From a virus (lineage: Duplodnaviria > Caudoviricetes): a DNA stretch of 64,000 bases. Shown in pieces: positions 1 through 64,000 of this stretch. The notes below the pieces were generated by a model. It did no database searches. It was not told the DNA's origin and was given only the letters and a program-made list of their open reading frames with translations. Made by a program: the position numbers and the translations under genes. The stretch covers positions 53,994 to 117,993 of IMG/VR virus record IMGVR_UViG_3300014205_000185. The stretch is one strand, 5' to 3'. Each line of letters starts with the position of its first letter. The first letter of the stretch is position 1.

Positions 1-2
1 TG

Positions 3-653
3 CCCAGTGAGCCAGCCGTCGTGATGAATTCCGGTTACCTGGTCAATGAAGGAGCCGGGACAGCCGCTGTGGCGCCAGTCGGCGACCAGTTTCCAGTCGA
101 CCGCGGCGATGCCCGCGTTCGGATCCCAGGTAGCTACCGTGAGGGCCCCCTTCCAGCACATGATGCCGGTGGCATCAAGGTGCCCCTCGACGAAGGAGTC
201 GTCACCGATGACGTTCCAGTGCTCTCCGTTCGCACGGAACTCCACTTTGGACACGGACCACATGGTCTCGGCCTGCTGCATGGCCGTCACGTGAGTGCTC
301 ACATGATGAGGGAGCAACTCATCGTCGTCGCCAAGGAAGCCAACGAACTCACCCAGCGCCAGCCTGGACCCGAGCATCCACGGCACTGCTCCATTGGCAG
401 CCCTGGTGGCCGCGTTCTTCCAGGTGTCGTTGATCTCGATGAAGCGCACGCGCCGGCCCTGAGGGTCATAGCGGTGCTGACTCACGTACAGGTCGTGCAG
501 GCCCTCGTTTTCATCGCTGATGATGACGTGCTCGATCTTTCCGTCGTAGTCCTGGCGAAGGACTGACGGCATGCAGCGGCCGAGCAGCTCGTCCTCGCGG
601 CCGGGGATGGTCGGCGTAACGATCGAGACGAGCGGCCTACTTGGTTCGGTCAA
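3..653 (-). CDS. GT2-family glycosyltransferase (runs off the left edge)
   Basis: Not in ORF track; manual translation from TTG 653: MTEPSRPLVSIVTPTIPGREDELLGRCMPSVLRQDY...GEFVGFLGDDDELLPHH (GT-A fold start and DxD motif); no stop before position 1. Confidence 0.8.
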   Translation of the reverse strand, partial: MTEPSRPLVSIVTPTIPGREDELLGRCMPSVLRQDYDGKIEHVIISDENEGLHDLYVSQHRYDPQGRRVRFIEINDTWKNAATRAANGAVPWMLGSRLALGEFVGFLGDDDELLPHHVSTHVTAMQQAETMWSVSKVEFRANGEHWNVIGDDSFVEGHLDATGIMCWKGALTVATWDPNAGIAAVDWKLVADWRHSGCPGSFIDQVTGIHHDGWLTG

Positions 654-1596
654 GGTCGGCCTCGATCATCCGGCGAACGACTTCCTCGAACTTGACGGTG
701 GCCTCCCAGCCCAGGATGCGCTTTGCCTTGCGCGCGTCGGCCTGGAGCAGCTCTACGTCAGCTGGCCGGAAGAGACTCCGCTCGGAGACTACGTAGTCCT
801 GCCATTTGAGCCCGACGTAGCCGAATGCAGCCTCACACAACTCCGTAACGGAGTGGACTTCGCCAGTACCCAGGACGTAGTCCTCAGGCTCCTTCTGGGC
901 CGCCATGAGTGGCAGTGCCGCCATGAACTCGGGAGCCCAGCCCCAGTCACGTCGAGCTTCCATGTTGCCCAGCTGGAGCACGTAGTTACCGGTGCCAGCT
1001 CGATAGGCTGCCACCGCACCCCGGACCACCTTGCGAGTGACGAACTCGAACCCGCGCCGCGGCGACTCGTGGTTGAACATGATCGCTGCGGAGGCGTGGA
1101 TGCCGTAGGACTCGCGGTAGTTGATCACGGTGTGGTGTGCGAAGGCCTTGGCGACGCCATAGGGAGAGCGGGGGCTGAGCGGGGTCAGCTCGTCCTGTGG
1201 GACCTCGCGCACGGCTCCATACATTTCGGAGCTGGAGGCGTGAACCAGACGGATCTCGCGGTTCACGTTTCGGATCGCTTCCAGCATCCGTAGGACCCCG
1301 AGCCCAGTTACCTCCGACATGAGTGTGGGCTGGAGCCACGAGGCGCCGACGAACGTTAGGGCGCCAAGGTTGTAGACGACCTCAGGCTGAATCTGGGCAA
1401 GCAGGGTCTGTAGGCCCGACTGGTCGAGCAGGTCGCCCTCGACGAGGCGCAGCGTTGGCAATTCCTCTTGGAGCTGGTCCCTGGCGGGTCCCGGCCGCCC
1501 CCGGACCATGCCGTAGACCTCGTGCCGTTCCGCCAGGAGCTGCTGGGCAAGATAGAACCCGCTCTGGCCGGAGACTCCTGTGATCAGAACCCGCAT
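637..1596 (-). CDS. gmd: GDP-mannose 4,6-dehydratase
   Basis: LITGVSGQSGFYLA Rossmann motif, ASSSEMYG, SPYGVAK, FNHESPRRG, FVTRK, LGNMEARRDWG. Confidence 0.92.
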   Translation of the reverse strand: MRVLITGVSGQSGFYLAQQLLAERHEVYGMVRGRPGPARDQLQEELPTLRLVEGDLLDQSGLQTLLAQIQPEVVYNLGALTFVGASWLQPTLMSEVTGLGVLRMLEAIRNVNREIRLVHASSSEMYGAVREVPQDELTPLSPRSPYGVAKAFAHHTVINYRESYGIHASAAIMFNHESPRRGFEFVTRKVVRGAVAAYRAGTGNYVLQLGNMEARRDWGWAPEFMAALPLMAAQKEPEDYVLGTGEVHSVTELCEAAFGYVGLKWQDYVVSERSLFRPADVELLQADARKAKRILGWEATVKFEEVVRRMIEADLDRTK

Positions 1597-2273
1597 GTGG
1601 ATTCCCTATCTAGGTGGCATAGATACTCGAAGCTGGGGATGGCCGACGAGATGTCGTGACGGACCATCGGCTTGACTTCCGGTCGCGTGGTCATGGCCAG
1701 CTGGTACATGGTCTTGGCCCCGGTGCCCACCCAGCGAACGGCGTCGGTAATCGCGTCCTGGTGTACGGCGCTGTGGATGAGCTTGGCGATGACGTGGTCG
1801 CTGTCGCCGATCGTCCACATGTCAGTGAAGGCGCGCGGGTACTCGAAGGGGTCGCTGCGGAACGATGTCCTCAGGACCATGTAGCCGTGACGGTGCCGTT
1901 GGACTTCACGTTCGGCCTGAAGCTTGGTCGAGATGTAGAAGTTCCAGGGCTCCAGGACGCACTCAGTCGAGATGAGAATGATGGGACACCGCGCCGCGGA
2001 GACAAGGTTCCGGGTGCCTAGAACGTTGGTACGGAAGCATTCCCATGCAGCAGCCGGGTTGTTGTCGGGGGCGCGAGTATTGGTGTAGGCCGCTGCGTGG
2101 ACGATCAGGCTAGCGCCACTGCCCCAGACGTAGCTGTTCACCATGTCGGGGTCGGTGATGTCCAGCTCGCTCCGGCTAGGCGCTATGTAGTCGCCCAGCT
2201 GGAGCAGCTCCCTGCCGAGTTGGCCGGTACCGCCAGTGAGAAGGATGGCGCCGGTCCGCTCCGGTTGCCTCAC
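1584..2273 (-). CDS. RmlD-like NDP-4-keto-6-deoxyhexose reductase (SDR)
   Basis: LLTGGTGQLGREL, LDITD, IVHAAAYT, NVLGTRNL, ISTE, YxxxK; GTG start overlapping upstream stop. Confidence 0.8.
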   Translation of the reverse strand: MRQPERTGAILLTGGTGQLGRELLQLGDYIAPSRSELDITDPDMVNSYVWGSGASLIVHAAAYTNTRAPDNNPAAAWECFRTNVLGTRNLVSAARCPIILISTECVLEPWNFYISTKLQAEREVQRHRHGYMVLRTSFRSDPFEYPRAFTDMWTIGDSDHVIAKLIHSAVHQDAITDAVRWVGTGAKTMYQLAMTTRPEVKPMVRHDISSAIPSFEYLCHLDRESTCGF

Positions 2274-3478
2274 AGGAGTACCGGCACGGGGATCGGCACC
2301 AACCACTGACCCTGGAAAGCCTTCTCCCGCTGGAGCACGCCGGACAGGTAGTTCCAGATGCCCAGCAGGTAGACGTCGGGCGCCCGGCTATCCGACCGTG
2401 GGTCGATGATCGGGATGCCGGTGCCCGGGGTGTAGCGCCCATGCTTGGTCGGCGTGGTGTCCACGAAGTACTGGACTAGCTCGCGATCAATGCCACAGAA
2501 GTTCAGTAGCGTCGTCGACTTGGCCGAGGCGCCGTAGCCAGCGACCCGCTTTCCCTCACGCTTGAGTTCGAGCAGGAGCCCGAGCAGCTTCGCCTGGATC
2601 CGATCGGCGCGACCCTGAAGCCCGTCAAGAACGTGTTCGTCGCGCAGCCACTCCTCGTCGTGGAGTAGTCGGGCAACGCTGTACTCCGGCGGATACCCGA
2701 TCTCACGTCGACCGATGACCACCCGTAGGGAACCGCCCTGTGGATTTGTCTGGGTGACGTGCAGCGGCCGTAGGCCGTGCCGCTCCAGGGCGTAGGTGAG
2801 CGACGTCAGGGAGAAGAACTGCCGGTGTTCGTGGTAGACGTGGTCGATCTGATTGCCCGTCACGAGGTCGGCCAGGTACTGGAACTCGACGACGGCCTCA
2901 CCGTTAGGTGCCAACACGATGTTGAGGCCCTCGATGAAGTCATTGAGGTCGGCCACGTGGGCGATGACGTTGTTGGCGATCACCAGTCCCTGGTGTCCAT
3001 GTTGGACGACGATGCGTAACGCCGCATCGGTACCGAACCCTTCGACCCACACGTTGAGTCCGGCCTCCTGCGCTTTGATCGCAGGTCCCTGGGCCGGGTC
3101 GATGCCGAGCGTTGGATAGCCGGCTGCGGCAAAGCTCTTGAGCATGGTGCCGTCGTTACAGGCAATCTCCAGTACGCCCAGGCGGCACAGGTCCGGAAAC
3201 TTGGCCATGAGGTCTGCTGCGTATGCCTTCTGGTGCTCCACAGCTACCCAGGAAGAGCCTGTGTAGAATCCGTAGTCCCCGCCCCACAGGATGTCGTCGG
3301 GCACTACCTCGGTTAGCTGGACCAGCGTGCAGCGGTTGCACCGGAACAGCCCTAGCGGGTAGCGCTCCTGGACCTGGTCTGGGTCCGTCGGGAACTCATC
3401 CGCGAGAGGGCTATCGCAGAGGTACAGCACCTCATGAAGATTGGTCGAGTGGCAGCTGCCGCAAACCTCACGCCTCAT
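2270..3478 (-). CDS. NDP-hexose C3-methyltransferase (TylC3/EryBIII-like)
   Basis: N-terminal CxxC..CxxC Zn site, LEIACNDGTML, NNVIAHV, DHVYHEH, GGSLR, GYGASAKSTTLLN. Confidence 0.9.
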   Translation of the reverse strand: MRREVCGSCHSTNLHEVLYLCDSPLADEFPTDPDQVQERYPLGLFRCNRCTLVQLTEVVPDDILWGGDYGFYTGSSWVAVEHQKAYAADLMAKFPDLCRLGVLEIACNDGTMLKSFAAAGYPTLGIDPAQGPAIKAQEAGLNVWVEGFGTDAALRIVVQHGHQGLVIANNVIAHVADLNDFIEGLNIVLAPNGEAVVEFQYLADLVTGNQIDHVYHEHRQFFSLTSLTYALERHGLRPLHVTQTNPQGGSLRVVIGRREIGYPPEYSVARLLHDEEWLRDEHVLDGLQGRADRIQAKLLGLLLELKREGKRVAGYGASAKSTTLLNFCGIDRELVQYFVDTTPTKHGRYTPGTGIPIIDPRSDSRAPDVYLLGIWNYLSGVLQREKAFQGQWLVPIPVPVLL

Positions 3479-4434
3479 TGCCATGACCCTTCGTAGACGG
3501 CTTCCCACTTTGATACGTGTTTGTCGATCGTAAACTCCAGCGCCTTGAGCATGGCAGCATTGCTCATTTGCTCCCGGAGGGTGTCATCGGTAAGGGCGTG
3601 GAGGTACTTGGGCCAATCGTCAGGCTCGCGAACCAGGAATCCATTCACTCCGTGATCGATAATGTCGGCATACTCCCCGATGTCACTGGCGATGGCCGGG
3701 ACGCCCTGAGCGAAGTACTCCTTGACCTTGATTCCGCTCTTGCATTGGTTGAACGGAGTGTCGACCAGTGGGGCGATACCGATGCTGAAGTCCATCGCCT
3801 TCCAGTAGTTCTCCATGATGTCCCAGCCGGTGTAGCGCGCTCGCACGTGTGGGGCCATGTAGTTGGCCCCGATGCAGTGGAACCGAGCCCGCGGCTCATG
3901 GGCGGCATAGATCGCCAGCTGCTGGCCGACGCCGGGCCAGTCCTGCTGATGGAACATGCTGCCGGCCCAACCGACGATGACCTCGTCGCCCTGTTGATGG
4001 CGCACCGAGGCGATCCAGTCGGCCGGCAGGCAGTTGGGCAGCACTACGACATTGGGATTCAGCTCCCGCATCCGGGCGGCGAGTTTCGGCGTCGAGACCG
4101 TGACCACGTTGGCGAGCCGGATGTTGTTGGCGGTGTCGGCGGCGATCGGAGCGTAGATCGAGTACGGCAGCGAGTTGCTCGGGTCGACCTCTAGCAGGTT
4201 GTCGTCAAGGTCGTAGACCGCCAGGAGGTTGGGATTGGCGCACATCTCCTCCCAGGCCGTGTTCTTACCCGCGATTCGTTGACCTATAACGACATCACCT
4301 AGCGATGGGTCCGGCGGTGGCGGGGACCAGTGCACCTCGAAGCGACTCGGGTCGAGCTTGTTCAGCGGGTAGTGCAGACGGTACAGATAGCAGGCGGCGC
4401 CATCGGTGGCGATGGCAAAGATTCGAGTTACCAC
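3475..4434 (-). CDS. GT4-family glycosyltransferase
   Basis: YDLDD, VTVSTPKLA, VGWAGS, IGIAPLVDTPFNQCKSGIKVKEYFAQGVPAIASD, DHGVNGFLV. Confidence 0.88.
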   Translation of the reverse strand: MVTRIFAIATDGAACYLYRLHYPLNKLDPSRFEVHWSPPPPDPSLGDVVIGQRIAGKNTAWEEMCANPNLLAVYDLDDNLLEVDPSNSLPYSIYAPIAADTANNIRLANVVTVSTPKLAARMRELNPNVVVLPNCLPADWIASVRHQQGDEVIVGWAGSMFHQQDWPGVGQQLAIYAAHEPRARFHCIGANYMAPHVRARYTGWDIMENYWKAMDFSIGIAPLVDTPFNQCKSGIKVKEYFAQGVPAIASDIGEYADIIDHGVNGFLVREPDDWPKYLHALTDDTLREQMSNAAMLKALEFTIDKHVSKWEAVYEGSWQ

Positions 4435-5099
4435 GGCACATACCCCCAACGCTTACGGAATGCCTCGCGGTCCCGGCCGGTCTGTTCGCCGAGTCCGGGA
4501 ATGGTGTTGGTGTAGTCGCCCGGACGGCTGTTCGGGGCGGCCGGGCCGCCGACCATCACCATGCCGCCGTTGATCCGGCAGTCGAAGTCGACCGACGTGT
4601 CCTGCCACCACCAGTGCATCGTTTCGTCTGCCCTGATTCCCCTGTCGCCGTCAATGACGTAGGCCCAGCCGACCATCCGCCCGGCGATGTCGCTGTCGGG
4701 TGCCGTCTTGACCACAGGCGCATGCTGGCGCCCCCAGGGGTTAGCACAGCCGGCCGTGGCCCCCGTCTCGCGCATACCTGCCACCACTCGCGCGTACCAG
4801 TCGCCAGGAACGATGACGTCGTCGCAGAGCATCGCGATGTCTCGTGGCTCGTTGTGGGTGATGCTGGCCAGGAGGTCCCAGCCGATGTTCCACATCCGAG
4901 CGATGTTGGGCGGCTGTTCGGGCCAATAGAACGAGGCCACCCGTGAGTCCTTCGGGATGTCCGATGGCGGGCTAGAGGCGTTATCGAAGATCAGTAGCTG
5001 GTCTACCTGAGGCAAAATCGCCTCGATGCCGGCCCTTAGTAGCTCGGGCCGATTGTGGGTCAGGATCAAGGCGCAGCGCACGCGCTCGTCAGTAGTCAT
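4428..5099 (-). CDS. GT2-family glycosyltransferase
   Basis: ILTHNRPELL, IFDNAS, WNIG, MLCDDV, DREAFRKRW. Confidence 0.8.
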   Translation of the reverse strand: MTTDERVRCALILTHNRPELLRAGIEAILPQVDQLLIFDNASSPPSDIPKDSRVASFYWPEQPPNIARMWNIGWDLLASITHNEPRDIAMLCDDVIVPGDWYARVVAGMRETGATAGCANPWGRQHAPVVKTAPDSDIAGRMVGWAYVIDGDRGIRADETMHWWWQDTSVDFDCRINGGMVMVGGPAAPNSRPGDYTNTIPGLGEQTGRDREAFRKRWGYVPW

Positions 5100-5286
5100 C
5101 AGTGGCCAGCGCCTTGGCGATACGGCCCATGAGTGCAGCTACTTCGCCTGAGGTCCCGTGGAACTCGATCGTCGTCAACGTGTCCCTGTTCTCGATCACG
5201 AGATTGAACCTTCCCCACGACTCCTCGATCTGAACGCTGGAACCTTCAGCGGGGATCCGGAGGCGATCCATATGAGCCCGGCTCAT
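5089..5286 (-). CDS. hypothetical protein
   Basis: 65-aa ORF tightly overlapping both neighbours. Confidence 0.6.
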   Translation of the reverse strand: MSRAHMDRLRIPAEGSSVQIEESWGRFNLVIENRDTLTTIEFHGTSGEVAALMGRIAKALATDDY

Positions 5287-5705
5287 GCGCCGTACTCATC
5301 CGCAGTAGCGGCGTGAGCTGACTCCAGGATGCCCGCCGCCTCGTTGGGGCTGAGCCCGTGGTCGTCTACGAGCTGCTGGAACAGGTGCCGATAGACTTGC
5401 CACCAGCCGTAGGTCGACGTTGCGCCATCTCGCTCCATGATCGCCTGCTTTAGATAAAGCGCCATATCGAGCGCTTCTTCGTAGGCATCCTGAAGCGCAT
5501 CTCGTCCGTTGTGCGCCTGTAGATGACTGCCGTACTTCTCCGCCCGTCGACCGCAAAGCTCTTCGATGTCGGCAAGTACGCGATCCTTCACGAACGGGCC
5601 ATCGTGGACAATCGGCGGCGGTTGCGATGAATCACTCATGACAGGTCCAGCGGGGTCTCGGAATTTGCGAGCGATGTAGTCGAGGGCCTCAGTCTTGGTC
5701 ATCAT
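5283..5705 (-). CDS. phage protein with MazG-like all-helical motif
   Basis: KYGSHLQAHNGRDALQDAYEEALDMALYLKQAIMER. Confidence 0.55.
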   Translation of the reverse strand: MMTKTEALDYIARKFRDPAGPVMSDSSQPPPIVHDGPFVKDRVLADIEELCGRRAEKYGSHLQAHNGRDALQDAYEEALDMALYLKQAIMERDGATSTYGWWQVYRHLFQQLVDDHGLSPNEAAGILESAHAATADEYGA

Positions 5706-6087
5706 CGCCGACCTCGCCAGCGTCCTGGTCGGTGTCGAGCGTCAGCTTTAACCAGCGACGGCTCTCGCTCGTCAGGCCCTGGCTGATGGCCTCGGCCTTC
5801 GTCTTGAAGATGCGCCAGTCGACGTAGTCGCCATGGCAGCCCCAGCCAGTGGTGTCATTGCCGGCATGCACGGTGGCCCAGTCGCCGTTCTGTAGCTCCA
5901 CGAGTGCGGCTAAATCGGTGTCGTTATAGCCGTCGCCTCCGACGTCACTGGAGTACATGGCCCACACCTTGTAGACCTGCCCCAGAGTCACCTGTTCGCC
6001 ATCGCGGGGGTAGCTCTTACCTAGTACCTGCTGCCAGTCATAGGGCCCCCAGCCGGGCAGAGTCGGTAGCTCGCTGATCTCATCCAT
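5689..6087 (-). CDS. hypothetical protein
   Basis: 132-aa ORF overlapping both neighbours in the operon. Confidence 0.65.
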   Translation of the reverse strand: MDEISELPTLPGWGPYDWQQVLGKSYPRDGEQVTLGQVYKVWAMYSSDVGGDGYNDTDLAALVELQNGDWATVHAGNDTTGWGCHGDYVDWRIFKTKAEAISQGLTSESRRWLKLTLDTDQDAGEVGDDDQD

Positions 6088-7129
6088 TGCTTGCCTGCTG
6101 GATCTCGTAGGCCTTCGTCCAGGCCTCTAACCAGCGCCAGGAGTTCAGCTCGATAGTTTGCGTCCGCATATGTTCGCGGCCTCTCTCTCCCAGGTCCTTG
6201 CGAAGCGCGTCATCGTCCATCAGGCGCTTGATCTCTTTGTACCAGTCCTTGGGGCGGTCCACGAGGAGCCCCGCGCCTGATTCCGCGGCGAAGCGTCGGT
6301 ACTCGGTCCTGGGACTCGCCACCCAGGGAACGCCGGCCGCGGACGCTTCGATGACCTTTAATCGACTCTTCGAATGGTTGAACGGAGATATTTCCAGCGG
6401 GGCCATAGCCACCTTGAGCTTGGCGGTCTGCTCGACCCAGTTCTCCAGGGGAATGATCCCGGTTACATCGGGCTCCTCCTTGAGGCGCAGCGCGTCCTTC
6501 ACCTTGGAGGGGGGGCCGACCACCCGGAACTTGTACCCGTCGTCAATCAGCTCCTGCACAGCTCGACCGCAGGTCTGTAGGTCGACGGGGTGAGACTGCG
6601 TCGTCCCAGCCCAGCCGAAGACGTCGTCTGGCTCGACTTCGATGTCCAGATAACGCTGTGGCACGTAGTTGTCGATGACCATTCCTCGGTCATGCTTGGC
6701 GTAGACCTTGAGCAACGTCCTGGTCGAGAGAGTCACCAGCGTGGCGGCTGCGCAGGCGTACTCAGCGTTCTTCCAGGAGTACGGCGTATTCGACCGAGGA
6801 TGATAGTTCCCGTAAGCGGCGTTCTGCTTGTGGATCGCGGTGAGGTCGTCGTCCATGTCGATGACCACCGCTACGCCCTTCTTGCGAAGGAGCTTGATCA
6901 CGGCTGGATGCCAGTTATGGGCCACTCGCTGGAGCACGAGTACATCAGCACCTGTAGGTACCACCACGTCCACGACTTCTGCGTCAATGAACTTAATCTC
7001 CAGGCCAGAGCCGGTGTTAGGCCACTGGATCTCGATGTCGTGGCCCTGGCTGGCTAAGTGCTCGGCAGCCCAGATCAACCGGTAGTAGCCACAGCCTGCC
7101 GCGTCCGCGGGTATCACCAGAATCTTCAT
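6080..7129 (-). CDS. GT4-family glycosyltransferase (paralogue of 3475-4434)
   Basis: GCGYYRL, IDMDDD, FGWAGT, APLEISPFNHSKSRLKVIEASAAGVPWVAS. Confidence 0.88.
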   Translation of the reverse strand: MKILVIPADAAGCGYYRLIWAAEHLASQGHDIEIQWPNTGSGLEIKFIDAEVVDVVVPTGADVLVLQRVAHNWHPAVIKLLRKKGVAVVIDMDDDLTAIHKQNAAYGNYHPRSNTPYSWKNAEYACAAATLVTLSTRTLLKVYAKHDRGMVIDNYVPQRYLDIEVEPDDVFGWAGTTQSHPVDLQTCGRAVQELIDDGYKFRVVGPPSKVKDALRLKEEPDVTGIIPLENWVEQTAKLKVAMAPLEISPFNHSKSRLKVIEASAAGVPWVASPRTEYRRFAAESGAGLLVDRPKDWYKEIKRLMDDDALRKDLGERGREHMRTQTIELNSWRWLEAWTKAYEIQQASNG

Positions 7130-7198
7130 TTGGTCACCGTGCCCCTGTTGGGTTGCCCATTTGGCGAACCCTATTGCATCCGTCCCCCAGAAAGTGGA

Positions 7199-7477
7199 CT
7201 AGACCGGGCTCAGTACGTAGTTCTGAGTGAAGGTGGTCGGGTCCATAGTGAGCAGCGTGCTGCCCGATCGGATGATCCAGTTGTTAACCGGAACAGGGAT
7301 CGGAGCGTAGCCCGGGATGGTCGTCACCGGGACACCGGTCGGCTCCAGATACAGGACGCTGTCTCGGATGACTGCGTTGTTGATGACGCCAGAGTTCGCC
7401 CGGACGAACTGCCGCACCTCTATGACGTTGGTACCGAGCCACTGGAGGGCTTCGACGTAGGGAAGATATCTGACCAT
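7199..7477 (-). CDS. hypothetical protein
   Basis: 92-aa ORF immediately after tail genes. Confidence 0.65.
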   Translation of the reverse strand: MVRYLPYVEALQWLGTNVIEVRQFVRANSGVINNAVIRDSVLYLEPTGVPVTTIPGYAPIPVPVNNWIIRSGSTLLTMDPTTFTQNYVLSPV

Positions 7478-7480
7478 CTG

Positions 7481-8281
7481 TCAGTACCAGCCTCTCGCTT
7501 GCCACGAGCATCCCGCGATGAAGTTCGCTCCATGCTCAGAACGGAAGACGAGCGAAGTATATGGACCAGTAAGGAGGGCGATTCCGCCAACGTTGCGCTG
7601 CCATTGGTTAACGCCGAACGCCACCGCATTCGAGTTCGTTTCGAAGCTGGGGAAGAGGTAGCCAGGCCGATACCAGCCACTACAGACAATGTTGCCGCTA
7701 CCGTAGACAGTCGCCGTTGCCGCGGCCGTAGTCATGACGCCACAGTCGAAAGACGTCTGCGCATTGCCATTGATGGTAGAGGAGACACCCGAGGCAACCT
7801 GAGTTCCTTGGTAGAAGTACGAAGCAGTGCTGAGGTCATTTACTCGCATCAACATGGTCTCAGCCATGAAGCCGCCATAGTCGGTGCGGACTATCCAGTT
7901 GATCTGGAAGTTTTTAAGCGTGGCCGGGACGTTCATGGTCACAGTGGCCAAGGCCGAGTTCAGGAAAATGTTCTTGGTCCACTCCGCGGGAGTGGCATAG
8001 CCAACGATGAAGTTTCCTGACGGCGGGACCGAAATGACGTAGACCCGACCTCCGACGTTAAGAATATCCACCATTGGAACGGCTGTAATCGACTCCGTAT
8101 CTCCGTCTAGCAGAATGAGCGCAGACGTGATCGCATTTGTAACGCTATCCGCGGTCACCTTAACGACACTTGCCATCCTCAGTTCCCAGGTCAGCCCGAG
8201 CGCGTTTGCGTTACTGACGATCGCCCTTGCCTGCGCGGTGGCCAGCGGAGCCGGGTCGTTGGAAAGCGGAGGGCTGGTCAC
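7481..8281 (-). CDS. putative minor tail/tip protein
   Basis: Position at end of tail module; beta-rich, S/T/G/N-rich. Confidence 0.6.
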   Translation of the reverse strand: MTSPPLSNDPAPLATAQARAIVSNANALGLTWELRMASVVKVTADSVTNAITSALILLDGDTESITAVPMVDILNVGGRVYVISVPPSGNFIVGYATPAEWTKNIFLNSALATVTMNVPATLKNFQINWIVRTDYGGFMAETMLMRVNDLSTASYFYQGTQVASGVSSTINGNAQTSFDCGVMTTAAATATVYGSGNIVCSGWYRPGYLFPSFETNSNAVAFGVNQWQRNVGGIALLTGPYTSLVFRSEHGANFIAGCSWQARGWY

Positions 8282-9333
8282 CGGTATCCTCGCCGTAGCG
8301 TGTGAGACATGGGCTCTCCTGCCGTTAGGGTCAATGACCAGGCCACCTCAAGCCACAAGTCGTTTTGCCACTTAATGACGTTGTAGCTGTCGTGACGGGG
8401 GTCTGCTGCGGTCGATAGATTGGTCGTCTGGAACAGGAGGCGACGCTGCATGATGTTCTGCGCAATTGCAGTGCACTGGGCAATCGAACCAACCTGAAGG
8501 TTGGTCACTTCAGTGATCCTGAATCCGCGCTTCTCGAAAGAGTTCGGCGCGTTCACGGGGACGTCTGCAATGCCGTAGGTTGCAACACTGCGATCGGCTG
8601 ATGCAGTAGATGCGACGATGAATCTGTTGGGGGCGTTGAGAATGTTCGATGACTCAGTGATCGAATCTCTCATCACCTGATCGCCCTCGTCCCAGTCAAA
8701 GTCCGGGATCGCGAATGCCGGGTTGAAGTTGCGAATGAAACGCATCACGTCGGTGTTGTCGAACCATGGACTGAGGTAGTCGCCAGTCAGTGCCAATGAT
8801 TCGATAATGCTGCCTCGGCGGGCGCCGAATCCCCATGACTCAGTGGTGTCGTAGGGCGATGGCTCGATTGTGTACGTAATCGGAAAGTCGCGGATCAGAT
8901 TCTCAACCGCGACAGTGACGGCTGTGTTTGTCGCGAATCCTTCTTCTATCGGCTGGTCGATGATATACATGCGGTCATTCAAGGTGGCGTTGCCAAGACG
9001 GCCCGAAGTAAATAACCGTGACGTCTCATCAGAGAACAGGTAGCGACCCATCGGGTATTCGACCCCGCTGGGGAAGGTCATCTTTACCGTGACCTGATCG
9101 GTGATCGGATTGATTGCCGCGGTGTCGGCGCGACCAAAAGCCAATCGCAGCTGGCGCTTGATCGCCCGAGTCGTGTCATGGCTCAACGTTGCCGGCCGAA
9201 TCGGTGTGATCGTACCCAGATTCTCGCCGGAGACACCGTTGATGAGGTTGAACCGATAGCTGTACTGGCGCTGTCCAACCCATGGAGCAAGGTCCAGGAT
9301 CGGGTCATACGGAAAGTTAGTGAGCGCCGGCAT
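8278..9333 (-). CDS. minor tail (hub-like) protein
   Basis: Synteny; motifs VEYPMGRY, WFDNTDV, PNRFIV typical of actinophage minor tail proteins. Confidence 0.65.
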   Translation of the reverse strand: MPALTNFPYDPILDLAPWVGQRQYSYRFNLINGVSGENLGTITPIRPATLSHDTTRAIKRQLRLAFGRADTAAINPITDQVTVKMTFPSGVEYPMGRYLFSDETSRLFTSGRLGNATLNDRMYIIDQPIEEGFATNTAVTVAVENLIRDFPITYTIEPSPYDTTESWGFGARRGSIIESLALTGDYLSPWFDNTDVMRFIRNFNPAFAIPDFDWDEGDQVMRDSITESSNILNAPNRFIVASTASADRSVATYGIADVPVNAPNSFEKRGFRITEVTNLQVGSIAQCTAIAQNIMQRRLLFQTTNLSTAADPRHDSYNVIKWQNDLWLEVAWSLTLTAGEPMSHTLRRGYR

Positions 9334-12300
9334 CTATGGGCTCACCTGGCTTGCTGTATCGGTGACCTCGACGATCTGAACGGTCGCCTCGTAGAGTCGC
9401 CGCCGGTTACGCACCACGCCACTTGGCACGTTGATGCTAGCGAACCAGCGATTGCCGTCCTCGTCGCGAACGCAGACGTAGGAGACGTCCTCCCAAGCGA
9501 GGTCTCGGAAGGAGACGAAGTCGGCCAACGTCTCTGGCGCGATAGCTGCTGCCTGGACCAGTACCGTCCGCTCGAACTGCTCTCCGCCACGTTCCGTCGG
9601 TCGGAACGCAGTAAAGAAGTTCCGGTCATACATGGGCTGAAGTTGAGTGAAGCTTGCCTCCGGGAAGGTGAATGGTTCAGAGACTTCGCTCTCCCATACC
9701 GAGGAGTACGCCAGGTTCGAGCCACCATTCTGGTGCTCGTTGGTCGTGAAGATCAGTACGTGCGCGTTTTCGAGGCAGCTTCCGCTAACTCCCGGCGCAG
9801 CCATGGTCGTGGTGACGGTATCAGACCAAGGCCCCTCGAATCCGTACGACGACAGCCGCCGGATGCGATAGTACGTCTCGACGCCGACTCTTGCCTCATA
9901 GTCTTTGAAGCTCACAATGTACGGATCGTCGGACAACATGATGGTCTGCCAGTCGGTGATCTCATCGCTACGCTGAAGCTCGTACGTGATCTCATTGATC
10001 TCATTGACTGTATTGAGCTTGAACTCAGTAAGAGTAATGGTGTACGGGATGTTCGAGGCGTTTATAGTGAACCCGACTGCGACGGTGCCGCCAGTGAGAG
10101 GGATACCCGTATCAAAGGTGGCGACAGTCCATTCCTCTGGTTCATTGTTGCGCTGGTTCCATGCTTTTGCGCGTAGTACGCCACCGAGCGCCTGTGCCTT
10201 TAGTCGCCAGCTGGACGACTCAGTGGCATCGTACTGAATGCCCGGCACGTCGATCGCACCCGCCGATATTGTTAACGATGGATTGCGGTCGATATTCACT
10301 GAGCCATAATGAGTACCGGACCCGGGAAGATTTGGCGGCCCTAAAAGCATGTAGAATTTGTAATGCTCACTCGCGGTGTATCGCAGTCTGATCTCGGCGG
10401 TGATGTAGGACGTCGCCGCGAGAGCGGGCACAAGGGCCGGCGCGGTGAATGCGATCTCTACCTCCTGGTCCTTGGAGACCAGACCGCTAATTGGTGAGAC
10501 ACTGCCCTGGGGCGACGCGGAGTAACTGGTGATGAAGGCGCTAGATCCTGTGGTGCTCTGAGTGGCAGTTCCGGTTCCAGTTGCCCAGCTGTAGCCATAG
10601 TTTGTCGAACCGAGGCTACCGGTAACGGCAGGTCCGTCGAACGTGTCATAGATCGTGACAGTATTCGGGCCCCAAGTTAATTGATTGTAGTGAATGGCTG
10701 TTGGTATACCGCACGGATCGATTCCACAATTTTGGCCAATGCCAGTCACGGGCATGCTCATCTGCGTCACCGCAAATCCGGTAACGACAGGCATGTCTGG
10801 TCCGAATATGACCGAGACATCGGCCGATTGGTCCGGTGTCGCTGTCGCGTAATAAGGTCCCCACTGCGGCATCCAGGACTCGTAGACGGAAGCGCCAGAG
10901 ACGGGAGCGCCATAAGTGGCGGAATTTAGGCGCTGAGTCAAAGGCACTTGCGGGAATGCGGAGTTCGGCCCGAAGGGTGAATACACCACATAGATCGCAG
11001 TGCCCGATGCGGCGGGCGCATAGGCGCCAAGCACTTCCCATCTATTGCCCGATGTCTCACCAAAGGCCGACCACCGCCAAGTGGGGTTCAGGCCGGTGCC
11101 CATCTGCGGCGGACTCTCAAAACGAAGGACTATCTCTTTCCAGCCGTCGAGAATCTCGTCGAGCGCATCGAACTCGGCGGGCGTGATCTCAACCTGTTTT
11201 CCAATGCCAGTCAAGCTCGGGCTGTTCAGGCAGTCCACGCGGAGTGGTGCCGTAGTGGCGCCGAAACGGCGGGCATAGAACCGAATCCAGGGCCACGTCT
11301 GCAAGGAGCCAATGACACCATCGTCGATGGTCTGATACACGTAGTTGGTGCTGTAGACCTGGGCCGCCGACTGGCGACCGTAGACGTGACTCTCGGTCAA
11401 GGGGTTGCCACTCGGGGAGTGCAGAGTCAGCTGAGGCAGAAGATCTGTGCTTTCGACGGTGAATGTGCTTCCGATGATCTCCTCGTTCAACGGGAACGGG
11501 ATATTGACCTGAACTGCCTCATGCGACGGGATCTCATATAGCTGTCGTGCCTCGTTGAGGATTGGGTAAGGCTTAGATGTGTTCAGCGCCGACAGGGCGT
11601 CGCCATTGTTCGACTCGCTGAGGGTTACGACATATTCGCCAGACGCAATAGATGGGCTCAACGCTCCGGCCGGGGTTCGAAGGGCGATTGCGTTAGCGCC
11701 CAATACAAACGGACTGCGGGTGTTGAACTCGGACGCGATCGTCGGGCCCATGATGCGGCGAGTGCCGAAAGCCACTCTCCGCTCCTCGCAGTAGAACACC
11801 TCCAGGTACGCTGTATAGATTTGCAGCGTGGCGCCGATGGCAAGCGGAGCGACCGGATAGTAACTGGAATTGATCAGCATGAAGATTCGGTTAGCTGCGG
11901 TTCCCTCAAACCGCTGCAACTCTGTGAACGTCCATTGCTGAATGTTGGGGTTGTACGTGCTAAAGCCGCCGGTCATGCCTAAGGTCGGGTTAGCGTCACC
12001 CAGTCGTGTGCGAACTGTATGTAGTCCGGTCACTGTGGTGCTGTTCGCCAGTGGCGACATCTGGATAATGCCAAAGGTAGAGCCGTCTGGGAAAGACGTC
12101 AGAGTATCGTTCGACAGCCACATGTCTGTCGGGAAGTCGTACCCGTCGGTCGCCTGGCTCTGATCTATGTAGTACGAAACGACGAAGTCGACTCCGAGGA
12201 TCCGCTTGCCGCTGAGCAGGTTAGCGTAGTTGGTGACGGAAAAATGGAATTTGGCGTACTGGTTACTGAATCCGGGATTCCACTGTAGATAGCTGTCGTC

Positions 12301-12663
12301 ACCGCCGTCGAACATGGCTTCAGCCATGCTGGCGGTCTTAGTAAAAGATGGATAGAAGTACGTGTTCGAGTTGCCGGTAACGCTGCCGTTATTGCAGGGG
12401 AGCCGGATGGATCTGACTGGCCCTGACTGCTCTTCTAGGCCCTTGGGATAGATGCTCGCCGTAAACATACGGTTCCGGATGTAGTACTCCGGAAGAGTGT
12501 TCACGTAGAACTTCGCAGTAGGGATCGTCGTAGTCGCGTTTAGAAGAAAGGAATGGCCACGCTCGATAGAGTTGGCGAACGAGTTGAAGACGAGGTCTTC
12601 GTCTCGAATGGGAACCCATTCTTGCCCCAGAATCTGGGGGGCGCGAGGGTTGTATCTACCCAT
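9334..12663 (-). CDS. large minor tail protein (1109 aa)
   Basis: Directly after tape measure; C-terminal FKDYEARVGVETYYRIR distal-tail-like motif. Confidence 0.7.
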   Translation of the reverse strand: MGRYNPRAPQILGQEWVPIRDEDLVFNSFANSIERGHSFLLNATTTIPTAKFYVNTLPEYYIRNRMFTASIYPKGLEEQSGPVRSIRLPCNNGSVTGNSNTYFYPSFTKTASMAEAMFDGGDDSYLQWNPGFSNQYAKFHFSVTNYANLLSGKRILGVDFVVSYYIDQSQATDGYDFPTDMWLSNDTLTSFPDGSTFGIIQMSPLANSTTVTGLHTVRTRLGDANPTLGMTGGFSTYNPNIQQWTFTELQRFEGTAANRIFMLINSSYYPVAPLAIGATLQIYTAYLEVFYCEERRVAFGTRRIMGPTIASEFNTRSPFVLGANAIALRTPAGALSPSIASGEYVVTLSESNNGDALSALNTSKPYPILNEARQLYEIPSHEAVQVNIPFPLNEEIIGSTFTVESTDLLPQLTLHSPSGNPLTESHVYGRQSAAQVYSTNYVYQTIDDGVIGSLQTWPWIRFYARRFGATTAPLRVDCLNSPSLTGIGKQVEITPAEFDALDEILDGWKEIVLRFESPPQMGTGLNPTWRWSAFGETSGNRWEVLGAYAPAASGTAIYVVYSPFGPNSAFPQVPLTQRLNSATYGAPVSGASVYESWMPQWGPYYATATPDQSADVSVIFGPDMPVVTGFAVTQMSMPVTGIGQNCGIDPCGIPTAIHYNQLTWGPNTVTIYDTFDGPAVTGSLGSTNYGYSWATGTGTATQSTTGSSAFITSYSASPQGSVSPISGLVSKDQEVEIAFTAPALVPALAATSYITAEIRLRYTASEHYKFYMLLGPPNLPGSGTHYGSVNIDRNPSLTISAGAIDVPGIQYDATESSSWRLKAQALGGVLRAKAWNQRNNEPEEWTVATFDTGIPLTGGTVAVGFTINASNIPYTITLTEFKLNTVNEINEITYELQRSDEITDWQTIMLSDDPYIVSFKDYEARVGVETYYRIRRLSSYGFEGPWSDTVTTTMAAPGVSGSCLENAHVLIFTTNEHQNGGSNLAYSSVWESEVSEPFTFPEASFTQLQPMYDRNFFTAFRPTERGGEQFERTVLVQAAAIAPETLADFVSFRDLAWEDVSYVCVRDEDGNRWFASINVPSGVVRNRRRLYEATVQIVEVTDTASQVSP

Positions 12664-12682
12664 GTAGTGGCTCCTTTCTTCC

Positions 12683-14737
12683 TTAGACGGGCCAGATCAT
12701 GCTGCGGACGGCGAGGGCGATCTGGCGTTCCTCAATGGTCTTGGCGACCTGTGAAGCGACTGCGCCGCCGGTCATGTTCGCTTGGCTCTGGGTCGCGGGA
12801 GCGCCAGAGAAGTTGACCATGATTGCTCCCGCGCCGAAGCTGATGTTGCTGACCGCCCGGCTGCTGGCGTCCGCCAGGGCCGGAGCCTCCATGTCCATAC
12901 CGGTCGCGACTCGCTCGATGATCTTCTGGCCTGCGATGAGAGGGTCGCCCGAGCCTGATAGCGGTCCAGTCTTGGCCGGCGAGAAGGGCCAGTGGTCCCG
13001 GACTATCTTGGCGGCCCAGTCGACAGCGTCACCGAGCCAGGAGAACTTGCTCTTTATGCCCTCAACAAGCATGTCGACGATCTTCGCGCCAGCCTGATAC
13101 ATGGCGTCCCAGAGGCCCTTTAGCGCCTCTCCGATCTTGCCCGGGATCGACTGGATGAACTCGATCGCCTTATTCCACTCGCCGGTCAGGGCACTGAAGA
13201 TCGCCATACCGATAGTGGAGATGACCTCGAATATGCCCTTCAGGATTGCCCCGATACCTTCGACCAGTCCCTTCAGGAACGTGAAGAGCACCTTGTTGAC
13301 CAGGACGATCATGCTCCATACGAACTGGAAGAACTCCGCGAAGGCGGGGATGAGCCAGTACCGGACAAATTCGGCCGTTGACTCCAGTAGGGCGAAGACG
13401 GCGCCAATCCCTAGGAACAGGAACAGGAAGGCGTAGCCGAGCGCCTGAATGGTGTGAATGAGTCCCTCAAGGGCCGCGGCGCCAAGCTCTGACTTGAAGA
13501 ACTCGGACAAGATCTCGAACTGCTTGGTGATGTCCTCTAGGAACTTGTTCCCGCCGGCCTTGTCCAGCTCCGCCACAAAGTCCTTGATGCCGCCGACGAT
13601 CGCACTGATGGAATCGCCAAGCAGTCCGAGAGTTACCTTGACCCGCTCTAGCCAGGCCAAGAACTCTGGGTCGTTCTTCAGCTCCGAGAGCCATCTACCA
13701 AAGCCGGCCACCGCGGCATTGAACTTCTCGCCGAACCAGTTCATGAACGGCATTACCGTCGTGCCAAGCTCGGCAAATCCGATTAGCAGCGTCTGGAGTG
13801 CGGGCGTGAAGGTCTGAATCCACTTCACGGTGGACGGGATCAGCTCACTGACGAACTTCTGGAAGAACGGGTTGTTGAAGAAGGTAACGACACTTCGAGC
13901 CAGAGTGCCAAGCGCCTCAGCGATCTGACTAATGCCCCCAGTGCCGATGCTCTGGATGCCCTTGATGAAGACGCTTATGCCATCCCCGAAGGACTTGAAG
14001 AAGCCCTCCTGGGCTACCGCGGAGAACTCCTTGAACAGCTCCCTAAGGGGCAGCAGGGACTTGACGAACTCCTGTGCGGCTGGCGTCAGGCCTTCTATTG
14101 CCTTTTGTAGCTCGTCGGCATTCTTCGCCGCGAATGCACCCTGGATAGCGGTCCCTAGTCCCTTGAAGGCTAGGAACAGGACGCCAACTTGGAGAATGAT
14201 CGCGCCGAGCAGCCCCGGCACGATGTAGAGGAGCGCGATCAGCGCCTGTACGCCTTGGATGAGGCCGCCGATGAGCAGAGCGATCTCGCCGACCACGGGA
14301 ATGAGTAACGCGATCAACGGCGAGCGACCAGAAACGTTGAAGCCGGCGCCAACGGCATCACCGATGGCCTGTCCGACCTTCTTGAAGGCTCCGGTGACCT
14401 CTGGACTAAGCGCCTCGTGCTCGGCATCTCGTGCCGCCGTGCGGATCCAGCGCTTGACAACGTTGCCGTCGCGGTCGATTTCCCAGGTAGACCCGGTGAT
14501 ATGGATTCGACGGCTATTGAGGCCGTTCTGAAGCTCGACGGCTAAGTCTGAGCCTCGATGCCTAAGTTCTGGGCCCATGCCATCAGCGATGGCATCTCCC
14601 ATGTCCTTGCCGGTCTTCTTGAGCTGGGCGTCGCCATCTCTACCAATGGCATCCAGCGACTGCTTGACTTCGCGAGGGACGCGGCTGCTGTCGACCGTTA
14701 ATTGAGCAACGAGTTCAGCATCAGGAACGCCTGCCAC
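12683..14737 (-). CDS. tape measure protein
   Basis: Ala/Gly-rich helical, periodic aromatics, C-terminal WPFSPAKTGPLSG motif. Confidence 0.85.
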   Translation of the reverse strand: MAGVPDAELVAQLTVDSSRVPREVKQSLDAIGRDGDAQLKKTGKDMGDAIADGMGPELRHRGSDLAVELQNGLNSRRIHITGSTWEIDRDGNVVKRWIRTAARDAEHEALSPEVTGAFKKVGQAIGDAVGAGFNVSGRSPLIALLIPVVGEIALLIGGLIQGVQALIALLYIVPGLLGAIILQVGVLFLAFKGLGTAIQGAFAAKNADELQKAIEGLTPAAQEFVKSLLPLRELFKEFSAVAQEGFFKSFGDGISVFIKGIQSIGTGGISQIAEALGTLARSVVTFFNNPFFQKFVSELIPSTVKWIQTFTPALQTLLIGFAELGTTVMPFMNWFGEKFNAAVAGFGRWLSELKNDPEFLAWLERVKVTLGLLGDSISAIVGGIKDFVAELDKAGGNKFLEDITKQFEILSEFFKSELGAAALEGLIHTIQALGYAFLFLFLGIGAVFALLESTAEFVRYWLIPAFAEFFQFVWSMIVLVNKVLFTFLKGLVEGIGAILKGIFEVISTIGMAIFSALTGEWNKAIEFIQSIPGKIGEALKGLWDAMYQAGAKIVDMLVEGIKSKFSWLGDAVDWAAKIVRDHWPFSPAKTGPLSGSGDPLIAGQKIIERVATGMDMEAPALADASSRAVSNISFGAGAIMVNFSGAPATQSQANMTGGAVASQVAKTIEERQIALAVRSMIWPV

Positions 14738-14810
14738 AGCAACACCACCCCTCAAGACAAGATGCAGCGGAGTGGGTCAGCAGGGCCAGGCGCCACTCCA
14801 AGCAGTGTAT

Positions 14811-15458
14811 CTACTTGCCGAACGAAAGGAATGCGTCGGCGGTCATTTCCATTTCCTCTGCCTGCGCCTCGGCGCCAGGTGGCGGCATTTCCAGCTTCAT
14901 CGTGAACATGGTCGTGTCCTTCGCCTCCATGAACCGCATCATGAGAAGAAGAACCGAGTCGAGCCAGAGAGATAGCGATACCTTGCTGGCGTCGATTCCC
15001 TTGAAAGCCAATTCAGGTCCCAGGATGTGCCACGACTGTCGAGCTGCCTGGATTAGTCGGATAGCGACCCACCACCGTCGGGCTGCTACCTGCTCGAAGA
15101 GGCTCAAGATTGCCTCATAGAGCTTGTCCGCGCCTACGTGGAGGGCGTTGACCTCGTCTTCCAGTGCGGGCAGGAACTGCATCACGAACCCATCCATGTC
15201 GACCTCAGGCAACATGAAATAGGAGAGCCAGTCGGCCGCGGTGAGAGGCGGCACTTCGAACGAGACGCCCTCGATGATCAGCGTCGTTGACCATGGCCGC
15301 AGGGACCAGATGGGGTCCAGGATCAGGTTCGGGACAGGCGCTCTAGTCGCTGTCTCCGAGGCCGGCGAAGACGGCAACGACGACTGAGACGACGAACGCC
15401 TAGGAACGCTTGACCGGCGGACGCCCACGGCGCACCTTGGGCTTGATGTCCTCGCCAT
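14811..15458 (-). CDS. tail assembly chaperone, downstream part (start uncertain)
   Basis: Immediately before tape measure; overlaps the upstream chaperone ORF. Confidence 0.6.
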   Translation of the reverse strand: MARTSSPRCAVGVRRSSVPRRSSSQSSLPSSPASETATRAPVPNLILDPIWSLRPWSTTLIIEGVSFEVPPLTAADWLSYFMLPEVDMDGFVMQFLPALEDEVNALHVGADKLYEAILSLFEQVAARRWWVAIRLIQAARQSWHILGPELAFKGIDASKVSLSLWLDSVLLLMMRFMEAKDTTMFTMKLEMPPPGAEAQAEEMEMTADAFLSFGK

Positions 15459-15756
15459 CCTCGGTCTTAGTGAAGACCGTGACGAAGGAGATCAGCTCGG
15501 AGAGGTCTACCTCTCCCTCTACGATCATGTCCTCCAGGTACTCCCGGTCCTCGGGCTGGACGATGGCGGTTTGCAGAATCCGGAACATCCGGTCGACGCT
15601 TTCCAGCTTACGAGAGCCCTCTACGTCGTCCCGTTGCAGAATCTTCGACTCTCGGGCTAAGAGCATCATCTGGGCGTCGACAAGCTTGCGGATGACGATA
15701 TTGCGGCCGTGAACGAGGACTATGCGCGTCTCGCGACCTGGGTCAGCTGCATTCAT
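15400..15756 (-). CDS. tail assembly chaperone
   Basis: Size and position; acidic helical with basic C-terminal tail. Confidence 0.6.
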   Translation of the reverse strand: MNAADPGRETRIVLVHGRNIVIRKLVDAQMMLLARESKILQRDDVEGSRKLESVDRMFRILQTAIVQPEDREYLEDMIVEGEVDLSELISFVTVFTKTEDGEDIKPKVRRGRPPVKRS

Positions 15757-15776
15757 ACGGTCGACAATATACGTAC

Positions 15777-16274
15777 CTACAGGTCGTAGTTGATGAGCCG
15801 CATCTTATATTTCCGCGCAGCTAGTCGAAGAGGCTTGATGAGGAACCCTTTGCCCTTCACGCCAGGATGGGAGATGCCGACCTTGTGTGCTGCACCTGGC
15901 ACTTGCGGCATGTAGACAACCTCGCCGGCTTTCCGCCAGAAGAATTTCAACTGCGGTGCGCCAGCACGACCGAAACGGTAGATGTGCGGGGCGCCTTTCG
16001 GGAAGATGTCGTGAATCTTGGCGCCGCTCTCTACGATCTTGGCGTACGACTTCCGGCTACCAACGAATCCGGTGACTATCGTTCCGACCCGGACGGGACC
16101 TTCGGTCTCGATGCTCTTCATCAGGGCGCCAGTTGTATAGGAACCAGTGCCCGGGGCGACGAGGATTCGAGCTTCCCGCTGAACCTCGCGCATGATTCTC
16201 TTGAGCTTCCAGTTGGCGATGAGGGACGCATCCAGCTCTATCTGAACGTGGTGGATGCGGGTCTCGAATGGCAT
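15777..16274 (-). CDS. HK97 gp10-like neck/tail-completion protein
   Basis: TGALMKSI, YAKIVESG, HPG, FL motifs; ATG 16274 overlaps upstream stop. Confidence 0.7.
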   Translation of the reverse strand: MPFETRIHHVQIELDASLIANWKLKRIMREVQREARILVAPGTGSYTTGALMKSIETEGPVRVGTIVTGFVGSRKSYAKIVESGAKIHDIFPKGAPHIYRFGRAGAPQLKFFWRKAGEVVYMPQVPGAAHKVGISHPGVKGKGFLIKPLRLAARKYKMRLINYDL

Positions 16275-16846
16275 TAGCAGTCGCAGTTTGCGATCTGAGC
16301 GGTCAGCTGAAGCGAGCGCTCGACACAGCCGCCTTGAGGCAGGCCCTGATTCTGGCGCTCGATGACGACCGACATGCCTAGGAACAGGCCGCTGTTGGTC
16401 ACGACGAAATCCCGGAAGCAGCAAGCTGTGCGCCGCAGAGTCAGGGCATCGATGACGTTCTGACGAGCCGCGGTGTCCCACTCCAGGCAGCTCGGCGGGA
16501 AGTTCATGTCGCCGACCGGCACGCAGCGGATGAGTCCGATCTGGAAGCTGACACCCCAGGTGGGTGGCGCGCAGCTGGCCGCGGCCTGGCGGACGATGTC
16601 TGCCTCCGGAAAGGAGGTCGACGAGGGGTAGATGTCACCCAAGGAGACATACCCAATGCCCTCACAGCACAGGTCTTGCATGATGCCGCCATCATGGGCG
16701 ACGGTGCTGCCAATCCGGAAGCAGCAGTTCGCTGGCGGATTCGCTGCTCGTGCAGCTTGCTCACACAGGCACGAAAGCAGCTCGTCCATAAGCGTGCCGA
16801 CGAGCGGATCGGCGGTTGACAGCGGAAGCGGGGAGGTCACGGCCAC
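16274..16846 (-). CDS. putative tail terminator / head-tail protein
   Basis: Cys-rich; IGLIRC and PQGGC motifs; synteny. Confidence 0.6.
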   Translation of the reverse strand: MAVTSPLPLSTADPLVGTLMDELLSCLCEQAARAANPPANCCFRIGSTVAHDGGIMQDLCCEGIGYVSLGDIYPSSTSFPEADIVRQAAASCAPPTWGVSFQIGLIRCVPVGDMNFPPSCLEWDTAARQNVIDALTLRRTACCFRDFVVTNSGLFLGMSVVIERQNQGLPQGGCVERSLQLTAQIANCDC

Positions 16847-17634
16847 GTCACCTGTCGTGGGATCTGAAGGTCGGGCGAGTAGTACCGAGTGCGACCCTTG
16901 AGCCCGTATGGGTTGTAGGCCATGATGAGCTGGTCGAGCGCCCAGATGCCGGTAAGGCCGTTCTTCAGAACCTCTGCTATGTCAACGGCCGAGAAGCTGA
17001 CGCCCTGGCGCGCGATATTCTGAATCCGCATGGGCAGAGTGCAGGGCAGACTGAGGCACGCTCGCGCATATTGACACGCGAGGTCAGATGTTGCTGCGGC
17101 AAGGGCTGTCGGGACGGCCTTACCGCGCAGATAGGTGACCGTGAAGGCCTCTGGATCGTTGGGCGCCAGGTTCTGGTCAGAACACAAGGGCCAGCACTCG
17201 GTCGTATCGACGCGGACGAGCCAGACCTGGTCGAGCACGAAGTACGCGCCCGTTGCCGGCAACGTCTCTCCACCAAGCGTCACTGATTCGATGGAGTAGA
17301 CGGGGCCTGGGAGGTACACCTGGCACTCCGGCGCGCAACTCGTGCACGCCGGGCCTTGACCGCACCAGCAGTTGCGCCACTCGCCATTGAAGATGTAGGG
17401 CGTCCAGCCCCCCATACCGTCGTAGTAATAGCCCGTAGGGCAGTCGCTACAGATACGGCCACAGGGGCGCACTGTCAGTTCGCAAAGACCAAACTGACGT
17501 CCAGTGGCGGCCCAGACAATAGTCTTTGCGTAATCAAGCGCCTGTGCTTGCAACTCCGGAGAGAAGTCATCCCAGTTGTCACAGCACATCTGCGTCAGGT
17601 CGGGCCACGTGCAGGGCCCGGATTGAATTGTCAT
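16837..17634 (-). CDS. head-to-tail adaptor
   Basis: WAATGRQFGLC..VRPC, LPGPV, RQGVS, GLTGI..D, NPYGL. Confidence 0.75.
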   Translation of the reverse strand: MTIQSGPCTWPDLTQMCCDNWDDFSPELQAQALDYAKTIVWAATGRQFGLCELTVRPCGRICSDCPTGYYYDGMGGWTPYIFNGEWRNCWCGQGPACTSCAPECQVYLPGPVYSIESVTLGGETLPATGAYFVLDQVWLVRVDTTECWPLCSDQNLAPNDPEAFTVTYLRGKAVPTALAAATSDLACQYARACLSLPCTLPMRIQNIARQGVSFSAVDIAEVLKNGLTGIWALDQLIMAYNPYGLKGRTRYYSPDLQIPRQVTWP

Positions 17635-17711
17635 CGCCCCGGGCCCCCTAACTCTGAACTATTTCCGTTAGCAAATGTTGCTACGTCAATTGTTGCTATA
17701 GCAACTACTTC

Positions 17712-18407
17712 TTAGACGGCCGCGCAGCCACAGCTCGCCGCTGGTGGGTCCAGGCGAGTGATGAACATACGCGCATGCTGCGTAGATGTAATTGGCGTGA
17801 GCATCGGAATCGGATTATCCAATGTTCCGGCCGCATCCGATAGGTCAACGTTGTACGGACCAACGCCCCAGAGCGAGTTGTTCGTGGTCCTTGCGTTAAC
17901 AACAAAGTTGGCGACGCCGTTCTCTAGCGTCATGTCACCGATAGTTCCCTCAACAACAAACGGGAAGAGGAAGTATCCGTACTCCTGACCGCCAGTACAT
18001 AGCGCAGCCGTGCCGGACAACCGCGTCCAGGCCTCCAGGGCAAAGTTGACGCTGGCCGCCGAATCCTGATCGGTAGAGTAACCAATCTTTGTCGCAGCAC
18101 TGTCGTCAGACGTGTAGAGCGGTTCCGCGGCGACGATGTTGACAATGTCTGGATCGACGTTGCAGAAGGTGATGACCAGGTCGATCCACTTAAGAATCGG
18201 CGGGTTGGTCTCCCGGACGCAGAATGTGCCGTCACCGTTCTTGACGAAGAACTCTTCGCGATCCTCATAGTTCTTGGTCATCTCAATCGAGATGATGCCG
18301 TCAGTAACTACCTGAGAGCAGTCGCCAGTGACTACCTGCCCACAAGAGTTGAGTCGGGTCACCCGAACCCGGGGAACCTTGAATGGGGTAAAACAAACAG
18401 CAGTCAT
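17712..18407 (-). CDS. major tail protein
   Basis: RVTRLNSCG, FCNVDPD, FALEAWT, WGVGPYNV. Confidence 0.8.
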   Translation of the reverse strand: MTAVCFTPFKVPRVRVTRLNSCGQVVTGDCSQVVTDGIISIEMTKNYEDREEFFVKNGDGTFCVRETNPPILKWIDLVITFCNVDPDIVNIVAAEPLYTSDDSAATKIGYSTDQDSAASVNFALEAWTRLSGTAALCTGGQEYGYFLFPFVVEGTIGDMTLENGVANFVVNARTTNNSLWGVGPYNVDLSDAAGTLDNPIPMLTPITSTQHARMFITRLDPPAASCGCAAV

Positions 18408-18844
18408 TACGACTCCTCGCCATTCGAAGCGGAGGTGGACGTGACTTTCCGGGGGCGCCCCGGCCCTCGCTTCACGGGGAGTGGAACAAGATCCGGAGTT
18501 TCTTGCACACTCTCTCCAGTAGCAAGAACCGGCACCTCAACAACTTGGAAGGCGCGCTCCTCGGTTTCTAGCCCGACCGGCATCTCCAATGGAGCTTCGG
18601 CCACCTCTTCGATGGCCAGTTCGACCTCAGTCTCGGTCGTTGACGTAGCAACAGGTTCCCGATTTAGCGTGGACTGGTACCAGCGCTCAGCGAGAGCGGC
18701 CTCGGCCAAGATGACCCGGCCGGCGGTGCCATGAGCGACCTCAACGTGATTGGGGCTGTCGGCCATGACGAGAAGCTCTTGAACCACCTGGATCAAAAGC
18801 TCCTCGTCTACGACGATTTCAGTCCAGTCGCGCATCAGAGGCAT
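18407..18844 (-). CDS. acidic hypothetical protein with C-terminal AT-hook-like motif
   Basis: KRGPGRPRK. Confidence 0.6.
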   Translation of the reverse strand: MPLMRDWTEIVVDEELLIQVVQELLVMADSPNHVEVAHGTAGRVILAEAALAERWYQSTLNREPVATSTTETEVELAIEEVAEAPLEMPVGLETEERAFQVVEVPVLATGESVQETPDLVPLPVKRGPGRPRKVTSTSASNGEES

Positions 18845-18848
18845 CGGC

Positions 18849-19709
18849 TCATCGATCCGTCGTATTGAGCGTGACTTCGACAGCGGCCGAATAACAGTCG
18901 AATGACAGGACGTACTCGCGCTCCATGACCATGTTCAGGACGTTGGTAGCGCGATTGATGACCTGACCAAAAGGCGGCACGAACAGTTCCGAGTCCGGCG
19001 TCCGCCAGATGGCAACCTGGCCGGTTATGTAGATCCAGACGTTCGTTCCGCTAGGAACCTGGCCGGTGGGTCCGACTCCGGAGTAGTTACCAAAAGACAC
19101 CGACGTGTGCATCGGCGTCCGCCATACCTCGGAGCCGTAGTTCCCGCTCATCTCCATGGTGTAGGCGCCCATGAGGTACGCCTGCGCAGCAATAGGAGCG
19201 TGGATGACGCCCGGCAGTCCGTATCGGGCGTACAGCCACGACTCCAGCTTGCTGACCGCCTGTACTGGCCCCTGGGCGGTACCGAGGTTGGTAGCGCCGG
19301 CAAGGCTAGGAGACTGACCAAACTCGCCAGTTGAGAAGATGCGCTCGACTACGGCCTGCTCTCCAGCGACGAGCTGTTGGAACAGGTACTTGTTGATCGC
19401 CTCCTGGCCCAGGTTGGCTAGGCCGACCGGCGAGCACTCGATCGACGAATAGACGATGAACGGGTCACCGACGATCGTGTCGATCGGGTTATCCAAGTCC
19501 TTGTCACGAACGCCAACGGGATCTGTGGCGTCCTGGCAGGCGACCTCATAGCCGTCTGGCAGATCGCACGTAGAGAGCTGGTACTGGAGACCACCGCTAC
19601 GGGCATTGATGGGGAGGTCGAGCGGGCCGGTAGCAACGTTAAAGAGCCCGTACCGAGGCAGTACGGGATTAGGGGCCGGTACATAGACCGGACCAGTAAG
19701 TCTCGCCAT
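18849..19709 (-). CDS. capsid pentamer-type protein
   Basis: Follows the major capsid gene; PRYGLFNVA, PFIVY, YITGQV, ERxY resemble the second capsid protein of two-capsid-gene actinophages. Confidence 0.6.
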   Translation of the reverse strand: MARLTGPVYVPAPNPVLPRYGLFNVATGPLDLPINARSGGLQYQLSTCDLPDGYEVACQDATDPVGVRDKDLDNPIDTIVGDPFIVYSSIECSPVGLANLGQEAINKYLFQQLVAGEQAVVERIFSTGEFGQSPSLAGATNLGTAQGPVQAVSKLESWLYARYGLPGVIHAPIAAQAYLMGAYTMEMSGNYGSEVWRTPMHTSVSFGNYSGVGPTGQVPSGTNVWIYITGQVAIWRTPDSELFVPPFGQVINRATNVLNMVMEREYVLSFDCYSAAVEVTLNTTDR

Positions 19710-19732
19710 GACGTCACCTCCTTCCAGGTAGT

Positions 19733-19763
19733 TAGGGGCTGGGCCGAGTGACCCAGCCCCCTA
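19733..19763 (-). terminator. stem-loop after major capsid gene
   Basis: GGGGCTGGG...CCCAGCCCC inverted repeat; no clear U tract. Confidence 0.45.
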
Positions 19764-19770
19764 CGTCCTG

Positions 19771-21459
19771 CTAGCAGGTAACGGCGCGCTGTACGCCGGT
19801 CGAGCCGTTGGGGCAGATGGCGATGGTGTAGACGCGACTGATTGGACAGAACCGCATAGCGCGGAAACCGTCCTCAAGGAACAGCTGCGTCACTTTGTTG
19901 GTGGCCAAGTTGACGCTGTCGTAGATGGTGTCAAGCCGGATGACGTCCTGGCGAGCGACAACCCAGGTGCCCGAGGGGTATGCCAGGAAGCTGACCTCAA
20001 TCGGAAGCGCGCAGATCGGGGTGTCCGAGCCGGGGAATGGGCCACCGGAGACACCGGTCGAGGTGAACGAGTCCTGCCAGTCGTAGACCCACTGAGCGCG
20101 AGCGTTCCGGTTGCGCAGCATCGAGTCGATCATGGCATCGGTCAGGTCTGGGTCCATCGGGCCATTGCGCCGGATCCAGTCCGCGCGCATTTGAGCCTTC
20201 AGCCAGTATGGGAAGACGAACTCAATCGTCTGGTCGCGCCGTAGACGCAGCCGGTACTGGATGTCGACCGAGGCGACCTCGACTGCCGACATGACCTGGG
20301 AGACAACCGAACCGTCCGAGGCAAACGGAGCACACGTCATGGAGACCGCGGTCGAGTCCGACACGATGTCGGCGATGATCTGACGGTTCACGTTGTGCGC
20401 CTGGGCCGCGATGGCGCCCTGGACGAAGTCCGACACGAACTCGGGGTAGCCGCGGTTCTGAAGGATGTCACCGGTCAAGCAGAGCGCCGCGACCTTCAGC
20501 CGGTCGTCCACGAAGGACGGACATGGGATCGCCACACAGGTCTTGGTGGTGTCCGCGATGACCTGGGCCTCAGTGAGGATATTGAAGCCGGTGCCGGAAC
20601 CGAAGATCGTGTCGAACTGGATGCCCTGGTTGTGCCGGATGCCGCCACGACGGGCACCGATCTCGGGAACCGAGAGCAGACCATCGGTCGTGATCTGGTT
20701 GCAGGTCGTGTAGATGGTCTCGGACGGTGCACACCAGCCGACGCCGGCCAGAAGCGAGCCACCGGGGAGCCGGGTCTCGTCACGGGCGTAGTCGATCTTG
20801 GTCATGATCGTCACGTCGTCGTCGCCATCGCTGATCGCGAAGTCGTTGCCGAACTCGCGACGAATCGTGGCCACTGTGGACTGCTGGGCGGTACCACCGC
20901 CGTGAGTGCGCGAGCGTGCGACGAAGGCGCGAGCGACCTCAAGCCAGCCGTTCAGCTCGGCGCCGGCAGCGAAGCCGGTGTCGGCGGCGGCCAGGATCCG
21001 GAACTGCGGCGAGTTGTCCTCGCCGGAAACGATCTCGCCCTCAAGAGCCTGCGGAGTGGATGCCGCGATCTCGGTGACCGTAGGGATCTTGCTGCCAGTG
21101 TCCATGACGCTCATCTCTGTGGACTTGACCTTGGCAGCCTTCTTCGCGGCCGGGGCCTCTGCGGCTTCCTCGATTTCGTCGTCTGCCATCTCGTCGTCTG
21201 CGCTGTCCTCAAGCTCCATCTTGGTGAGAGCGTTGAAGCGCGACTGGCGAGCGCGACGTGCGCTAAGTTCGTCGTCGACAAGAACCATGAAGGACTTCAG
21301 GTCCTCAAGGTTGTCGAGGTCTTCGTCGGTGGCGTTCTCTGAAGTCAGAGACTCGCGTAGCGAATCGTAGGCGGCGGCAGCCTCAAGGCCCAGGTCGCGC
21401 AAAGCAGCAACCGTGAACCGAGGAAGGCTATTGGCATCTGGAATCTCAAACTCTTCCAT
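19771..21459 (-). CDS. major capsid (hexamer-type) protein
   Basis: GWCAPSETIY, RRGGI, KTCVAIPCP, ILQNRGYPE; acidic scaffold-like N-terminus. Confidence 0.85.
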   Translation of the reverse strand: MEEFEIPDANSLPRFTVAALRDLGLEAAAAYDSLRESLTSENATDEDLDNLEDLKSFMVLVDDELSARRARQSRFNALTKMELEDSADDEMADDEIEEAAEAPAAKKAAKVKSTEMSVMDTGSKIPTVTEIAASTPQALEGEIVSGEDNSPQFRILAAADTGFAAGAELNGWLEVARAFVARSRTHGGGTAQQSTVATIRREFGNDFAISDGDDDVTIMTKIDYARDETRLPGGSLLAGVGWCAPSETIYTTCNQITTDGLLSVPEIGARRGGIRHNQGIQFDTIFGSGTGFNILTEAQVIADTTKTCVAIPCPSFVDDRLKVAALCLTGDILQNRGYPEFVSDFVQGAIAAQAHNVNRQIIADIVSDSTAVSMTCAPFASDGSVVSQVMSAVEVASVDIQYRLRLRRDQTIEFVFPYWLKAQMRADWIRRNGPMDPDLTDAMIDSMLRNRNARAQWVYDWQDSFTSTGVSGGPFPGSDTPICALPIEVSFLAYPSGTWVVARQDVIRLDTIYDSVNLATNKVTQLFLEDGFRAMRFCPISRVYTIAICPNGSTGVQRAVTC

Positions 21460-21600
21460 TGCTGGACCTCTCGGATAGCACGTAGGTAGCACGCAGCTAG
21501 CCAGGCGGCCCTCAGCACAGCCCTGGATTCAATTGAACGCAGTGTAGATCTAGGCGATATATCTGTGCAAGCAAGGAACTGCTTCACAGTTCCTTTTTTT

Positions 21601-21753
21601 CTACTTCTTTTTGACTTCGATACGGCCGTTGTGCTTGGTGGCGGCGATATCGGCTGCCACCTTGGAGGCGAATTCTTCTTTGCGGCCATCAGCCCTGGTG
21701 ACCACGTAGGTCTCGGCTGGGTTCCCACTGCTCTTTCCGCAACTGCAAGCCAT
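21601..21753 (-). CDS. small MxCxCG protein (50 aa)
   Basis: Manual translation MACSCGKSSGNPAETYVVTRADGRKEEFASKVAADIAATKHNGRIEVKKK; typical position before capsid gene. Confidence 0.7.
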   Translation of the reverse strand: MACSCGKSSGNPAETYVVTRADGRKEEFASKVAADIAATKHNGRIEVKKK

Positions 21754-21755
21754 GT

Positions 21756-21977
21756 CTACTTTCCTCTCTCCATCAAGCTCACATATCCATTGCTCCAGCC
21801 TGCGAGCTTGCTGAATGCGTCAGCTGCCGAGGCCCCTAATCGCATTCTAGACACAAAGATCGCTCGTACTCGGTCACCGCTGAACGCAACGTTTCCATTC
21901 GCATCGAGGGTTACTGTGTCACCGGTCGGCCTGGGCGATTCACCGGTCTCGTCGATCAGTTCGAGGACTCTAGTCAT
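21756..21977 (-). CDS. small WSNGY-motif protein
   Basis: 73 aa, GGAGGG RBS, directly downstream of the giant gene. Confidence 0.7.
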   Translation of the reverse strand: MTRVLELIDETGESPRPTGDTVTLDANGNVAFSGDRVRAIFVSRMRLGASAADAFSKLAGWSNGYVSLMERGK

Positions 21978-22006
21978 CTGGTCCCTCCGTCTGGGAGACT
22001 CATGTT

Positions 22007-22186
22007 ATGGCCAAGGAATCAGAAACGATCATCATGAACGATGCCGACGGGAACCCGGTCAAGGACCCGAAGAAGGCAGCCACGGCCGAGATCACTCGGG
22101 TTGACGCCAACGGCAAGGTCCGGCGCACGCTCATGCTGGGACCAGATGCCGAGCGGCAGCAGCCGTCAAGCCCTGGCGGCTGGTAG
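22007..22186 (+). CDS. small protein antisense to the head operon (59 aa)
   Basis: Manual translation MAKESETIIMNDADGNPVKDPKKAATAEITRVDANGKVRRTLMLG...; GGGAG RBS; high-GC3 codons. Confidence 0.5.
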   Translation: MAKESETIIMNDADGNPVKDPKKAATAEITRVDANGKVRRTLMLGPDAERQQPSSPGGW

Positions 22187-25100
22187 GCCGTAGCCGGGCG
22201 ATCTCCGCCAGCTGGGCGGCAGCTGACTGCGGGAAGATCTGGTCGAGAACAGCCGCCCGCTCCGGGAACAAATCCCGGAACCAGATCGGCACCCATGCGT
22301 CCTCGCCTTCGGCGTCACGGAAGATGCCTTCGCCTACTTGGCCCGTGAAGTAGAGCGAAATGGCCTCGGCAAAGTCCTCATGGATGTCAGAGGTGCCATA
22401 GTTCGTGACTCCGCGAGGAACCGGACGCGACGCATCCGGCGTTCCCCGGATGTCGGCGCTTGGTCCCTCTCCGTTCGGAACGAACCGGCGCAGCTGAGCA
22501 CCGGGCCGGTCACTCCGCGCCGCCTGCTGCCACGCGGGCGAAGTCGAGCGCAGCCGTGGGGGGACGCCTTCCTCGATGTTGTGGCCTAGCTCGTGGTCCA
22601 GGTATCGCTTGAGTCGGTCACGATCGGCTGACAGCAAGCGGTCGGTCTGCCAGATGGCAACCTCACCGTCGCCGGCCGAGGCGGCTGACCAGAAGTCGGT
22701 CAGGCCATACTTCTCCGCCATCTCAGCGTCGTTGGGGTTCGCGCCCACCATGGCGTAGTAGGCCTTCTGGTAGCCCCGGGCATCCGGCGCCAGCGAGTCC
22801 TGGTACGCGATGAGGCGATCCCGCATGAGACGCGCGCTGGCCCGTCCTTCAGGAGTGTCCGGGTGCTCGACGGTGTAGTCGACGCCGTCGCGCTTCCAGT
22901 TCGTCGCGTTCTCGATCGTGTACCCGTCTACGACCTTGCCCTGGACCTTGGTTCCCATGCTCATTCGCCGCGGAGCCGGAGAGCCCTGTCTTGACGGTAC
23001 CGATCGGGCCTGGGCTCGGGCTGTTGGCGTAGCCCGAGGAACACTCGCCTGTCCGACTGCTCCAGTGGCTGGGCGCATTGTCGAGCCGCCCGGCGTCCGG
23101 GCCAGGATGGCATCAGCCCGACCGAGAGCCGCGTCGTACCAGTCCTCATGTCCGGCAGCGACAAACTCCGGCTTCATCTCAACGAGCTTCGTCCTGGCGT
23201 CCAGAACCTCCTCGCGAGTGAAAGGCATCTTGTCGGCCCACCGGGTGGTTCCGTTCGGAGCCTCTACGGTGGTGCCATAGTGCTGAGCAAACGGGTCAAA
23301 GGAGTTTGGCGTCTGAGGCATCTGCTCACCACGGTAGGAGACTGGCGCCCCCATGAAGCTAGCCGCGTGGTCGATGCCGTGCGCGTTGCCGTCCGCGTCA
23401 ATGATGATGTTGTCGTCGTGGCGGTCGACGTTGCCAGTGATGAGATCGAGCAGGTGCAGTCGGCGACCTCTGTCGCTAGCCACCGCCTTATCGAGTCGCT
23501 CCTGATCGGACCCGCCGGCTTGCCCTGGCACCAGGTCCATGAACACGGTGTCGTCGCTGGAGCGGTAGGTGGACGGGACGTCGGCACCCATGCTTCGTCC
23601 GTACTTTGAGGACAGATCCTCAGACAGAGCCTGGTCATTGGCCGAGTAGTCCCAACCAGGGCCGTCGTCGCGACCTGTCTTCTTGCGGATCATGGGTCGC
23701 CCGTCGGCCCCGGTTACTCGATGAACGGTTGAGTAACTGCGGTCGCTAAGCCTTCGGCCCACCCTCGGCTTCCCGCTCTCTACGCTGGCCTGGAGGTCGG
23801 CCGGCGTGGCGCTTCCCTCCTTCTTCGAGGGGGTCCGGAGGGTTGCCTTCTTGGCTGCCGGTGCGCCGACCAGCTTCTCAGCGAGGGCCCGACGCAGGGC
23901 TGGCTTCGGCTGGATCGGGTCCACGCCGACGGAATCCGCCACCTCGCGCATGATGTCGAGGCCGACGTTCTTGTCCTCCATCCACGCCTCTGCCTCGTCA
24001 GGGCTATTGAACCCCCGAATCCGCTCGGCCATTCCGTCCGGGGTGTCGGGCACACCCTCGCGTGTGATGCGAGGCTTCGACGGAGCAGCTGCCGGCGACG
24101 GAACTGAAGGAGCAGCCTCGGGAGCGTTGCCAGCCCGCAGACCCTTGATCCATTCGCGCATCTGAAGGTGGACGTCGTCGCCGTGCTTGCCACCGGTCGT
24201 AACCCGATCGGCAAGACCCCACATCCGGTAGGCGCCGTCCACGCTCTCGTGATAGGTACGCAGCGGCTTTGTGATGCTGTCTTCGGCGTTACCGAGGCTG
24301 ATCTCGCCCTTCTTTTCGTCGATCTCGCGAATCGCTCGGACGACTCGATCCAGGGCGGAATCTTCTTCGGTGGTGATCCCGTATAGATGATGTCCACGAG
24401 GAGCCCTAGCGACAGGGATCTTGTGCAGATTCTCGACTAGAGCGCGCAGTGCTGGTGGAGTTCCGTCCGGCAGATCCGGTAGGTCGCCCTTGGGGATGTC
24501 CAACTCCCTGATGGCCTGGTCGAGCTTCTTCTGGAGAGCGGGGTCAGTCTCGACCGACCGCAGTCTCTTCAGTTCCTCGACCATCCGCTGTGGACCGTCG
24601 AAGTCGTTAGCGTCGTCGCCACGGTTGGTGCTGATGGAGCGACGAAGCTCCATGATCTCGTTGGCAGTGCCGTTACGACCCTTCGCGGCGTAGGCCTGAG
24701 CTAGAGTCATGCTTCTGGAGTCGCCGTGCATGAGCGAGTTATCGCCCTCGGGATCCGTGACCAGCGGGACATCTTCCTTGATGGCCGAGGTGGCGGGAGC
24801 CGCCTTCGTCGGTGCGGCTTTACGCGGCGCCTTGCTCACGGTGACGTCGAGCTGCCGGATGCCGTCAACAGTCCGGTCACGGGTCACTGTCATCTGGAGC
24901 CCGCGCTCTAGCAGGATCTCCTTGTTCTGGTCGTCCTCCTCGCCGTATCCACCAAAGCGGATCGCCTTAATGCCCTTGGGCACGTCGAGGCGAAGCATGA
25001 TGCCAGGCTTCTTCGGGTCCATGCCACTGTCGGCATAGGTCCGGGAAATATCCCGATCCACCGAGGTGGACATGAAGCCGGGGTCATCGAAGACGCGGCC

Positions 25101-28100
25101 GACCAGTGATCCCTCTCCCTCAGGGAGGTCCTTGAACTGGTCGATACTGTGTGGACGGGCGATGCCACGCCACGTGCGGACAGAGACCGGCAGCGGTGAC
25201 TCGTCCATTACCTCGTCGATGAGCTTGGTGGCCTCTGTATCTCCAGCCTCACGAACCTTCCAGGGGGACGTGTCGCCGTCTTCGATGTTGTAGCCGTGCA
25301 ACGCCTTCTCGGCCTTGGCGAGCTTCTCTGTCGACCATCCCTTTGGCGGAGCCTCGAACTCGGTGGTCATCTCCATGTCCCAGATGGAGTCGGTCGGGCC
25401 TCTCTTGTCGCGGGTAATAGTCCGGACAGTTGGCACTGCCAATGCGTCGTCACCCTCGACGAATCCGGTTGAGGTCGCGGCAGGCGTGACCTTCCTCAGC
25501 TCGGCTGTGGCCGTAGCGTTCTCCACATTGGACTTCGCTACGCCTGCCTCAACGACCTCTGGAGTGACCTCTTCTGTCGGCTTCTTGCTGCCATTGAGTT
25601 CGTCGGCGATGTCACGCAGGCGCTTGGCGTCGGACCTGCCCATGGCCTGGCGCATGCTGCCCCTGGTCGTGGCGTGCGTGTCGAGGACGTCTCGGTTGAT
25701 GACGTCCCGCCTCTCCAGCGTGTCGGCCTGGGAGCGTAGGTCCCGAGCCACAACGGCCGGGTCTTCGCCGTTGGTGATTCGACGCATGGCCTCGTCACTG
25801 GAGCCCAGGCCCTGGACCGTCTGGATCTTGCCGTCGCGGGCCTCCAGGCGGTCCAGCATCTCGGTGTAGTTGTTGCGCCGCTCCACGCCAGCCCTATCAG
25901 GACGCGGGATAGCCGTCTTCTTGGGTGCGATCTTTCTGGCTGGCGCCGCCTTGGTTACGCGCGTGGGGCTCGGGGTCGCCTGCACGGTCGGTGGTTCACG
26001 CAGCGAAGCACCTGGGTTCGGGCGTGGCACCGGAGCAGTACGGGCGCCCTCGGGTACCTCGGAGACAATGGCTCCTCGGTTGAGGATCACGTACTGTTCG
26101 TTGGCCCCATTCACCGGATCGGTGCCGAAACCCTGAGTGCCCTGCGGGACGAAGATCGCGTCATAGCCGCGAGCCATGGCGTACCGGCCCGGGTCAGCGA
26201 AGGCGACCTTCTCCGGACTGTCGTCTTCCAGCGAGAACAGGTATCGGTTGTGCTCGCGGACCAGGTCATCCCATTCGATGATCTTCGCGTCCCTGCGCAT
26301 GCCGAATCGACCCAGCGAGCCCGGGGTCTTGTCGGCATAGCCGTTGGCATGACCAAACCGGCGGGTCATATAGGTGCCGTTGCCGAAGATGCCTTCGCCC
26401 ATCCGGTACGGGCCATCCCGGAACTCTTCGTGCACCTCTGCGGCCGGCTTGCCGTATTCGCCACCCTTGGCACCACGGAACAGTCGGAAGTCGACCTCCT
26501 TGGTGCGCAGCATCCGAGTGAACTCCTCCGGTGTGACCAAAGTGGTCGGCCGGTCGAAGCCCTGCTCGGCGGCGAGAGCCTCGCCGATCGCATCGCCGCC
26601 CGTCAGCGGCCCTTCAAGCTCACCGCTATCGCTACCCCAGCCGCGTGGCGGCTTGGCGCCTGAAGCCTTGGCTCGCTCGATCGCCCTGGCAGCCACGCCT
26701 GGCTCGGCGATCAGGTCGCGGGCAACTGTTGGCCTGGTCTCCAGCTCCGCTCGACGAGCCACGTCGATGTCCTCGAAGTGAGCGACGATGGCCCTCTTGA
26801 TATCCGGCGTCTTGGCATTGCTCTGGCCGTCGACTCCAAGGTCCTTGGCCAAGGTGCGCCACGTAGCGACCGGAATCGGTTGTCCATAACGCTCTCGCCC
26901 GCGGTACGGAGTCAGGCGCCGCATCTGCGCGTCGTACACCTCCAGCATGCGGGCCCTGGCGGCAGGACTTGGGGCCTGACTCAGGTCCCGAGTAATGCCC
27001 TCAGGGTTAGGCGTCCCATCCTGCCTGATCGGCCGACTCGCCAGCTCGGCCTCTTTTTCCGCCTTACGTGCCGCCTTCCGCGCGGCGATGCGCTCATCGA
27101 GCGCCTTCCGGTCGGCTTCGATCTGCTCAGGAGTTCGGGTGTCAGGCGCCGCCTTTGGTGGCTTCTTCGGCACAGTGGGCAGACCCGTATCAGCTAGTCG
27201 CTGGGCCCGCAGATCTGCCGTCTCGTTGTAGTCATCCAGGATCGCGGTCCGGACGTCTTCAGGGCTGGACCGGTCTAGACGGTGCCCGCCAAGGAGGCCG
27301 CGAGCCAAGGTGCGCCACTGGTTGTTGTTCAGCTCGCCCAGGTCGTCGAGGACTGCGGCGCGCTCTTCCGGCGTCTTTGCTTCGATCAGCTGCTGACGAA
27401 CCTTGACAGCGTTGACCGGACCACGGAGGGCTGGCTTCTTGACCGCGGCCGGCACTGCCTTGGCGAGTTCAGCAGTGGCCTGGTCAGTCTCCAAATTGGA
27501 CTTGGCGACGCCAGCCTTGGCGACCCTCGGAGTGACCTTTGCGACCGGCTTGCTTTCCGGCGCTCCCGATCCAAATATCTCAAGGCTGTGGACGATTTCG
27601 TCGCGGGTCCGCTCTCTATCTCCCCGCAGGCCAACCGGCAGCTTGATACCGGCTGCACGGGCAACAGCCCGTAGGTCGGCCTCGTTCAGATCCTTGAGAA
27701 CTTCCGCCTTGGCGGCACGGCCATCGGCCACAGACGCGGCGTCTGCGATCTCTGTGATGCGAGCCCGACGAACCTCGGGTCCCTGCCGCTTCGGTGCCGG
27801 CATGGGTCCAGAGGAGCCGCGCCGTGGGCCCTTCGCTCCATGGCGCTTCGCGATGGTCGCGATGAGCGCGTTCTTGTTGCTGGGAACGTCGGACACGTCG
27901 ACATCAAGCTCAGCGGCGACCTTCCTCAGCTCAGCGGAGGTGAGGTTCTGTCGGTCGAGTTCGCGAACGAGATAGGCCTCGTCGCTGCGGTAGCGCAGCG
28001 CGTCGGCAACCTGCGTCTCGTGATCCGCGGCCTTGGGCGCCGCCTTCTTGACGGCGATCTTCTTAGTAGGGGCCGACGCTCTGCCGCCGCGCGGTCGCAA

Positions 28101-31100
28101 CTGCACCCCGGACTCGGTCAGAACCCGGTGCACCCACGCATACGACCGGCCGGTGGAGTTGGCCAATTCTTGGATGCTCTCGCCCGAGACGTATCGCTTG
28201 ACCAGGTCCTTCGCCAACGTCGCGCGCTCGGGGCCGAGGATTCGTCGGCCCTTGTCGGTTGCGACGGCGGCAGTGGTCTTCTTGGCGGCGACTGTCTTCG
28301 TCGGCGTAGCGGCCTTCTTCGCTGGCACCGTCTTGCGTGCCGACGGAGCGAGCACCTCCGCGATCCGGTTCATCTTCTCGTCGTCGCCATCGCCACGTAG
28401 CAACGCGCGAGCCCGGGTCTTGCTGATCCGCTTCTTCTCGATACTGCCCTTCATGACGCCGACGTGGGCGCGCTGGAGCGGAGTCAGCTCATCCCAGGAC
28501 GTGCCGGCCTGCTGGAGAATCGGCTCAAGCTCGGCGCGATTGTCTGCCTCCATTGCCTCAAGCTGACGAGCGCCGGCCGCCCTGCGCTCCTCATCCCTCT
28601 CAGCACGAGTCTTACCGGGGCCACGGATCTCGCGACGGATTGCAGCCTTGGTCTCCCGGTCGACTTCCGCCTGAGTCCGTGGGGCCGCCTTCTCTGGAGC
28701 TGCCATCTTGGCGGGCGCGGCCTTGCGTGGGCGGGTGCTGATCGCGTCGCGAATCTGCTTGCGCTGGGCCGGAGTCAGGTCCCCGTCGTCTCTCAGTAGG
28801 CCCTTCATGGCCTGTCGGACGAAGTCTGGGTGACTGGCGTACAGGTCGTCGACCAGGTCCCGGGTCAGTGGCGTCCAGCCGACCTCCCGGATCTCGGTGC
28901 CGTCCTCGGGCCCCTTGAAGTCGACATTCGCTTCGTCGCCAACGAGGTGACGGTGGCTAGCGGTGGTCTCCATCCAGGCGTTGTCGGTGTTGCGCGGATC
29001 GTCGACATATCCCTTGTAGACCTCCCGAGCCCTCGACATGTCGAGGTCGGCGCCGGTCTCTTCCTTGAACTCGCGACCCAGCGCCCGCGAGACGGTCTCT
29101 CCGTCGTCGACCATGCCACCGGGAAGTGCTCTCTGAGGCTTTCCATCGACCAGCTCGCCGCGAGTGATGGTGGCGATCTCCAGTTCGCCAGTCTCCGGGT
29201 TGATGCGCGTGACGATGTTGTCCGCGGCCGGATTCGCGCCCCACTTGCCAAGCAGACCGCGACCCTGGACGCCGGTCCGGGTGTACGGGTTGCGGGGGCG
29301 TCCCTTTGCATCGAGGGTGACTTCGCCCTCAAGGCTCGTGAATGGACGGTCGACGGCGGCCACGTCCGGCGGATCCGCCCAGCCGCCCTTCTTCTTCGTC
29401 CGGTCGTTGTCCAGGACCGTCTTCGCGGTGTAGTCAGGTGGGTTGTAGCCAGGGAACGGCGTAAACCAGTCGGCCTTGATGCCCGGCGTCCGTTGCCGCT
29501 TCGGGTAACCCTCGGGCTGCTCAGTGCGGGACTTGACCGACCGAGCAACCCGCGCGTCGCGTTGCGCGGGAGTGAGCGCGCGAGCCTTCTTGGCGGGCGC
29601 GCTCTTCGCCTCCTGGTCAAAGGCTTCGATCTGGTCGGCTGCCTTGCGCAGGCTCGCCGCCGACTTGCGCATGCGCGCCTGCACGATGGGATCAGTCCGC
29701 CGCGAAGCGTCATCCTCCGTCCGGGCGGCTCGCTCACGCAGGAGGGCTGGATCCCGGTCCTGTTCAATGGCGTGCTTTACCGCAACGTCGCCCAAGACCG
29801 GTGTCGAGTGCTCGTACGCCAGCTGGTCAATGAACCGGTCGCGCGCCCGCTCCTGTGTGGACTTCCGGGGTGCAGCCTTCTTGGCAGGGGCGGCCTTAGC
29901 CGGAGCTGCGGCCTTAGCCTTGCGCCACGCCTCGACCTGAGTGAAGTTTGAGTCTGCGAAATCCTTAGCCTCGGCTGGCGTTAGTCCCTTCCTGTCGGCC
30001 AGGAGGTACTTCTTCTTCCAGTGCTCCGACGCTCCCTCGGGCAGCCCCCGCTCGCGCAACGCCTTGACAATGCGGTCCTTGATCTGAGTCTGAGTGAGAT
30101 GGCCACCCATGGCCTCGGGGATGCCGGCCTTACCAGCGACTTCACGCTGTCGGGCGCTAGGCAGTCCATGTAGGACGCGGCCGACGGCCAGAGTAAGCCC
30201 GATATCGCCAAGGTTGGCTGCATCGATATCCCGCAGCGCCTTACCAAGCTCATCATCGGTTGGTGGGACCCTGACGGGCCGTGGCGTCTCGGTGAACCGG
30301 CTTACCAGAGTTCGAGCTGAGGTGACATACGGAGCAGTCCCGCCACGAACGGTGGAACCCATGCTGTCCCGAAACGTCTGCGTGTCACCGCTGTCTGCGA
30401 TTCGGCGCAGGTTGGCCAGAACCTTAGTGCGTTCGTCGTCGGGTAGCGCATCGAAATCGACCCGGGACATGGACTCGCGCTGACGAACGTACGCCCGACG
30501 GTCCGTCGGGCGAGCGATCTCGCGTGGGAGTTCAGGCTCTCGCTCCGGTGTAACGTCGCCGGCACCCCGGCCGCCGATGTTGCCCTTGGCGAGGAAGAAC
30601 GCCTCATCGTGCTGGAGTCCCCGGTCGCGCCGGTCCTCGTAGATGGCGCGCTCGCGAGGCGTCAGGGTGTCGACCTGGCGCCGTTGGGCCGGGGTCAGTG
30701 TCCAGCGAGGGGTACCAGCCCTTGGCGCTGGAGGCTCTCCCAGATCGATTTCGCGTCGAGCTGCTCCGGTGTCGCCAGCCACTGGCCGACGGGGTGCCGA
30801 CTGAGCGCTCAGGGAGGCCGCGATCCGGTTCATCGGAGAATCGGTCGGCTCGTCAATACGACGGAGGCGACGAGCTGCCGCGTCCGGCGTGATGACCTCA
30901 CGGCGGACTTCGTCTCCGACCGCGGTCAGCGCAATGCGATCCATGTCGCCAAGGTCGGAGTTCTTGACCTGGGCGGACTTCAGCCAGCCGTCGGTGAGCT
31001 TCTTCGTGGCCCGCATCTCCAGACGGTCCCGGGCGGCAGCGACGCGCAGCTCTTGCGCGGACGGCAGGGCGGGAGCTGGAGCAGCTGCTCTCTTGGCTGC

Positions 31101-34100
31101 CTTCTTAGCCGGTACCTCAGGAGCAGCCTTCTTCGCAGGAGCTGCGGCCTTTTTAACCGCAGCCTTCTTGGCGGGAGGGGCCTCCGGTGCCTCGCGTGGG
31201 AATTTCCAGCTCGCCTGCCGTGCACCGGCTGGCCGGTAGTTGCGCTGGACGGTTCCCGCACGTGCTCCGGGGTTCTCCTCCATTTCCAGCAGGCCACGAC
31301 GTACCAACGTCCGAGCAGTCGCCGGCCGTGGGATATCGCGCTCGACGACCCATCCGCCACTGTCTTCCGGCTCGGTGCGCCGAGACTCGTTCGAGATCCT
31401 GGTAACCAGGTCCAAGGTCTCGCGCTGCTGCGGAGTAAGGCGTGGTTCTTCAGACGCGGCGGCCTTAGCCGCGACCTTCTTGGCTGGTGCCGCCTTCTTG
31501 ACAGGTACGGCCTTCGCTGCCGGGGCCGCAACCTTCTTGGCCGGTGCCGCCTTCTTGACGGCGACCTTCTTGGCTGGCGTCACCTTCGCGGCAGGGGCTG
31601 CCTTCTTAGCTGCCCTCTTCGCCTCGAATTGCCGCATGGTTTCGTTGTAGTCACGAATGTCGCTGACGATGCTGCTCTCCTGAGCAGTGCCCAGGTACTG
31701 CGGGTTCCCGTCCTCGAAATGCCAGCGGTTTCCGCGCGACTTTCCACCTGAGCCAGCGCGGACAATCTTGTTGAAGCGGGGACGGCCATAAGACGTGCCG
31801 AAGAAGTACATGCCCGGCCGAATGTCCTCGGGACCGGTAGCGATCTTCGCAGGGTCGATCCTCTGTGCCCGCATGGCTCGGGCGATCTGCGCGTACTTAG
31901 GTCCGTACTCACGCTCGTCATCCAGCCACTGCTGGCGCTCAACCTCTGCGGCTGTGGGCGCCTCAACGGCCGGCTCGGCTGCCTTCTTTGCTGGCGCCTT
32001 CTTAGCCGGTGCCGCCTTCTTGACAGCGACCTTCCTGGCGGGCGCAGCGCCAGTCGGGTTGGCGGGATTGAGCTTGATCCGCTTGTTGCGACGAGAGAGT
32101 TGCTCCGTCTGCTTCGGTAGCTCCCGGTCGCCCAGTGCCGATGGGTGGATGAACGACAGGTTCGGATCGGTGATGTCCACCCGTTCCTGGGTGTTCCCGT
32201 TATCCCAGGCGATAGTGACATCGCCGTTCTCGTCGCGCCGAATACGGCCACGGACGACATCACCGTCGGGGCCGGTCCAGACGGCGATGTCATTCGTCGT
32301 CGGCTGGTCGAGAGTCTTACGGTCGATAGCGCTGACCGGCTGCTCTTCGGACTCCAACGCCCGCTGTGCAGCGGGCGACGTCTCAGCCGCAGGCGCTGCC
32401 TTCTTGGCAGCCCTGGCCGGAGTGGTCTTCTTCGCGGGGGCCGGAGCCGCCTCCTCAGCGACCGCCTTTCGTGGCGCTACCTTCTTGGCCGGCGTCGCCT
32501 TGGCGGCCTTGGCTGCCTTCTTGGCAACCGGAACCTCGACGGGCTCAGCGATGGCTCTTGCGGCCTCGCGGGCGACACGAGCCTTCGCTGCCTTGGCCGC
32601 TCGTGTCTCTTGTAGACCTTCAGCGACCTTCTTCCAGGCTGCCTTCTCGGCCAGGCCCTTCTGGTCGACGCGATCGATGCTGTCGGCGTAGTCCTCGATC
32701 TCCTTGCCGAGCTTGACGCGGGACTCACCACGGTCGAGCCGGTTCTGATACTCGCGAGCGCGAGGAGAGTCCAGCGCTCCAGCATCGGTGCCAGCGAGTC
32801 GGCGGATGCCCGGCTTCTCTGCATCGCCAGGGGCAGGCGGTGCCTCCGGCCCGGTACGCATGGCCTTGGCGGGCGCCTTCTTGGCGACCTTTCGAGCAGT
32901 AGCAGCGCGGCGCCGTGGCTCGGGAGCGCCGGCCCTGACTCGGACCGCCATCTCGTCGAGAAGGTCTGCATCGCTGTTCTGGACGGCGCGCATGCCGGCG
33001 TCGTTCACGTCTACGCTGCTGTCGAGGCGGTCCTCAGTGGGATCGAGGAGATCGCCCTCGCGTAGCTCCTTGGCGTCCCGAGCCAGGCTGTCGGCAACGA
33101 AGTCAGGGAGCGCGCCATCGTTTAAGTCATAGGCTGCCGCTCGGATGACGTCGCGAGCCTTGTAGGTCTGAGCCCGAGCCTCATACTCGTCGACCTCGGC
33201 ATCAGAGATCGGCTTTGGCTCTGCCGCTGCCTTGGCGGCAGCCGCCTTCTGGGCCTTGGTGGCAGGGGCCTTCCTCGGGGCACGGGCCGCCTTCTTGGCA
33301 GAGGTCGCCCCTTCTTCTGCCTGAGGCTCTGGCTCCCGCTCCGGTGGAGGCGTGGCAATGCCAGCTCGGACCCGGTTGGCGCGCTCGTGGATCCGGCGCT
33401 CGTCGTCGTTGCGTGGATATGCGGCGCCGACTTGCTCTTGGAGTTGCTGGTCCCGGCGAACAACGGCAGCATCCCTCTCCGCCTCCTGGCGCTTGGCTTC
33501 AACCGTGGTGATTCGTGGTTGAGCCTCGCGCTGGCGACGGGCCTCGTTGCGCTGGCGCTGCTCCTCGACCTGCTCTCGGGTCTGAGTACTGGTGCCTGCG
33601 CGCTCCTTGCGGATCTGACGAGCCTGCTCCTTGATCCGACGCTCCCGCTCGTTGCGCGGGTAACCCTCCTCTTGGGACAGTTCGTAGTCCTCGGAGATGA
33701 TGAGGTCGTCGCGGTCCTCCTGGGTTGGTTCGGAGCCGGCCGTCTTGATGCGACGGTCCTCGATCCGCTTCTGGTCGCGCTTGGCTTGAGCCTCGATCTG
33801 CTGCCGCGTCTTGGCCGGAGGCGCCGCCTTCTTTGCGGGAGCTGCCGGTTGCTCCTGTTGTTGTGCCGCCTCGTCTACGCGCTTCTGGTCGCGGAGCGCG
33901 TCCAGCTCCATGCGGAGCCTGTCGTTCTCCTCGCGGTAGTTGTCGTTGTCCTCTCTGAGTTGCTTGTCGAGGCGTGCCTGAAGGTCGTCGAGGCGCTTCT
34001 CCCTCTCCAGCTGGACGCGCTCGCGCTCAAGGCGCAGCTTCTCGGCCTCGCGCTGGGCAGCGTCAGGGGCCGCCGGTTCGGCAACCCTCCGCTGGGCGGT

Positions 34101-35060
34101 AGACCTGTCTCCCGGGTTGTCGGCGACGCCTGTGTCTTCGAGCTGCTGTCGCTGCGCTTGGGACAGGTCTCCGCGCTCTACCGGCTTCTCGCCAGGGATG
34201 CCCGCTTCGCCGCGAGGAAGGACTGACCCCTTAGGAACCGGCTGGGGCGCCGTCTTAGGTCCCTCGACGGGATTGCCATTCGCGTCCAGTCCACGGCGAG
34301 CCAGCTCTTCGGGAGTGGCCTCGATCGCTGGCGCCTTCTCGCTCTCAGGCAACTCCCTGCCCAGGCCGCGGGCAACGCCAACACCTCGCTGCGGAGCCAC
34401 CGCAGCAATGACGTACTTACCTCCACCAGGCGCATCGTCAACTCGAATGATCTGGAGCTGGGTCTGCTGAGCCAGAATGACGTCACGGTTGCCGTTACCT
34501 ACGACAACGGCCTGTGTGCCCTTGGGGGCCAAGATTGACCAGGTGACGTGGTTCGGTCCACTCGGCACCGTCTCCGGCGTCGTGATGTTGGTGGGCGCGA
34601 AGCCCAGGTCCCGAACGAGCTTGCCGGTCCACTCCTCGACTTCATCCATCCGCTCCGGCGGCAGGCCGAAGGCGTCCGGACCGGTGACACGAGTGAGGAG
34701 CATGTCGTAAGGCAGCTCCTCCATCATGTCGTCCATGTCCTTGATTACGCCTGACGGACCACCCGGCTTCTTGGTGTCGTAGCCGGCGCGTAATGCGGTC
34801 TGGACGTCCTGATTGCCCTGCTCGGTGATGAAGTACTGAAGGCTTTCTTCCTGCTTTTCGGTCCGCTTCTTGCGGCGCGGCACCGCAGCCAAATAGCCGG
34901 CGCCATGGGCGTCGGACTTGAATTCGGCTGGATCGGCTCGCTTGAGTAGGGCGTCGACGAACTTGGCCATTGCACCAGAGATCTTCCACGAATCGCGGAA
35001 GCGACCCTTCTTATCCCGAGGGTGTAGCTCTGGCTTCCAACGACCGAGGTCGACGGCCAC
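22131..35060 (-). CDS. giant polyvalent head-module protein (ART-like x3, NUDT9-like Nudix, HTH, kinase, Zn peptidase)
   Basis: 4309-aa ORF; HPRDKKGRF; GGMVDDGE..REFKEETG; WRG..FMSTS..KEILL; GNVDRHDDN..GIDH; HELGH..EDFAE. Confidence 0.85.
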   Translation of the reverse strand: MAVDLGRWKPELHPRDKKGRFRDSWKISGAMAKFVDALLKRADPAEFKSDAHGAGYLAAVPRRKKRTEKQEESLQYFITEQGNQDVQTALRAGYDTKKPGGPSGVIKDMDDMMEELPYDMLLTRVTGPDAFGLPPERMDEVEEWTGKLVRDLGFAPTNITTPETVPSGPNHVTWSILAPKGTQAVVVGNGNRDVILAQQTQLQIIRVDDAPGGGKYVIAAVAPQRGVGVARGLGRELPESEKAPAIEATPEELARRGLDANGNPVEGPKTAPQPVPKGSVLPRGEAGIPGEKPVERGDLSQAQRQQLEDTGVADNPGDRSTAQRRVAEPAAPDAAQREAEKLRLERERVQLEREKRLDDLQARLDKQLREDNDNYREENDRLRMELDALRDQKRVDEAAQQQEQPAAPAKKAAPPAKTRQQIEAQAKRDQKRIEDRRIKTAGSEPTQEDRDDLIISEDYELSQEEGYPRNERERRIKEQARQIRKERAGTSTQTREQVEEQRQRNEARRQREAQPRITTVEAKRQEAERDAAVVRRDQQLQEQVGAAYPRNDDERRIHERANRVRAGIATPPPEREPEPQAEEGATSAKKAARAPRKAPATKAQKAAAAKAAAEPKPISDAEVDEYEARAQTYKARDVIRAAAYDLNDGALPDFVADSLARDAKELREGDLLDPTEDRLDSSVDVNDAGMRAVQNSDADLLDEMAVRVRAGAPEPRRRAATARKVAKKAPAKAMRTGPEAPPAPGDAEKPGIRRLAGTDAGALDSPRAREYQNRLDRGESRVKLGKEIEDYADSIDRVDQKGLAEKAAWKKVAEGLQETRAAKAAKARVAREAARAIAEPVEVPVAKKAAKAAKATPAKKVAPRKAVAEEAAPAPAKKTTPARAAKKAAPAAETSPAAQRALESEEQPVSAIDRKTLDQPTTNDIAVWTGPDGDVVRGRIRRDENGDVTIAWDNGNTQERVDITDPNLSFIHPSALGDRELPKQTEQLSRRNKRIKLNPANPTGAAPARKVAVKKAAPAKKAPAKKAAEPAVEAPTAAEVERQQWLDDEREYGPKYAQIARAMRAQRIDPAKIATGPEDIRPGMYFFGTSYGRPRFNKIVRAGSGGKSRGNRWHFEDGNPQYLGTAQESSIVSDIRDYNETMRQFEAKRAAKKAAPAAKVTPAKKVAVKKAAPAKKVAAPAAKAVPVKKAAPAKKVAAKAAASEEPRLTPQQRETLDLVTRISNESRRTEPEDSGGWVVERDIPRPATARTLVRRGLLEMEENPGARAGTVQRNYRPAGARQASWKFPREAPEAPPAKKAAVKKAAAPAKKAAPEVPAKKAAKRAAAPAPALPSAQELRVAAARDRLEMRATKKLTDGWLKSAQVKNSDLGDMDRIALTAVGDEVRREVITPDAAARRLRRIDEPTDSPMNRIAASLSAQSAPRRPVAGDTGAARREIDLGEPPAPRAGTPRWTLTPAQRRQVDTLTPRERAIYEDRRDRGLQHDEAFFLAKGNIGGRGAGDVTPEREPELPREIARPTDRRAYVRQRESMSRVDFDALPDDERTKVLANLRRIADSGDTQTFRDSMGSTVRGGTAPYVTSARTLVSRFTETPRPVRVPPTDDELGKALRDIDAANLGDIGLTLAVGRVLHGLPSARQREVAGKAGIPEAMGGHLTQTQIKDRIVKALRERGLPEGASEHWKKKYLLADRKGLTPAEAKDFADSNFTQVEAWRKAKAAAPAKAAPAKKAAPRKSTQERARDRFIDQLAYEHSTPVLGDVAVKHAIEQDRDPALLRERAARTEDDASRRTDPIVQARMRKSAASLRKAADQIEAFDQEAKSAPAKKARALTPAQRDARVARSVKSRTEQPEGYPKRQRTPGIKADWFTPFPGYNPPDYTAKTVLDNDRTKKKGGWADPPDVAAVDRPFTSLEGEVTLDAKGRPRNPYTRTGVQGRGLLGKWGANPAADNIVTRINPETGELEIATITRGELVDGKPQRALPGGMVDDGETVSRALGREFKEETGADLDMSRAREVYKGYVDDPRNTDNAWMETTASHRHLVGDEANVDFKGPEDGTEIREVGWTPLTRDLVDDLYASHPDFVRQAMKGLLRDDGDLTPAQRKQIRDAISTRPRKAAPAKMAAPEKAAPRTQAEVDRETKAAIRREIRGPGKTRAERDEERRAAGARQLEAMEADNRAELEPILQQAGTSWDELTPLQRAHVGVMKGSIEKKRISKTRARALLRGDGDDEKMNRIAEVLAPSARKTVPAKKAATPTKTVAAKKTTAAVATDKGRRILGPERATLAKDLVKRYVSGESIQELANSTGRSYAWVHRVLTESGVQLRPRGGRASAPTKKIAVKKAAPKAADHETQVADALRYRSDEAYLVRELDRQNLTSAELRKVAAELDVDVSDVPSNKNALIATIAKRHGAKGPRRGSSGPMPAPKRQGPEVRRARITEIADAASVADGRAAKAEVLKDLNEADLRAVARAAGIKLPVGLRGDRERTRDEIVHSLEIFGSGAPESKPVAKVTPRVAKAGVAKSNLETDQATAELAKAVPAAVKKPALRGPVNAVKVRQQLIEAKTPEERAAVLDDLGELNNNQWRTLARGLLGGHRLDRSSPEDVRTAILDDYNETADLRAQRLADTGLPTVPKKPPKAAPDTRTPEQIEADRKALDERIAARKAARKAEKEAELASRPIRQDGTPNPEGITRDLSQAPSPAARARMLEVYDAQMRRLTPYRGRERYGQPIPVATWRTLAKDLGVDGQSNAKTPDIKRAIVAHFEDIDVARRAELETRPTVARDLIAEPGVAARAIERAKASGAKPPRGWGSDSGELEGPLTGGDAIGEALAAEQGFDRPTTLVTPEEFTRMLRTKEVDFRLFRGAKGGEYGKPAAEVHEEFRDGPYRMGEGIFGNGTYMTRRFGHANGYADKTPGSLGRFGMRRDAKIIEWDDLVREHNRYLFSLEDDSPEKVAFADPGRYAMARGYDAIFVPQGTQGFGTDPVNGANEQYVILNRGAIVSEVPEGARTAPVPRPNPGASLREPPTVQATPSPTRVTKAAPARKIAPKKTAIPRPDRAGVERRNNYTEMLDRLEARDGKIQTVQGLGSSDEAMRRITNGEDPAVVARDLRSQADTLERRDVINRDVLDTHATTRGSMRQAMGRSDAKRLRDIADELNGSKKPTEEVTPEVVEAGVAKSNVENATATAELRKVTPAATSTGFVEGDDALAVPTVRTITRDKRGPTDSIWDMEMTTEFEAPPKGWSTEKLAKAEKALHGYNIEDGDTSPWKVREAGDTEATKLIDEVMDESPLPVSVRTWRGIARPHSIDQFKDLPEGEGSLVGRVFDDPGFMSTSVDRDISRTYADSGMDPKKPGIMLRLDVPKGIKAIRFGGYGEEDDQNKEILLERGLQMTVTRDRTVDGIRQLDVTVSKAPRKAAPTKAAPATSAIKEDVPLVTDPEGDNSLMHGDSRSMTLAQAYAAKGRNGTANEIMELRRSISTNRGDDANDFDGPQRMVEELKRLRSVETDPALQKKLDQAIRELDIPKGDLPDLPDGTPPALRALVENLHKIPVARAPRGHHLYGITTEEDSALDRVVRAIREIDEKKGEISLGNAEDSITKPLRTYHESVDGAYRMWGLADRVTTGGKHGDDVHLQMREWIKGLRAGNAPEAAPSVPSPAAAPSKPRITREGVPDTPDGMAERIRGFNSPDEAEAWMEDKNVGLDIMREVADSVGVDPIQPKPALRRALAEKLVGAPAAKKATLRTPSKKEGSATPADLQASVESGKPRVGRRLSDRSYSTVHRVTGADGRPMIRKKTGRDDGPGWDYSANDQALSEDLSSKYGRSMGADVPSTYRSSDDTVFMDLVPGQAGGSDQERLDKAVASDRGRRLHLLDLITGNVDRHDDNIIIDADGNAHGIDHAASFMGAPVSYRGEQMPQTPNSFDPFAQHYGTTVEAPNGTTRWADKMPFTREEVLDARTKLVEMKPEFVAAGHEDWYDAALGRADAILARTPGGSTMRPATGAVGQASVPRATPTARAQARSVPSRQGSPAPRRMSMGTKVQGKVVDGYTIENATNWKRDGVDYTVEHPDTPEGRASARLMRDRLIAYQDSLAPDARGYQKAYYAMVGANPNDAEMAEKYGLTDFWSAASAGDGEVAIWQTDRLLSADRDRLKRYLDHELGHNIEEGVPPRLRSTSPAWQQAARSDRPGAQLRRFVPNGEGPSADIRGTPDASRPVPRGVTNYGTSDIHEDFAEAISLYFTGQVGEGIFRDAEGEDAWVPIWFRDLFPERAAVLDQIFPQSAAAQLAEIARLRPTSRQGLTAAAARHLVPA

Positions 35061-35064
35061 TATG

Positions 35065-35301
35065 TCACTCCTCTGGAGGCGGCTCGATCACTGTATATTG
35101 CGCATTGAACTGCATATACAAGCGCTGTTGTGGTGTCACGACAATGCCATTCGGATCCTGCTTGAAATTCTCGTATTTGGTGTCCATCAGAGTCAACTGT
35201 GCAAGATCCCGCTGATACTTTTCTTCGGCCTTTTCTTCATCGAGACGAGCAAGCCGCTCGGTACGAGCGATGAGCGCAGCGTGGTCCTCAAGCTCCGTCA
35301 T
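35065..35301 (-). CDS. hypothetical protein
   Basis: 78-aa ORF filling the gap between protease and giant gene. Confidence 0.7.
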   Translation of the reverse strand: MTELEDHAALIARTERLARLDEEKAEEKYQRDLAQLTLMDTKYENFKQDPNGIVVTPQQRLYMQFNAQYTVIEPPPEE

Positions 35302-35305
35302 GCGC

Positions 35306-36391
35306 TTACCGAATGCCCAGGCCGAGCTGCTCGCGCTCTTCGTCGATAGCGGCCAGCTGCTCCATCCGACGACGCTGGTTGTGCTCTTCCAGCTCCTGGT
35401 CGATCTGAGCTAGACGCTCCATCCGCACTGACAGCTCGGCGGCGTCGTCCACCACGTCATCAGCCGGCACCTCGGTAGCGGCGGTGAAGCTCTCTGCCTC
35501 GCTCATGCTGAACTCTCCAATCGTGTCCTCCTGGCCCAGGACGCCGACAGCCATGAGGCTGAAGGCGTGTCCACCCTGCTCCCGATAGATAGGGAAGCCC
35601 GGGTTATTGACGGCCAGGGCAGCAATCAGTTCCAGATTTCCGTTGACCTCACGCCAGTCGCCGGACAGCGCAGAGGCGCGCAGCTCGGCAATCCGCTCTG
35701 GAGTCATGTTCGTGGTCAGTGCGCCGTTAACCCAGATGCCATGCCGGTCCTCGCCGACGTTGACAACCGCCGCGGCCCAGCCGGTGTTGTCGTAGTGCTC
35801 GCGGGAAGGCACGATGCCCCACTGGGCATTGGCGTGACCGGTCCCCAAAGTGATCTTCCCGATCGGCTTCTCGGCACCGTCGTCGCACCGGACGGTACCG
35901 ACCCGGAACAGGTTGTAGTTGGTACGGGTCTTAGGTGCCATTACGCAAGCGCGGCCGATGCCGACGTGGCAGACCTTCCATTGCGCCAGGTGGCCGAATA
36001 CCCGACCGTCGTCAGTGATGGTCAGCTTGGTGGGCGCCTTGAGCCCCGGATCTGCAAACCACGCGGACGGCGGGGCCAGGGGCGCAACCGACGCGAGCAG
36101 AGCAACGGCATCGTCTCGTAGCGAAACAGCATCAGCGCCCATTTCCCCGGTGTGCTCCGCCATCTCGATGCCATACTCCTTAGCCGCCTCTCGGATCCGA
36201 CCCCACATCAGCTTGAGCTGTTCGGCCGAGTACTTTTCCGCATTCTTCGGCATTGAGAGGTAGGCGATGGCTGCCAGGACGTGGGGCTCAGAGTCGATCG
36301 GATAGCGGGCAGTGCTCTCCCGGTATCCAGGGTCGGCGTACTTCACGTCGGCCTTAGGGCCGTACGGCGTCTTGACCTTGTTCATACCCAT
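35306..36391 (-). CDS. capsid maturation protease-like protein 2
   Basis: GGAG RBS at ATG 36391; YADPGY..RYPID..H N-domain; GRVFGHLAQW..CH, HYDNT, GEDRHGIW, LSGDWR, LELIAALAVNNPGFP. Confidence 0.75.
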   Translation of the reverse strand: MGMNKVKTPYGPKADVKYADPGYRESTARYPIDSEPHVLAAIAYLSMPKNAEKYSAEQLKLMWGRIREAAKEYGIEMAEHTGEMGADAVSLRDDAVALLASVAPLAPPSAWFADPGLKAPTKLTITDDGRVFGHLAQWKVCHVGIGRACVMAPKTRTNYNLFRVGTVRCDDGAEKPIGKITLGTGHANAQWGIVPSREHYDNTGWAAAVVNVGEDRHGIWVNGALTTNMTPERIAELRASALSGDWREVNGNLELIAALAVNNPGFPIYREQGGHAFSLMAVGVLGQEDTIGEFSMSEAESFTAATEVPADDVVDDAAELSVRMERLAQIDQELEEHNQRRRMEQLAAIDEEREQLGLGIR

Positions 36392-36401
36392 GGCGCTTCT
36401 C

Positions 36402-37613
36402 CTAGTACCCGCACTTTTCGCAGATACCGTCGGCGAATACGTGCTCGCCGTCGGCACCGTAGGCTTCCTTCTCTTCCTCCATGCTGTGCATTACGTCCAT
36501 AGGAGGAACCGTTGGTACGAAGGTAATGGTGATGTTGCTGATCGGCTGCATCGGACCGCCGAACATGAACGTGTTGGGGTTGGATCCGTTGGTGGTTATG
36601 GTGGCCGGCACTTGCTGAACTTCCATGACCTGCTCCTCGCTTACGGTGAATCCCTCGTCGCATCCGCAGTCTTCCTCTGCTTCAGCGGACGCACGTAGCG
36701 CTGGCTGGCCTTCGCCCTCCTGGAAAGGAGAGACCAGGTTGGGGTCATTGAACGCTTGAGCCATGGCCCCGTATATCTCGTTGATGACCGGCACCATCGC
36801 CTGCCTGTCTGCATCCGGGATATTCGGCAGTCCGCCGTGAGCCCCGGAGAGTAGGGCTGCGGCCGAATAGACGGCGTGATAGATGAGATGTGGCTCGTTG
36901 TTGATGATGTCGGCCAGTGGCAGCCGGAAGGAATCCTGCGCCAGGGAGTCGCCGGCCTGGTTGCCGTTTCGCCACAGGAAGGTCGAAGCGTACCGACCGA
37001 GGTCAGGCTGCTTGGAGCCGATGCCCGACCAGTAAGCGATGCGCTTGACGGCGTCATCCGCGTCGAATTTGTAGTCCCGTGGCGCCAGTGGCCACGTCTT
37101 CCAGCTTTCTGCGTTGACGTCGAAGGAGCCCCAGTCGCTCATGTCCACGCCAGCCGAAGCCAGGAGCGACTTCTCGACGTCGTTGTCAACGGACATGTGC
37201 ACCTGATGGAAGGCCGGCATCGGGACCAGAGTTACGCCGATGACGTTGTACTCCTTGAAGAGGCCCGCCTTCTTGTCGGGGCGGAGCGGATGCGCGATTG
37301 CCTCCACGGTGAAGTCCCGGTCTAAGTCGACGCTGGGTCCCATCACCTTGTTCTGGAGCATGTAGATGGCCTTGGTGACCTCAGGAACAACCTCGGGGTC
37401 AAGGAACGTGCCCTCGATCCAATAGCCACCTATGCCGGGGTAGACGTTGTCCACCTTGCCTACGACCGCAGCGCCATCGTGGCCGCCGGAGGTGAACCGA
37501 GCCAACAGCGGGAAGGGCGTTGGCCGATGGGTCAACTTTCCGGCCGCGAACATCCGACCATCGCCGGTCGGAACCTCGGTTGGGGCGGCTAAGCCCCTGA
37601 AGCGAATTGTCAT
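36402..37613 (-). CDS. capsid maturation protease-like protein 1
   Basis: PTGDGR, GHDGAAVVG, GPSVDLD, GVTLVPMPAF; ATGA overlap with MuF stop. Confidence 0.78.
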   Translation of the reverse strand: MTIRFRGLAAPTEVPTGDGRMFAAGKLTHRPTPFPLLARFTSGGHDGAAVVGKVDNVYPGIGGYWIEGTFLDPEVVPEVTKAIYMLQNKVMGPSVDLDRDFTVEAIAHPLRPDKKAGLFKEYNVIGVTLVPMPAFHQVHMSVDNDVEKSLLASAGVDMSDWGSFDVNAESWKTWPLAPRDYKFDADDAVKRIAYWSGIGSKQPDLGRYASTFLWRNGNQAGDSLAQDSFRLPLADIINNEPHLIYHAVYSAAALLSGAHGGLPNIPDADRQAMVPVINEIYGAMAQAFNDPNLVSPFQEGEGQPALRASAEAEEDCGCDEGFTVSEEQVMEVQQVPATITTNGSNPNTFMFGGPMQPISNITITFVPTVPPMDVMHSMEEEKEAYGADGEHVFADGICEKCGY

Positions 37614-38341
37614 GGCGTCACATCCAGAATCCGCAGGTTGCACCGACAGTTACAAACATTGGCTGGAGTGGCAGAGGGATCGCCCGGGAAAAGCAGGCTC
37701 TCACCGCCGACGTCGAATGGAGCGTTCAGCGTCCTGACTTGGTTATTGGCCAGTCGGTGCGCTGTCCTCTCCTTGTCGTCCATCGTCGTGTTCCACTGCT
37801 TCATGAGTAGCTTCTTGTCCTGGTTCTCGACTAGGAAGGCATGGGCCAACATGCTGCCCGAGAAGTGCCTTGTCGTTTCGGTCTGAGCTATAAGGCGAGC
37901 CCTAGCTGGCCAGTTCTCGCTACCTGTGTACGTCAGCACATTGTCCACGCGATTTGCGATTTGATCCAGCGTCTCGCCAGCGTTGGTGCCCTCAAGAATC
38001 TCCCTGACGACCAGGGAATGAACCTCTTTCGGGATGTTCACCAAAAGGTTCTTGGTCAGCGCGAGATTGGCCTGAATGAACGGATCAGCCGGGTCATAAG
38101 GCCGAGGCAGACTCGCTGCGGCCCAACCTTCCCGCTGAGCCGGTGTCAGTACCTGAAGAATCCGGTCTACCTGCTGCTCCCAGAACGGAACAGTCGCATA
38201 GATGGCGGCTGGATTGGGCTGTGCGCCGAACTGCTTGAAGGGGGCCATGACCGCGTCCCGGGCACGCTGGAGCCACAGCTTCAGGCCGTTTGATGCGACC
38301 TTGAAGATGCCCTCCTCGCCTGCTTTTCCGGGACTAGGCAT
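37610..38341 (-). CDS. MuF-like minor head protein
   Basis: RARLIAQTE, KQW, R.AH, PFDVGG, FPGDP, NCRC. Confidence 0.88.
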   Translation of the reverse strand: MPSPGKAGEEGIFKVASNGLKLWLQRARDAVMAPFKQFGAQPNPAAIYATVPFWEQQVDRILQVLTPAQREGWAAASLPRPYDPADPFIQANLALTKNLLVNIPKEVHSLVVREILEGTNAGETLDQIANRVDNVLTYTGSENWPARARLIAQTETTRHFSGSMLAHAFLVENQDKKLLMKQWNTTMDDKERTAHRLANNQVRTLNAPFDVGGESLLFPGDPSATPANVCNCRCNLRILDVTP

Positions 38342-40256
38342 GGATCACGCCATCTCGCTGCAAGGTCGCCAGCAGGTTCGGCGGATCGTGAGCGACGCTG
38401 CGGGTCAACAGGATCGTGCAGTAGCGAGAAAGGCTCTCTCTCAGCTTCTCGGTGGGGAAGTCGTCGGCGAAGAAGCTCGTCATCGACTCCAGCTGGTCCC
38501 AGGCGCCGGCCAGCAACCGGTTGGCATGCGCTGTGTCCTGCACTCGGATCCGGGTGTGCAGCTCGTGCGCCGGTACATCGGGCCAGCGGTTGCGGTTATG
38601 CCGGTCGAGCAACTGCTTGCCAGCGCGCTCCAGGCCGCGGCGAACGGTGGCCTCGGCCAGGACGACGACGCCCATCTCCTCGGCCGTGAAGGCGGACGCC
38701 TGTAGACCCGTGGGTGGAGCGCCTCCACCCGGTGGGGGGGCGCCGATCTTGTCTTGGGTATCCGGCATAGGCGGCGGCAGGCTGGTCTGAATGCCAGTTG
38801 GCGGCGGCGGAGGTGGCGGGGGAGGACCACCACTTCCGCCGCCGCCCATAGAAATGCTCTGGGCCGTAGGGGCGATCATCGCCGACTGCGGCAGGATTTC
38901 CTCGGTGATGCCGATGGCTTCACGAATGGCCTGGTTCTGGATCAGTTGAGGATCGCGGAGCACGACCTCTTGGAGGTACCGCTTACCGGATTCCTTGTCG
39001 TCCGGCTGCTGCGAGTCCCGGAAGAAGCCTTCCTCGCGCACGGCCTCGGCACTGATGATGCCCTTCTCGTACAGGTTCAGGGCGTCCTGGAGGCGTTGCG
39101 GCCGGAGAGTCAGTGGACTCGTATCGAACTGATAGGTGTACCGGCTCGGGTCCTCGTCCATGAGGCGCAGAGCCGGCACCAGGTAGGCCTCAGTCAAGGC
39201 CTGACAGATCCGGTTCATCAATGGCTCGATGTGAACCTTGATGCCATAGCCATCGATAAGGAAGCCGCTCCAGTGGTTCGTGTCGCCCATTCCGGACAAC
39301 ACCTCAGGAGGCATGTCCATACCGACGCCGAGGCGCTCGATAGCTTCCTTACGTAAGTCCATCGCCTGCTTGGACAGCTCCGACTCGAAGGTCAGAAGCT
39401 TCCAGCCCTCGGCATTATGAGACTCGACAATGTGTGGCAGTACGCCCAGCGCAGAGCCCTCCCCGCGAAGGCTCTGCGCGCCCGCGGTGGCCAGGCGCAT
39501 CATCAGTGACTCAGAAGCTGTGGTGTTCTCTTCGTCAGGCAGATCTACGTCGTCGGGCATGATGAGGATGCCCGCGCCCACGAGACGTGAATCGATCTGC
39601 GAGGCCACGTACTTAGTGAGCTGCTCCAGCTCCCGCAGGATCATTGAGCAGGATCGAGCTGGAGAGTCGGCGCACCAGACGCGCTCCGGGTCCGGTGTCC
39701 AGACCCGGGTGACGACGTTTCGTTCCAGGTCCAGGCGCATCGGGTTGCCCTTGGGCCCCCAGGCCCAGTCCCACTCGCCGTTACTGCCTTTGATCCGGCG
39801 GAACTCGGTAGGGGTGACGATGTACCAGCGGTCTCGGGCCGTCTCGTCGTCAGGACGGCCGACGATGTAGCACTCGCCGCTGATGGTCAAGTCAATGCCC
39901 ATCATGCGTAAGTGCTCGGCCTTGGACATCGGGCCACCGAGCAGGGTGTCACTCAGGGCCTGAATCTTTTTGTTTCTGGTTTCTCCCTGAATGCGCCCGA
40001 GCTGGTCCACATTAGCCACATAGATGCGCACCCGAGAGCAGCATTGGCCAACCCAGCTTGCTGCGGCCCGCAGTTCCGGCGTAATCCGATAGAGACGCCA
40101 CAGCTCTCGCTGCCATGCTTCGTCGCGGAATCGCCAGGTCGCATAACTGGCGTCGTCGAAGCGGAACCTAAGGGCCGACGCAACCAATGACCTAGGGACA
40201 GCTGACGCTACTGATGCAGTGAGCGCCGCTGGTGTCTTGCCCCTTAGGAACGCCAT
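38334..40256 (-). CDS. portal protein
   Basis: WQRELW, RVWTPDP, DSP, SRLVGAGIL, DMPPEVL, NHWS. Confidence 0.85.
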   Translation of the reverse strand: MAFLRGKTPAALTASVASAVPRSLVASALRFRFDDASYATWRFRDEAWQRELWRLYRITPELRAAASWVGQCCSRVRIYVANVDQLGRIQGETRNKKIQALSDTLLGGPMSKAEHLRMMGIDLTISGECYIVGRPDDETARDRWYIVTPTEFRRIKGSNGEWDWAWGPKGNPMRLDLERNVVTRVWTPDPERVWCADSPARSCSMILRELEQLTKYVASQIDSRLVGAGILIMPDDVDLPDEENTTASESLMMRLATAGAQSLRGEGSALGVLPHIVESHNAEGWKLLTFESELSKQAMDLRKEAIERLGVGMDMPPEVLSGMGDTNHWSGFLIDGYGIKVHIEPLMNRICQALTEAYLVPALRLMDEDPSRYTYQFDTSPLTLRPQRLQDALNLYEKGIISAEAVREEGFFRDSQQPDDKESGKRYLQEVVLRDPQLIQNQAIREAIGITEEILPQSAMIAPTAQSISMGGGGSGGPPPPPPPPPTGIQTSLPPPMPDTQDKIGAPPPGGGAPPTGLQASAFTAEEMGVVVLAEATVRRGLERAGKQLLDRHNRNRWPDVPAHELHTRIRVQDTAHANRLLAGAWDQLESMTSFFADDFPTEKLRESLSRYCTILLTRSVAHDPPNLLATLQRDGVIHA

Positions 40257-40556
40257 TTACTCTTGCTCCTCCAGGCGGGACAGCAGAATGGTTGCGTAGG
40301 ACATGCCCATCCATGCAGGCAGCATGAGCCACCACCAGTGCAGCGGCAACGTCAAGGAGCCCCACATAAAGGCTGCTGGAATAGCGATCCAGACACTGGC
40401 GCAAGCCCGGCAATGAAATAAGTAGCTAACTTCAGATTCGTCGCCGAACTTATCGACTACCCAGCGACGCAGAAAAAGCATGATGCGGTCAGCCGTCACC
40501 AGTCGCGTGACCCTGGCTACGGCTAGCGTCATAAGGATCAGCGAGGCCCATACCAT
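40257..40556 (-). CDS. DUF1360-like membrane protein
   Basis: ARVTRLVTAD and CxxCxSVW motifs, hydrophobic. Confidence 0.7.
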   Translation of the reverse strand: MVWASLILMTLAVARVTRLVTADRIMLFLRRWVVDKFGDESEVSYLFHCRACASVWIAIPAAFMWGSLTLPLHWWWLMLPAWMGMSYATILLSRLEEQE

Positions 40557-40618
40557 GCAATTATCTTAGGGGCAAGATCCGGCTTTACATATCGTTGCCC
40601 GTGCGTCAATTAAATGCA

Positions 40619-40632
40619 CCCCGTCATGGGGG
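40619..40632 (+). promoter_or_regulatory. palindromic operator-like motif copy 1
   Basis: CCCCGTCATGGGGG, 2 nt before TAGAGT -10-like hexamer. Confidence 0.6.
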
Positions 40633-40648
40633 TGTAGAGTTTCGGGGT

Positions 40649-40984
40649 ATGAAGATTGACCCTTGGGTGGTCTCCGTAGGGGAGGCCTTAATGTTCGTCT
40701 GCCCTACGTGTCAGGCTGCAATAGGGAAGCCGTGTCGATACGTAGGCACCCTGCCCCGACGGGGGAACCTCACCCGGAACGTGCACAGCTACCGCCGGAA
40801 CCTGGCCCGTCGAGCCCGACAGCACCCCGGCATACCGCCGGCCGAGTTTTACCAGCCTGAGTTCCCGGTGCCGTCCGCCGAGATCAGGTCGGCGGCTCAG
40901 GCCTTACGCGACTTCGATCTTGAGGAGCACCGCAAACTCCATGGCTGGCTGCGGCGCTACGGTCGCATACTTGTCGACGTGTAG
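40649..40984 (+). CDS. zinc-finger protein
   Basis: CPTCQAAIGKPC...H..R. Confidence 0.65.
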   Translation: MKIDPWVVSVGEALMFVCPTCQAAIGKPCRYVGTLPRRGNLTRNVHSYRRNLARRARQHPGIPPAEFYQPEFPVPSAEIRSAAQALRDFDLEEHRKLHGWLRRYGRILVDV

Positions 40985-40995
40985 AGTCTCCGGCC

Positions 40996-41286
40996 ATGAC
41001 TACGAGGAGTCTGGGCCTGAACCTACGTGGCGACGACCCGCGGCACGGAACCGTCAACGGGTACAGCAATCTCAAGTGCCGCTGCTTCGTGTGCAAGCAG
41101 GCCTGGACCGAGTACAACCGCGAGCAGCGGCTGGTCCGCTTCCTCCAGCTGACGCCCGACGACCCGCGGCACGGTAGCCGCAGCACGTACCTGAACTACG
41201 GATGTCGATGCGGTCTCTGTCGGACGGCAGCCAACACCTACAACCAGACGATCCGGAAAGCGAGGAGAGGTGCAGGAAAACCCTGA
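40996..41286 (+). CDS. protein with two HG-x-Y-CRCxxC Zn-binding repeats
   Basis: DDPRHGTVNGY..KCRCFVC and DDPRHGSRSTY..GCRCGLC. Confidence 0.75.
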   Translation: MTTRSLGLNLRGDDPRHGTVNGYSNLKCRCFVCKQAWTEYNREQRLVRFLQLTPDDPRHGSRSTYLNYGCRCGLCRTAANTYNQTIRKARRGAGKP

Positions 41287-42007
41287 GATCAACGTTCTGC
41301 TGCAAGGCATCGTTGGCTCTACTGCCTACGGCCTCGCCGGACCCGACTCCGATGTGGACAGACTCGGCGTCTTCGCCACACCTCTCGACCAGATCCTGAG
41401 CCTTGACCCGCCGGCCGACAGTATCGTGACTACGAAGCCAGACGTCACGATGCACGAGGCACTCAAGATGTGTCGGCTGCTCCTCAAGGGCAACCCGTCG
41501 GTGACCGAGCTGCTCTGGCTGCCCGAGGAGCTGTACGAGGTGAAGACAGAGCTGGGCGAGCAGCTCATCGCCATCCGTTCTGCCTTCCTCTCGGCATCCC
41601 AGGTCCGGGCTCGCTACCTCGGCTATGCCCGTTCCCAGTTCCATCGGCTCACGAAGCACGGAGACGGGGACGAAACCTTGGACCCTCGTAAGCACGTAGC
41701 GAAGCACGCCCGGCACCTCCTCCGCCTACTTGATCAAGGTCTGGTGCTGTACCAGACCGGCGAAGTTCAGGTGAGACTGGCCAATCCCCAGCGGTACTTC
41801 GACTTCGGCGAGATGGTCGCCAGGCGTCCCTCCTCGGCTGAGGAGTGGCTACTGCGGGCCGAGGAGCAGTTCGACTCCGCCGTCTCCGCACTGCCGAGCG
41901 AGCCGAACAAGGAGCTGGTGGAGGACTGGCTCTGGTCGGTACGGCACTATGCACCGCCGATCAAGCTCTCAGTTCCCGGTATGTGGGAGAGCGACAGAAC
42001 TGAATAG
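41270..42007 (+). CDS. Pol-beta superfamily nucleotidyltransferase (YcgL/RlaP-like)
   Basis: GSTAYGLAGPDSDVDRLGVF, GNPSVTELLW, HLLRLL. Confidence 0.85.
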   Translation: MQENPEINVLLQGIVGSTAYGLAGPDSDVDRLGVFATPLDQILSLDPPADSIVTTKPDVTMHEALKMCRLLLKGNPSVTELLWLPEELYEVKTELGEQLIAIRSAFLSASQVRARYLGYARSQFHRLTKHGDGDETLDPRKHVAKHARHLLRLLDQGLVLYQTGEVQVRLANPQRYFDFGEMVARRPSSAEEWLLRAEEQFDSAVSALPSEPNKELVEDWLWSVRHYAPPIKLSVPGMWESDRTE

Positions 42008-42054
42008 CCCCTGGTCCGCCCGGCGTTTTGCCCATAGGGCACAAGTTTTGTTTA

Positions 42055-42068
42055 CCCCGATGTGGGGG
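42055..42068 (+). promoter_or_regulatory. palindromic operator-like motif copy 2
   Basis: CCCCGATGTGGGGG, exact reverse complement of the copy at 58338. Confidence 0.55.
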
Positions 42069-42096
42069 TCGGGCGAATCTGTGCTTCGATGGGATT

Positions 42097-43410
42097 ATGA
42101 CCATGAACAAGACCCCTGGTCGGCACGCCGCATACGAGCCGCCGGCCGAGGACAACGTCACGGATCAATCCTGGAAAGACCGGTGGCTGCGTAACTGGAC
42201 TCCGCGCGAGCGGGTCATGGCCGCAGTCATGGCTCTCCTGGCGCCAGTCGCCCTGCTCGCGGGCGGCGGGATCGCCTGGGCGGCACTGCCAACGCAGAAC
42301 GCCACTCTGGCTCAGATCGGCTGCCCACCAGGGGTACCGCTGATCATCGAGCCGGACACCATGCTGGCTCACTGTGGAACGGACCCGAGTCCGACCGCAA
42401 CGACCAGCCCGTCGTCCTCGCCGAGTGCAACGGCAACATCGCCGGCACCTAGCCCGAGCACGACGACACCGCCACCTAGTCCGACAACGACCTCACCCGC
42501 GCCTAGCCCGACGACGACGAGTCCGTCGCCCAGCACGTCGCCCAGTACTTCACCGAGCCCGAGTACGACATCTCCACCCGCCGGGCCGCTGACGAACTGC
42601 TTCGGCGACGTGAAGTCGGTGCTCAACCAGGCGCGGCTGGCCGCATGTGGCTATCCGAACGAGAGCAATACTGGCGTCCCTGATGGCGTCCAGCTTTTCC
42701 CGGCGGCCGGACTGACGATCAACCAAACCGGTATCTACGTCAACAGAAACGTCACCGGTTGCGTCGTGGTCAACACCCAAGCCGGCCAGGAAGTGACGAT
42801 CCGGAACTTCCTGATCAACGCCACCGGCTGTGGACAGGGTGGCATCCAGCACTGGGGCGCGGGCAAGCTGACGGTCGAGGACACGACCGTCTACTGCACC
42901 CGGGCGAGCGGCCATGGGTTCTGGGTACAGAACACGACCGCAGTGCGGATCCACACGTACGGCTGCGAGAACGGGTTCGAATTGAACGCGAACTCGACGG
43001 TCCGCGATTCGATGATCGGTGGCTCGGAGGTTGGTAACAGCTCCGCTCACGGTGATGACATCCAGAGTCAGGGCGGCAACGACGTCTTCGTGTTGCACAA
43101 CACCTTCGTCGGCCTCAACCCCATCACGTCGTCCATCATCAGCAACCCGGACAACAACCGGCGCTGGACGATCCGCGACAACTTTTTCGCCGCTGGGGCA
43201 TACACCCTGTACTGCCCTGAGAACGTCGGCAACACCTGGATCGTGACCGGCAACCGGTTCTTCCCATACAGGAACGCTGCCGGCCAGCGACTCTATGCAG
43301 ACCTGGGCGACCTGCGCGCACCCGCGTACGGGTACACCGACGGCTGCGGCGGGGTCGGCACCTGGACGGGCAACTACCGAGACGACACCCTTGCCTCGGT
43401 CTCCCGTTAG
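42097..43410 (+). CDS. exported protein with Pro/Ser/Thr linker and beta-helix-like domain
   Basis: N-terminal hydrophobic segment, long P/S/T linker, GYPNESNTGVP, HGDDIQ. Confidence 0.75.
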   Translation: MTMNKTPGRHAAYEPPAEDNVTDQSWKDRWLRNWTPRERVMAAVMALLAPVALLAGGGIAWAALPTQNATLAQIGCPPGVPLIIEPDTMLAHCGTDPSPTATTSPSSSPSATATSPAPSPSTTTPPPSPTTTSPAPSPTTTSPSPSTSPSTSPSPSTTSPPAGPLTNCFGDVKSVLNQARLAACGYPNESNTGVPDGVQLFPAAGLTINQTGIYVNRNVTGCVVVNTQAGQEVTIRNFLINATGCGQGGIQHWGAGKLTVEDTTVYCTRASGHGFWVQNTTAVRIHTYGCENGFELNANSTVRDSMIGGSEVGNSSAHGDDIQSQGGNDVFVLHNTFVGLNPITSSIISNPDNNRRWTIRDNFFAAGAYTLYCPENVGNTWIVTGNRFFPYRNAAGQRLYADLGDLRAPAYGYTDGCGGVGTWTGNYRDDTLASVSR

Positions 43411-43421
43411 CCAGAAAACTC

Positions 43422-43450
43422 TTGACGCCACCCCGACGTCGGGGTAGTGT
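43422..43450 (+). promoter_or_regulatory. promoter of tRNA array with operator copy 3
   Basis: TTGACG-17 nt-TAGTGT; spacer contains perfect palindrome CCCCGACGTCGGGG. Confidence 0.7.
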
Positions 43451-43552
43451 TCCGGAAGTCATGAAAAAACCCCGAACCCCATTGCTGGGCAACGGGTGTA
43501 GGGCCTAGGCTCAGAACCGCGGCCGAATCTACTCAGTCGGAAGGGAGGGCAC

Positions 43553-43714
43553 ATGTTCGAGATCAATAAGCAGATCGCCAGCCGACAGAAGTCGGTGGGC
43601 GCGGAGCCTGTGTCCTCCCTCTCGGCCTGGGCCTTCCCGCTGTTGCCGTGTGGGCACTGGTTTGATTACCGGGCCAACGTGCGAACCCAGGGGGCACGAG
43701 TGGACAACGACTAG
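43553..43714 (+). CDS. putative leader peptide (53 aa)
   Basis: GGGAGG RBS; MFEINKQIASRQK...; followed by a hairpin. Confidence 0.45.
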   Translation: MFEINKQIASRQKSVGAEPVSSLSAWAFPLLPCGHWFDYRANVRTQGARVDND

Positions 43715-43732
43715 CTAGCAGAAGCGCAAGCT

Positions 43733-43777
43733 AGAGCCGCTCCCCGGGACACTCGGATCAGGGCGGCTCTTGTGTTG
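43733..43777 (+). terminator. terminator/attenuator-like hairpin before first tRNA
   Basis: AGAGCCGC...GCGGCTCT followed by TGTGTTGT. Confidence 0.5.
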
Positions 43778-43791
43778 TAGGACAACTTCAT

Positions 43792-43864
43792 TGGGGTGTA
43801 GCACAACTGGTCGTGCGTCGGTCTCCAAAACCGAAGGTTGCAGGTTCGAGCCCTGTCACCCCTG
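43792..43864 (+). tRNA. tRNA-Trp(CCA)
   Basis: cloverleaf; TCGGT-CTCCAAA-ACCGA. Confidence 0.9.
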
Positions 43865-43976
43865 CTTGGGTTCTGAGGAATCGGGACCTAGTTTCTTGAA
43901 AAGTCCACAGTGGAACAGCATGTGTTAAGACGCGGGGCCCCGACTCCTTCTTTCTTGGGGTCGGGCCTCCGCGCCT

Positions 43977-44051
43977 CGGGATGTAGCTCAGCTTGGTCAG
44001 AGTGTCTGGTTTGGGGCCAGAAAGCCGCAGGTTCGAATCCTGTCATCCCGA
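43977..44051 (+). tRNA. tRNA-Pro(TGG)
   Basis: TCTGG-TTTGGGG-CCAGA. Confidence 0.9.
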
Positions 44052-44059
44052 CGCAGCAA

Positions 44060-44132
44060 GGGCTCATAGCTCAATTGGTTGAGCACCTCTCTGGCAGGGA
44101 GGAGGTTTCGGGTTCAAATCCCGATGGGTCCA
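44060..44132 (+). tRNA. tRNA-Ala(GGC)
   Basis: CCTCT-CTGGCAG-GGAGG; G3:U70. Confidence 0.9.
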
Positions 44133-44184
44133 CGTCGAGGTGAGGAAACTCCGGGGCGAGTAACCCCGCCTCCCTCGGCTCCAT

Positions 44185-44257
44185 GGGGATATAGCTCAGC
44201 CGGTAGAGCGCTGTGTTCGCAACGCAGAGGCCCGCGGTTCGAATCCGCGTATCTCCA
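44185..44257 (+). tRNA. tRNA-Ala(CGC)
   Basis: CTGTG-TTCGCAA-CGCAG. Confidence 0.9.
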
Positions 44258-44263
44258 CCCCTT

Positions 44264-44336
44264 GCCCCCTTAGCTGAGATGGTTCAAGCGTTGGTCTGAA
44301 AAACCTGAGACGGCGGTTCGAGTCCGCCAGGGGGCA
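44264..44336 (+). tRNA. tRNA-Phe(GAA)
   Basis: loop CTGAAAA; GTTCGAGTC T arm. Confidence 0.85.
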
Positions 44337-44349
44337 CGCAGCAAAACCT

Positions 44350-44421
44350 GCACCGTTGGAGGAATGGGAACTCGTCTGCCCCTCAAGCAGAAGAATGCCG
44401 GTTCGACCCCGGCACGGTGTA
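44350..44421 (+). tRNA. tRNA-Glu(CTC)
   Basis: TCTGC-CCCTCAA-GCAGA. Confidence 0.8.
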
Positions 44422-44569
44422 CGTCCTCATCCCGGGCATGCCGCAGTCGACAGCGGTAAGGGATGTTGTGGGACCCGACGAATGCTCTCCCTTATTGAGG
44501 AGGGGGTGTGTATGCGGCAGTCGCCCTCCGCCACAGCCGAGTAGCGCTCCAGGATCCGGGTCCCATGAT

Positions 44570-44641
44570 GCGGGTGTAGCTCAATGGTCCGAGCATCTGG
44601 CTTCCAACCAGAGGATCAGGGTTCGATTCCCTGTACCCGTT
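44570..44641 (+). tRNA. tRNA-Gly(TCC)
   Basis: TCTGG-CTTCCAA-CCAGA. Confidence 0.9.
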
Positions 44642-44650
44642 CTCGTTCGT

Positions 44651-44723
44651 TGGCAGCTGGTCTAATTGGTAGGACGCCGGGCTTTGGTCTCGGATGGTAG
44701 AAGTTCGAGTCTTCTGCTGCCAG
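44651..44723 (+). tRNA. tRNA-Gln(TTG)
   Basis: CCGGG-CTTTGGT-CTCGG. Confidence 0.85.
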
Positions 44724-44742
44724 CTCGACCCTGGAGGGAAGC

Positions 44743-45012
44743 ATGATCAATTGTTTTAGGTGCGATCAGGCCATGAAGCCAGCCTTTCCGAGTGAGTTGG
44801 ACTTACCGCAGCCGGCTCATGGAGTCATGTTTACAGCTCATGGCAACTTCGGAAGTCGGGTCTTCGATCCGATATCCAGCTCCCCGTCGCTGCTCATTCT
44901 GATCTGCGACAACTGCCTGTTGGCGAACAAGGAGCAGGTCATGACCGCTCGTCTCAAGCAGGAGACGAGGCACGAATACGGGCCCTGGGATCCCCAGGCG
45001 GCCTACAACTAG
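44743..45012 (+). CDS. hypothetical Zn-ribbon protein
   Basis: GGAGGG RBS; CFRC...GNFGSRVFD...ICDNC. Confidence 0.75.
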   Translation: MINCFRCDQAMKPAFPSELDLPQPAHGVMFTAHGNFGSRVFDPISSSPSLLILICDNCLLANKEQVMTARLKQETRHEYGPWDPQAAYN

Positions 45013-45086
45013 CCGTTCTATCCCAATCGGTAGAGGAAGCGGACTCAAAAACCGTCAACGTCACAGTTCGAATCTGTGGAGCGGCA
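45012..45086 (+). tRNA. tRNA-Leu(CAA), short variable arm
   Basis: loop CTCAAAA. Confidence 0.85.
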
Positions 45087-45093
45087 CATACAT

Positions 45094-45166
45094 GCCCTCA
45101 AAGCTCACGAGGTGGAGCGCCGCCATGGTAAGGCGGAGGCTGTCGGTTCGAATCCGACTGGGGGCT
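45094..45166 (+). tRNA. tRNA-Thr(GGT)
   Basis: CCGCC-ATGGTAA-GGCGG. Confidence 0.85.
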
Positions 45167-45241
45167 CGCGCGGTAGTTTAATGAGGTTAAAACCCCTGGC
45201 TGATAACCAGAGAGAAACGGGTTCGAGGCCCGTCGGCGCAA
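45167..45241 (+). tRNA. tRNA-Ile(GAT)-like, degenerate acceptor stem
   Basis: loop CTGATAA; C1:A72 and G6:G67 mismatches. Confidence 0.6.
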
Positions 45242-45246
45242 CGCAT

Positions 45247-45320
45247 GCGGATGTAGCTCAGTTGGTCAGAGTGCAACCTTGCCAAGGTTGAGGTCGCCGG
45301 TTCGACCCCGGTCATCCGCT
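45247..45320 (+). tRNA. tRNA-Gly(GCC)
   Basis: CAACC-TTGCCAA-GGTTG. Confidence 0.92.
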
Positions 45321-45362
45321 CGTTATATGGAAGCTCGCTCGCCTCACAAATAGGATGTAGGA

Positions 45363-45569
45363 ATGTTGGACACCGCGCAGCCCGAGTTAATCCGATCGTG
45401 GCACAAGCCACGACGGTGCGAATCTTCAGTTTGTGTGGAAGTGACCTTCCCGGAAGAGAAGGAGATCGTCGGCGTCCGAACGTCGTCGATGCAGCTTCCT
45501 ATCGTTTTCGACTATCACGAGTGGCGCGAGTTCATCGCTGGCGTCAAGCGCGGAGAGTACGACATCTGA
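45363..45569 (+). CDS. DUF397-like protein
   Basis: WHK..RC....CVEV, VGVR.S, EWREFIAGVKRGEYD. Confidence 0.8.
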   Translation: MLDTAQPELIRSWHKPRRCESSVCVEVTFPEEKEIVGVRTSSMQLPIVFDYHEWREFIAGVKRGEYDI

Positions 45570-45617
45570 TCGTCGAACCGCGCTGCACCCTGCACCTAGC
45601 AAAGGAAGGTGATCCCA

Positions 45618-46058
45618 GTGCAGGCGGTTCAGGTTCTCAATGCTGATCTCGGATACCTACACCGGGTCAGCCTTCGGCACGCGATCCGGATGCTCTGCCG
45701 CAACGTGGCAGAGGTCCATGAAGCGGAGCCTGACATATGGCTCGGGCCATTCCCGATGCCAAAGGTCGTCCGTCTGGTGCGCTACGTCGTCACCAGGTGG
45801 CGTTACAGCGAAGGTCCGGCCTGGTCGCGGGCGGGCGTCATCCGTCGGGACGTCGGGGTCTGTGGCTACTGTGGCCGACCCGGTAACACCGTCGACCACG
45901 TCCTGCCGACTTCCCGTGGCGGCAAGAACACGTGGGCCAATACGGTTTGCAGCTGCGATAGCTGCAATCAGAGCAAGGGCGACATGACGCCGAGCGAGGC
46001 ACACATGAGCCTGCGGATCAAGCCCACATCGCCTAGCTGGGCATCGATGGCGCACTAG
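45618..46058 (+). CDS. HNH endonuclease
   Basis: VLNAD, RD..CGYCG, TVDHVLPTSRGG.NTWAN.V..C..CN..K. Confidence 0.9.
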   Translation: MQAVQVLNADLGYLHRVSLRHAIRMLCRNVAEVHEAEPDIWLGPFPMPKVVRLVRYVVTRWRYSEGPAWSRAGVIRRDVGVCGYCGRPGNTVDHVLPTSRGGKNTWANTVCSCDSCNQSKGDMTPSEAHMSLRIKPTSPSWASMAH

Positions 46059-46080
46059 TTCCTGGAGGAGGAGCGCAGCC

Positions 46081-46389
46081 ATGAAGTACGAGGAGGCGCT
46101 CCAACTCTGGGGTGCGAAGAAGTTGAGCGAGGTGTACCCACGTCTCGCAATCGACTCAGCTACGGTCCACGTCGGCATGCAGTTCGACAAGGGCTACGTC
46201 TGCTGCGGCGGGCGAGACCCGGACTGCTACTGCTCCCGCGCTGAGTCGCCATCGGCAAGCGTTCGGATTACGGCGTGGACACGGGACATGTCCCGTCAGG
46301 CGTCGGTCGACATTGACGCCGAGGACTTCGACTTCGCAACGGTACTCAGCGAAATCATCGCCGTCAGCGATGGGGCACTAACTGCATAG
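46081..46389 (+). CDS. hypothetical protein
   Basis: GGAGGAGG RBS, 102 aa. Confidence 0.75.
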   Translation: MKYEEALQLWGAKKLSEVYPRLAIDSATVHVGMQFDKGYVCCGGRDPDCYCSRAESPSASVRITAWTRDMSRQASVDIDAEDFDFATVLSEIIAVSDGALTA

Positions 46390-46410
46390 AGCCCAGGAGA
46401 GAGGCTCAAG

Positions 46411-46614
46411 ATGAACTGCGATACATACTGCTCCCACGGCGGTGTGTGCGTGTTATCCCAGGGGCACGAAGGATTGCACGACTCGAACTACTGCACGTGG
46501 GCCGACGAGGAAAGCATCAGTCGAGATGAGGCCAATGAGAAGTTGGCCGACGTAAGTCCGCTTGGCCGAGCGCTGTCGCTTCTCTGGGAGGCCGCAGTTC
46601 CCAGAGAAGATTGA
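46411..46614 (+). CDS. hypothetical Cys/His-rich protein
   Basis: C.L..GHEGLH motif; RBS. Confidence 0.65.
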   Translation: MNCDTYCSHGGVCVLSQGHEGLHDSNYCTWADEESISRDEANEKLADVSPLGRALSLLWEAAVPRED

Positions 46615-46675
46615 TGGCGCCGAACCAGACTTCTGGGCCCCGCTTACTGTGAGGGGGGCGGGGCCCAGAACTCAT

Positions 46676-46746
46676 TCCCGGATCGTCTAACGGTAGGACG
46701 CCTGGCTCTGAACCAGGCAATTGAGGTTCGAATCCTTGTCCGGGAG
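46676..46746 (+). tRNA. tRNA-Gln(CTG)
   Basis: CCTGG-CTCTGAA-CCAGG. Confidence 0.9.
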
Positions 46747-46833
46747 CGTAGTTAGGGGCGCGCAAGCGCTGGGCTCGGGAGTGCACCCCAATGGGCCCGG
46801 GAACTGAGTTCGCGACAAGGGGACCCCGTTTTC

Positions 46834-46909
46834 GTCTGAGTGGGCAAATTGGCAAAGCCGCCAGCTTGAGGGGCTGGAGATGCTGCGGGTTCGACTCCCG
46901 CCTTGGACA
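46834..46909 (+). tRNA. tRNA-Leu(GAG)
   Basis: CCAGC-TTGAGGG-GCTGG. Confidence 0.85.
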
Positions 46910-47007
46910 CGCAGTTGCTACAGAACCTGCCTGTACTGGCGGTGGTTCCAGGTAAACCAATAATCTTCGTGACGGCCCTGGACTTTGCGTCCGCCCAACT
47001 GCACTAT

Positions 47008-47081
47008 GCCGACTTAGCTCAGTTGGTCAGAGCGTCCGCCTTGTAAGCGGAGGGTCGGGAGTTCGATCCTCCCAGTCGGCT
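47008..47081 (+). tRNA. tRNA-Thr(TGT)
   Basis: TCCGC-CTTGTAA-GCGGA. Confidence 0.9.
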
Positions 47082-47086
47082 CGCTT

Positions 47087-47159
47087 GCCCTTGTAGCTCA
47101 GCTGGTAGAGCGTCGCACTCGTAATGCGAAGGTACCCGGTTCGAGTCCGGGCTTGGGCT
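47087..47159 (+). tRNA. tRNA-Thr(CGT)
   Basis: TCGCA-CTCGTAA-TGCGA. Confidence 0.9.
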
Positions 47160-47252
47160 CCGTACACAGTGGACATGGAGGTGATCACGATGACCGCTAA
47201 CCGGCGCTAGTCCAGGCGAAAGACGCCTGGCGGCCGAGGACGAGGTCGTTAC

Positions 47253-47648
47253 ATGTCCAGAACCGACGTGCACGCACCGTACTGGGTCAAGCAACTCGAT
47301 CCAGCATGGCGTGATCACTTCCAGGAGGTTCACCATCACCAAGATGGTGTCTGCACCCTCCAGGACTACTTCGAGTCGCTCCGTCGCAATGGGAGAAGCT
47401 GGGGAGACTGCTTCATCCAGCCCGTCTCTCGGGGACGCAACATCCATTGTGGATGCTGGATGTGCAGTGAAGGCTACAGCCGCTCGCTCCGGCGTCGCAC
47501 TGAACGGCACCAGATAAAGCAAGCGCTCCGCTCAGGTCAGTGGGAAGATCCTACGCCTCAGGTGCGGGAGCGATACTGGATCAGCAATAGGCCGTCCACC
47601 TGGGTCGGCTATCAGCGACAGAAGGCGTTGACTGAGACCGAGGAATAG
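47253..47648 (+). CDS. hypothetical basic His/Cys protein
   Basis: MSRTDVHAPYWV...CGCWMC...RRRTER. Confidence 0.7.
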   Translation: MSRTDVHAPYWVKQLDPAWRDHFQEVHHHQDGVCTLQDYFESLRRNGRSWGDCFIQPVSRGRNIHCGCWMCSEGYSRSLRRRTERHQIKQALRSGQWEDPTPQVRERYWISNRPSTWVGYQRQKALTETEE

Positions 47649-47681
47649 AAAACTAGGCCTACGTCAAAGGCGTAGGCATTC

Positions 47682-47754
47682 GGGCCCTTAGCTCATTTGG
47701 TAGAGCATCTCTTTTGCAAGGAGAAGGCGGCCGGTTCAAATCCGGCAGGGTCCA
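47682..47754 (+). tRNA. tRNA-Ala(TGC)
   Basis: TCTCT-TTTGCAA-GGAGA. Confidence 0.9.
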
Positions 47755-47756
47755 CC

Positions 47757-47882
47757 CCGGAGGGCAGTAATGGAGGATAAGCCGCCGCGCAACTCGACGG
47801 GGTTGGCGCTCTAGCCTGGGGTCCGGACCTTGGGGCTGGCGCGAAAGCGGAGTTGTGGGTTCGAGTCCCACCCGGATACCAA
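47757..47882 (+). ncRNA. tRNA-like RNA with anticodon loop replaced by a multi-hairpin insert
   Basis: T arm GTGGG-TTCGAGT-CCCAC, 3' ACCA, D-like GGC..GCC, CCGC/GCGG stem closing a ~60-nt insert. Confidence 0.5.
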
Positions 47883-47956
47883 GCCGACGCACGCTGATGG
47901 CTCAAGCGGCCTGACCTAGGATCAGGTGTTTGTGAGTTCGAATCTCACCGTCGGTA
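47883..47956 (+). tRNA. tRNA-Leu(TAG)
   Basis: CCTGA-CCTAGGA-TCAGG. Confidence 0.8.
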
Positions 47957-47968
47957 CGTTATGACAGT

Positions 47969-48049
47969 GCCCGAGTGATGAAATGGCAGCCATGCTGGCC
48001 TTAAAAGCCGGTGCCGAGAGGCGTGCGGGTTCGAATCCCGTCTTGGGTA
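47969..48049 (+). tRNA. tRNA-Leu(TAA)
   Basis: loop CTTAAAA, long variable arm. Confidence 0.9.
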
Positions 48050-48059
48050 CGATAGACAA

Positions 48060-48139
48060 GGGGTCGGACGGTTTCGTCGGGTAGCTAGAACCGCACGTCG
48101 GAAGTTGCCTGCACCCGGGTTCGATTCCCGGCGGCTCCA
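48060..48139 (+). ncRNA. mini-tmRNA (tRNA-like domain only)
   Basis: 5' GGGGTCGGACGGTTTCG and 3' CCGGGTTCGATTCCCGGCGGCTCCA match tmRNA termini; G3:U70; only a short helix between them. Confidence 0.7.
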
Positions 48140-48151
48140 CGCAAGAAGCAA

Positions 48152-48227
48152 GGTCTGTTAGCTTAGCCTGGTTTAAAGCGCCACCCTGTCACGGTGGAGA
48201 TCACGGGTTCGAATCCCGTACAGATCG
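48152..48227 (+). tRNA. tRNA-Asp(GTC)
   Basis: CCACC-CTGTCAC-GGTGG. Confidence 0.92.
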
Positions 48228-48302
48228 CGGACCTAGAGGATAGCGAGATCGTATGCTCGCGTATCGCTAGGACAAGGCGGACCCTTCGGTGGTCCGCCCC
48301 AA

Positions 48303-48391
48303 GGAGATGTGGCAGAGTCCGGTTTATCGCGCAGTCCTGCTAAGACTGTGACCCCTAAAAAGGTCCCCGAGTTCAAATCTCGGCATCTCCG
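48303..48391 (+). tRNA. tRNA-Ser(GCT)
   Basis: CAGTC-CTGCTAA-GACTG, long variable arm. Confidence 0.9.
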
Positions 48392-48446
48392 CGCAGCTCG
48401 CTGGCCGTTCGATTCGGCCATAAACTTGGCGTTCTAGCGAGCCCTT

Positions 48447-48521
48447 GGGAACGTAACTCAGTCCGGTTAGAGTTCCGATCTGATACGTCGGCGGTCAGAG
48501 GTTCAAATCCTCTCGTTCCCA
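48447..48521 (+). tRNA. tRNA-Ile(GAT)
   Basis: CCGAT-CTGATAC-GTCGG. Confidence 0.88.
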
Positions 48522-48539
48522 CGCAGCAAGAGTTCGTAT

Positions 48540-48613
48540 GTCCCAGTAGCTCAATTGGACAGAGCGCTAGCCTACGAAGCTAGAGGTTGCAGGTTCGAGT
48601 CCTGCTTGGGATA
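48540..48613 (+). tRNA. tRNA-Arg(ACG)
   Basis: CTAGC-CTACGAA-GCTAG. Confidence 0.92.
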
Positions 48614-48618
48614 CGTAG

Positions 48619-48693
48619 CGGGATATAGCTCAGCTTGGTTAGAGCGCCGGTCTGGGGGACCGGAGGCCGTCGGTTCAAATCCGGCTCTCCCGA
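48619..48693 (+). tRNA. tRNA-Pro(GGG)
   Basis: CCGGT-CTGGGGG-ACCGG. Confidence 0.9.
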
Positions 48694-48698
48694 CGCAT

Positions 48699-48782
48699 GG
48701 TAGGCATCCGGCTGGATGAGGGGCCGCGTTCGAAGTGCGGTAGCGGGTCAAACCGTTGTGGGTTCGAGTCCTACGCCTACCG
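48699..48782 (+). tRNA. tRNA-Ser(CGA)
   Basis: CCGCG-TTCGAAG-TGCGG, long variable arm. Confidence 0.8.
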
Positions 48783-48789
48783 CGTACCT

Positions 48790-48876
48790 GGAAGATGACC
48801 GGTTGGTCGAGGGAGCACGGTTGGAAGTCGTGTACGTCGCGTGAGCGGCGCCGGAGTTCGAATCTCCGATCTTCCG
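48790..48876 (+). tRNA. tRNA-Ser(GGA)
   Basis: CACGG-TTGGAAG-TCGTG, long variable arm. Confidence 0.8.
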
Positions 48877-48990
48877 CGTGATCAAGAGATGGTTCAATCG
48901 ATGCTGGCCACAGTATCGGCTATGCGTTCGTCCCTGGTGCCTGCGCGGGCAGGCTTACGACCACCGCTGCTACAGGCACCAGGAATTGCC

Positions 48991-49812
48991 CTAGTCGGTT
49001 AACCGTCCGGCCTCCTCGTCGACTACGGCGTCGGCGACCGCGGCGATGGCGGCGGGCGTTAGGTCCACTGGCCCCGCACTGGAACCTCCGTCAGAGTCGC
49101 TGGCGAAGTAGCCAAAGAAGGTCGGGTCGACATCGAATACCGTTACCCATGGCTCGTTCGGTAGAGAGATCGAGCCGACAACTGTGGAGTAGATCGGCTT
49201 GAAGACATCGCCGCCTGGAGCGTGGCTGGCGTTGGTCTGTCGCCCCGACCACCACCAACCCTGACCGGCCATGGCGGCGGCGTCTCCGACGACAGCAATC
49301 TGCCCGCCCAGCGGGACTCGGTAATACACGCCGTTCATGCGGCAGAAGATGGTTGGCTGCACGTCGTCCTCCTCGATCGGGGGTAAGGGTGGAACCGGCG
49401 GTGTTGGCGTAATGGCAACATATCGATAGGCCTTGTAGCCAGGAGTAATGCGCTTGATCTCTCGTCGGACGGGGCCATTTACCCCGCCAGCCTGCTCCCA
49501 GATGTGGAGACCATTTGTAGTCCAGCCGTCGAAGAGCTGGATATGACCATCGTCGCCCGCGGTGCCTGGGCCGCAGAGACCGATAGCATCGCCCGGCTGT
49601 AGGTCGCTGACAGGAATTTCCTTCATAAAGCCCCGGGTAACAAGCGTGACCGTGTTTTCCCCGGGCGGTGGCGTCTTCCAGCACATGGAGACATAGCCGG
49701 AGCAGTCCTGGCGATATCCGTCCGGCTGGTGAACGAGAGCCTGGCTATATGGCACAGACCTCGGAGGCCAAATAGTGGCGGCCCTGACTAAGACTTCAGA
49801 ACGAGCGACCAT
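48991..49812 (-). CDS. endolysin-like NlpC/P60 peptidoglycan hydrolase
   Basis: YRQDCSGYVSMCW, LQPGDAI, GHIQLF; Pro linker; C-terminal IAAVADAVVDE. Confidence 0.8.
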   Translation of the reverse strand: MVARSEVLVRAATIWPPRSVPYSQALVHQPDGYRQDCSGYVSMCWKTPPPGENTVTLVTRGFMKEIPVSDLQPGDAIGLCGPGTAGDDGHIQLFDGWTTNGLHIWEQAGGVNGPVRREIKRITPGYKAYRYVAITPTPPVPPLPPIEEDDVQPTIFCRMNGVYYRVPLGGQIAVVGDAAAMAGQGWWWSGRQTNASHAPGGDVFKPIYSTVVGSISLPNEPWVTVFDVDPTFFGYFASDSDGGSSAGPVDLTPAAIAAVADAVVDEEAGRLTD

Positions 49813-49888
49813 TCAAGACCTCCTTGGCGGGCGCTAATGGTCAGACGGTACCGCATTAGCTGACAGTTTCGAGGCACTTGATAGACAT

Positions 49889-49975
49889 GGAGACGCCAGC
49901 CGATAGGCCGCCGGCCGCGAGTTTGAAGCTCGTTAGGGGTTAACGCCCGTGAGAGTTCGAGTCTCTCCGTCTCCG
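49889..49975 (+). tRNA. tRNA-Ser(TGA)
   Basis: GCGAG-TTTGAAG-CTCGT, long variable arm. Confidence 0.8.
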
Positions 49976-49987
49976 CCCAGAGGGCTC

Positions 49988-50017
49988 TTGACCGAACCTG
50001 AAGGTCCGGGGTACTCT
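49988..50017 (+). promoter_or_regulatory. putative promoter
   Basis: TTGACC-18 nt-TACTCT upstream of 50053. Confidence 0.5.
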
Positions 50018-50052
50018 GTACCCGGACATCCCCCTACAGGATCGGAACAGTC

Positions 50053-50526
50053 ATGAACACGAAGATCAAGGAATGGCTCGCGACCGCCGGATGGGTCATC
50101 GCCATCCTGCTCATCGTCCTGGTCGGCACGCTCGCATCCCGCAACCTCCAGGTCACGCCTTCCGGCTTCAAGGCCATCGCACAACAGACGTTCAAGGAAG
50201 TCCAGGTTCGCTTCGTCGTCAAGGTCGAGGAGCCGACTACCTGGATGGAGGTTCGGCTGTACGAGCTGGGCGAAAGCCCAAGCTCACTGGAGGAGACCCG
50301 GTCGACGCCGTTCATGACGGCGCGGGACTGGTCGTACACCGTGACCATGCGCAACGACATGTATACGGTCATCTGGCCGCTTCTCTACACCGGCATCGCT
50401 GGGCAGTCGGCCGGCGGCCGAGGGGTGTGCTGGGTCGAGGTTGACGGAGTCGAGGTCCCGGGCAGTCGGACCCAGATACCGTCCGGCAGCATCGTCCTGG
50501 CAAAGTGCGAGTACCGGGTCGACTGA
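50053..50526 (+). CDS. membrane-anchored MmpS-like protein
   Basis: N-terminal TM; C-terminal CWVEVDG...AKCEY disulfide pattern. Confidence 0.65.
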   Translation: MNTKIKEWLATAGWVIAILLIVLVGTLASRNLQVTPSGFKAIAQQTFKEVQVRFVVKVEEPTTWMEVRLYELGESPSSLEETRSTPFMTARDWSYTVTMRNDMYTVIWPLLYTGIAGQSAGGRGVCWVEVDGVEVPGSRTQIPSGSIVLAKCEYRVD

Positions 50527-50557
50527 CAGGAAGTCGCTCGCCATTGGCGAGCGCAAT

Positions 50558-50628
50558 GGGCCGTTAGCTGAGTGGTTTAGCTCCGGGCTCTTAACTCGGA
50601 GAGGAAGGTTCGATTCCTTCACGGCCTA
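50558..50628 (+). tRNA. tRNA-Lys(CTT)
   Basis: CCGGG-CTCTTAA-CTCGG. Confidence 0.88.
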
Positions 50629-50655
50629 CGCAACAAACTCCCTGGAGGAGGAAAC

Positions 50656-50742
50656 ATGTGGTGTCTAGGGCTGCTCTGCCTGGTCCTAGTGCTCATCGTC
50701 GTCGGAGCGTTCAGCAGACCTGACGACAGAGGGCCCCTGTAG
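50656..50742 (+). CDS. 28-aa membrane micropeptide
   Basis: GGAGGAGG RBS; MWCLGLLCLVLVLIVVGAFSRPDDRGPL. Confidence 0.5.
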   Translation: MWCLGLLCLVLVLIVVGAFSRPDDRGPL

Positions 50743-50806
50743 CTCAACGGATAGAGCCGCGGGCTTCTACCCCGCGAGTGTGCGGGTTCGAGTCCTGCCA
50801 GGGGCG
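50733..50806 (+). tRNA. tRNA-Arg(TCT)
   Basis: GCGGG-CTTCTAC-CCCGC. Confidence 0.9.
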
Positions 50807-50807
50807 C

Positions 50808-50879
50808 GTGCCGTGAGCATGGATGGTTATGCTCCGAACTTTTAATTCGGAGAGCAGGGTTCGAGTCCCTGGCGGCGCA
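50808..50879 (+). tRNA. tRNA-Lys(TTT)
   Basis: CCGAA-CTTTTAA-TTCGG. Confidence 0.85.
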
Positions 50880-50916
50880 CGACACAGGCCGCTATGCTTG
50901 CACGGCAACACATCGA

Positions 50917-50993
50917 CGCGGAGTAGAGCAGCTCGGCAGCTCGCTAGGCTCATAACCTAGAGGTCATCGGTTCGAATCCGATCTCCGCTACCA
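50917..50993 (+). tRNA. tRNA-Met(CAT), initiator-like
   Basis: loop CTCATAA; unpaired C1:U72; encoded CCA. Confidence 0.9.
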
Positions 50994-51057
50994 TGCTGGT
51001 CCCGGCACGAGGAGTGTCGGGCGTAAGCGCGGCATACACTCCGCGGCCCGCAGCAGT

Positions 51058-51129
51058 GCCCGTATAGCTCAGTGGCGGAGCATCTCTATGACACGGAGAA
51101 GGCCCCTGGTTCAAGTCCAGGTGCGGGTA
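51058..51129 (+). tRNA. tRNA-Val(GAC)
   Basis: TCTCT-ATGACAC-GGAGA. Confidence 0.88.
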
Positions 51130-51140
51130 CGTCAGTCGAT

Positions 51141-51215
51141 GGGGTCGTAGACTAATTTGGATAGGTCTCCGCTCTTTCAAAGCGGAAGGTGCCGGATCGT
51201 GCCCGGTCGACCCTA
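51141..51215 (+). tRNA. tRNA-Glu(TTC), atypical T loop
   Basis: CCGCT-CTTTCAA-AGCGG; T loop ATCGTGC. Confidence 0.75.
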
Positions 51216-51228
51216 CGCACAACTTCAT

Positions 51229-51302
51229 TCCCCGGTAGCTCAGCTGGTAGATGCATCCGCCTGTTAAGCGGAAGGTCCCTAGTTCGAATCTAGGTCGGGG
51301 AG
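51229..51302 (+). tRNA. tRNA-Asn(GTT)
   Basis: TCCGC-CTGTTAA-GCGGA. Confidence 0.88.
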
Positions 51303-51315
51303 CGCGGGCGTCAAT

Positions 51316-51388
51316 GCACCGAACCATCCGGTAGATGGATCCGATCCTTATAAGTTCGGAGGGGCGGGTTCGACTCCCCCTCGGTGTA
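51316..51388 (+). tRNA. atypical tRNA with TAT anticodon (Ile?)
   Basis: GCACCGA/TCGGTGT acceptor; CCGATC-CTTATAA-GTTCGG. Confidence 0.65.
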
Positions 51389-51397
51389 CATAATCAA

Positions 51398-51470
51398 GCA
51401 GATGTGGCCAAGCGGCTAAGGCCCCTCTTTCACACAGAGGAAATCAAAGGTTCGAGTCCTTTCATCTGCA
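51398..51470 (+). tRNA. tRNA-Val(CAC)
   Basis: CCTCT-TTCACAC-AGAGG. Confidence 0.88.
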
Positions 51471-51493
51471 CGTCGAGCCAAGGAGGCTCCACG

Positions 51494-51733
51494 ATGGACA
51501 CTGGCTGGAACACTGTCAGCACCGAGACTCTGGAGTTGTTGCGTAACAACTTGATCCAGGGCCTGAAGAAGGTGGCCGCGCACATCGCGGCCGGGACGTT
51601 CGAGGAGATCCCGCCTGGGAAGTCCTCGCCTCCGTCCCAGTCGGGCCAGCTAACCCTGGCCTTGCTCAACGAAATAGAAGCCGAACTGGCCGACCGGATT
51701 GCACATGTGAACACGGGTGACCAGGTAATGTGA
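51494..51733 (+). CDS. hypothetical protein
   Basis: AGGAGG RBS before MDTGWNTVST. Confidence 0.7.
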   Translation: MDTGWNTVSTETLELLRNNLIQGLKKVAAHIAAGTFEEIPPGKSSPPSQSGQLTLALLNEIEAELADRIAHVNTGDQVM

Positions 51734-51737
51734 ACCC

Positions 51738-52157
51738 ATGCCGATGGCGACCAAGGAAGAGCAACGCAACTATCAGCGCGAGTGGCGCAGTCAAAGACGC
51801 TTGGAGTGGATCCAAGCACACGGACCCTGTGTCCACTGTGGGGCATCGGAAGAGTTAGAAGTCGATCATATCGACCATAAGGAAAAGTTGCTAAATCCTT
51901 CTTACTTATGGTCTTTATCTAGAACAAATCCAAAAAGAATCGCGGAACTGGCTAAATGCCAGGTGCTATGCAAGAGATGTCATGACGCCAAGACCCTTGA
52001 ACAGCTAAAGACCTACAGGGGATATTGCCGACAGGGGCATCAGTTGGTTCAAGAGAACGTCTACCTCCATCCTGGATCTAGACGTAGGGAATGTCTTATC
52101 TGTAAAAAGACTCGCCGCAGGGCGAATGTCCATGGTGGCCGTAGCTCAATTGGTTAG
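51738..52157 (+). CDS. HNH endonuclease with C-terminal Zn finger
   Basis: CVHCG..LEVDHID...ELAKCQVLCKRCHDAKT; CRQGH..RREC.IC; lower GC than flanks. Confidence 0.85.
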   Translation: MPMATKEEQRNYQREWRSQRRLEWIQAHGPCVHCGASEELEVDHIDHKEKLLNPSYLWSLSRTNPKRIAELAKCQVLCKRCHDAKTLEQLKTYRGYCRQGHQLVQENVYLHPGSRRRECLICKKTRRRANVHGGRSSIG

Positions 52158-52208
52158 AGTGCTGGGCTGTGAACCCGGAGGTTGCGTGTTCGAACCACGT
52201 CGGTCACC
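52134..52208 (+). tRNA. tRNA-His(GTG)
   Basis: CTGGG-CTGTGAA-CCCGG; G-1:C73. Confidence 0.9.
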
Positions 52209-52252
52209 CTCCACATTGCACCTCCCTACAACAGCACATGAAATGGACCCCG

Positions 52253-52705
52253 ATGTTCTTCAATCGCCGTCTAGCCGTCTTCATGGCGGCAACCTGCATG
52301 GCCGTCTCGGTGGCCGGCTGTGAGCCGATTCAGCAGGGCGCGTCCAAGCCGGGCACACCCGAGGTCGTCTTCGAGATAAGGTCCAGCCCGCCGGGGCTGC
52401 TCGCGAGCATCCACATCGACGCCACGTACCCGGACGGGAGCCCCGTCCTCAACGCCGATACCGGCATGCCGTACCCGATGGACGTAGGCCGACGGACGCC
52501 GTACAAGCACACGTTCGCCTATGAGCCCGGCGCCTACGCGGTACTCAAGGTCGTGGCCATCGTCGTCGGCGAGCCGGGCGATGTCGTCTCCTGTTCGATC
52601 ACGGACGACGGATTCACGATCGAACGACCGCAACCGAAGCCGGTCGCCGAGATCCCCCCCGGAGTGATGGGGGCAGAGGTGGTCTGCATCTACACCACCA
52701 AGTAG
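52253..52705 (+). CDS. MmpS-like lipoprotein
   Basis: lipobox VAGC; TPY, SCSITDDG...VVCIY. Confidence 0.7.
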   Translation: MFFNRRLAVFMAATCMAVSVAGCEPIQQGASKPGTPEVVFEIRSSPPGLLASIHIDATYPDGSPVLNADTGMPYPMDVGRRTPYKHTFAYEPGAYAVLKVVAIVVGEPGDVVSCSITDDGFTIERPQPKPVAEIPPGVMGAEVVCIYTTK

Positions 52706-52799
52706 GCGTCCCTAGTCGGGGTCACATCCGACGCACCGCGGGACCGTCGGGGCGAAGCTCACCTGGCACCTTGTGGTGACGAGCTGAGCCCCGACGTAC

Positions 52800-52883
52800 G
52801 GGAGAGTTGGGCAATTGGTTTGGCCCAGCGGACTGTAAATCCGCCCCAGAAATGGCATGCAGGTTCGAGTCCTGTCTCTCCCA
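52800..52883 (+). tRNA. tRNA-Tyr(GTA)
   Basis: GCGGA-CTGTAAA-TCCGC, long variable arm. Confidence 0.9.
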
Positions 52884-52884
52884 C

Positions 52885-52958
52885 GTCATGTCAGGTAGCT
52901 CAACTGGAAGAGCACGCGACGGCGAAGATGGTCGGTTCGAGTCCGATCCTGACATGAC
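52885..52958 (+). ncRNA. anticodon-less tRNA mimic
   Basis: 11-bp GTCATGTCAGG/CCTGACATGAC stem, canonical D and T arms, anticodon arm only CGC-GACG-GCG. Confidence 0.6.
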
Positions 52959-52967
52959 CTCATACAT

Positions 52968-53044
52968 ATCCCTGTAGCTCAATTGGACAGAGCATCGGCC
53001 TCCGAAGCCGAAGGTTAGCGGTTCGAATCCGCTTAGGGATACCA
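52968..53044 (+). tRNA. tRNA-Arg(CCG)
   Basis: TCGGC-CTCCGAA-GCCGA; encoded CCA. Confidence 0.92.
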
Positions 53045-53065
53045 CTATCCACAAAGGAGGGAACC

Positions 53066-53668
53066 ATGGGAACGTGGTTCACGGCCGATACACACTTCGG
53101 CCATGCTCGCATCATCGAGCTGTGTAACCGGCCGTTCAAAACGGTCGAGGAGATGAACGAGAAGCTCGTCGAGAACTGGAACGAACGAGTCAGCCCCAAT
53201 GACGAGGTCTTCATATTGGGGGACCTGGCACTGGGAAAGCTCGACGAGAGCTTGACCTGGGTCGGGCTGCTCAACGGCACCAAGCACCTGGTGCCGGGCA
53301 ATCATGACCGCGTCTGGGAGGGGCACCCGAAGAAGGGCAAGCCCGTCCGGCCGGAGGACATCGTCAGGTACGAGGCGGCTGGGCTCAACATCATGCCCGG
53401 CACCATGAACTTCATCCCCGAGGGAGAATCTTTCCGGGATCCATGGATCTTGTGTCATTTCCCGGACGTGGGCGATAGCCACGATGCGGACCGGTACGAC
53501 AGCTGGCGGCCGAAGCCCAAGGTGGGTCAGGCCCTGATCCACGGTCACGTGCACGAAAAGTGGCTCACGAACGGCCCCAGAATCAACGTGGGCGTTGATG
53601 TATGGGACTACCGCCCCGTACATCAGGACGAGGTCGCCGTCCTCGCTACCGTGGCCCTGAGGGGCTAG
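53066..53668 (+). CDS. calcineurin-like metallophosphoesterase
   Basis: DTHFGH, LGD, GNHD, CHFP, HGHVH, INVGVD. Confidence 0.9.
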   Translation: MGTWFTADTHFGHARIIELCNRPFKTVEEMNEKLVENWNERVSPNDEVFILGDLALGKLDESLTWVGLLNGTKHLVPGNHDRVWEGHPKKGKPVRPEDIVRYEAAGLNIMPGTMNFIPEGESFRDPWILCHFPDVGDSHDADRYDSWRPKPKVGQALIHGHVHEKWLTNGPRINVGVDVWDYRPVHQDEVAVLATVALRG

Positions 53669-54643
53669 TTAGCCTGTCACGGTTAGAAGTGACTCGCTGT
53701 AGATGGTGGCGGCCGATCCTTGGATGTTGACACCGACCCAATACTGTCCGGCCGGAACCTGGGTCGATACCTGAGCATGTAGCTCGGTCGGAGTTTGCGA
53801 GCCGGTAATCGTCAATCGGTACGTGTCGTTTGATGGCCCCAGAAGATAGACCTTGTTCGGGGAGTTGAATCCGTCGCCGCTGATCGTGAGCGAGGTTCCG
53901 CGGGTTGCCGTGGTGGGACTGAAACTGGTTACGTGGATGGCAGTATCGACCGCATCCACGGTGCAACTGCACACAGTCCACGCATAGCCAGGAGCATGCA
54001 GGGCTGGTATCCAGGTTCCCACAGAGAGCGGAGGCGTGGAGACTGCCACTTCTCCCGGGTTGTGTGGAGTGAAGGCCACTGCCTCAAGGATGGCGCCCGT
54101 AGCCTGGTCGGTGAATTGAATGCCATCAACCGCATTGATCTCGAAGCTACCCGACAGAATCAGAACCTCCACGGAATGAGCGGAGATGGACGTCGGGCTC
54201 ACTCCCGTCAACGCAGGAGCGGTGCCGGGATCTGGGTTCGGGGTCGTGGGGTCGTAGCACGAGATGATTGGCACCACGTAGACCTCAGACGTAAGCCCGG
54301 TGGTTTGATCCGTGAGGACGACGAGGAATGTGTGTCCGTCGGAGCCGTAGTTGTGTTCGTAATCGTCTCCATCCACAACCCCAGTAGTCGTGGTCCCGTC
54401 GCCCCAATCAATGGTTGCCGTATTGGGCGTAGATACGTGCACGCCGAGCGTCTGCCCGTCGTCGGCATGAAGGTGCAGGATGGAGGGGCCGCCATCTAGA
54501 GTGAGAGACGCGACGTCTCCTGGGCCAGCGCTAGTGGCCTGCGTCCGGCCAACGTGATAGGCACTCAGGATGTTGGGCCCTTCGTCAATAAGCCGAAGCG
54601 CACCTTTAGTGGCCATGATGCTGCCCGGGATGACGATGGACAT
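53669..54643 (-). CDS. PKD/IPT-TIG domain protein, possibly virion-associated
   Basis: IDWGDGT PKD motif; two IPT-like repeats (LTGVSPT, VTSFSPT...LTISGDGF). Confidence 0.7.
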   Translation of the reverse strand: MSIVIPGSIMATKGALRLIDEGPNILSAYHVGRTQATSAGPGDVASLTLDGGPSILHLHADDGQTLGVHVSTPNTATIDWGDGTTTTGVVDGDDYEHNYGSDGHTFLVVLTDQTTGLTSEVYVVPIISCYDPTTPNPDPGTAPALTGVSPTSISAHSVEVLILSGSFEINAVDGIQFTDQATGAILEAVAFTPHNPGEVAVSTPPLSVGTWIPALHAPGYAWTVCSCTVDAVDTAIHVTSFSPTTATRGTSLTISGDGFNSPNKVYLLGPSNDTYRLTITGSQTPTELHAQVSTQVPAGQYWVGVNIQGSAATIYSESLLTVTG

Positions 54644-54867
54644 ATTGCGACCATTGCTGTTGGTTTCAATGAGATGCGCGTCCTCTCTGGCCCAGGCCAG
54701 GACTCGGCCGGCAATGTGTCTCACGAACTGTGGGTACTCGGCGATGATCCTGAAATATCCACAGCCCATGACGCACCTCTGTCCCGTATTGCACACTTCC
54801 CCCTGTAGCATCCCACCGTCGGTGACCAATAGCTAACCCTTGCGGAAGTCGACAATCTGATTAGCAA

Positions 54868-54941
54868 GCCGATGTGCCTGAGTGGTCCAAAGGGGGCGCC
54901 TGCAAAGCGCCTATTCGCCGGTTCGAATCCGGCCTTCGGCT
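54868..54941 (+). tRNA. tRNA-Cys(GCA)
   Basis: GGCGC-CTGCAAA-GCGCC. Confidence 0.9.
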
Positions 54942-54969
54942 CAAGAAGTGCTGTTCTGCTGTGGGCCTT

Positions 54970-55037
54970 GGCGAGGGATCAGGGATCAACGGTTACTCAT
55001 AATGACCGTCGGCCGGGATCAATACCCGGACTCGCTA
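54970..55037 (+). tRNA. compact atypical tRNA with CAT anticodon
   Basis: ACGGTTA-CTCATAA-TGACCGT 7-bp stem; tiny D arm GATC-AGG-GATC; T loop ATCAATA. Confidence 0.55.
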
Positions 55038-55038
55038 C

Positions 55039-55608
55039 GTGAGCAATTCATCTGACGACCTTCCGGGGTCGATGCGAGAGGCTTATCAACGTCTCAGCAG
55101 CGAGAACTCGATCAAAGATCCTCGCGTAGCTGTCGCTTACGGCGGTGGCATGTGTCCTGAACAGCACTACGGACACCTGTTGGACGGCCGACCGTTCTAT
55201 CTCCGGCTGCGCAGCTCATGGGCGGAGCTTCAGGTCGGGCCGCCGGGCTCCAAGGAGGAGGATCTACCTCTCACCAATCCGCTATGGGTCCGAGACGATT
55301 TCGAGGCCGCCCTGGCGGCCGGCGAGGAGTATCCACACTCGTTCTGGCTACAGCCAAGACCAAGCATCCAGGTGTACCCGATCGAGGAGATCGGGGGCTC
55401 GTTCCGCACCGACGAGGATCTCCAGGAGACATTCACCAAGCTCCTGGACATGGCGCTCGACGAGCTGGGGCAACAGATCGCCGTCGAGTACGCCACGGTC
55501 GACCGGACCGCACATCAGACCGCGGTGGCCGCCGCATTCGATCGGATCATGGCCGACCCGAAGCAGGTTGAACTGCTCCGACGGTTGGGCGAGAACCCAG
55601 ACGCTTGA
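55039..55608 (+). CDS. hypothetical protein
   Basis: CPEQHYG.L.DGRPFYLRLR motif. Confidence 0.7.
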   Translation: MSNSSDDLPGSMREAYQRLSSENSIKDPRVAVAYGGGMCPEQHYGHLLDGRPFYLRLRSSWAELQVGPPGSKEEDLPLTNPLWVRDDFEAALAAGEEYPHSFWLQPRPSIQVYPIEEIGGSFRTDEDLQETFTKLLDMALDELGQQIAVEYATVDRTAHQTAVAAAFDRIMADPKQVELLRRLGENPDA

Positions 55609-55634
55609 CCCTGACATGGGGGTGCAGCTAGCAT
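55605..55634 (+). promoter_or_regulatory. promoter with operator copy 4
   Basis: TTGACC-18 nt-TAGCAT; CCCTGACATGGGGG; ATG 6 nt after -10. Confidence 0.6.
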
Positions 55635-55640
55635 CACAGG

Positions 55641-55829
55641 ATGGGATCTCGCGGATACGACCCAGATCTGATGCTGCTCAAAGGATCGTTGGCCTTCTGG
55701 ACAGTCGTCGTCACCACTGCCGCTCGCGCGAAGGCGAACGCGACATCCCCGTCAGGCGTCTTCGACCCTGACCAGTACGCAACGGACTACGAGACTGCCG
55801 CTGACCACCTGGAGGCGGTACATCCATGA
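55641..55829 (+). CDS. hypothetical protein
   Basis: Apparently leaderless start; ATGA overlap with next gene. Confidence 0.55.
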   Translation: MGSRGYDPDLMLLKGSLAFWTVVVTTAARAKANATSPSGVFDPDQYATDYETAADHLEAVHP

Positions 55830-56086
55830 GTCCGCTCTGGTCATTCTTCCTTGCCACGATCGGTATTACGGGGCTGTTTATTGCAGCCAATCGACCTCGG
55901 GTCGGGTGGTGGTTCAACATAGCCGCACAGGTCGCCTGGCTGGTCTATGCGATCGGCACACGCCAGTGGGGATTTCTTCTCACAGCTGTCGCCTACGCGC
56001 TCGTCTACATCCGCCTGCTGCGGCGGGCATACGCCGAAGCCGAGTACCGAGCGCGGGAGGACGACGAAGAGGCCCGCGATGCCTGA
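55826..56086 (+). CDS. small multi-pass membrane protein
   Basis: three hydrophobic segments; GWW..Q.AW..YA...QWGF. Confidence 0.7.
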   Translation: MSPLWSFFLATIGITGLFIAANRPRVGWWFNIAAQVAWLVYAIGTRQWGFLLTAVAYALVYIRLLRRAYAEAEYRAREDDEEARDA

Positions 56087-56399
56087 TGCCGACGGTCTAC
56101 ATCTCCTTGTTGAAATGCACCCGATCATCGCGGTAGTACGTAGCGCCAAGGAGGACGACGAAGCCTTCGCTCGCCTGGCTGCCGCGAGCCTAAAGCGACA
56201 GGACTACGACTATGACCCCGCCGAATGGGTCGTAGCTCCACCAGAGTGGGGTTGGTTTCGAATCAACCCCTGTAATTGCGGCGAGCATGCCTGGCATATC
56301 GCCACAGTCGATGGACCGGGACGGGGGCGGTGGCGCGGCTCGTATGTGCGCGTAATGCAGCGCTCCACCGCTGTCTCCGAACCTACAGGAGGTCCATGA
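56079..56399 (+). CDS. hypothetical protein
   Basis: MPDADGLHLL...WFRINPCNCGEH; overlaps neighbours. Confidence 0.65.
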   Translation: MPDADGLHLLVEMHPIIAVVRSAKEDDEAFARLAAASLKRQDYDYDPAEWVVAPPEWGWFRINPCNCGEHAWHIATVDGPGRGRWRGSYVRVMQRSTAVSEPTGGP

Positions 56400-56686
56400 T
56401 GTCCAGTATCGACAGCAAGTCCCGACTGCGGGAAAAGCTAGCCGCGGCGGGACTAGGAGGCAACGACCAGCCAGGCTATGGCGTCGCGACTGACGACGAG
56501 ATCGCTGAACGGGTGCTTACGATCGTCGCCGACTGGCTACGCGATGAAGCTGTCGAGTTGTTCGCAGCGGCCGAGCGTCTAAATTCGCGCGCTCCGGGCG
56601 TTGCCACCGCCTTCAGGCATAAGGCGTTTGCTCTTGAGCAGCGCGCCGTCGCCATTGAGTCACAAGAGGATCGCGATGACTACTGA
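56396..56686 (+). CDS. hypothetical protein
   Basis: AGGAGG RBS, ATGA overlap. Confidence 0.65.
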   Translation: MMSSIDSKSRLREKLAAAGLGGNDQPGYGVATDDEIAERVLTIVADWLRDEAVELFAAAERLNSRAPGVATAFRHKAFALEQRAVAIESQEDRDDY

Positions 56687-57206
56687 CTGCGTCTTCTGCC
56701 GCATCATCAGCGGTGACGAACCGGCCACGATGGTCTATCAAGACGGCGAAGCCGTCGGCATCGTGCCACTCACCGGCCAGGGATCTGTGTCGCATGTGCA
56801 CGGCCAAGGAGACGCCGTGACCCTGCATGAGGACATCAAGGCCGCCGTCGAGAGGCGGCTGGCGGCGGCGCGGGCAGCCACGCCGGGGCCGTGGGCAGCA
56901 CGAACTGGCTATCCACAATGCGTCGTTTCGCCACTCTGGCGAGAAGGTGAACCGGAAGATAGTCCGTACGTCTGGCTCATATCAACCACGCTCACCGATA
57001 AGCCGGATGTCGACGCCGAGTTCATCGCGGCCAATGGCCCCGACCGGATCATCCGAGACTGCCAGCGGGACCTGAAGACGCTCGCGAGGCACGTGCCGAC
57101 AGGGCTGGAGTCGTACGCATCGGGGCGCCCCGACGACTGTATGTCGTGCTCTGAGCGGATGCCTTGTGACGAGATTTGTGATCTTGCTGATGATTACGAC
57201 ATCTAA
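56676..57206 (+). CDS. truncated HIT N-terminus fused to DUF6221-like protein
   Basis: DCVFCRII.G.EPA..VY then ARAATPGPW...DAEFIAANGPDRI; internal RBS+GTG at 56817. Confidence 0.6.
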   Translation: MTTDCVFCRIISGDEPATMVYQDGEAVGIVPLTGQGSVSHVHGQGDAVTLHEDIKAAVERRLAAARAATPGPWAARTGYPQCVVSPLWREGEPEDSPYVWLISTTLTDKPDVDAEFIAANGPDRIIRDCQRDLKTLARHVPTGLESYASGRPDDCMSCSERMPCDEICDLADDYDI

Positions 57207-57370
57207 ATAAGCGTCCCTGGACAGCAGAAGCTTGCCGAGTCCAGTTCCAAGACGTACTACGAGGCGCTGTTTCATGAAATCCGAGAGGGGACGCGCGTAG
57301 ATCCGGACCTGTGGCTCAATCCAGATTCTGGCGAAGTCGAGCCCCGCGCTGGATGGTGTGCACCAAGCCC

Positions 57371-57766
57371 ATGAACTGGCATGAGGAGTTGCGAGCCGCC
57401 ATACAGGCTCGTACGACGACGGCGAAGAAGGTCCGGCCCAGGCGCTGGCGCCAGTACAACGGCAATGGCGGTCTCCAGGGAGTCCACGATATCTTTGCCG
57501 TCCATCACAGGGACATGCGCAGCTTCGATCCAGGAGAAGAGGGGCTGGCTTTCATGGTCGGAAACGACCCAGCCCGCATCCTCCGTGACTGCATCGAAGA
57601 TCTCGACGTATTCACCAGACACGAACGAGACGAGAAGGTACCTGGGAACTGCTTCTGGTGTAGCGAGGACGGCTTCACGCCCATCAACGTCCCGTGGCCA
57701 TGTCCCGAGATCAGGTCGCTGGCGCGGCGCTACGCAATCACAATCGAGTCTCCGTCTCTTGACTGA
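57371..57766 (+). CDS. DUF6221-like protein
   Basis: DPARILRDC, C..C, WPCPEIRSLARRY. Confidence 0.65.
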   Translation: MNWHEELRAAIQARTTTAKKVRPRRWRQYNGNGGLQGVHDIFAVHHRDMRSFDPGEEGLAFMVGNDPARILRDCIEDLDVFTRHERDEKVPGNCFWCSEDGFTPINVPWPCPEIRSLARRYAITIESPSLD

Positions 57767-57788
57767 CCCCCTCATGGGGGTATAGATT
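57759..57788 (+). promoter_or_regulatory. promoter with operator copy 5
   Basis: TTGACT-18 nt-TAGATT; CCCCCTCATGGGGG; ATG 7 nt after -10. Confidence 0.7.
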
Positions 57789-57795
57789 CATCGAC

Positions 57796-58323
57796 ATGAG
57801 AGCCCTTACACTCGCGCTGCTTGCGCTGTTCACTTTGGCCGCGTGCGGCCCCATGGACGGCTCCTCGAACGGAGCCCCGTTCCCGCCGGCCTCAGACGGA
57901 GCCGGTGCCCCGATCGAGCGCACAGTCGGCATTCGTGTCACCGTCTACGGCGCCTCAACGGCCGCGAACGCACCAGGACCCGAGGTCCCGAAGCTGGTAC
58001 GGCTGACGCTCACCGGCATGGGTGTCAACGGCCGGGATGCGATCGTCCTCGACGAGCGCACGGGCGCCGAGGCCACCAAGCTGGAGGAGTACGTCCAGAC
58101 ACCGCATATCCACTGGGTGACCCTCGGTCCCGGCATGGTCAGCATCAACGCATCCATCGAGCACATCGGCCCCGCTGGCGAGGTCAACGTCGGCGAGCAA
58201 CTCGCCTGCTGGATCGTTGACGAGCACGAAGTCGAGATCCGCGGCACGAGAGACATGAAGCCGGTGACCTCGGGCAGCAACGGTCTCTACGGCGCCGTCG
58301 TCCGCTGCGGCTTTTCCTACTAG
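57796..58323 (+). CDS. MmpS-like lipoprotein
   Basis: lipobox LAAC; QTPH, LACWIVDE...VVRCGF. Confidence 0.7.
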   Translation: MRALTLALLALFTLAACGPMDGSSNGAPFPPASDGAGAPIERTVGIRVTVYGASTAANAPGPEVPKLVRLTLTGMGVNGRDAIVLDERTGAEATKLEEYVQTPHIHWVTLGPGMVSINASIEHIGPAGEVNVGEQLACWIVDEHEVEIRGTRDMKPVTSGSNGLYGAVVRCGFSY

Positions 58324-58329
58324 CTCCCC

Positions 58330-58359
58330 TTGCACTACCCCCACATCGGGGTGTAACGT
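58330..58359 (+). promoter_or_regulatory. promoter with operator copy 6
   Basis: TTGCAC-18 nt-TAACGT; CCCCCACATCGGGG. Confidence 0.65.
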
Positions 58360-58428
58360 TCCTCGGGTCAGTGGCCCCAGTGCCGCGCCCACGTGAAGTC
58401 CATAACTCCCTACCGAAAGCGGGACCCA

Positions 58429-59166
58429 GTGGCCAACCTCAAGCTCAATCAGATCATCGCCTTGCAGAAGGGCGCCAAGGCGGCCGGCGAGGGCGCACTC
58501 ACCAAGGCGTACCACGACCTCCAGAAGTCGACTCTTCTGACCGGCCTCACCAAGACCTATAAGTCCCGCGACGACGAGGGCGAGAGCCTTCCGTCCGAAG
58601 GGGTCAAGCTCCAGCTCCGGACCAGCGAGGTGCTCAGCGACCTGAAGGCTCCGCTGAAGCGGCTGCTGGATCTGACCGCCACCCTCGACGCCGGCAACCA
58701 GCAGGCCAGGGCCGACGTGGTCGTGGACGACGTGGTCGTGCTGCCCGGAGTCCCGGTGACCACCCTGCTGACACTGGAGAAGAAGCTGGTCGACCTGACC
58801 ACCTTCGTGTCCAAGCTGCCGGTGCTCGACGCAAGCGAGAACTGGCACGCCGATTCGACCAGCGGCGCCTACAAGACCGAGCCCGACGTCAAGACGCGCA
58901 GTAAGAAGGTTCCGCGCAACCACCTCAAGGCCGCCGCCACGGACAAGCACCCGGCCCAGGTCGAGATGTACTACGAGGACGTCGTCGTCGGCGACTGGAC
59001 CACGACCAAGTTCTCCGGCGCCATCCCCGAGGAGATGCGTCGGGACCTGCTCGCCAAGGTCACGAAGCTGGCTGCCGCGATCAAGGTCGCTCGCGAGGCG
59101 GCGAACATGACCGAGGTCGCGGACGTGAAGATCGGTGACTCCATCTTCACCTACCTCGGCTGGTAG
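58429..59166 (+). CDS. conserved uncharacterised coiled-coil protein (DUF7873-like, from memory)
   Basis: KLNQIIA.QKG.K, LL.LEK.L, KKVPRNH.KA.ATDKHPAQV...EDV.VG.W...FSGA, A.K.ARE.AN; strongly biased codons. Confidence 0.8.
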   Translation: MANLKLNQIIALQKGAKAAGEGALTKAYHDLQKSTLLTGLTKTYKSRDDEGESLPSEGVKLQLRTSEVLSDLKAPLKRLLDLTATLDAGNQQARADVVVDDVVVLPGVPVTTLLTLEKKLVDLTTFVSKLPVLDASENWHADSTSGAYKTEPDVKTRSKKVPRNHLKAAATDKHPAQVEMYYEDVVVGDWTTTKFSGAIPEEMRRDLLAKVTKLAAAIKVAREAANMTEVADVKIGDSIFTYLGW

Positions 59167-59239
59167 GACTGCTACGCTGCAAACGGCCGGGGTTCCCGCG
59201 GGTCCCCGGCCCCCAAAACTCCCACCTCTAGGGTGGGTT

Positions 59240-59612
59240 GGCACAAGCTCAAGCTGAATGTAGTGGCGTTCGAGGTGGCCCAATGAGGGTGGTGCACCCG
59301 TAATACCTCGACTAAAAGCACCAGAAACTGAAGTTCTTGCCACAAACTCAAGCATTGCCGCAATTCGCTACATCGAACGAACGTGATCAAACCAACCGAA
59401 GGCTCCGGTTCAAATCCGGACGGCGCCGCCAAACCATGGCGCCGTAGCTTAGTGGCAGAGCGTCGGTTCCGCAGACCTTAGACACGTTCTTAAATGTTGG
59501 TAGCGATCCAAATTGGCGGTACCCCGAATCACATGTAGCGCAATGGATAGCGCGACAGCCACAACAGCTGTAGTTGCCGGTTCGAGTCCGGCCATGTATT
59601 ACACATTCGGTT
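59240..59612 (+). ncRNA. large structured RNA with permuted tRNA domain and second tRNA mimic
   Basis: T arm 59404-59420, looped acceptor stem, D arm 59444-59461, long nested helices; second cloverleaf-like unit 59527-59600. Confidence 0.7.
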
Positions 59613-59643
59613 GGGGGGCGTCTCCGGCTATGAGGCGCCCCCC
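59613..59643 (+). terminator. GC-rich hairpin closing the ncRNA
   Basis: GGGGGGCGTCTC...GAGGCGCCCCCC. Confidence 0.6.
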
Positions 59644-59655
59644 TCTCTAGCTTTA

Positions 59656-59677
59656 TCCCCATGTGGGGGTGTAGAGT
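59656..59677 (+). promoter_or_regulatory. operator copy 7 with -10
   Basis: TCCCCATGTGGGGG-TG-TAGAGT; ATG at 59684. Confidence 0.55.
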
Positions 59678-59804
59678 GGTCGCATGACCTCACAAAACCC
59701 CTACGGATCGTCGCTCCTGGCCTCGTTCAACGAGCTGGCGGACGCAAACGCCACTGGCGATCGCGAGCACATCAAGGCCGCAGAACTGAAATGCGCTGTC
59801 AGAC

Positions 59805-60302
59805 TCAGACGTCCGGGGTGACTTCCTCCGGAGCGCCAGCCACGATCTCGACGCGCTGAGCGTCGCCAGCGACGACGCTGATGAGCAGGTCGCCGGTCAC
59901 CGTGGTAGCGCCGTCAACGGCCTCCACGTGAACGGTGGCGTTGCCTAACGTGCCGGTGGCAGCGGCCACGGCCGTACCGTCACCGTTGTCGGTGAGGTTG
60001 ATGATGGTCGGGTCATCCACCGTGTAGGTGACGACTGCGCCGGCCGGCGGCGCGGGTACGGGGTTGCCTACCTCGTCGGTGTACTGAACCGAGAGCGCAA
60101 CCTTCTTGTCTGCCTGGAGATCCATGGCGACATCGAACCTTCCTGTTGTGTTCTGGTAATACGGGGGTGGGGCAATTACTCGATCCTCAGGAACTGTTTC
60201 CCGAGGAACACCAATACGCCAGGCCAGTTTGTAAGTCTGGACCTGGCAACATTTCGGGTCCAGGGTCAGGCGCAATACGGTGCCGCCGAGGTCTATCTCC
60301 AC
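59805..60302 (-). CDS. Ig-like beta-rich protein (alternative start 60125)
   Basis: V/T/G/D-rich: YTDEVGNPV...LTDNGDGTAVAAATG. Confidence 0.65.
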   Translation of the reverse strand: MEIDLGGTVLRLTLDPKCCQVQTYKLAWRIGVPRETVPEDRVIAPPPYYQNTTGRFDVAMDLQADKKVALSVQYTDEVGNPVPAPPAGAVVTYTVDDPTIINLTDNGDGTAVAAATGTLGNATVHVEAVDGATTVTGDLLISVVAGDAQRVEIVAGAPEEVTPDV

Positions 60303-60494
60303 GGCACCAGCTTAAGGCAGTCAATCGTTGATCGCGAGATAACGGAAAATGACTATATGGCAAGAATGGCAGGCAACGTGCACCCCGATTGGTGTCCTTA
60401 TTGCCACACGCCACCCGGGCCCGACTGTCCAAATGTAGGAAAAGATGGCCGGACTATTCGGCGCCGACTAAAGAAAGACCTGCAAAAAGAAATC

Positions 60495-63400
60495 CTAGAA
60501 GCCACCACTGTTGTAACTGCCCGCGTCCTGCCATAGCGATTGCAGCGTGGATGAGAGAGCGTCGCGCGGACTCGCGATCCGAGCTTCTTTCTTCTCGCCA
60601 TCCATGAGGTAGCGGCAGGCGTGGACAAGGGCATCCAGGCGGTCTGGTGACTCGTTGGTTCCCCAGCCGGTGAAGGTCGACATCTGGTCTTCGAGCTTGG
60701 GCATGTGGCCCACCATGTGCAGTCGCCCTTGCTCGCAGCGCATGGCCACGGGCTCGGCGCGCGTCTTCTTGCCGATCTTCGTGTCGATGCGGACCAGGGG
60801 CGGCTTACTGCCGGCGGGGAACAGGCCCTGGCCGACCAGCTCGAAGTAGGCGTCGTGGAATACCTGCTGCATCCAGCGCTTGCCGAGGTTCTCCTCGCAC
60901 ACGAGCTTGTCGGCGCCGAACTCGGCCACGATGCGCCAGGCGGCCAGCGCCGCGGCCCTACCTACCGCCATGGCGGACTTGTCGGCCTGGACGTAGAGGT
61001 GCTTCTGACGGTCGCGAGAGACCACCACAATGCCCATCTCGTCGTCTTCGCCAGTGAGGCTCGGGTCCACGCCTACAACGGTGGCGATGATGTCGTCCGG
61101 GATGTCATCGACGCGGCCGTTCTCGATGTCGAGGCGGGCGAACAGGGCTCCGTCGAATGCCTCGATGACTTCGCCGTACAGCTCCTGGCGGCCGACCGCA
61201 GTGCCCTCGTAGCGACGCTTCAGCTCCTGGATCACCAGCGCCGATAAGTTCGCCTGGTTGTCGAATGTCGAGCCGCGCATGAGATGGACCGTGCCGTCGT
61301 CGCGCTTGAGCCATTCCTGGATCAGGTCGATCGGCTTCGGGGTGGTGGTGACGAATGCCCGGGGGTGGTCTCCGACGAGGTCTGCCCGCAGAGACGGCAT
61401 GATGCCCTCGTACCAGGAGCGTCGAGGGGTTCGCCACTTTACACAGTTATGGACTAAGAGGCCGCCAGCGAAGAACTCTGGCTGGCCGTCGATTGTCAGG
61501 TCATAGACCTTCGCGGGAGCGGAGACCTTCTCGACGGCGAGCACGCGCGTCTGACTGAGCTTTGCGCTGGGCGGCGGATCGGCACGACTGCCCGCACCAC
61601 TTGGCGCGCATGCCGGTGCTGAGGTAAACCACTCCGCACTCCGCGCAGACAACTTCCCTAGGCTCGCGCCGCTGCCAATAGGCAGTAAGGCCAGCGCTGG
61701 TTCGTTCAGATCTCCCCTCAGTCCAGGCGGGATCATCTCGTTGCGCGCAAGTGAGTCGTTGGTGTGCTGCAACAGTAAGGAGTTCGAGGTTCTCCAGGCG
61801 ATCGTCCCACCGGCAGCGATTGATGTGATTGACCTCGTGGCCGTCCGGGATCGGGCCGTGGACTTTGATCCAGAGAGACCGGTGAAGGAGGGAGCCGGCT
61901 CGATTGAGGTGATAGCCCATGCGCTTGTTGAAGTACCAGCGTTCGCCGTCCCAGTCATAGAAGGCGGGCTCGGCGCTGGCGACAGGGGGTTCGTATCCAT
62001 TTGGCGAAGACATGTAACCATGCTATCGCCAGGGACTACGTCCTTGGCGTTTTTCCAGCCGCGGTGAGTCCAGACCAAATGGGTCGGCGTCACGACCACG
62101 GCACCAGAATCGGTCACGATGCGGATGACAGACGTGCTTTCGGATACGACCCATGCGTCCGTTACGCGCCGGAAGCCTGCGCGAGTTAGGGCCAGATCGC
62201 CGATTCTGACCTGCTCGATGGGGATGGCGCCGCGGGCGGTCGTAACTAGCTCGCCCTCGGCTACGCACTCATCAAGCCAGGCGCCCGATGCGTTGTAGCC
62301 ACGGCCTACGTCAGGGTCATCGGCGCCCTCGGTGTAGATCTTCGCGCCGGATGGGAACAGCACCATCGGACGTGGCGACATCTTGTAGCGGTGCCGGATC
62401 TTGCGCCGGTTAAGGACCTGGAGAATGCCCGCCGGCCCCTCCATGCAAATGGTGCGGGCGTCAGAGAGCGTCTCGGCAATGACGAGCCATTCGGTCGAGG
62501 CACCGCGGTTGTCGTAGGGGTGCTTCAGGACCTGATTCACGACCCACTCGGATCCGGCTCGACTGTTGTGGGTCGGAATCATCGACTCACCGATCAGATA
62601 CATGGAATTCGGCGAGTCGACCGTGATGCAGCGCATCGGGGTCGGATCGATGGGTTCGACGGCCGTGATCATCCGATGGTGATTGCGCAGGCTTTGGCTG
62701 TTTGTCGGTGCGTACTTAGCTGCTTTGCGCGGGCTGCTGAATGGATTGAAGGTAGGGCGCCAGGTCACCCTGAAGCTTGGTCCATGATCAACGCCGTTGA
62801 GTATGGCTCGACCTTCGTGCAGCACTGCTTTTTGACTAAGAGAGCGGGCCAAGAAGGCGACAGCTTCGGCCAGCTCTCGACGCACCGAAGAGAACTCCAC
62901 CTTGGATGCCTCGCCGTAGCCATCCGAGTCCATGAGTCCAGCCAACAGCTCCATGCGCTGTCGAGGAGATGCCCAGAGGTACTGCTCCGGGACATGTTTC
63001 ATGCCAAGTACGCCCAGCTTCCGAAGCAAAGTCACCAGTCCGTAGGGACTGCCGCGGAAAGACCCTCCGGACTCCTGAGTCAATCGAGCATCAAACTGTC
63101 CGGCGACAATGCGCCGCTGAACATGGTCCGCGTCCTGGGCATTCCCGACTAGCTCGCCGCTGTTGGTGCTGCCGTTGCCCAGCCAGTAGCCCAGGAGCCA
63201 GGGATCTATAGGGAGATCGGCGTCAGGCAGTTGGAGGGGACCTGCGACCGGGATGCAGTGATTGAGATCGCCGCGGGAGCCATAGGTCATCGTGTTGACG
63301 ATGTCCTGGGTCGTTCGTATCCGGGGACCGGCGCCACTCTCGTCGCGACGTAGCGTCGCCCCTCGTTGGCGCAGGGGGCGCCAGTTGGCCCAGTCAGTCG

Positions 63401-63863
63401 GGAACCGAGTCACGTCACCTTCGTGGCTGGAGCGTAGGAAGGACTTCCTGTCGCGGTGCTCCCAAGTCACCCATTGATGCTCGGAGCAGGCGTCAATGGT
63501 GGAGCCGTCAGAGAACGTGATCCGGTAGGCGGTCGCTGGAGTCTGATTAAAGACGGCAGTGACCGTACATGGCGCCCCGGTCTCATCGAAGACTTGATCC
63601 CCAATCTCAAGGTCGCCCATCTTCCTGAACCCACTGGGCGTTGGGATCGGGGTAGAGAGAGCCACTGCCTTGCCCCACCCGCGCCCGGCGAGTGCCAGAC
63701 AGACGAACCAGTTGCCAGGCGGAGGAACCTGCTCGGGACGAGCTACCCACCACCATTCCCCCCGGGCCATTTCCTCGACGAGATATGGCGGTTGTTGAGT
63801 GAGCCAGTCGAGGCGTTCCCTTTCGGGTAATGCCGCAACTCGATCCTGTAATGACAGCCCCAT
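60495..63863 (-). CDS. terL: terminase large subunit with two inteins
   Basis: LAGRGWGK|S Walker A, AWLDE Walker B, TTTPKP, GSTFDN, GRQELYGE, VGVDP, SPDRLDALVHA. Confidence 0.93.
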   Translation of the reverse strand: MGLSLQDRVAALPERERLDWLTQQPPYLVEEMARGEWWWVARPEQVPPPGNWFVCLALAGRGWGKAVALSTPIPTPSGFRKMGDLEIGDQVFDETGAPCTVTAVFNQTPATAYRITFSDGSTIDACSEHQWVTWEHRDRKSFLRSSHEGDVTRFPTDWANWRPLRQRGATLRRDESGAGPRIRTTQDIVNTMTYGSRGDLNHCIPVAGPLQLPDADLPIDPWLLGYWLGNGSTNSGELVGNAQDADHVQRRIVAGQFDARLTQESGGSFRGSPYGLVTLLRKLGVLGMKHVPEQYLWASPRQRMELLAGLMDSDGYGEASKVEFSSVRRELAEAVAFLARSLSQKAVLHEGRAILNGVDHGPSFRVTWRPTFNPFSSPRKAAKYAPTNSQSLRNHHRMITAVEPIDPTPMRCITVDSPNSMYLIGESMIPTHNSRAGSEWVVNQVLKHPYDNRGASTEWLVIAETLSDARTICMEGPAGILQVLNRRKIRHRYKMSPRPMVLFPSGAKIYTEGADDPDVGRGYNASGAWLDECVAEGELVTTARGAIPIEQVRIGDLALTRAGFRRVTDAWVVSESTSVIRIVTDSGAVVVTPTHLVWTHRGWKNAKDVVPGDSMVTCLRQMDTNPLSPAPSPPSMTGTANAGTSTSAWAITSIEPAPSFTGLSGSKSTARSRTATRSITSIAAGGTIAWRTSNSLLLQHTNDSLARNEMIPPGLRGDLNEPALALLPIGSGASLGKLSARSAEWFTSAPACAPSGAGSRADPPPSAKLSQTRVLAVEKVSAPAKVYDLTIDGQPEFFAGGLLVHNCVKWRTPRRSWYEGIMPSLRADLVGDHPRAFVTTTPKPIDLIQEWLKRDDGTVHLMRGSTFDNQANLSALVIQELKRRYEGTAVGRQELYGEVIEAFDGALFARLDIENGRVDDIPDDIIATVVGVDPSLTGEDDEMGIVVVSRDRQKHLYVQADKSAMAVGRAAALAAWRIVAEFGADKLVCEENLGKRWMQQVFHDAYFELVGQGLFPAGSKPPLVRIDTKIGKKTRAEPVAMRCEQGRLHMVGHMPKLEDQMSTFTGWGTNESPDRLDALVHACRYLMDGEKKEARIASPRDALSSTLQSLWQDAGSYNSGGF
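61446..62267 (-). mobile_element. intein 2 (274 aa) at Walker B
   Basis: CVAEGELVTT...TPTH...VYDLTIDGQPEFFAGGLLVHN|C. Confidence 0.9.
61501..62013 (-). CDS. HNH homing endonuclease overprinted in intein 2
   Basis: LHRSLW...GPIPDGHEVNHINRCRWDDRLENLELL...H; C-terminal CAECG..WCGQSC. Confidence 0.8.
   Translation of the reverse strand: MSSPNGYEPPVASAEPAFYDWDGERWYFNKRMGYHLNRAGSLLHRSLWIKVHGPIPDGHEVNHINRCRWDDRLENLELLTVAAHQRLTCAQRDDPAWTEGRSERTSAGLTAYWQRREPREVVCAECGVVYLSTGMRAKWCGQSCRSAAQRKAQSDARARRREGLRSREGL
62565..63668 (-). mobile_element. intein 1 (368 aa), class 3-type, LAGLIDADG, in Walker A
   Basis: AVALSTPIPTP; HQW; LLGYWLGNG and LLAGLMDSDG; RCITVD...PTHN|S. Confidence 0.9.
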
Positions 63864-64000
63864 ATCCCCCAAGTTAAACCCCAAACCCAACCCTTGTCGA
63901 TCTTCAACCCAACAAACCTCGCGCCCACTTTCCCCTACCCCCTTCCTCCCGGAAGTTGATCTCCCAGGACTTGATCTTTCAGGAATAGCGTTTCGGTGCT

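What the first reader, a model, noticed from the sequence alone, without database searches (positions are those of the whole stretch)
58330..59643. Protein + large ncRNA unit with a circularly permuted tRNA domain: candidate undescribed ribonucleoprotein system
Seen: one promoter, a conserved 245-aa coiled-coil protein, ~450 nt non-coding, then a closing hairpin. The RNA has three AA(A/G)CT(C/G)AAG repeats (59244, 59325, 59344) and a long interrupted helix (TGCCGCAATT/AATTGGCGGT, TCGCTAC/GTAGCGA, GAACGTG/CACGTTC, AACCGA/TCGGTT) capped by a tRNA in permuted order: T arm, acceptor closed by loop GCCAAACCAT, D arm. A second tRNA-like unit (loop CACAACA, no U33, no CCA) sits in a CCGAAT/ATTCGG stem. 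Known: bacterial YrlA Y RNAs have such permuted tRNA-like domains, but they partner Ro60, which is not in this window. Inference: the adjacent protein oligomerises on the repeats and displays tRNA mimics, e.g. as a decoy for anticodon nucleases or a ribosome/RNase tether.
Basis: partly seen in the sequence, partly recalled or inferred. Interest (0 to 1): 0.88.

Follow-up and report, generated by a model that had tools for sequence, protein, structure and literature searches.

The report
Phage tRNA-mimic RNA with DUF7873 partner
A phage gene for an unknown protein (DUF7873) is followed by a folded RNA of about 430 bases built around a back-to-front tRNA look-alike; the same gene-RNA pair recurs in many phages and bacteria without Ro60, the usual partner of such RNAs, so it is probably an undescribed RNA-protein machine linked to tRNA biology.

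Summary
ORF 58429-59166 is a DUF7873 protein, and 59212-59643 is a structured non-coding RNA.

- **Structure:** a covariance model of the long helix plus the permuted tRNA-like module hits 59341-59524 at 159 bits. On 129 distinct relatives, all 44 of its base pairs show compensatory changes.
- **Linkage:** the module lies next to DUF7873 in 80/80 bacterial loci and 73/79 viral loci. It is sometimes on the opposite strand or 8.5 kb away. Gene and RNA co-occur in 75 of 121 Streptomycetaceae genomes (one alone: 1 each; neither: 44).
- **Ro60:** it is absent from this phage, from 5 related phages or viral records, and from 27 of the 75 carrier genomes. Genuine Ro60-adjacent YrlA-like RNAs are separate loci.
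- **Protein:** the fold has no informative structural relative. A symmetric homodimer is predicted.
- **This window:** the first tRNA-like unit typical of the family is degenerate. A third, normally ordered tRNA-like module (59529-59600) recurs in about 11 other loci.

Direct protein-RNA binding, processing and function are untested. Decoying anticodon nucleases is unlikely for the permuted module, which has no anticodon loop. This scan had already noted the same pair on other DNA (at least 112 genomes). I found it in neither Rfam 15 nor the papers searched.

The parts
58330..58359 (+). Promoter-like region: TTGCAC, an 18-nt spacer holding the palindromic motif CCCCACATCGGGGTGTA (58339-58355), then TAACGT
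   Evidence: The motif recurs at 59657, 57768 and 40620: 6 matches with up to 2 mismatches against 0.06 expected. The sigma-70 scan made no call. Function is inferred only.
58429..59166 (+). DUF7873 protein gene, 245 aa
   Evidence: Pfam PF25283, E 3.8e-93. The family has 2244 clusters at 50% identity. AF2 pLDDT 96.6. Predicted homodimer: ipSAE 0.69 against a best control of 0.00.
59185..59211 (+). GC-rich hairpin just after the stop codon (GGCCGGGG...CCCCGGCC), with no U tract
   Evidence: Read from the sequence and present in the minimum-free-energy fold. It is seen in L012 but not in L013, L015 or L097, so it is probably not part of the conserved RNA.
59221..59237 (+). Conserved 5' hairpin of the RNA (CCCACC-TCTA-GGGTGGG)
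   Evidence: Conserved in the window's clade (L012, L013, L015, L097) and recovered by RNAalifold.
59238..59343 (+). Domain 1, closed by TTGGCA/TGCCA. It is flanked by the repeats at 59245 and 59325. The permuted tRNA-like unit 1 typical of the family is degenerate here.
   Evidence: The alignment with relatives shows the T arm and acceptor deleted. R1 gave no core hit in 59167-59340, whereas it finds unit 1 in most other loci. The same loss is seen in L012, L013, L015 and L097.
59344..59352 (+). Third copy of the AARCTSAAG repeat, in the linker between domains 1 and 2
59356..59520 (+). Domain 2: long interrupted helix (P1-P4) capped by a circularly permuted tRNA-like module.
- T arm 59404-20.
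- Acceptor 59421-27/59438-44, with G-CCA then AACCAT in the closing loop.
- D arm 59447-61.
- Conserved internal loops ATCGAAC (59372-78) and TTAAATGTTG (59490-99).
   Evidence: R1 hit 59341-59524, 159.1 bits, E 1.3e-38. Covariation supports every helix. Rfam YrlA is below threshold at 25.6 bits.
59524..59610 (+). Domain 3: tRNA-like cloverleaf in the normal order (59529-59600) inside the stem CCGAAT/ATTCGG. The anticodon loop is CACAACA and there is no CCA.
   Evidence: Rfam tRNA 45.8 bits. ARAGORN calls it Leu(caa), yet it lacks the long variable arm of bacterial tRNA-Leu. The same kind of module lies in the same place in 11 other loci, 10 of which were aligned with the window's copy; 13/19 pairs covary. 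The window's closest relatives carry two small hairpins there instead.
59613..59643 (+). Closing hairpin (12-bp GC-rich stem), a terminator-like end of the unit
   Evidence: Minimum-free-energy fold. Equivalent hairpins end the RNA in relatives. There is no U tract, so the pattern scan did not call it.

Best explanation
The region encodes a two-part module: the DUF7873 protein and a trans-acting structured RNA of about 430 nt from a widespread family. The family's core is a YrlA-type, circularly permuted tRNA mimic, with elbow and closed acceptor stem but no anticodon loop.

Most likely the protein acts as a homodimer that binds the conserved single-stranded motifs and internal loops of the RNA (AUCGAC, CUUAAACG and the A(A/G)ACUCA(A/G) repeats). 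The resulting Ro60-independent ribonucleoprotein would present tRNA-like elbows and acceptor minihelices to enzymes that recognise tRNA, such as RNase P, the CCA-adding enzyme and 3'-end repair enzymes such as RlaP. Its role would be surveillance or repair of tRNA or RNA ends.

Phages that carry large tRNA arrays, like this one with 41 tRNA genes, would bring the module along to keep the tRNA pool working during infection.

**Shown:** the RNA structure, the genetic coupling and the independence from Ro60.
**Inferred:** direct binding, processing and the biochemical role.
For: **RNA structure**
- R1 scores 159 bits in the window.
- All 44 pairs show compensatory changes: 91.3% of cells paired against about 41% when partners are slid; covariation score 0.486 against 0.06-0.09.

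**Coupling of gene and RNA**
- A full-length module lies next to the gene in 80/80 bacterial loci and 73/79 viral loci.
- All nine distant phage homologues examined have a permuted unit downstream. Their hosts are Pseudanabaena, Microcoleus, Rhizobium (three phages), Klebsiella (two), Ralstonia and Rhodococcus.
- In 121 Streptomycetaceae genomes: both present and adjacent in 75, RNA only in 1, protein fragment only in 1, neither in 44.
- In Myxococcota the RNA stays adjacent but on the other strand in 4 of 17 loci.
- Where it is not adjacent it is elsewhere in the same genome: 8.5 kb away in two viral records, on another contig in G288.

**Independence from Ro60**
- No TROVE gene in this complete phage or in 5 related phages or viral records.
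- 27 of the 75 carrier genomes have no TROVE gene.
- Ro60-adjacent YrlA-like RNAs are separate loci with different flanking motifs.

**Protein**
- Homodimer: ipSAE 0.69, best control 0.00. That mark was reached by 20 of 30 proteins solved as pairs of one chain and 1 of 23 solved as single chains. The runs agree in at least 98% of contacts, and the partner's pLDDT is at least 89.
- The invariant residues G39, Y44, G188, W190 and S196 lie in the predicted interface.

**tRNA theme**
- The module sits in or beside tRNA arrays in phages: 32 of the 80 viral loci hold tRNA genes.
- RlaP follows the RNA in the window's closest relatives, and this phage has an RlaP gene at 41195-42007.
- RlaP adds 1-2 nucleotides to damaged RNA 3' ends and restores repaired tRNA (bioRxiv 10.64898/2025.12.29.696909).
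- M. smegmatis YrlA, with a 7-bp acceptor stem like this one, is cut by RNase P and receives CCA (PMC4201824).
Against: - No transcript, binding, processing or phenotype data exist for any member.
- The protein fold has no RNA-binding relative. The best structural match is 3kdq, a protein of unknown function (Z 9.9, rmsd 7.5 A).
- Neighbouring genes in bacterial chromosomes are not conserved, so no pathway partner is evident.
- RlaP adjacency is confined to one clade.
- My loci are biased towards closer relatives (28-72% identity).
- An earlier follow-up in this scan (e1-2703945) reported that a looser word-pattern test found the pairing in only 17.8% of genes, and priced the ribonucleoprotein reading at 22/100.
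- In this window one of the two tRNA-like units is lost, so a strict 'one protomer per unit' model cannot be general.
Confidence: 0.55

Rival explanations
1. It is a phage-supplied Y RNA (YrlA) that works with the host's Ro60 (Rsr). DUF7873 is only a neighbour.
For: - The module has YrlA topology and gives a below-threshold Rfam YrlA hit: 25.6 bits here, 38.2 and 32.9 in GodonK and Racecar.
- Genuine Streptomyces Rsr-adjacent YrlA-like RNAs also score below the gathering value, at 34-52 bits.
- TROVE genes were found in 66 of 121 Streptomycetaceae genomes.
- The loop motif AUCGAAC resembles the Ro-binding motif GNCGAAN0-1G (PMC4201824).
Against: - No TROVE gene in this phage or in 5 related phages or viral records.
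- 27 of 75 genomes that carry the pair have no TROVE gene.
- The RNA tracks DUF7873 almost perfectly: 75 both, 1 and 1 alone, 44 neither.
- Rsr-adjacent RNAs are distinct loci about 1 kb 5' of rsr. Two of them were read base by base (L205, L209); one carries a repeated GGTTACTTC motif, and neither shows this family's motifs.
Confidence: 0.1
2. The RNA acts on its own as a sponge or decoy for proteins that recognise tRNA: defence toxins aimed at the acceptor or CCA end, RNase P, or modification enzymes. DUF7873 would only stabilise, process or regulate it.
For: - The tRNA elbow and a 7-bp acceptor stem are conserved.
- An encoded NCCA right after the acceptor strand is common: ACCA in 31 of 95 first units, and G-CCA here.
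- Phage copies sit in tRNA arrays.
- An optional third module carries varied anticodon loops.
Against: - The module is a single-copy chromosomal locus in 62% of the Streptomycetaceae genomes sampled, with housekeeping neighbours. That is odd for a purely anti-defence decoy.
- The strict co-inheritance with a highly conserved protein (E about 1e-118 within the family) suggests a joint activity.
- The permuted units have no anticodon loop, which excludes decoying of anticodon nucleases.
Confidence: 0.2
3. The downstream RNA is a cis-acting 3' UTR of the DUF7873 mRNA: a stabiliser, attenuator or terminator region.
For: In most loci it lies 50-250 nt after the stop codon on the same strand and ends in a terminator-like hairpin.
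Against: - It stays adjacent but on the opposite strand in L188, L190, L191, L193 and L174.
- It lies 8.5 kb away in two viral records and on another contig in G288.
- The deeply conserved tRNA-like tertiary-contact nucleotides are not expected of a UTR.
Confidence: 0.03
4. It is the precursor of a working permuted or split tRNA, or of a two-piece tmRNA.
For: - T arm, acceptor with NCCA, short spacer, acceptor, D arm is the gene order of two-piece tmRNA and of algal permuted tRNA genes.
- GodonK unit 1 even has G3:U70, A73 and CCA.
- Rfam tmRNA_permuted gives a weak hit of 19.4 bits.
Against: - Where the anticodon loop should form there is a long, covarying helix with conserved internal loops.
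- The window's acceptor is G1-C72, G2-C71, C3-G70 with G73, so it lacks alanine identity.
- There is no tag reading frame or pseudoknot. ARAGORN calls no tmRNA here, and 19.4 bits is far below the gathering score of 47.
- G3:U70 is not conserved among relatives.
Confidence: 0.03

Closest known systems
YrlA (Y RNA-like A, Rfam RF02553) with Ro60/Rsr, in bacteria and mycobacteriophages (Chen et al. 2014, PMC4201824; Wang et al. 2018, bioRxiv 10.1101/312249)
   Same: - A circularly permuted tRNA-like module (T arm, acceptor stem closed by a loop, D arm) sits at the tip of a long stem formed by the RNA's 5' and 3' parts.
- The elbow nucleotides are conserved.
- The acceptor stem is 7 bp, as in M. 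smegmatis YrlA, which RNase P cleaves.
- Tandem tRNA-like units are encoded next to a protein gene.
- Both occur in actinobacteria and their phages.
   Different: - The partner gene is DUF7873, not Ro60.
- Ro60 is absent from this phage and from 27 of 75 carrier genomes.
- The stem motifs differ: AUCGAC, CUUAAACG and the ACUCAAG repeats.
- The RNA is two to three times longer (360-480 nt).
- The Rfam score is 25.6 bits against a gathering score of 69.
- In genomes that have both, the two systems are separate loci.
[quoted passage not shown]
   Same: - It embodies the idea of a tRNA-like RNA paired with a protein other than Ro60, in an RNA-repair context.
- The window's third module is a nearly normal tRNA-like cloverleaf.
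- In Rhodococcus phage NiceHouse, a tRNA and a Band-7 gene directly follow the DUF7873 RNA.
   Different: - No Band-7 gene lies next to this unit.
- The conserved core here is the permuted, anticodon-less module.
- I could not read the original paper, so the comparison rests on a secondary description.
Two-piece (permuted) tmRNA (Rfam RF04321)
   Same: The same permuted order of T arm, acceptor-CCA, spacer, then 5' acceptor strand.
   Different: - No alanine identity in the window.
- No tag reading frame and no pseudoknots.
- A true D arm is present.
- 19.4 bits against a gathering score of 47.
GOLLD and ROOL large phage-associated non-coding RNAs (Rfam)
   Same: Large structured RNAs found in phages, often beside tRNA genes. 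Function unknown.
   Different: There was no Rfam match even at E up to 10. The architecture is different, and neither GOLLD nor ROOL has an obligate neighbouring protein gene (from my own knowledge).

Membership tests
DUF7873 (Pfam PF25283) protein family | Match to the Pfam profile above its curated cut-off over the full length | tested here: met
   312 bits against a cut-off of 27, residues 5-243 on profile positions 3-241 of 244.
   159.1 bits, E 1.3e-38, model positions 1-181 of 181. The window sequence was in the seed, so the score is partly by construction. Its close relative L097, which was not in the seed, scores 146.8 bits.
A strict pattern detector that requires a perfect 7-bp acceptor found two units in 60 of 77 bacterial loci and about half of the viral loci. 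| tested here: not met
   No unit is detected in 59167-59340 by the pattern detector or by the R1 core. The alignment shows the T arm and acceptor deleted. The same holds for L012, L013, L015 and L097.
YrlA / bacterial Y RNA (RF02553) | Permuted tRNA-like domain with a loop-closed acceptor stem | tested here: met
YrlA / bacterial Y RNA (RF02553) | Score at or above the Rfam gathering threshold | tested here: not met
   25.6 bits against 69. Note that Rsr-adjacent Streptomyces RNAs also fall below it, at 34-52 bits.
YrlA / bacterial Y RNA (RF02553) | Encoded next to, or in a genome with, a Ro60/Rsr (TROVE) gene | tested here: not met
   No TROVE gene in the complete 117,993-bp phage or in 5 related phages or viral records. 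The host genome is unknown.
YrlA / bacterial Y RNA (RF02553) | Binding to Ro60 through the conserved stem motif GNCGAAN0-1G | not testable with these tools
   Only a similar motif is present (A-U-CGAA-C-G at 59372-59379). Binding needs an experiment.
Two-piece tmRNA (RF04321) | Alanine identity (G3:U70, A73), a tag reading frame and pseudoknots | tested here: not met
   The acceptor has C3-G70 and G73. ARAGORN calls no tmRNA. 19.4 bits against 47.
Permuted tRNA genes (Cyanidioschyzon type) | The ends of the precursor join to form an anticodon loop, through a bulge-helix-bulge motif | tested here: not met
   The anticodon stem continues into three further covarying helices (P3-P1) with conserved loops. 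I searched for no bulge-helix-bulge motif; its absence is inferred from the continuous helix.
GOLLD / ROOL | Match to the Rfam models | tested here: not met
   No hit at E up to 10 in 59100-59720.

The most novel reading that the evidence does not exclude
DUF7873 and its RNA form a new class of ribonucleoprotein in which a protein dimer holds an RNA scaffold carrying one to three tRNA mimics. RNase P would nick the closed acceptor loops to expose NCCA 3' ends. The particle would then serve either as a dedicated platform that recruits 3'-end repair or CCA-adding enzymes to damaged tRNAs, or as a bait for defence toxins that modify tRNA acceptor ends. Phages with tRNA arrays would use it as a counter-defence.
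Probability: 0.2. Interest if true: 0.88.

Novelty: new variant of a known kind. Interest (0 to 1): 0.74.

Why it matters
- **Scale.** The protein family has about 2,200 clusters at 50% identity, yet it has no PHROG or PADLOC family, no informative structural relative and no mention in about 8.4 million searched papers. Its RNA partner is absent from Rfam 15.
- **Reach.** The pair spans Actinomycetota, Myxococcota and Chloroflexota, and phages of actinobacteria, cyanobacteria and alpha-, beta- and gamma-proteobacteria.
- **A second home for Y-RNA-type mimicry.** The pair shows that this kind of tRNA mimicry is not tied to Ro60. Comparing the two systems could answer the long-standing question of what the tRNA-like module of YrlA is for.
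- **Tractable models.** Gordonia phage GodonK, Arthrobacter phage Racecar, Rhodococcus phage NiceHouse and Streptomyces strains make that question directly testable.
- **Annotation.** The 400-700 nt 'gaps', the spurious small ORFs and the odd 'tRNA' calls after this gene in deposited phage genomes are one RNA gene.

Tried and rejected
- **Rfam at its curated thresholds over the whole window:** only tRNAs and one tmRNA-like hit. Nothing covered the stem or the permuted module.
- **PHROGs and PADLOC for the protein:** no family.
- **PDB by sequence profile:** nothing meaningful.
- **Structure searches:**
  - Foldseek against PDB gave no match at E <= 0.001. TolC appeared at about 0.01 and 3kdq at probability 0.95.
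  - VIA-align over all representative chains gave only 3kdq_A (unknown function, Z 9.9, rmsd 7.5 A, 147 residues) above a background of coiled-coil matches.
  - BFVD gave no named relative.
  - The ESM Atlas gave only other hypothetical phage families.
- **Finding loci with the 117-sequence alignment:** It worked with 14 closer sequences.
- **RNA-seq evidence:** no RNA holder was listed for the window sequence.
- **Burroughs and Aravind 2016:** not held in the library. I used the secondary description in 10.1101/312249.
- **Phage identity:** blastn of the terminase region against GenBank phages gave no match, so the host is unknown.
- **RlaP as a general partner:** rejected, because it is adjacent only in the window's clade and in L136.
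- **Origin of the third module:** it is not a recent copy of one of the phage's own tRNAs. The best identity is 75%, to tRNA-Arg at 48540.
Full report
**Setting.** The window is the last 64 kb of a complete 117,993-bp virus record with inverted terminal repeats. It carries 41 tRNA genes between 43.8 and 55.0 kb, an RlaP nucleotidyltransferase gene at 41195-42007 and a terminase gene on the reverse strand. Its terminase region has no blastn match among GenBank phages. The finding is the last rightward unit before the convergent structural genes.

**Observation check.**
- The ORF from GTG 58429 to 59166 (245 aa) matches Pfam DUF7873 at E 3.8e-93.
- The next 477 nt are non-coding.
- The three repeats are at 59245, 59325 and 59344: 6 matches in the window against 1.04 expected.
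- Rfam calls 59529-59600 a tRNA (45.8 bits). It gives a below-threshold YrlA hit on 59380-59491 (25.6 bits against 69). It finds no GOLLD or ROOL even at E up to 10.
- The sigma-70 scan finds no promoter. A palindromic motif, CCCCAYRTNGGGGTGTA, occurs at 58339 and again at 59657 just after the closing hairpin, so it brackets the unit.

**The RNA is real and conserved.** Every homologue of the protein I first looked at has 400-700 unannotated bases downstream that hold permuted tRNA-like units (T arm, 3' acceptor strand, short loop often starting NCCA, 5' acceptor strand, D arm), and the acceptor stems covary. These homologues were:
- Gordonia phage GodonK and Arthrobacter phage Racecar;
- five IMG/VR contigs;
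- Pseudanabaena phage PA-SR01, Rhizobium phage TM21B, Klebsiella phage KpLz-2_45 and Ralstonia phage phiRSL1.

I built a covariance model (R1: 181 positions, 44 pairs) of the long stem plus the permuted module from 24 sequences.
- It hits the window at 59341-59524 with 159 bits.
- On 129 distinct matched sequences, 91.3% of cells form standard pairs, against 39-43% when partners are slid by 1-3 columns. All 44 pairs show changes on both sides. The covariation score is 0.486 against 0.06-0.09.
- Per helix: P1 74%, P2 96%, P3 92%, P4 80%, T arm 99%, acceptor 99%, D arm 95%.
- Caveat: this alignment was fitted to the model. However, P2, P3, the T arm and the acceptor already paired in 18-24 of 24 sequences in the plain MAFFT alignment.

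**Coupling to DUF7873.**
- *Adjacency.* A full-length R1 match lies downstream on the same strand in 80/80 bacterial loci, mostly Streptomyces but also Catenulispora, Virgisporangium, a Ktedonobacteraceae MAG and a Polyangiaceae MAG. The same holds for 73/79 testable viral loci. A strict pattern detector found units in 3/77 and 3/75 upstream controls, and in 0/77 and 2/75 reverse-strand controls.
- *Phyletic pattern.* In an even sample of 121 Streptomycetaceae genomes, 76 have the RNA and 76 have the protein. They are adjacent in 75. One genome has only a weak RNA, one has only a protein fragment, and 44 have neither.
- *Orientation.* In a sample of 301 Myxococcota genomes, 18 carry the gene. 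Of 17 loci with a clear gene, 14 have a full-length R1 module adjacent. In four of these (L188, L190, L191, L193) it is on the opposite strand, either divergent or convergent. Two divergent second copies (L198, L199) have only the tRNA-like core downstream, and L185 has no adjacent RNA.
- *Apparent exceptions.* In the three I followed up (L185's genome G288, and the viral records of L150 and L151), the RNA is elsewhere in the same genome: on another contig in G288, and 8.5 kb away in the two viral records.
- *Distant relatives.* Five further phage homologues at 30-42% identity also have the RNA.

The RNA is therefore an independent gene that is co-inherited with DUF7873. It is not a 3' UTR.

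**Not a Ro60 system.**
- No TROVE gene occurs in this phage or in five related phages or viral records.
- Of the 75 Streptomycetaceae carriers, 48 have a TROVE gene and 27 do not.
- Where both exist they are normally far apart. Partial R1 hits that cover only the tRNA-like core lie about 1 kb 5' of the TROVE genes (for example G004:C38). These are genuine Rsr-adjacent YrlA-like RNAs. They score 34-52 bits on Rfam YrlA, and in G004 there are two in tandem. In the two I read base by base (L205, L209) the flanks differ; one carries a repeated GGTTACTTC motif, and neither shows AUCGAC, CUUAAACG or the ACUCAAG repeats.
- So there are two related RNA families with two different protein partners, and they can coexist in one genome.

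**What is particular to this window.**
- *Domain 1.* Most relatives have two permuted units. Here, and in the closest relatives (L012, L013, L015, L097; proteins 65-72% identical), unit 1 is replaced by a variable structure that is not tRNA-like. The flanking repeats and the closing stem TTGGCA/TGCCA are kept.
- *Domain 3.* Where those relatives have two small hairpins, the window has a tRNA-like cloverleaf in the normal order. Such a third module, placed 0-6 nt after domain 2 and before the terminator, recurs in L037, L102, L106, L110, L112, L116, L117, L122, L125, L130 and L131. Its cloverleaf covaries in 13 of 19 pairs.
- *Not working tRNAs.* The anticodon loops of these third modules are mostly CUNNNAA, but their anticodons do not fit the tRNA class: Tyr, Ser and Leu anticodons without a long variable arm, and A34 anticodons. 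They look like mimics. The window's loop, CACAACA, lacks U33.

**The protein.**
- AF2 with 117 homologues gives pLDDT 96.6 and pTM 0.77: four helices of about 27 residues and a sheet with a 16-residue beta-hairpin. The most conserved, basic segment (K159, K160, R163, H165, K173, H174, P175, A176, Q177) spans the two strands and the tip loop.
- No informative structural or sequence relative was found.
- A two-copy prediction supports a symmetric homodimer: ipSAE 0.69, best control 0.00. That mark was reached by 20 of 30 proteins solved as pairs of one chain and 1 of 23 solved as single chains. The runs agree in at least 98% of contacts, and the partner's pLDDT is at least 89. This is the model's own confidence, not a measurement.
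- The hairpin tip (about residues 165-178) is not in the predicted interface, so it is free and could be a nucleic-acid-binding arm. This is inference.

**Mechanism.**
- *Shown:* a covarying RNA with a YrlA-type tRNA mimic; tight genetic coupling to DUF7873 that does not depend on orientation; independence from Ro60.
- *Inferred:* a DUF7873 dimer binds the conserved unpaired motifs and displays tRNA-like elbows and acceptor minihelices to enzymes that recognise tRNA.
- *What points to maintenance of tRNA or RNA ends:*
  - the 7-bp acceptor with an encoded G-CCA here, and ACCA in a third of first units;
  - the placement in phage tRNA arrays;
  - RlaP next door in the nearest relatives, an enzyme that extends damaged RNA 3' ends (10.64898/2025.12.29.696909).
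- *Against a phage-only counter-defence role:* the single-copy chromosomal locus with unrelated neighbours in Streptomyces.
- *Against decoying anticodon nucleases:* the conserved modules lack anticodon loops.

**Novelty.**
- 'DUF7873' occurs in none of the roughly 8.4 million papers and preprints searched. Searches for permuted or tRNA-mimic phage RNAs found only the YrlA literature and a catalogue of unnamed candidate viral RNAs.
- This scan had already noted the same pair on other DNA: 177 notes in at least 112 genomes. I re-tested the core claims independently. What I add is the orientation and separation evidence, the co-occurrence table, the recurrent third module and the loss of unit 1 in this clade.
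- An earlier follow-up check priced the ribonucleoprotein reading at only 22/100 after a looser pairing test. My samples show near-universal pairing, but they are biased towards relatives that sequence patterns could find.

Noticed in passing
window 48060-48140 (+): An 81-nt element between tRNA-Leu and tRNA-Asp matches only the tRNA-like domain of tmRNA. It scores 48.4 bits against a gathering score of 47 in the whole-window scan and 44.2 in the local scan. The acceptor is GGGGUCG/CGGCUCC with G3:U70 and A73. The roughly 294 model positions for the tag and pseudoknots are replaced by 6 nt. ARAGORN calls neither a tRNA nor a tmRNA there. It may be a second kind of tRNA or tmRNA mimic in this phage.
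   Followed up: partly
window 41195-42007 (+): RlaP (PF10127) nucleotidyltransferase gene, E 5e-27, just upstream of the tRNA array. In the closest relatives of the finding, RlaP sits directly after the DUF7873 RNA instead.
   Followed up: partly
window 43792-55036 (+): An array of 41 tRNA genes covering nearly all amino acids, including tRNA-Ile(tat) and two tRNA-Met. R1 gives weak partial hits at junctions between tandem tRNAs (for example 52854-52915 and 47053-47112). This shows how a permuted unit could arise from a tandem duplication of one tRNA gene.
   Followed up: no
window 58339, 59657, 57768, 40620 (+) and 42051, 40615 (-): The palindromic motif CCCCAYRTNGGGGTGTA, followed by a -10-like hexamer, recurs upstream of rightward genes: 6 matches against 0.06 expected. 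It may be a phage-specific promoter or operator.
   Followed up: partly
window 60495-63890 (-): A 1131-aa terminase-like ORF that appears to be interrupted by intein-like insertions. A separate HNH-like ORF (61501-62013, minus strand) lies in another frame inside it. No blastn match among GenBank phages.
   Followed up: no
L213 (Rhodococcus phage NiceHouse) 3060-4040: Directly after the DUF7873 RNA come tRNA-Lys(ttt) and a gene annotated as a Band-7-like membrane protein. This resembles the predicted 'Band-7-associated tRNA' arrangement of Burroughs and Aravind.
   Followed up: no
G072:C4:4561415-4565031: In one Streptomycetaceae genome the TROVE (Ro60) gene lies only about 2.4 kb upstream of DUF7873 and its RNA, on the same strand. 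It was the only close pairing of the two systems I noticed among the TROVE and DUF7873 coordinates listed for the sample.
   Followed up: no
L205 (G004:C38:29250-29700, minus strand): Two tandem YrlA-like permuted units lie upstream of the Streptomyces rsr gene, one of them with ACCA after the acceptor strand. Both score below Rfam's YrlA gathering value (51.6 and 33.6 bits against 69), so Rfam under-calls actinobacterial Y RNAs.
   Followed up: partly
L214 (Klebsiella phage vB_KpM_FBKp24) 2215-2510: The depositors annotated a promoter right after the DUF7873 gene and a 'tRNA-Sup-TTA' inside what R1 identifies as the tRNA-mimic RNA. GodonK likewise has a small reverse-strand 'hypothetical protein' called inside the RNA.
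   Followed up: no
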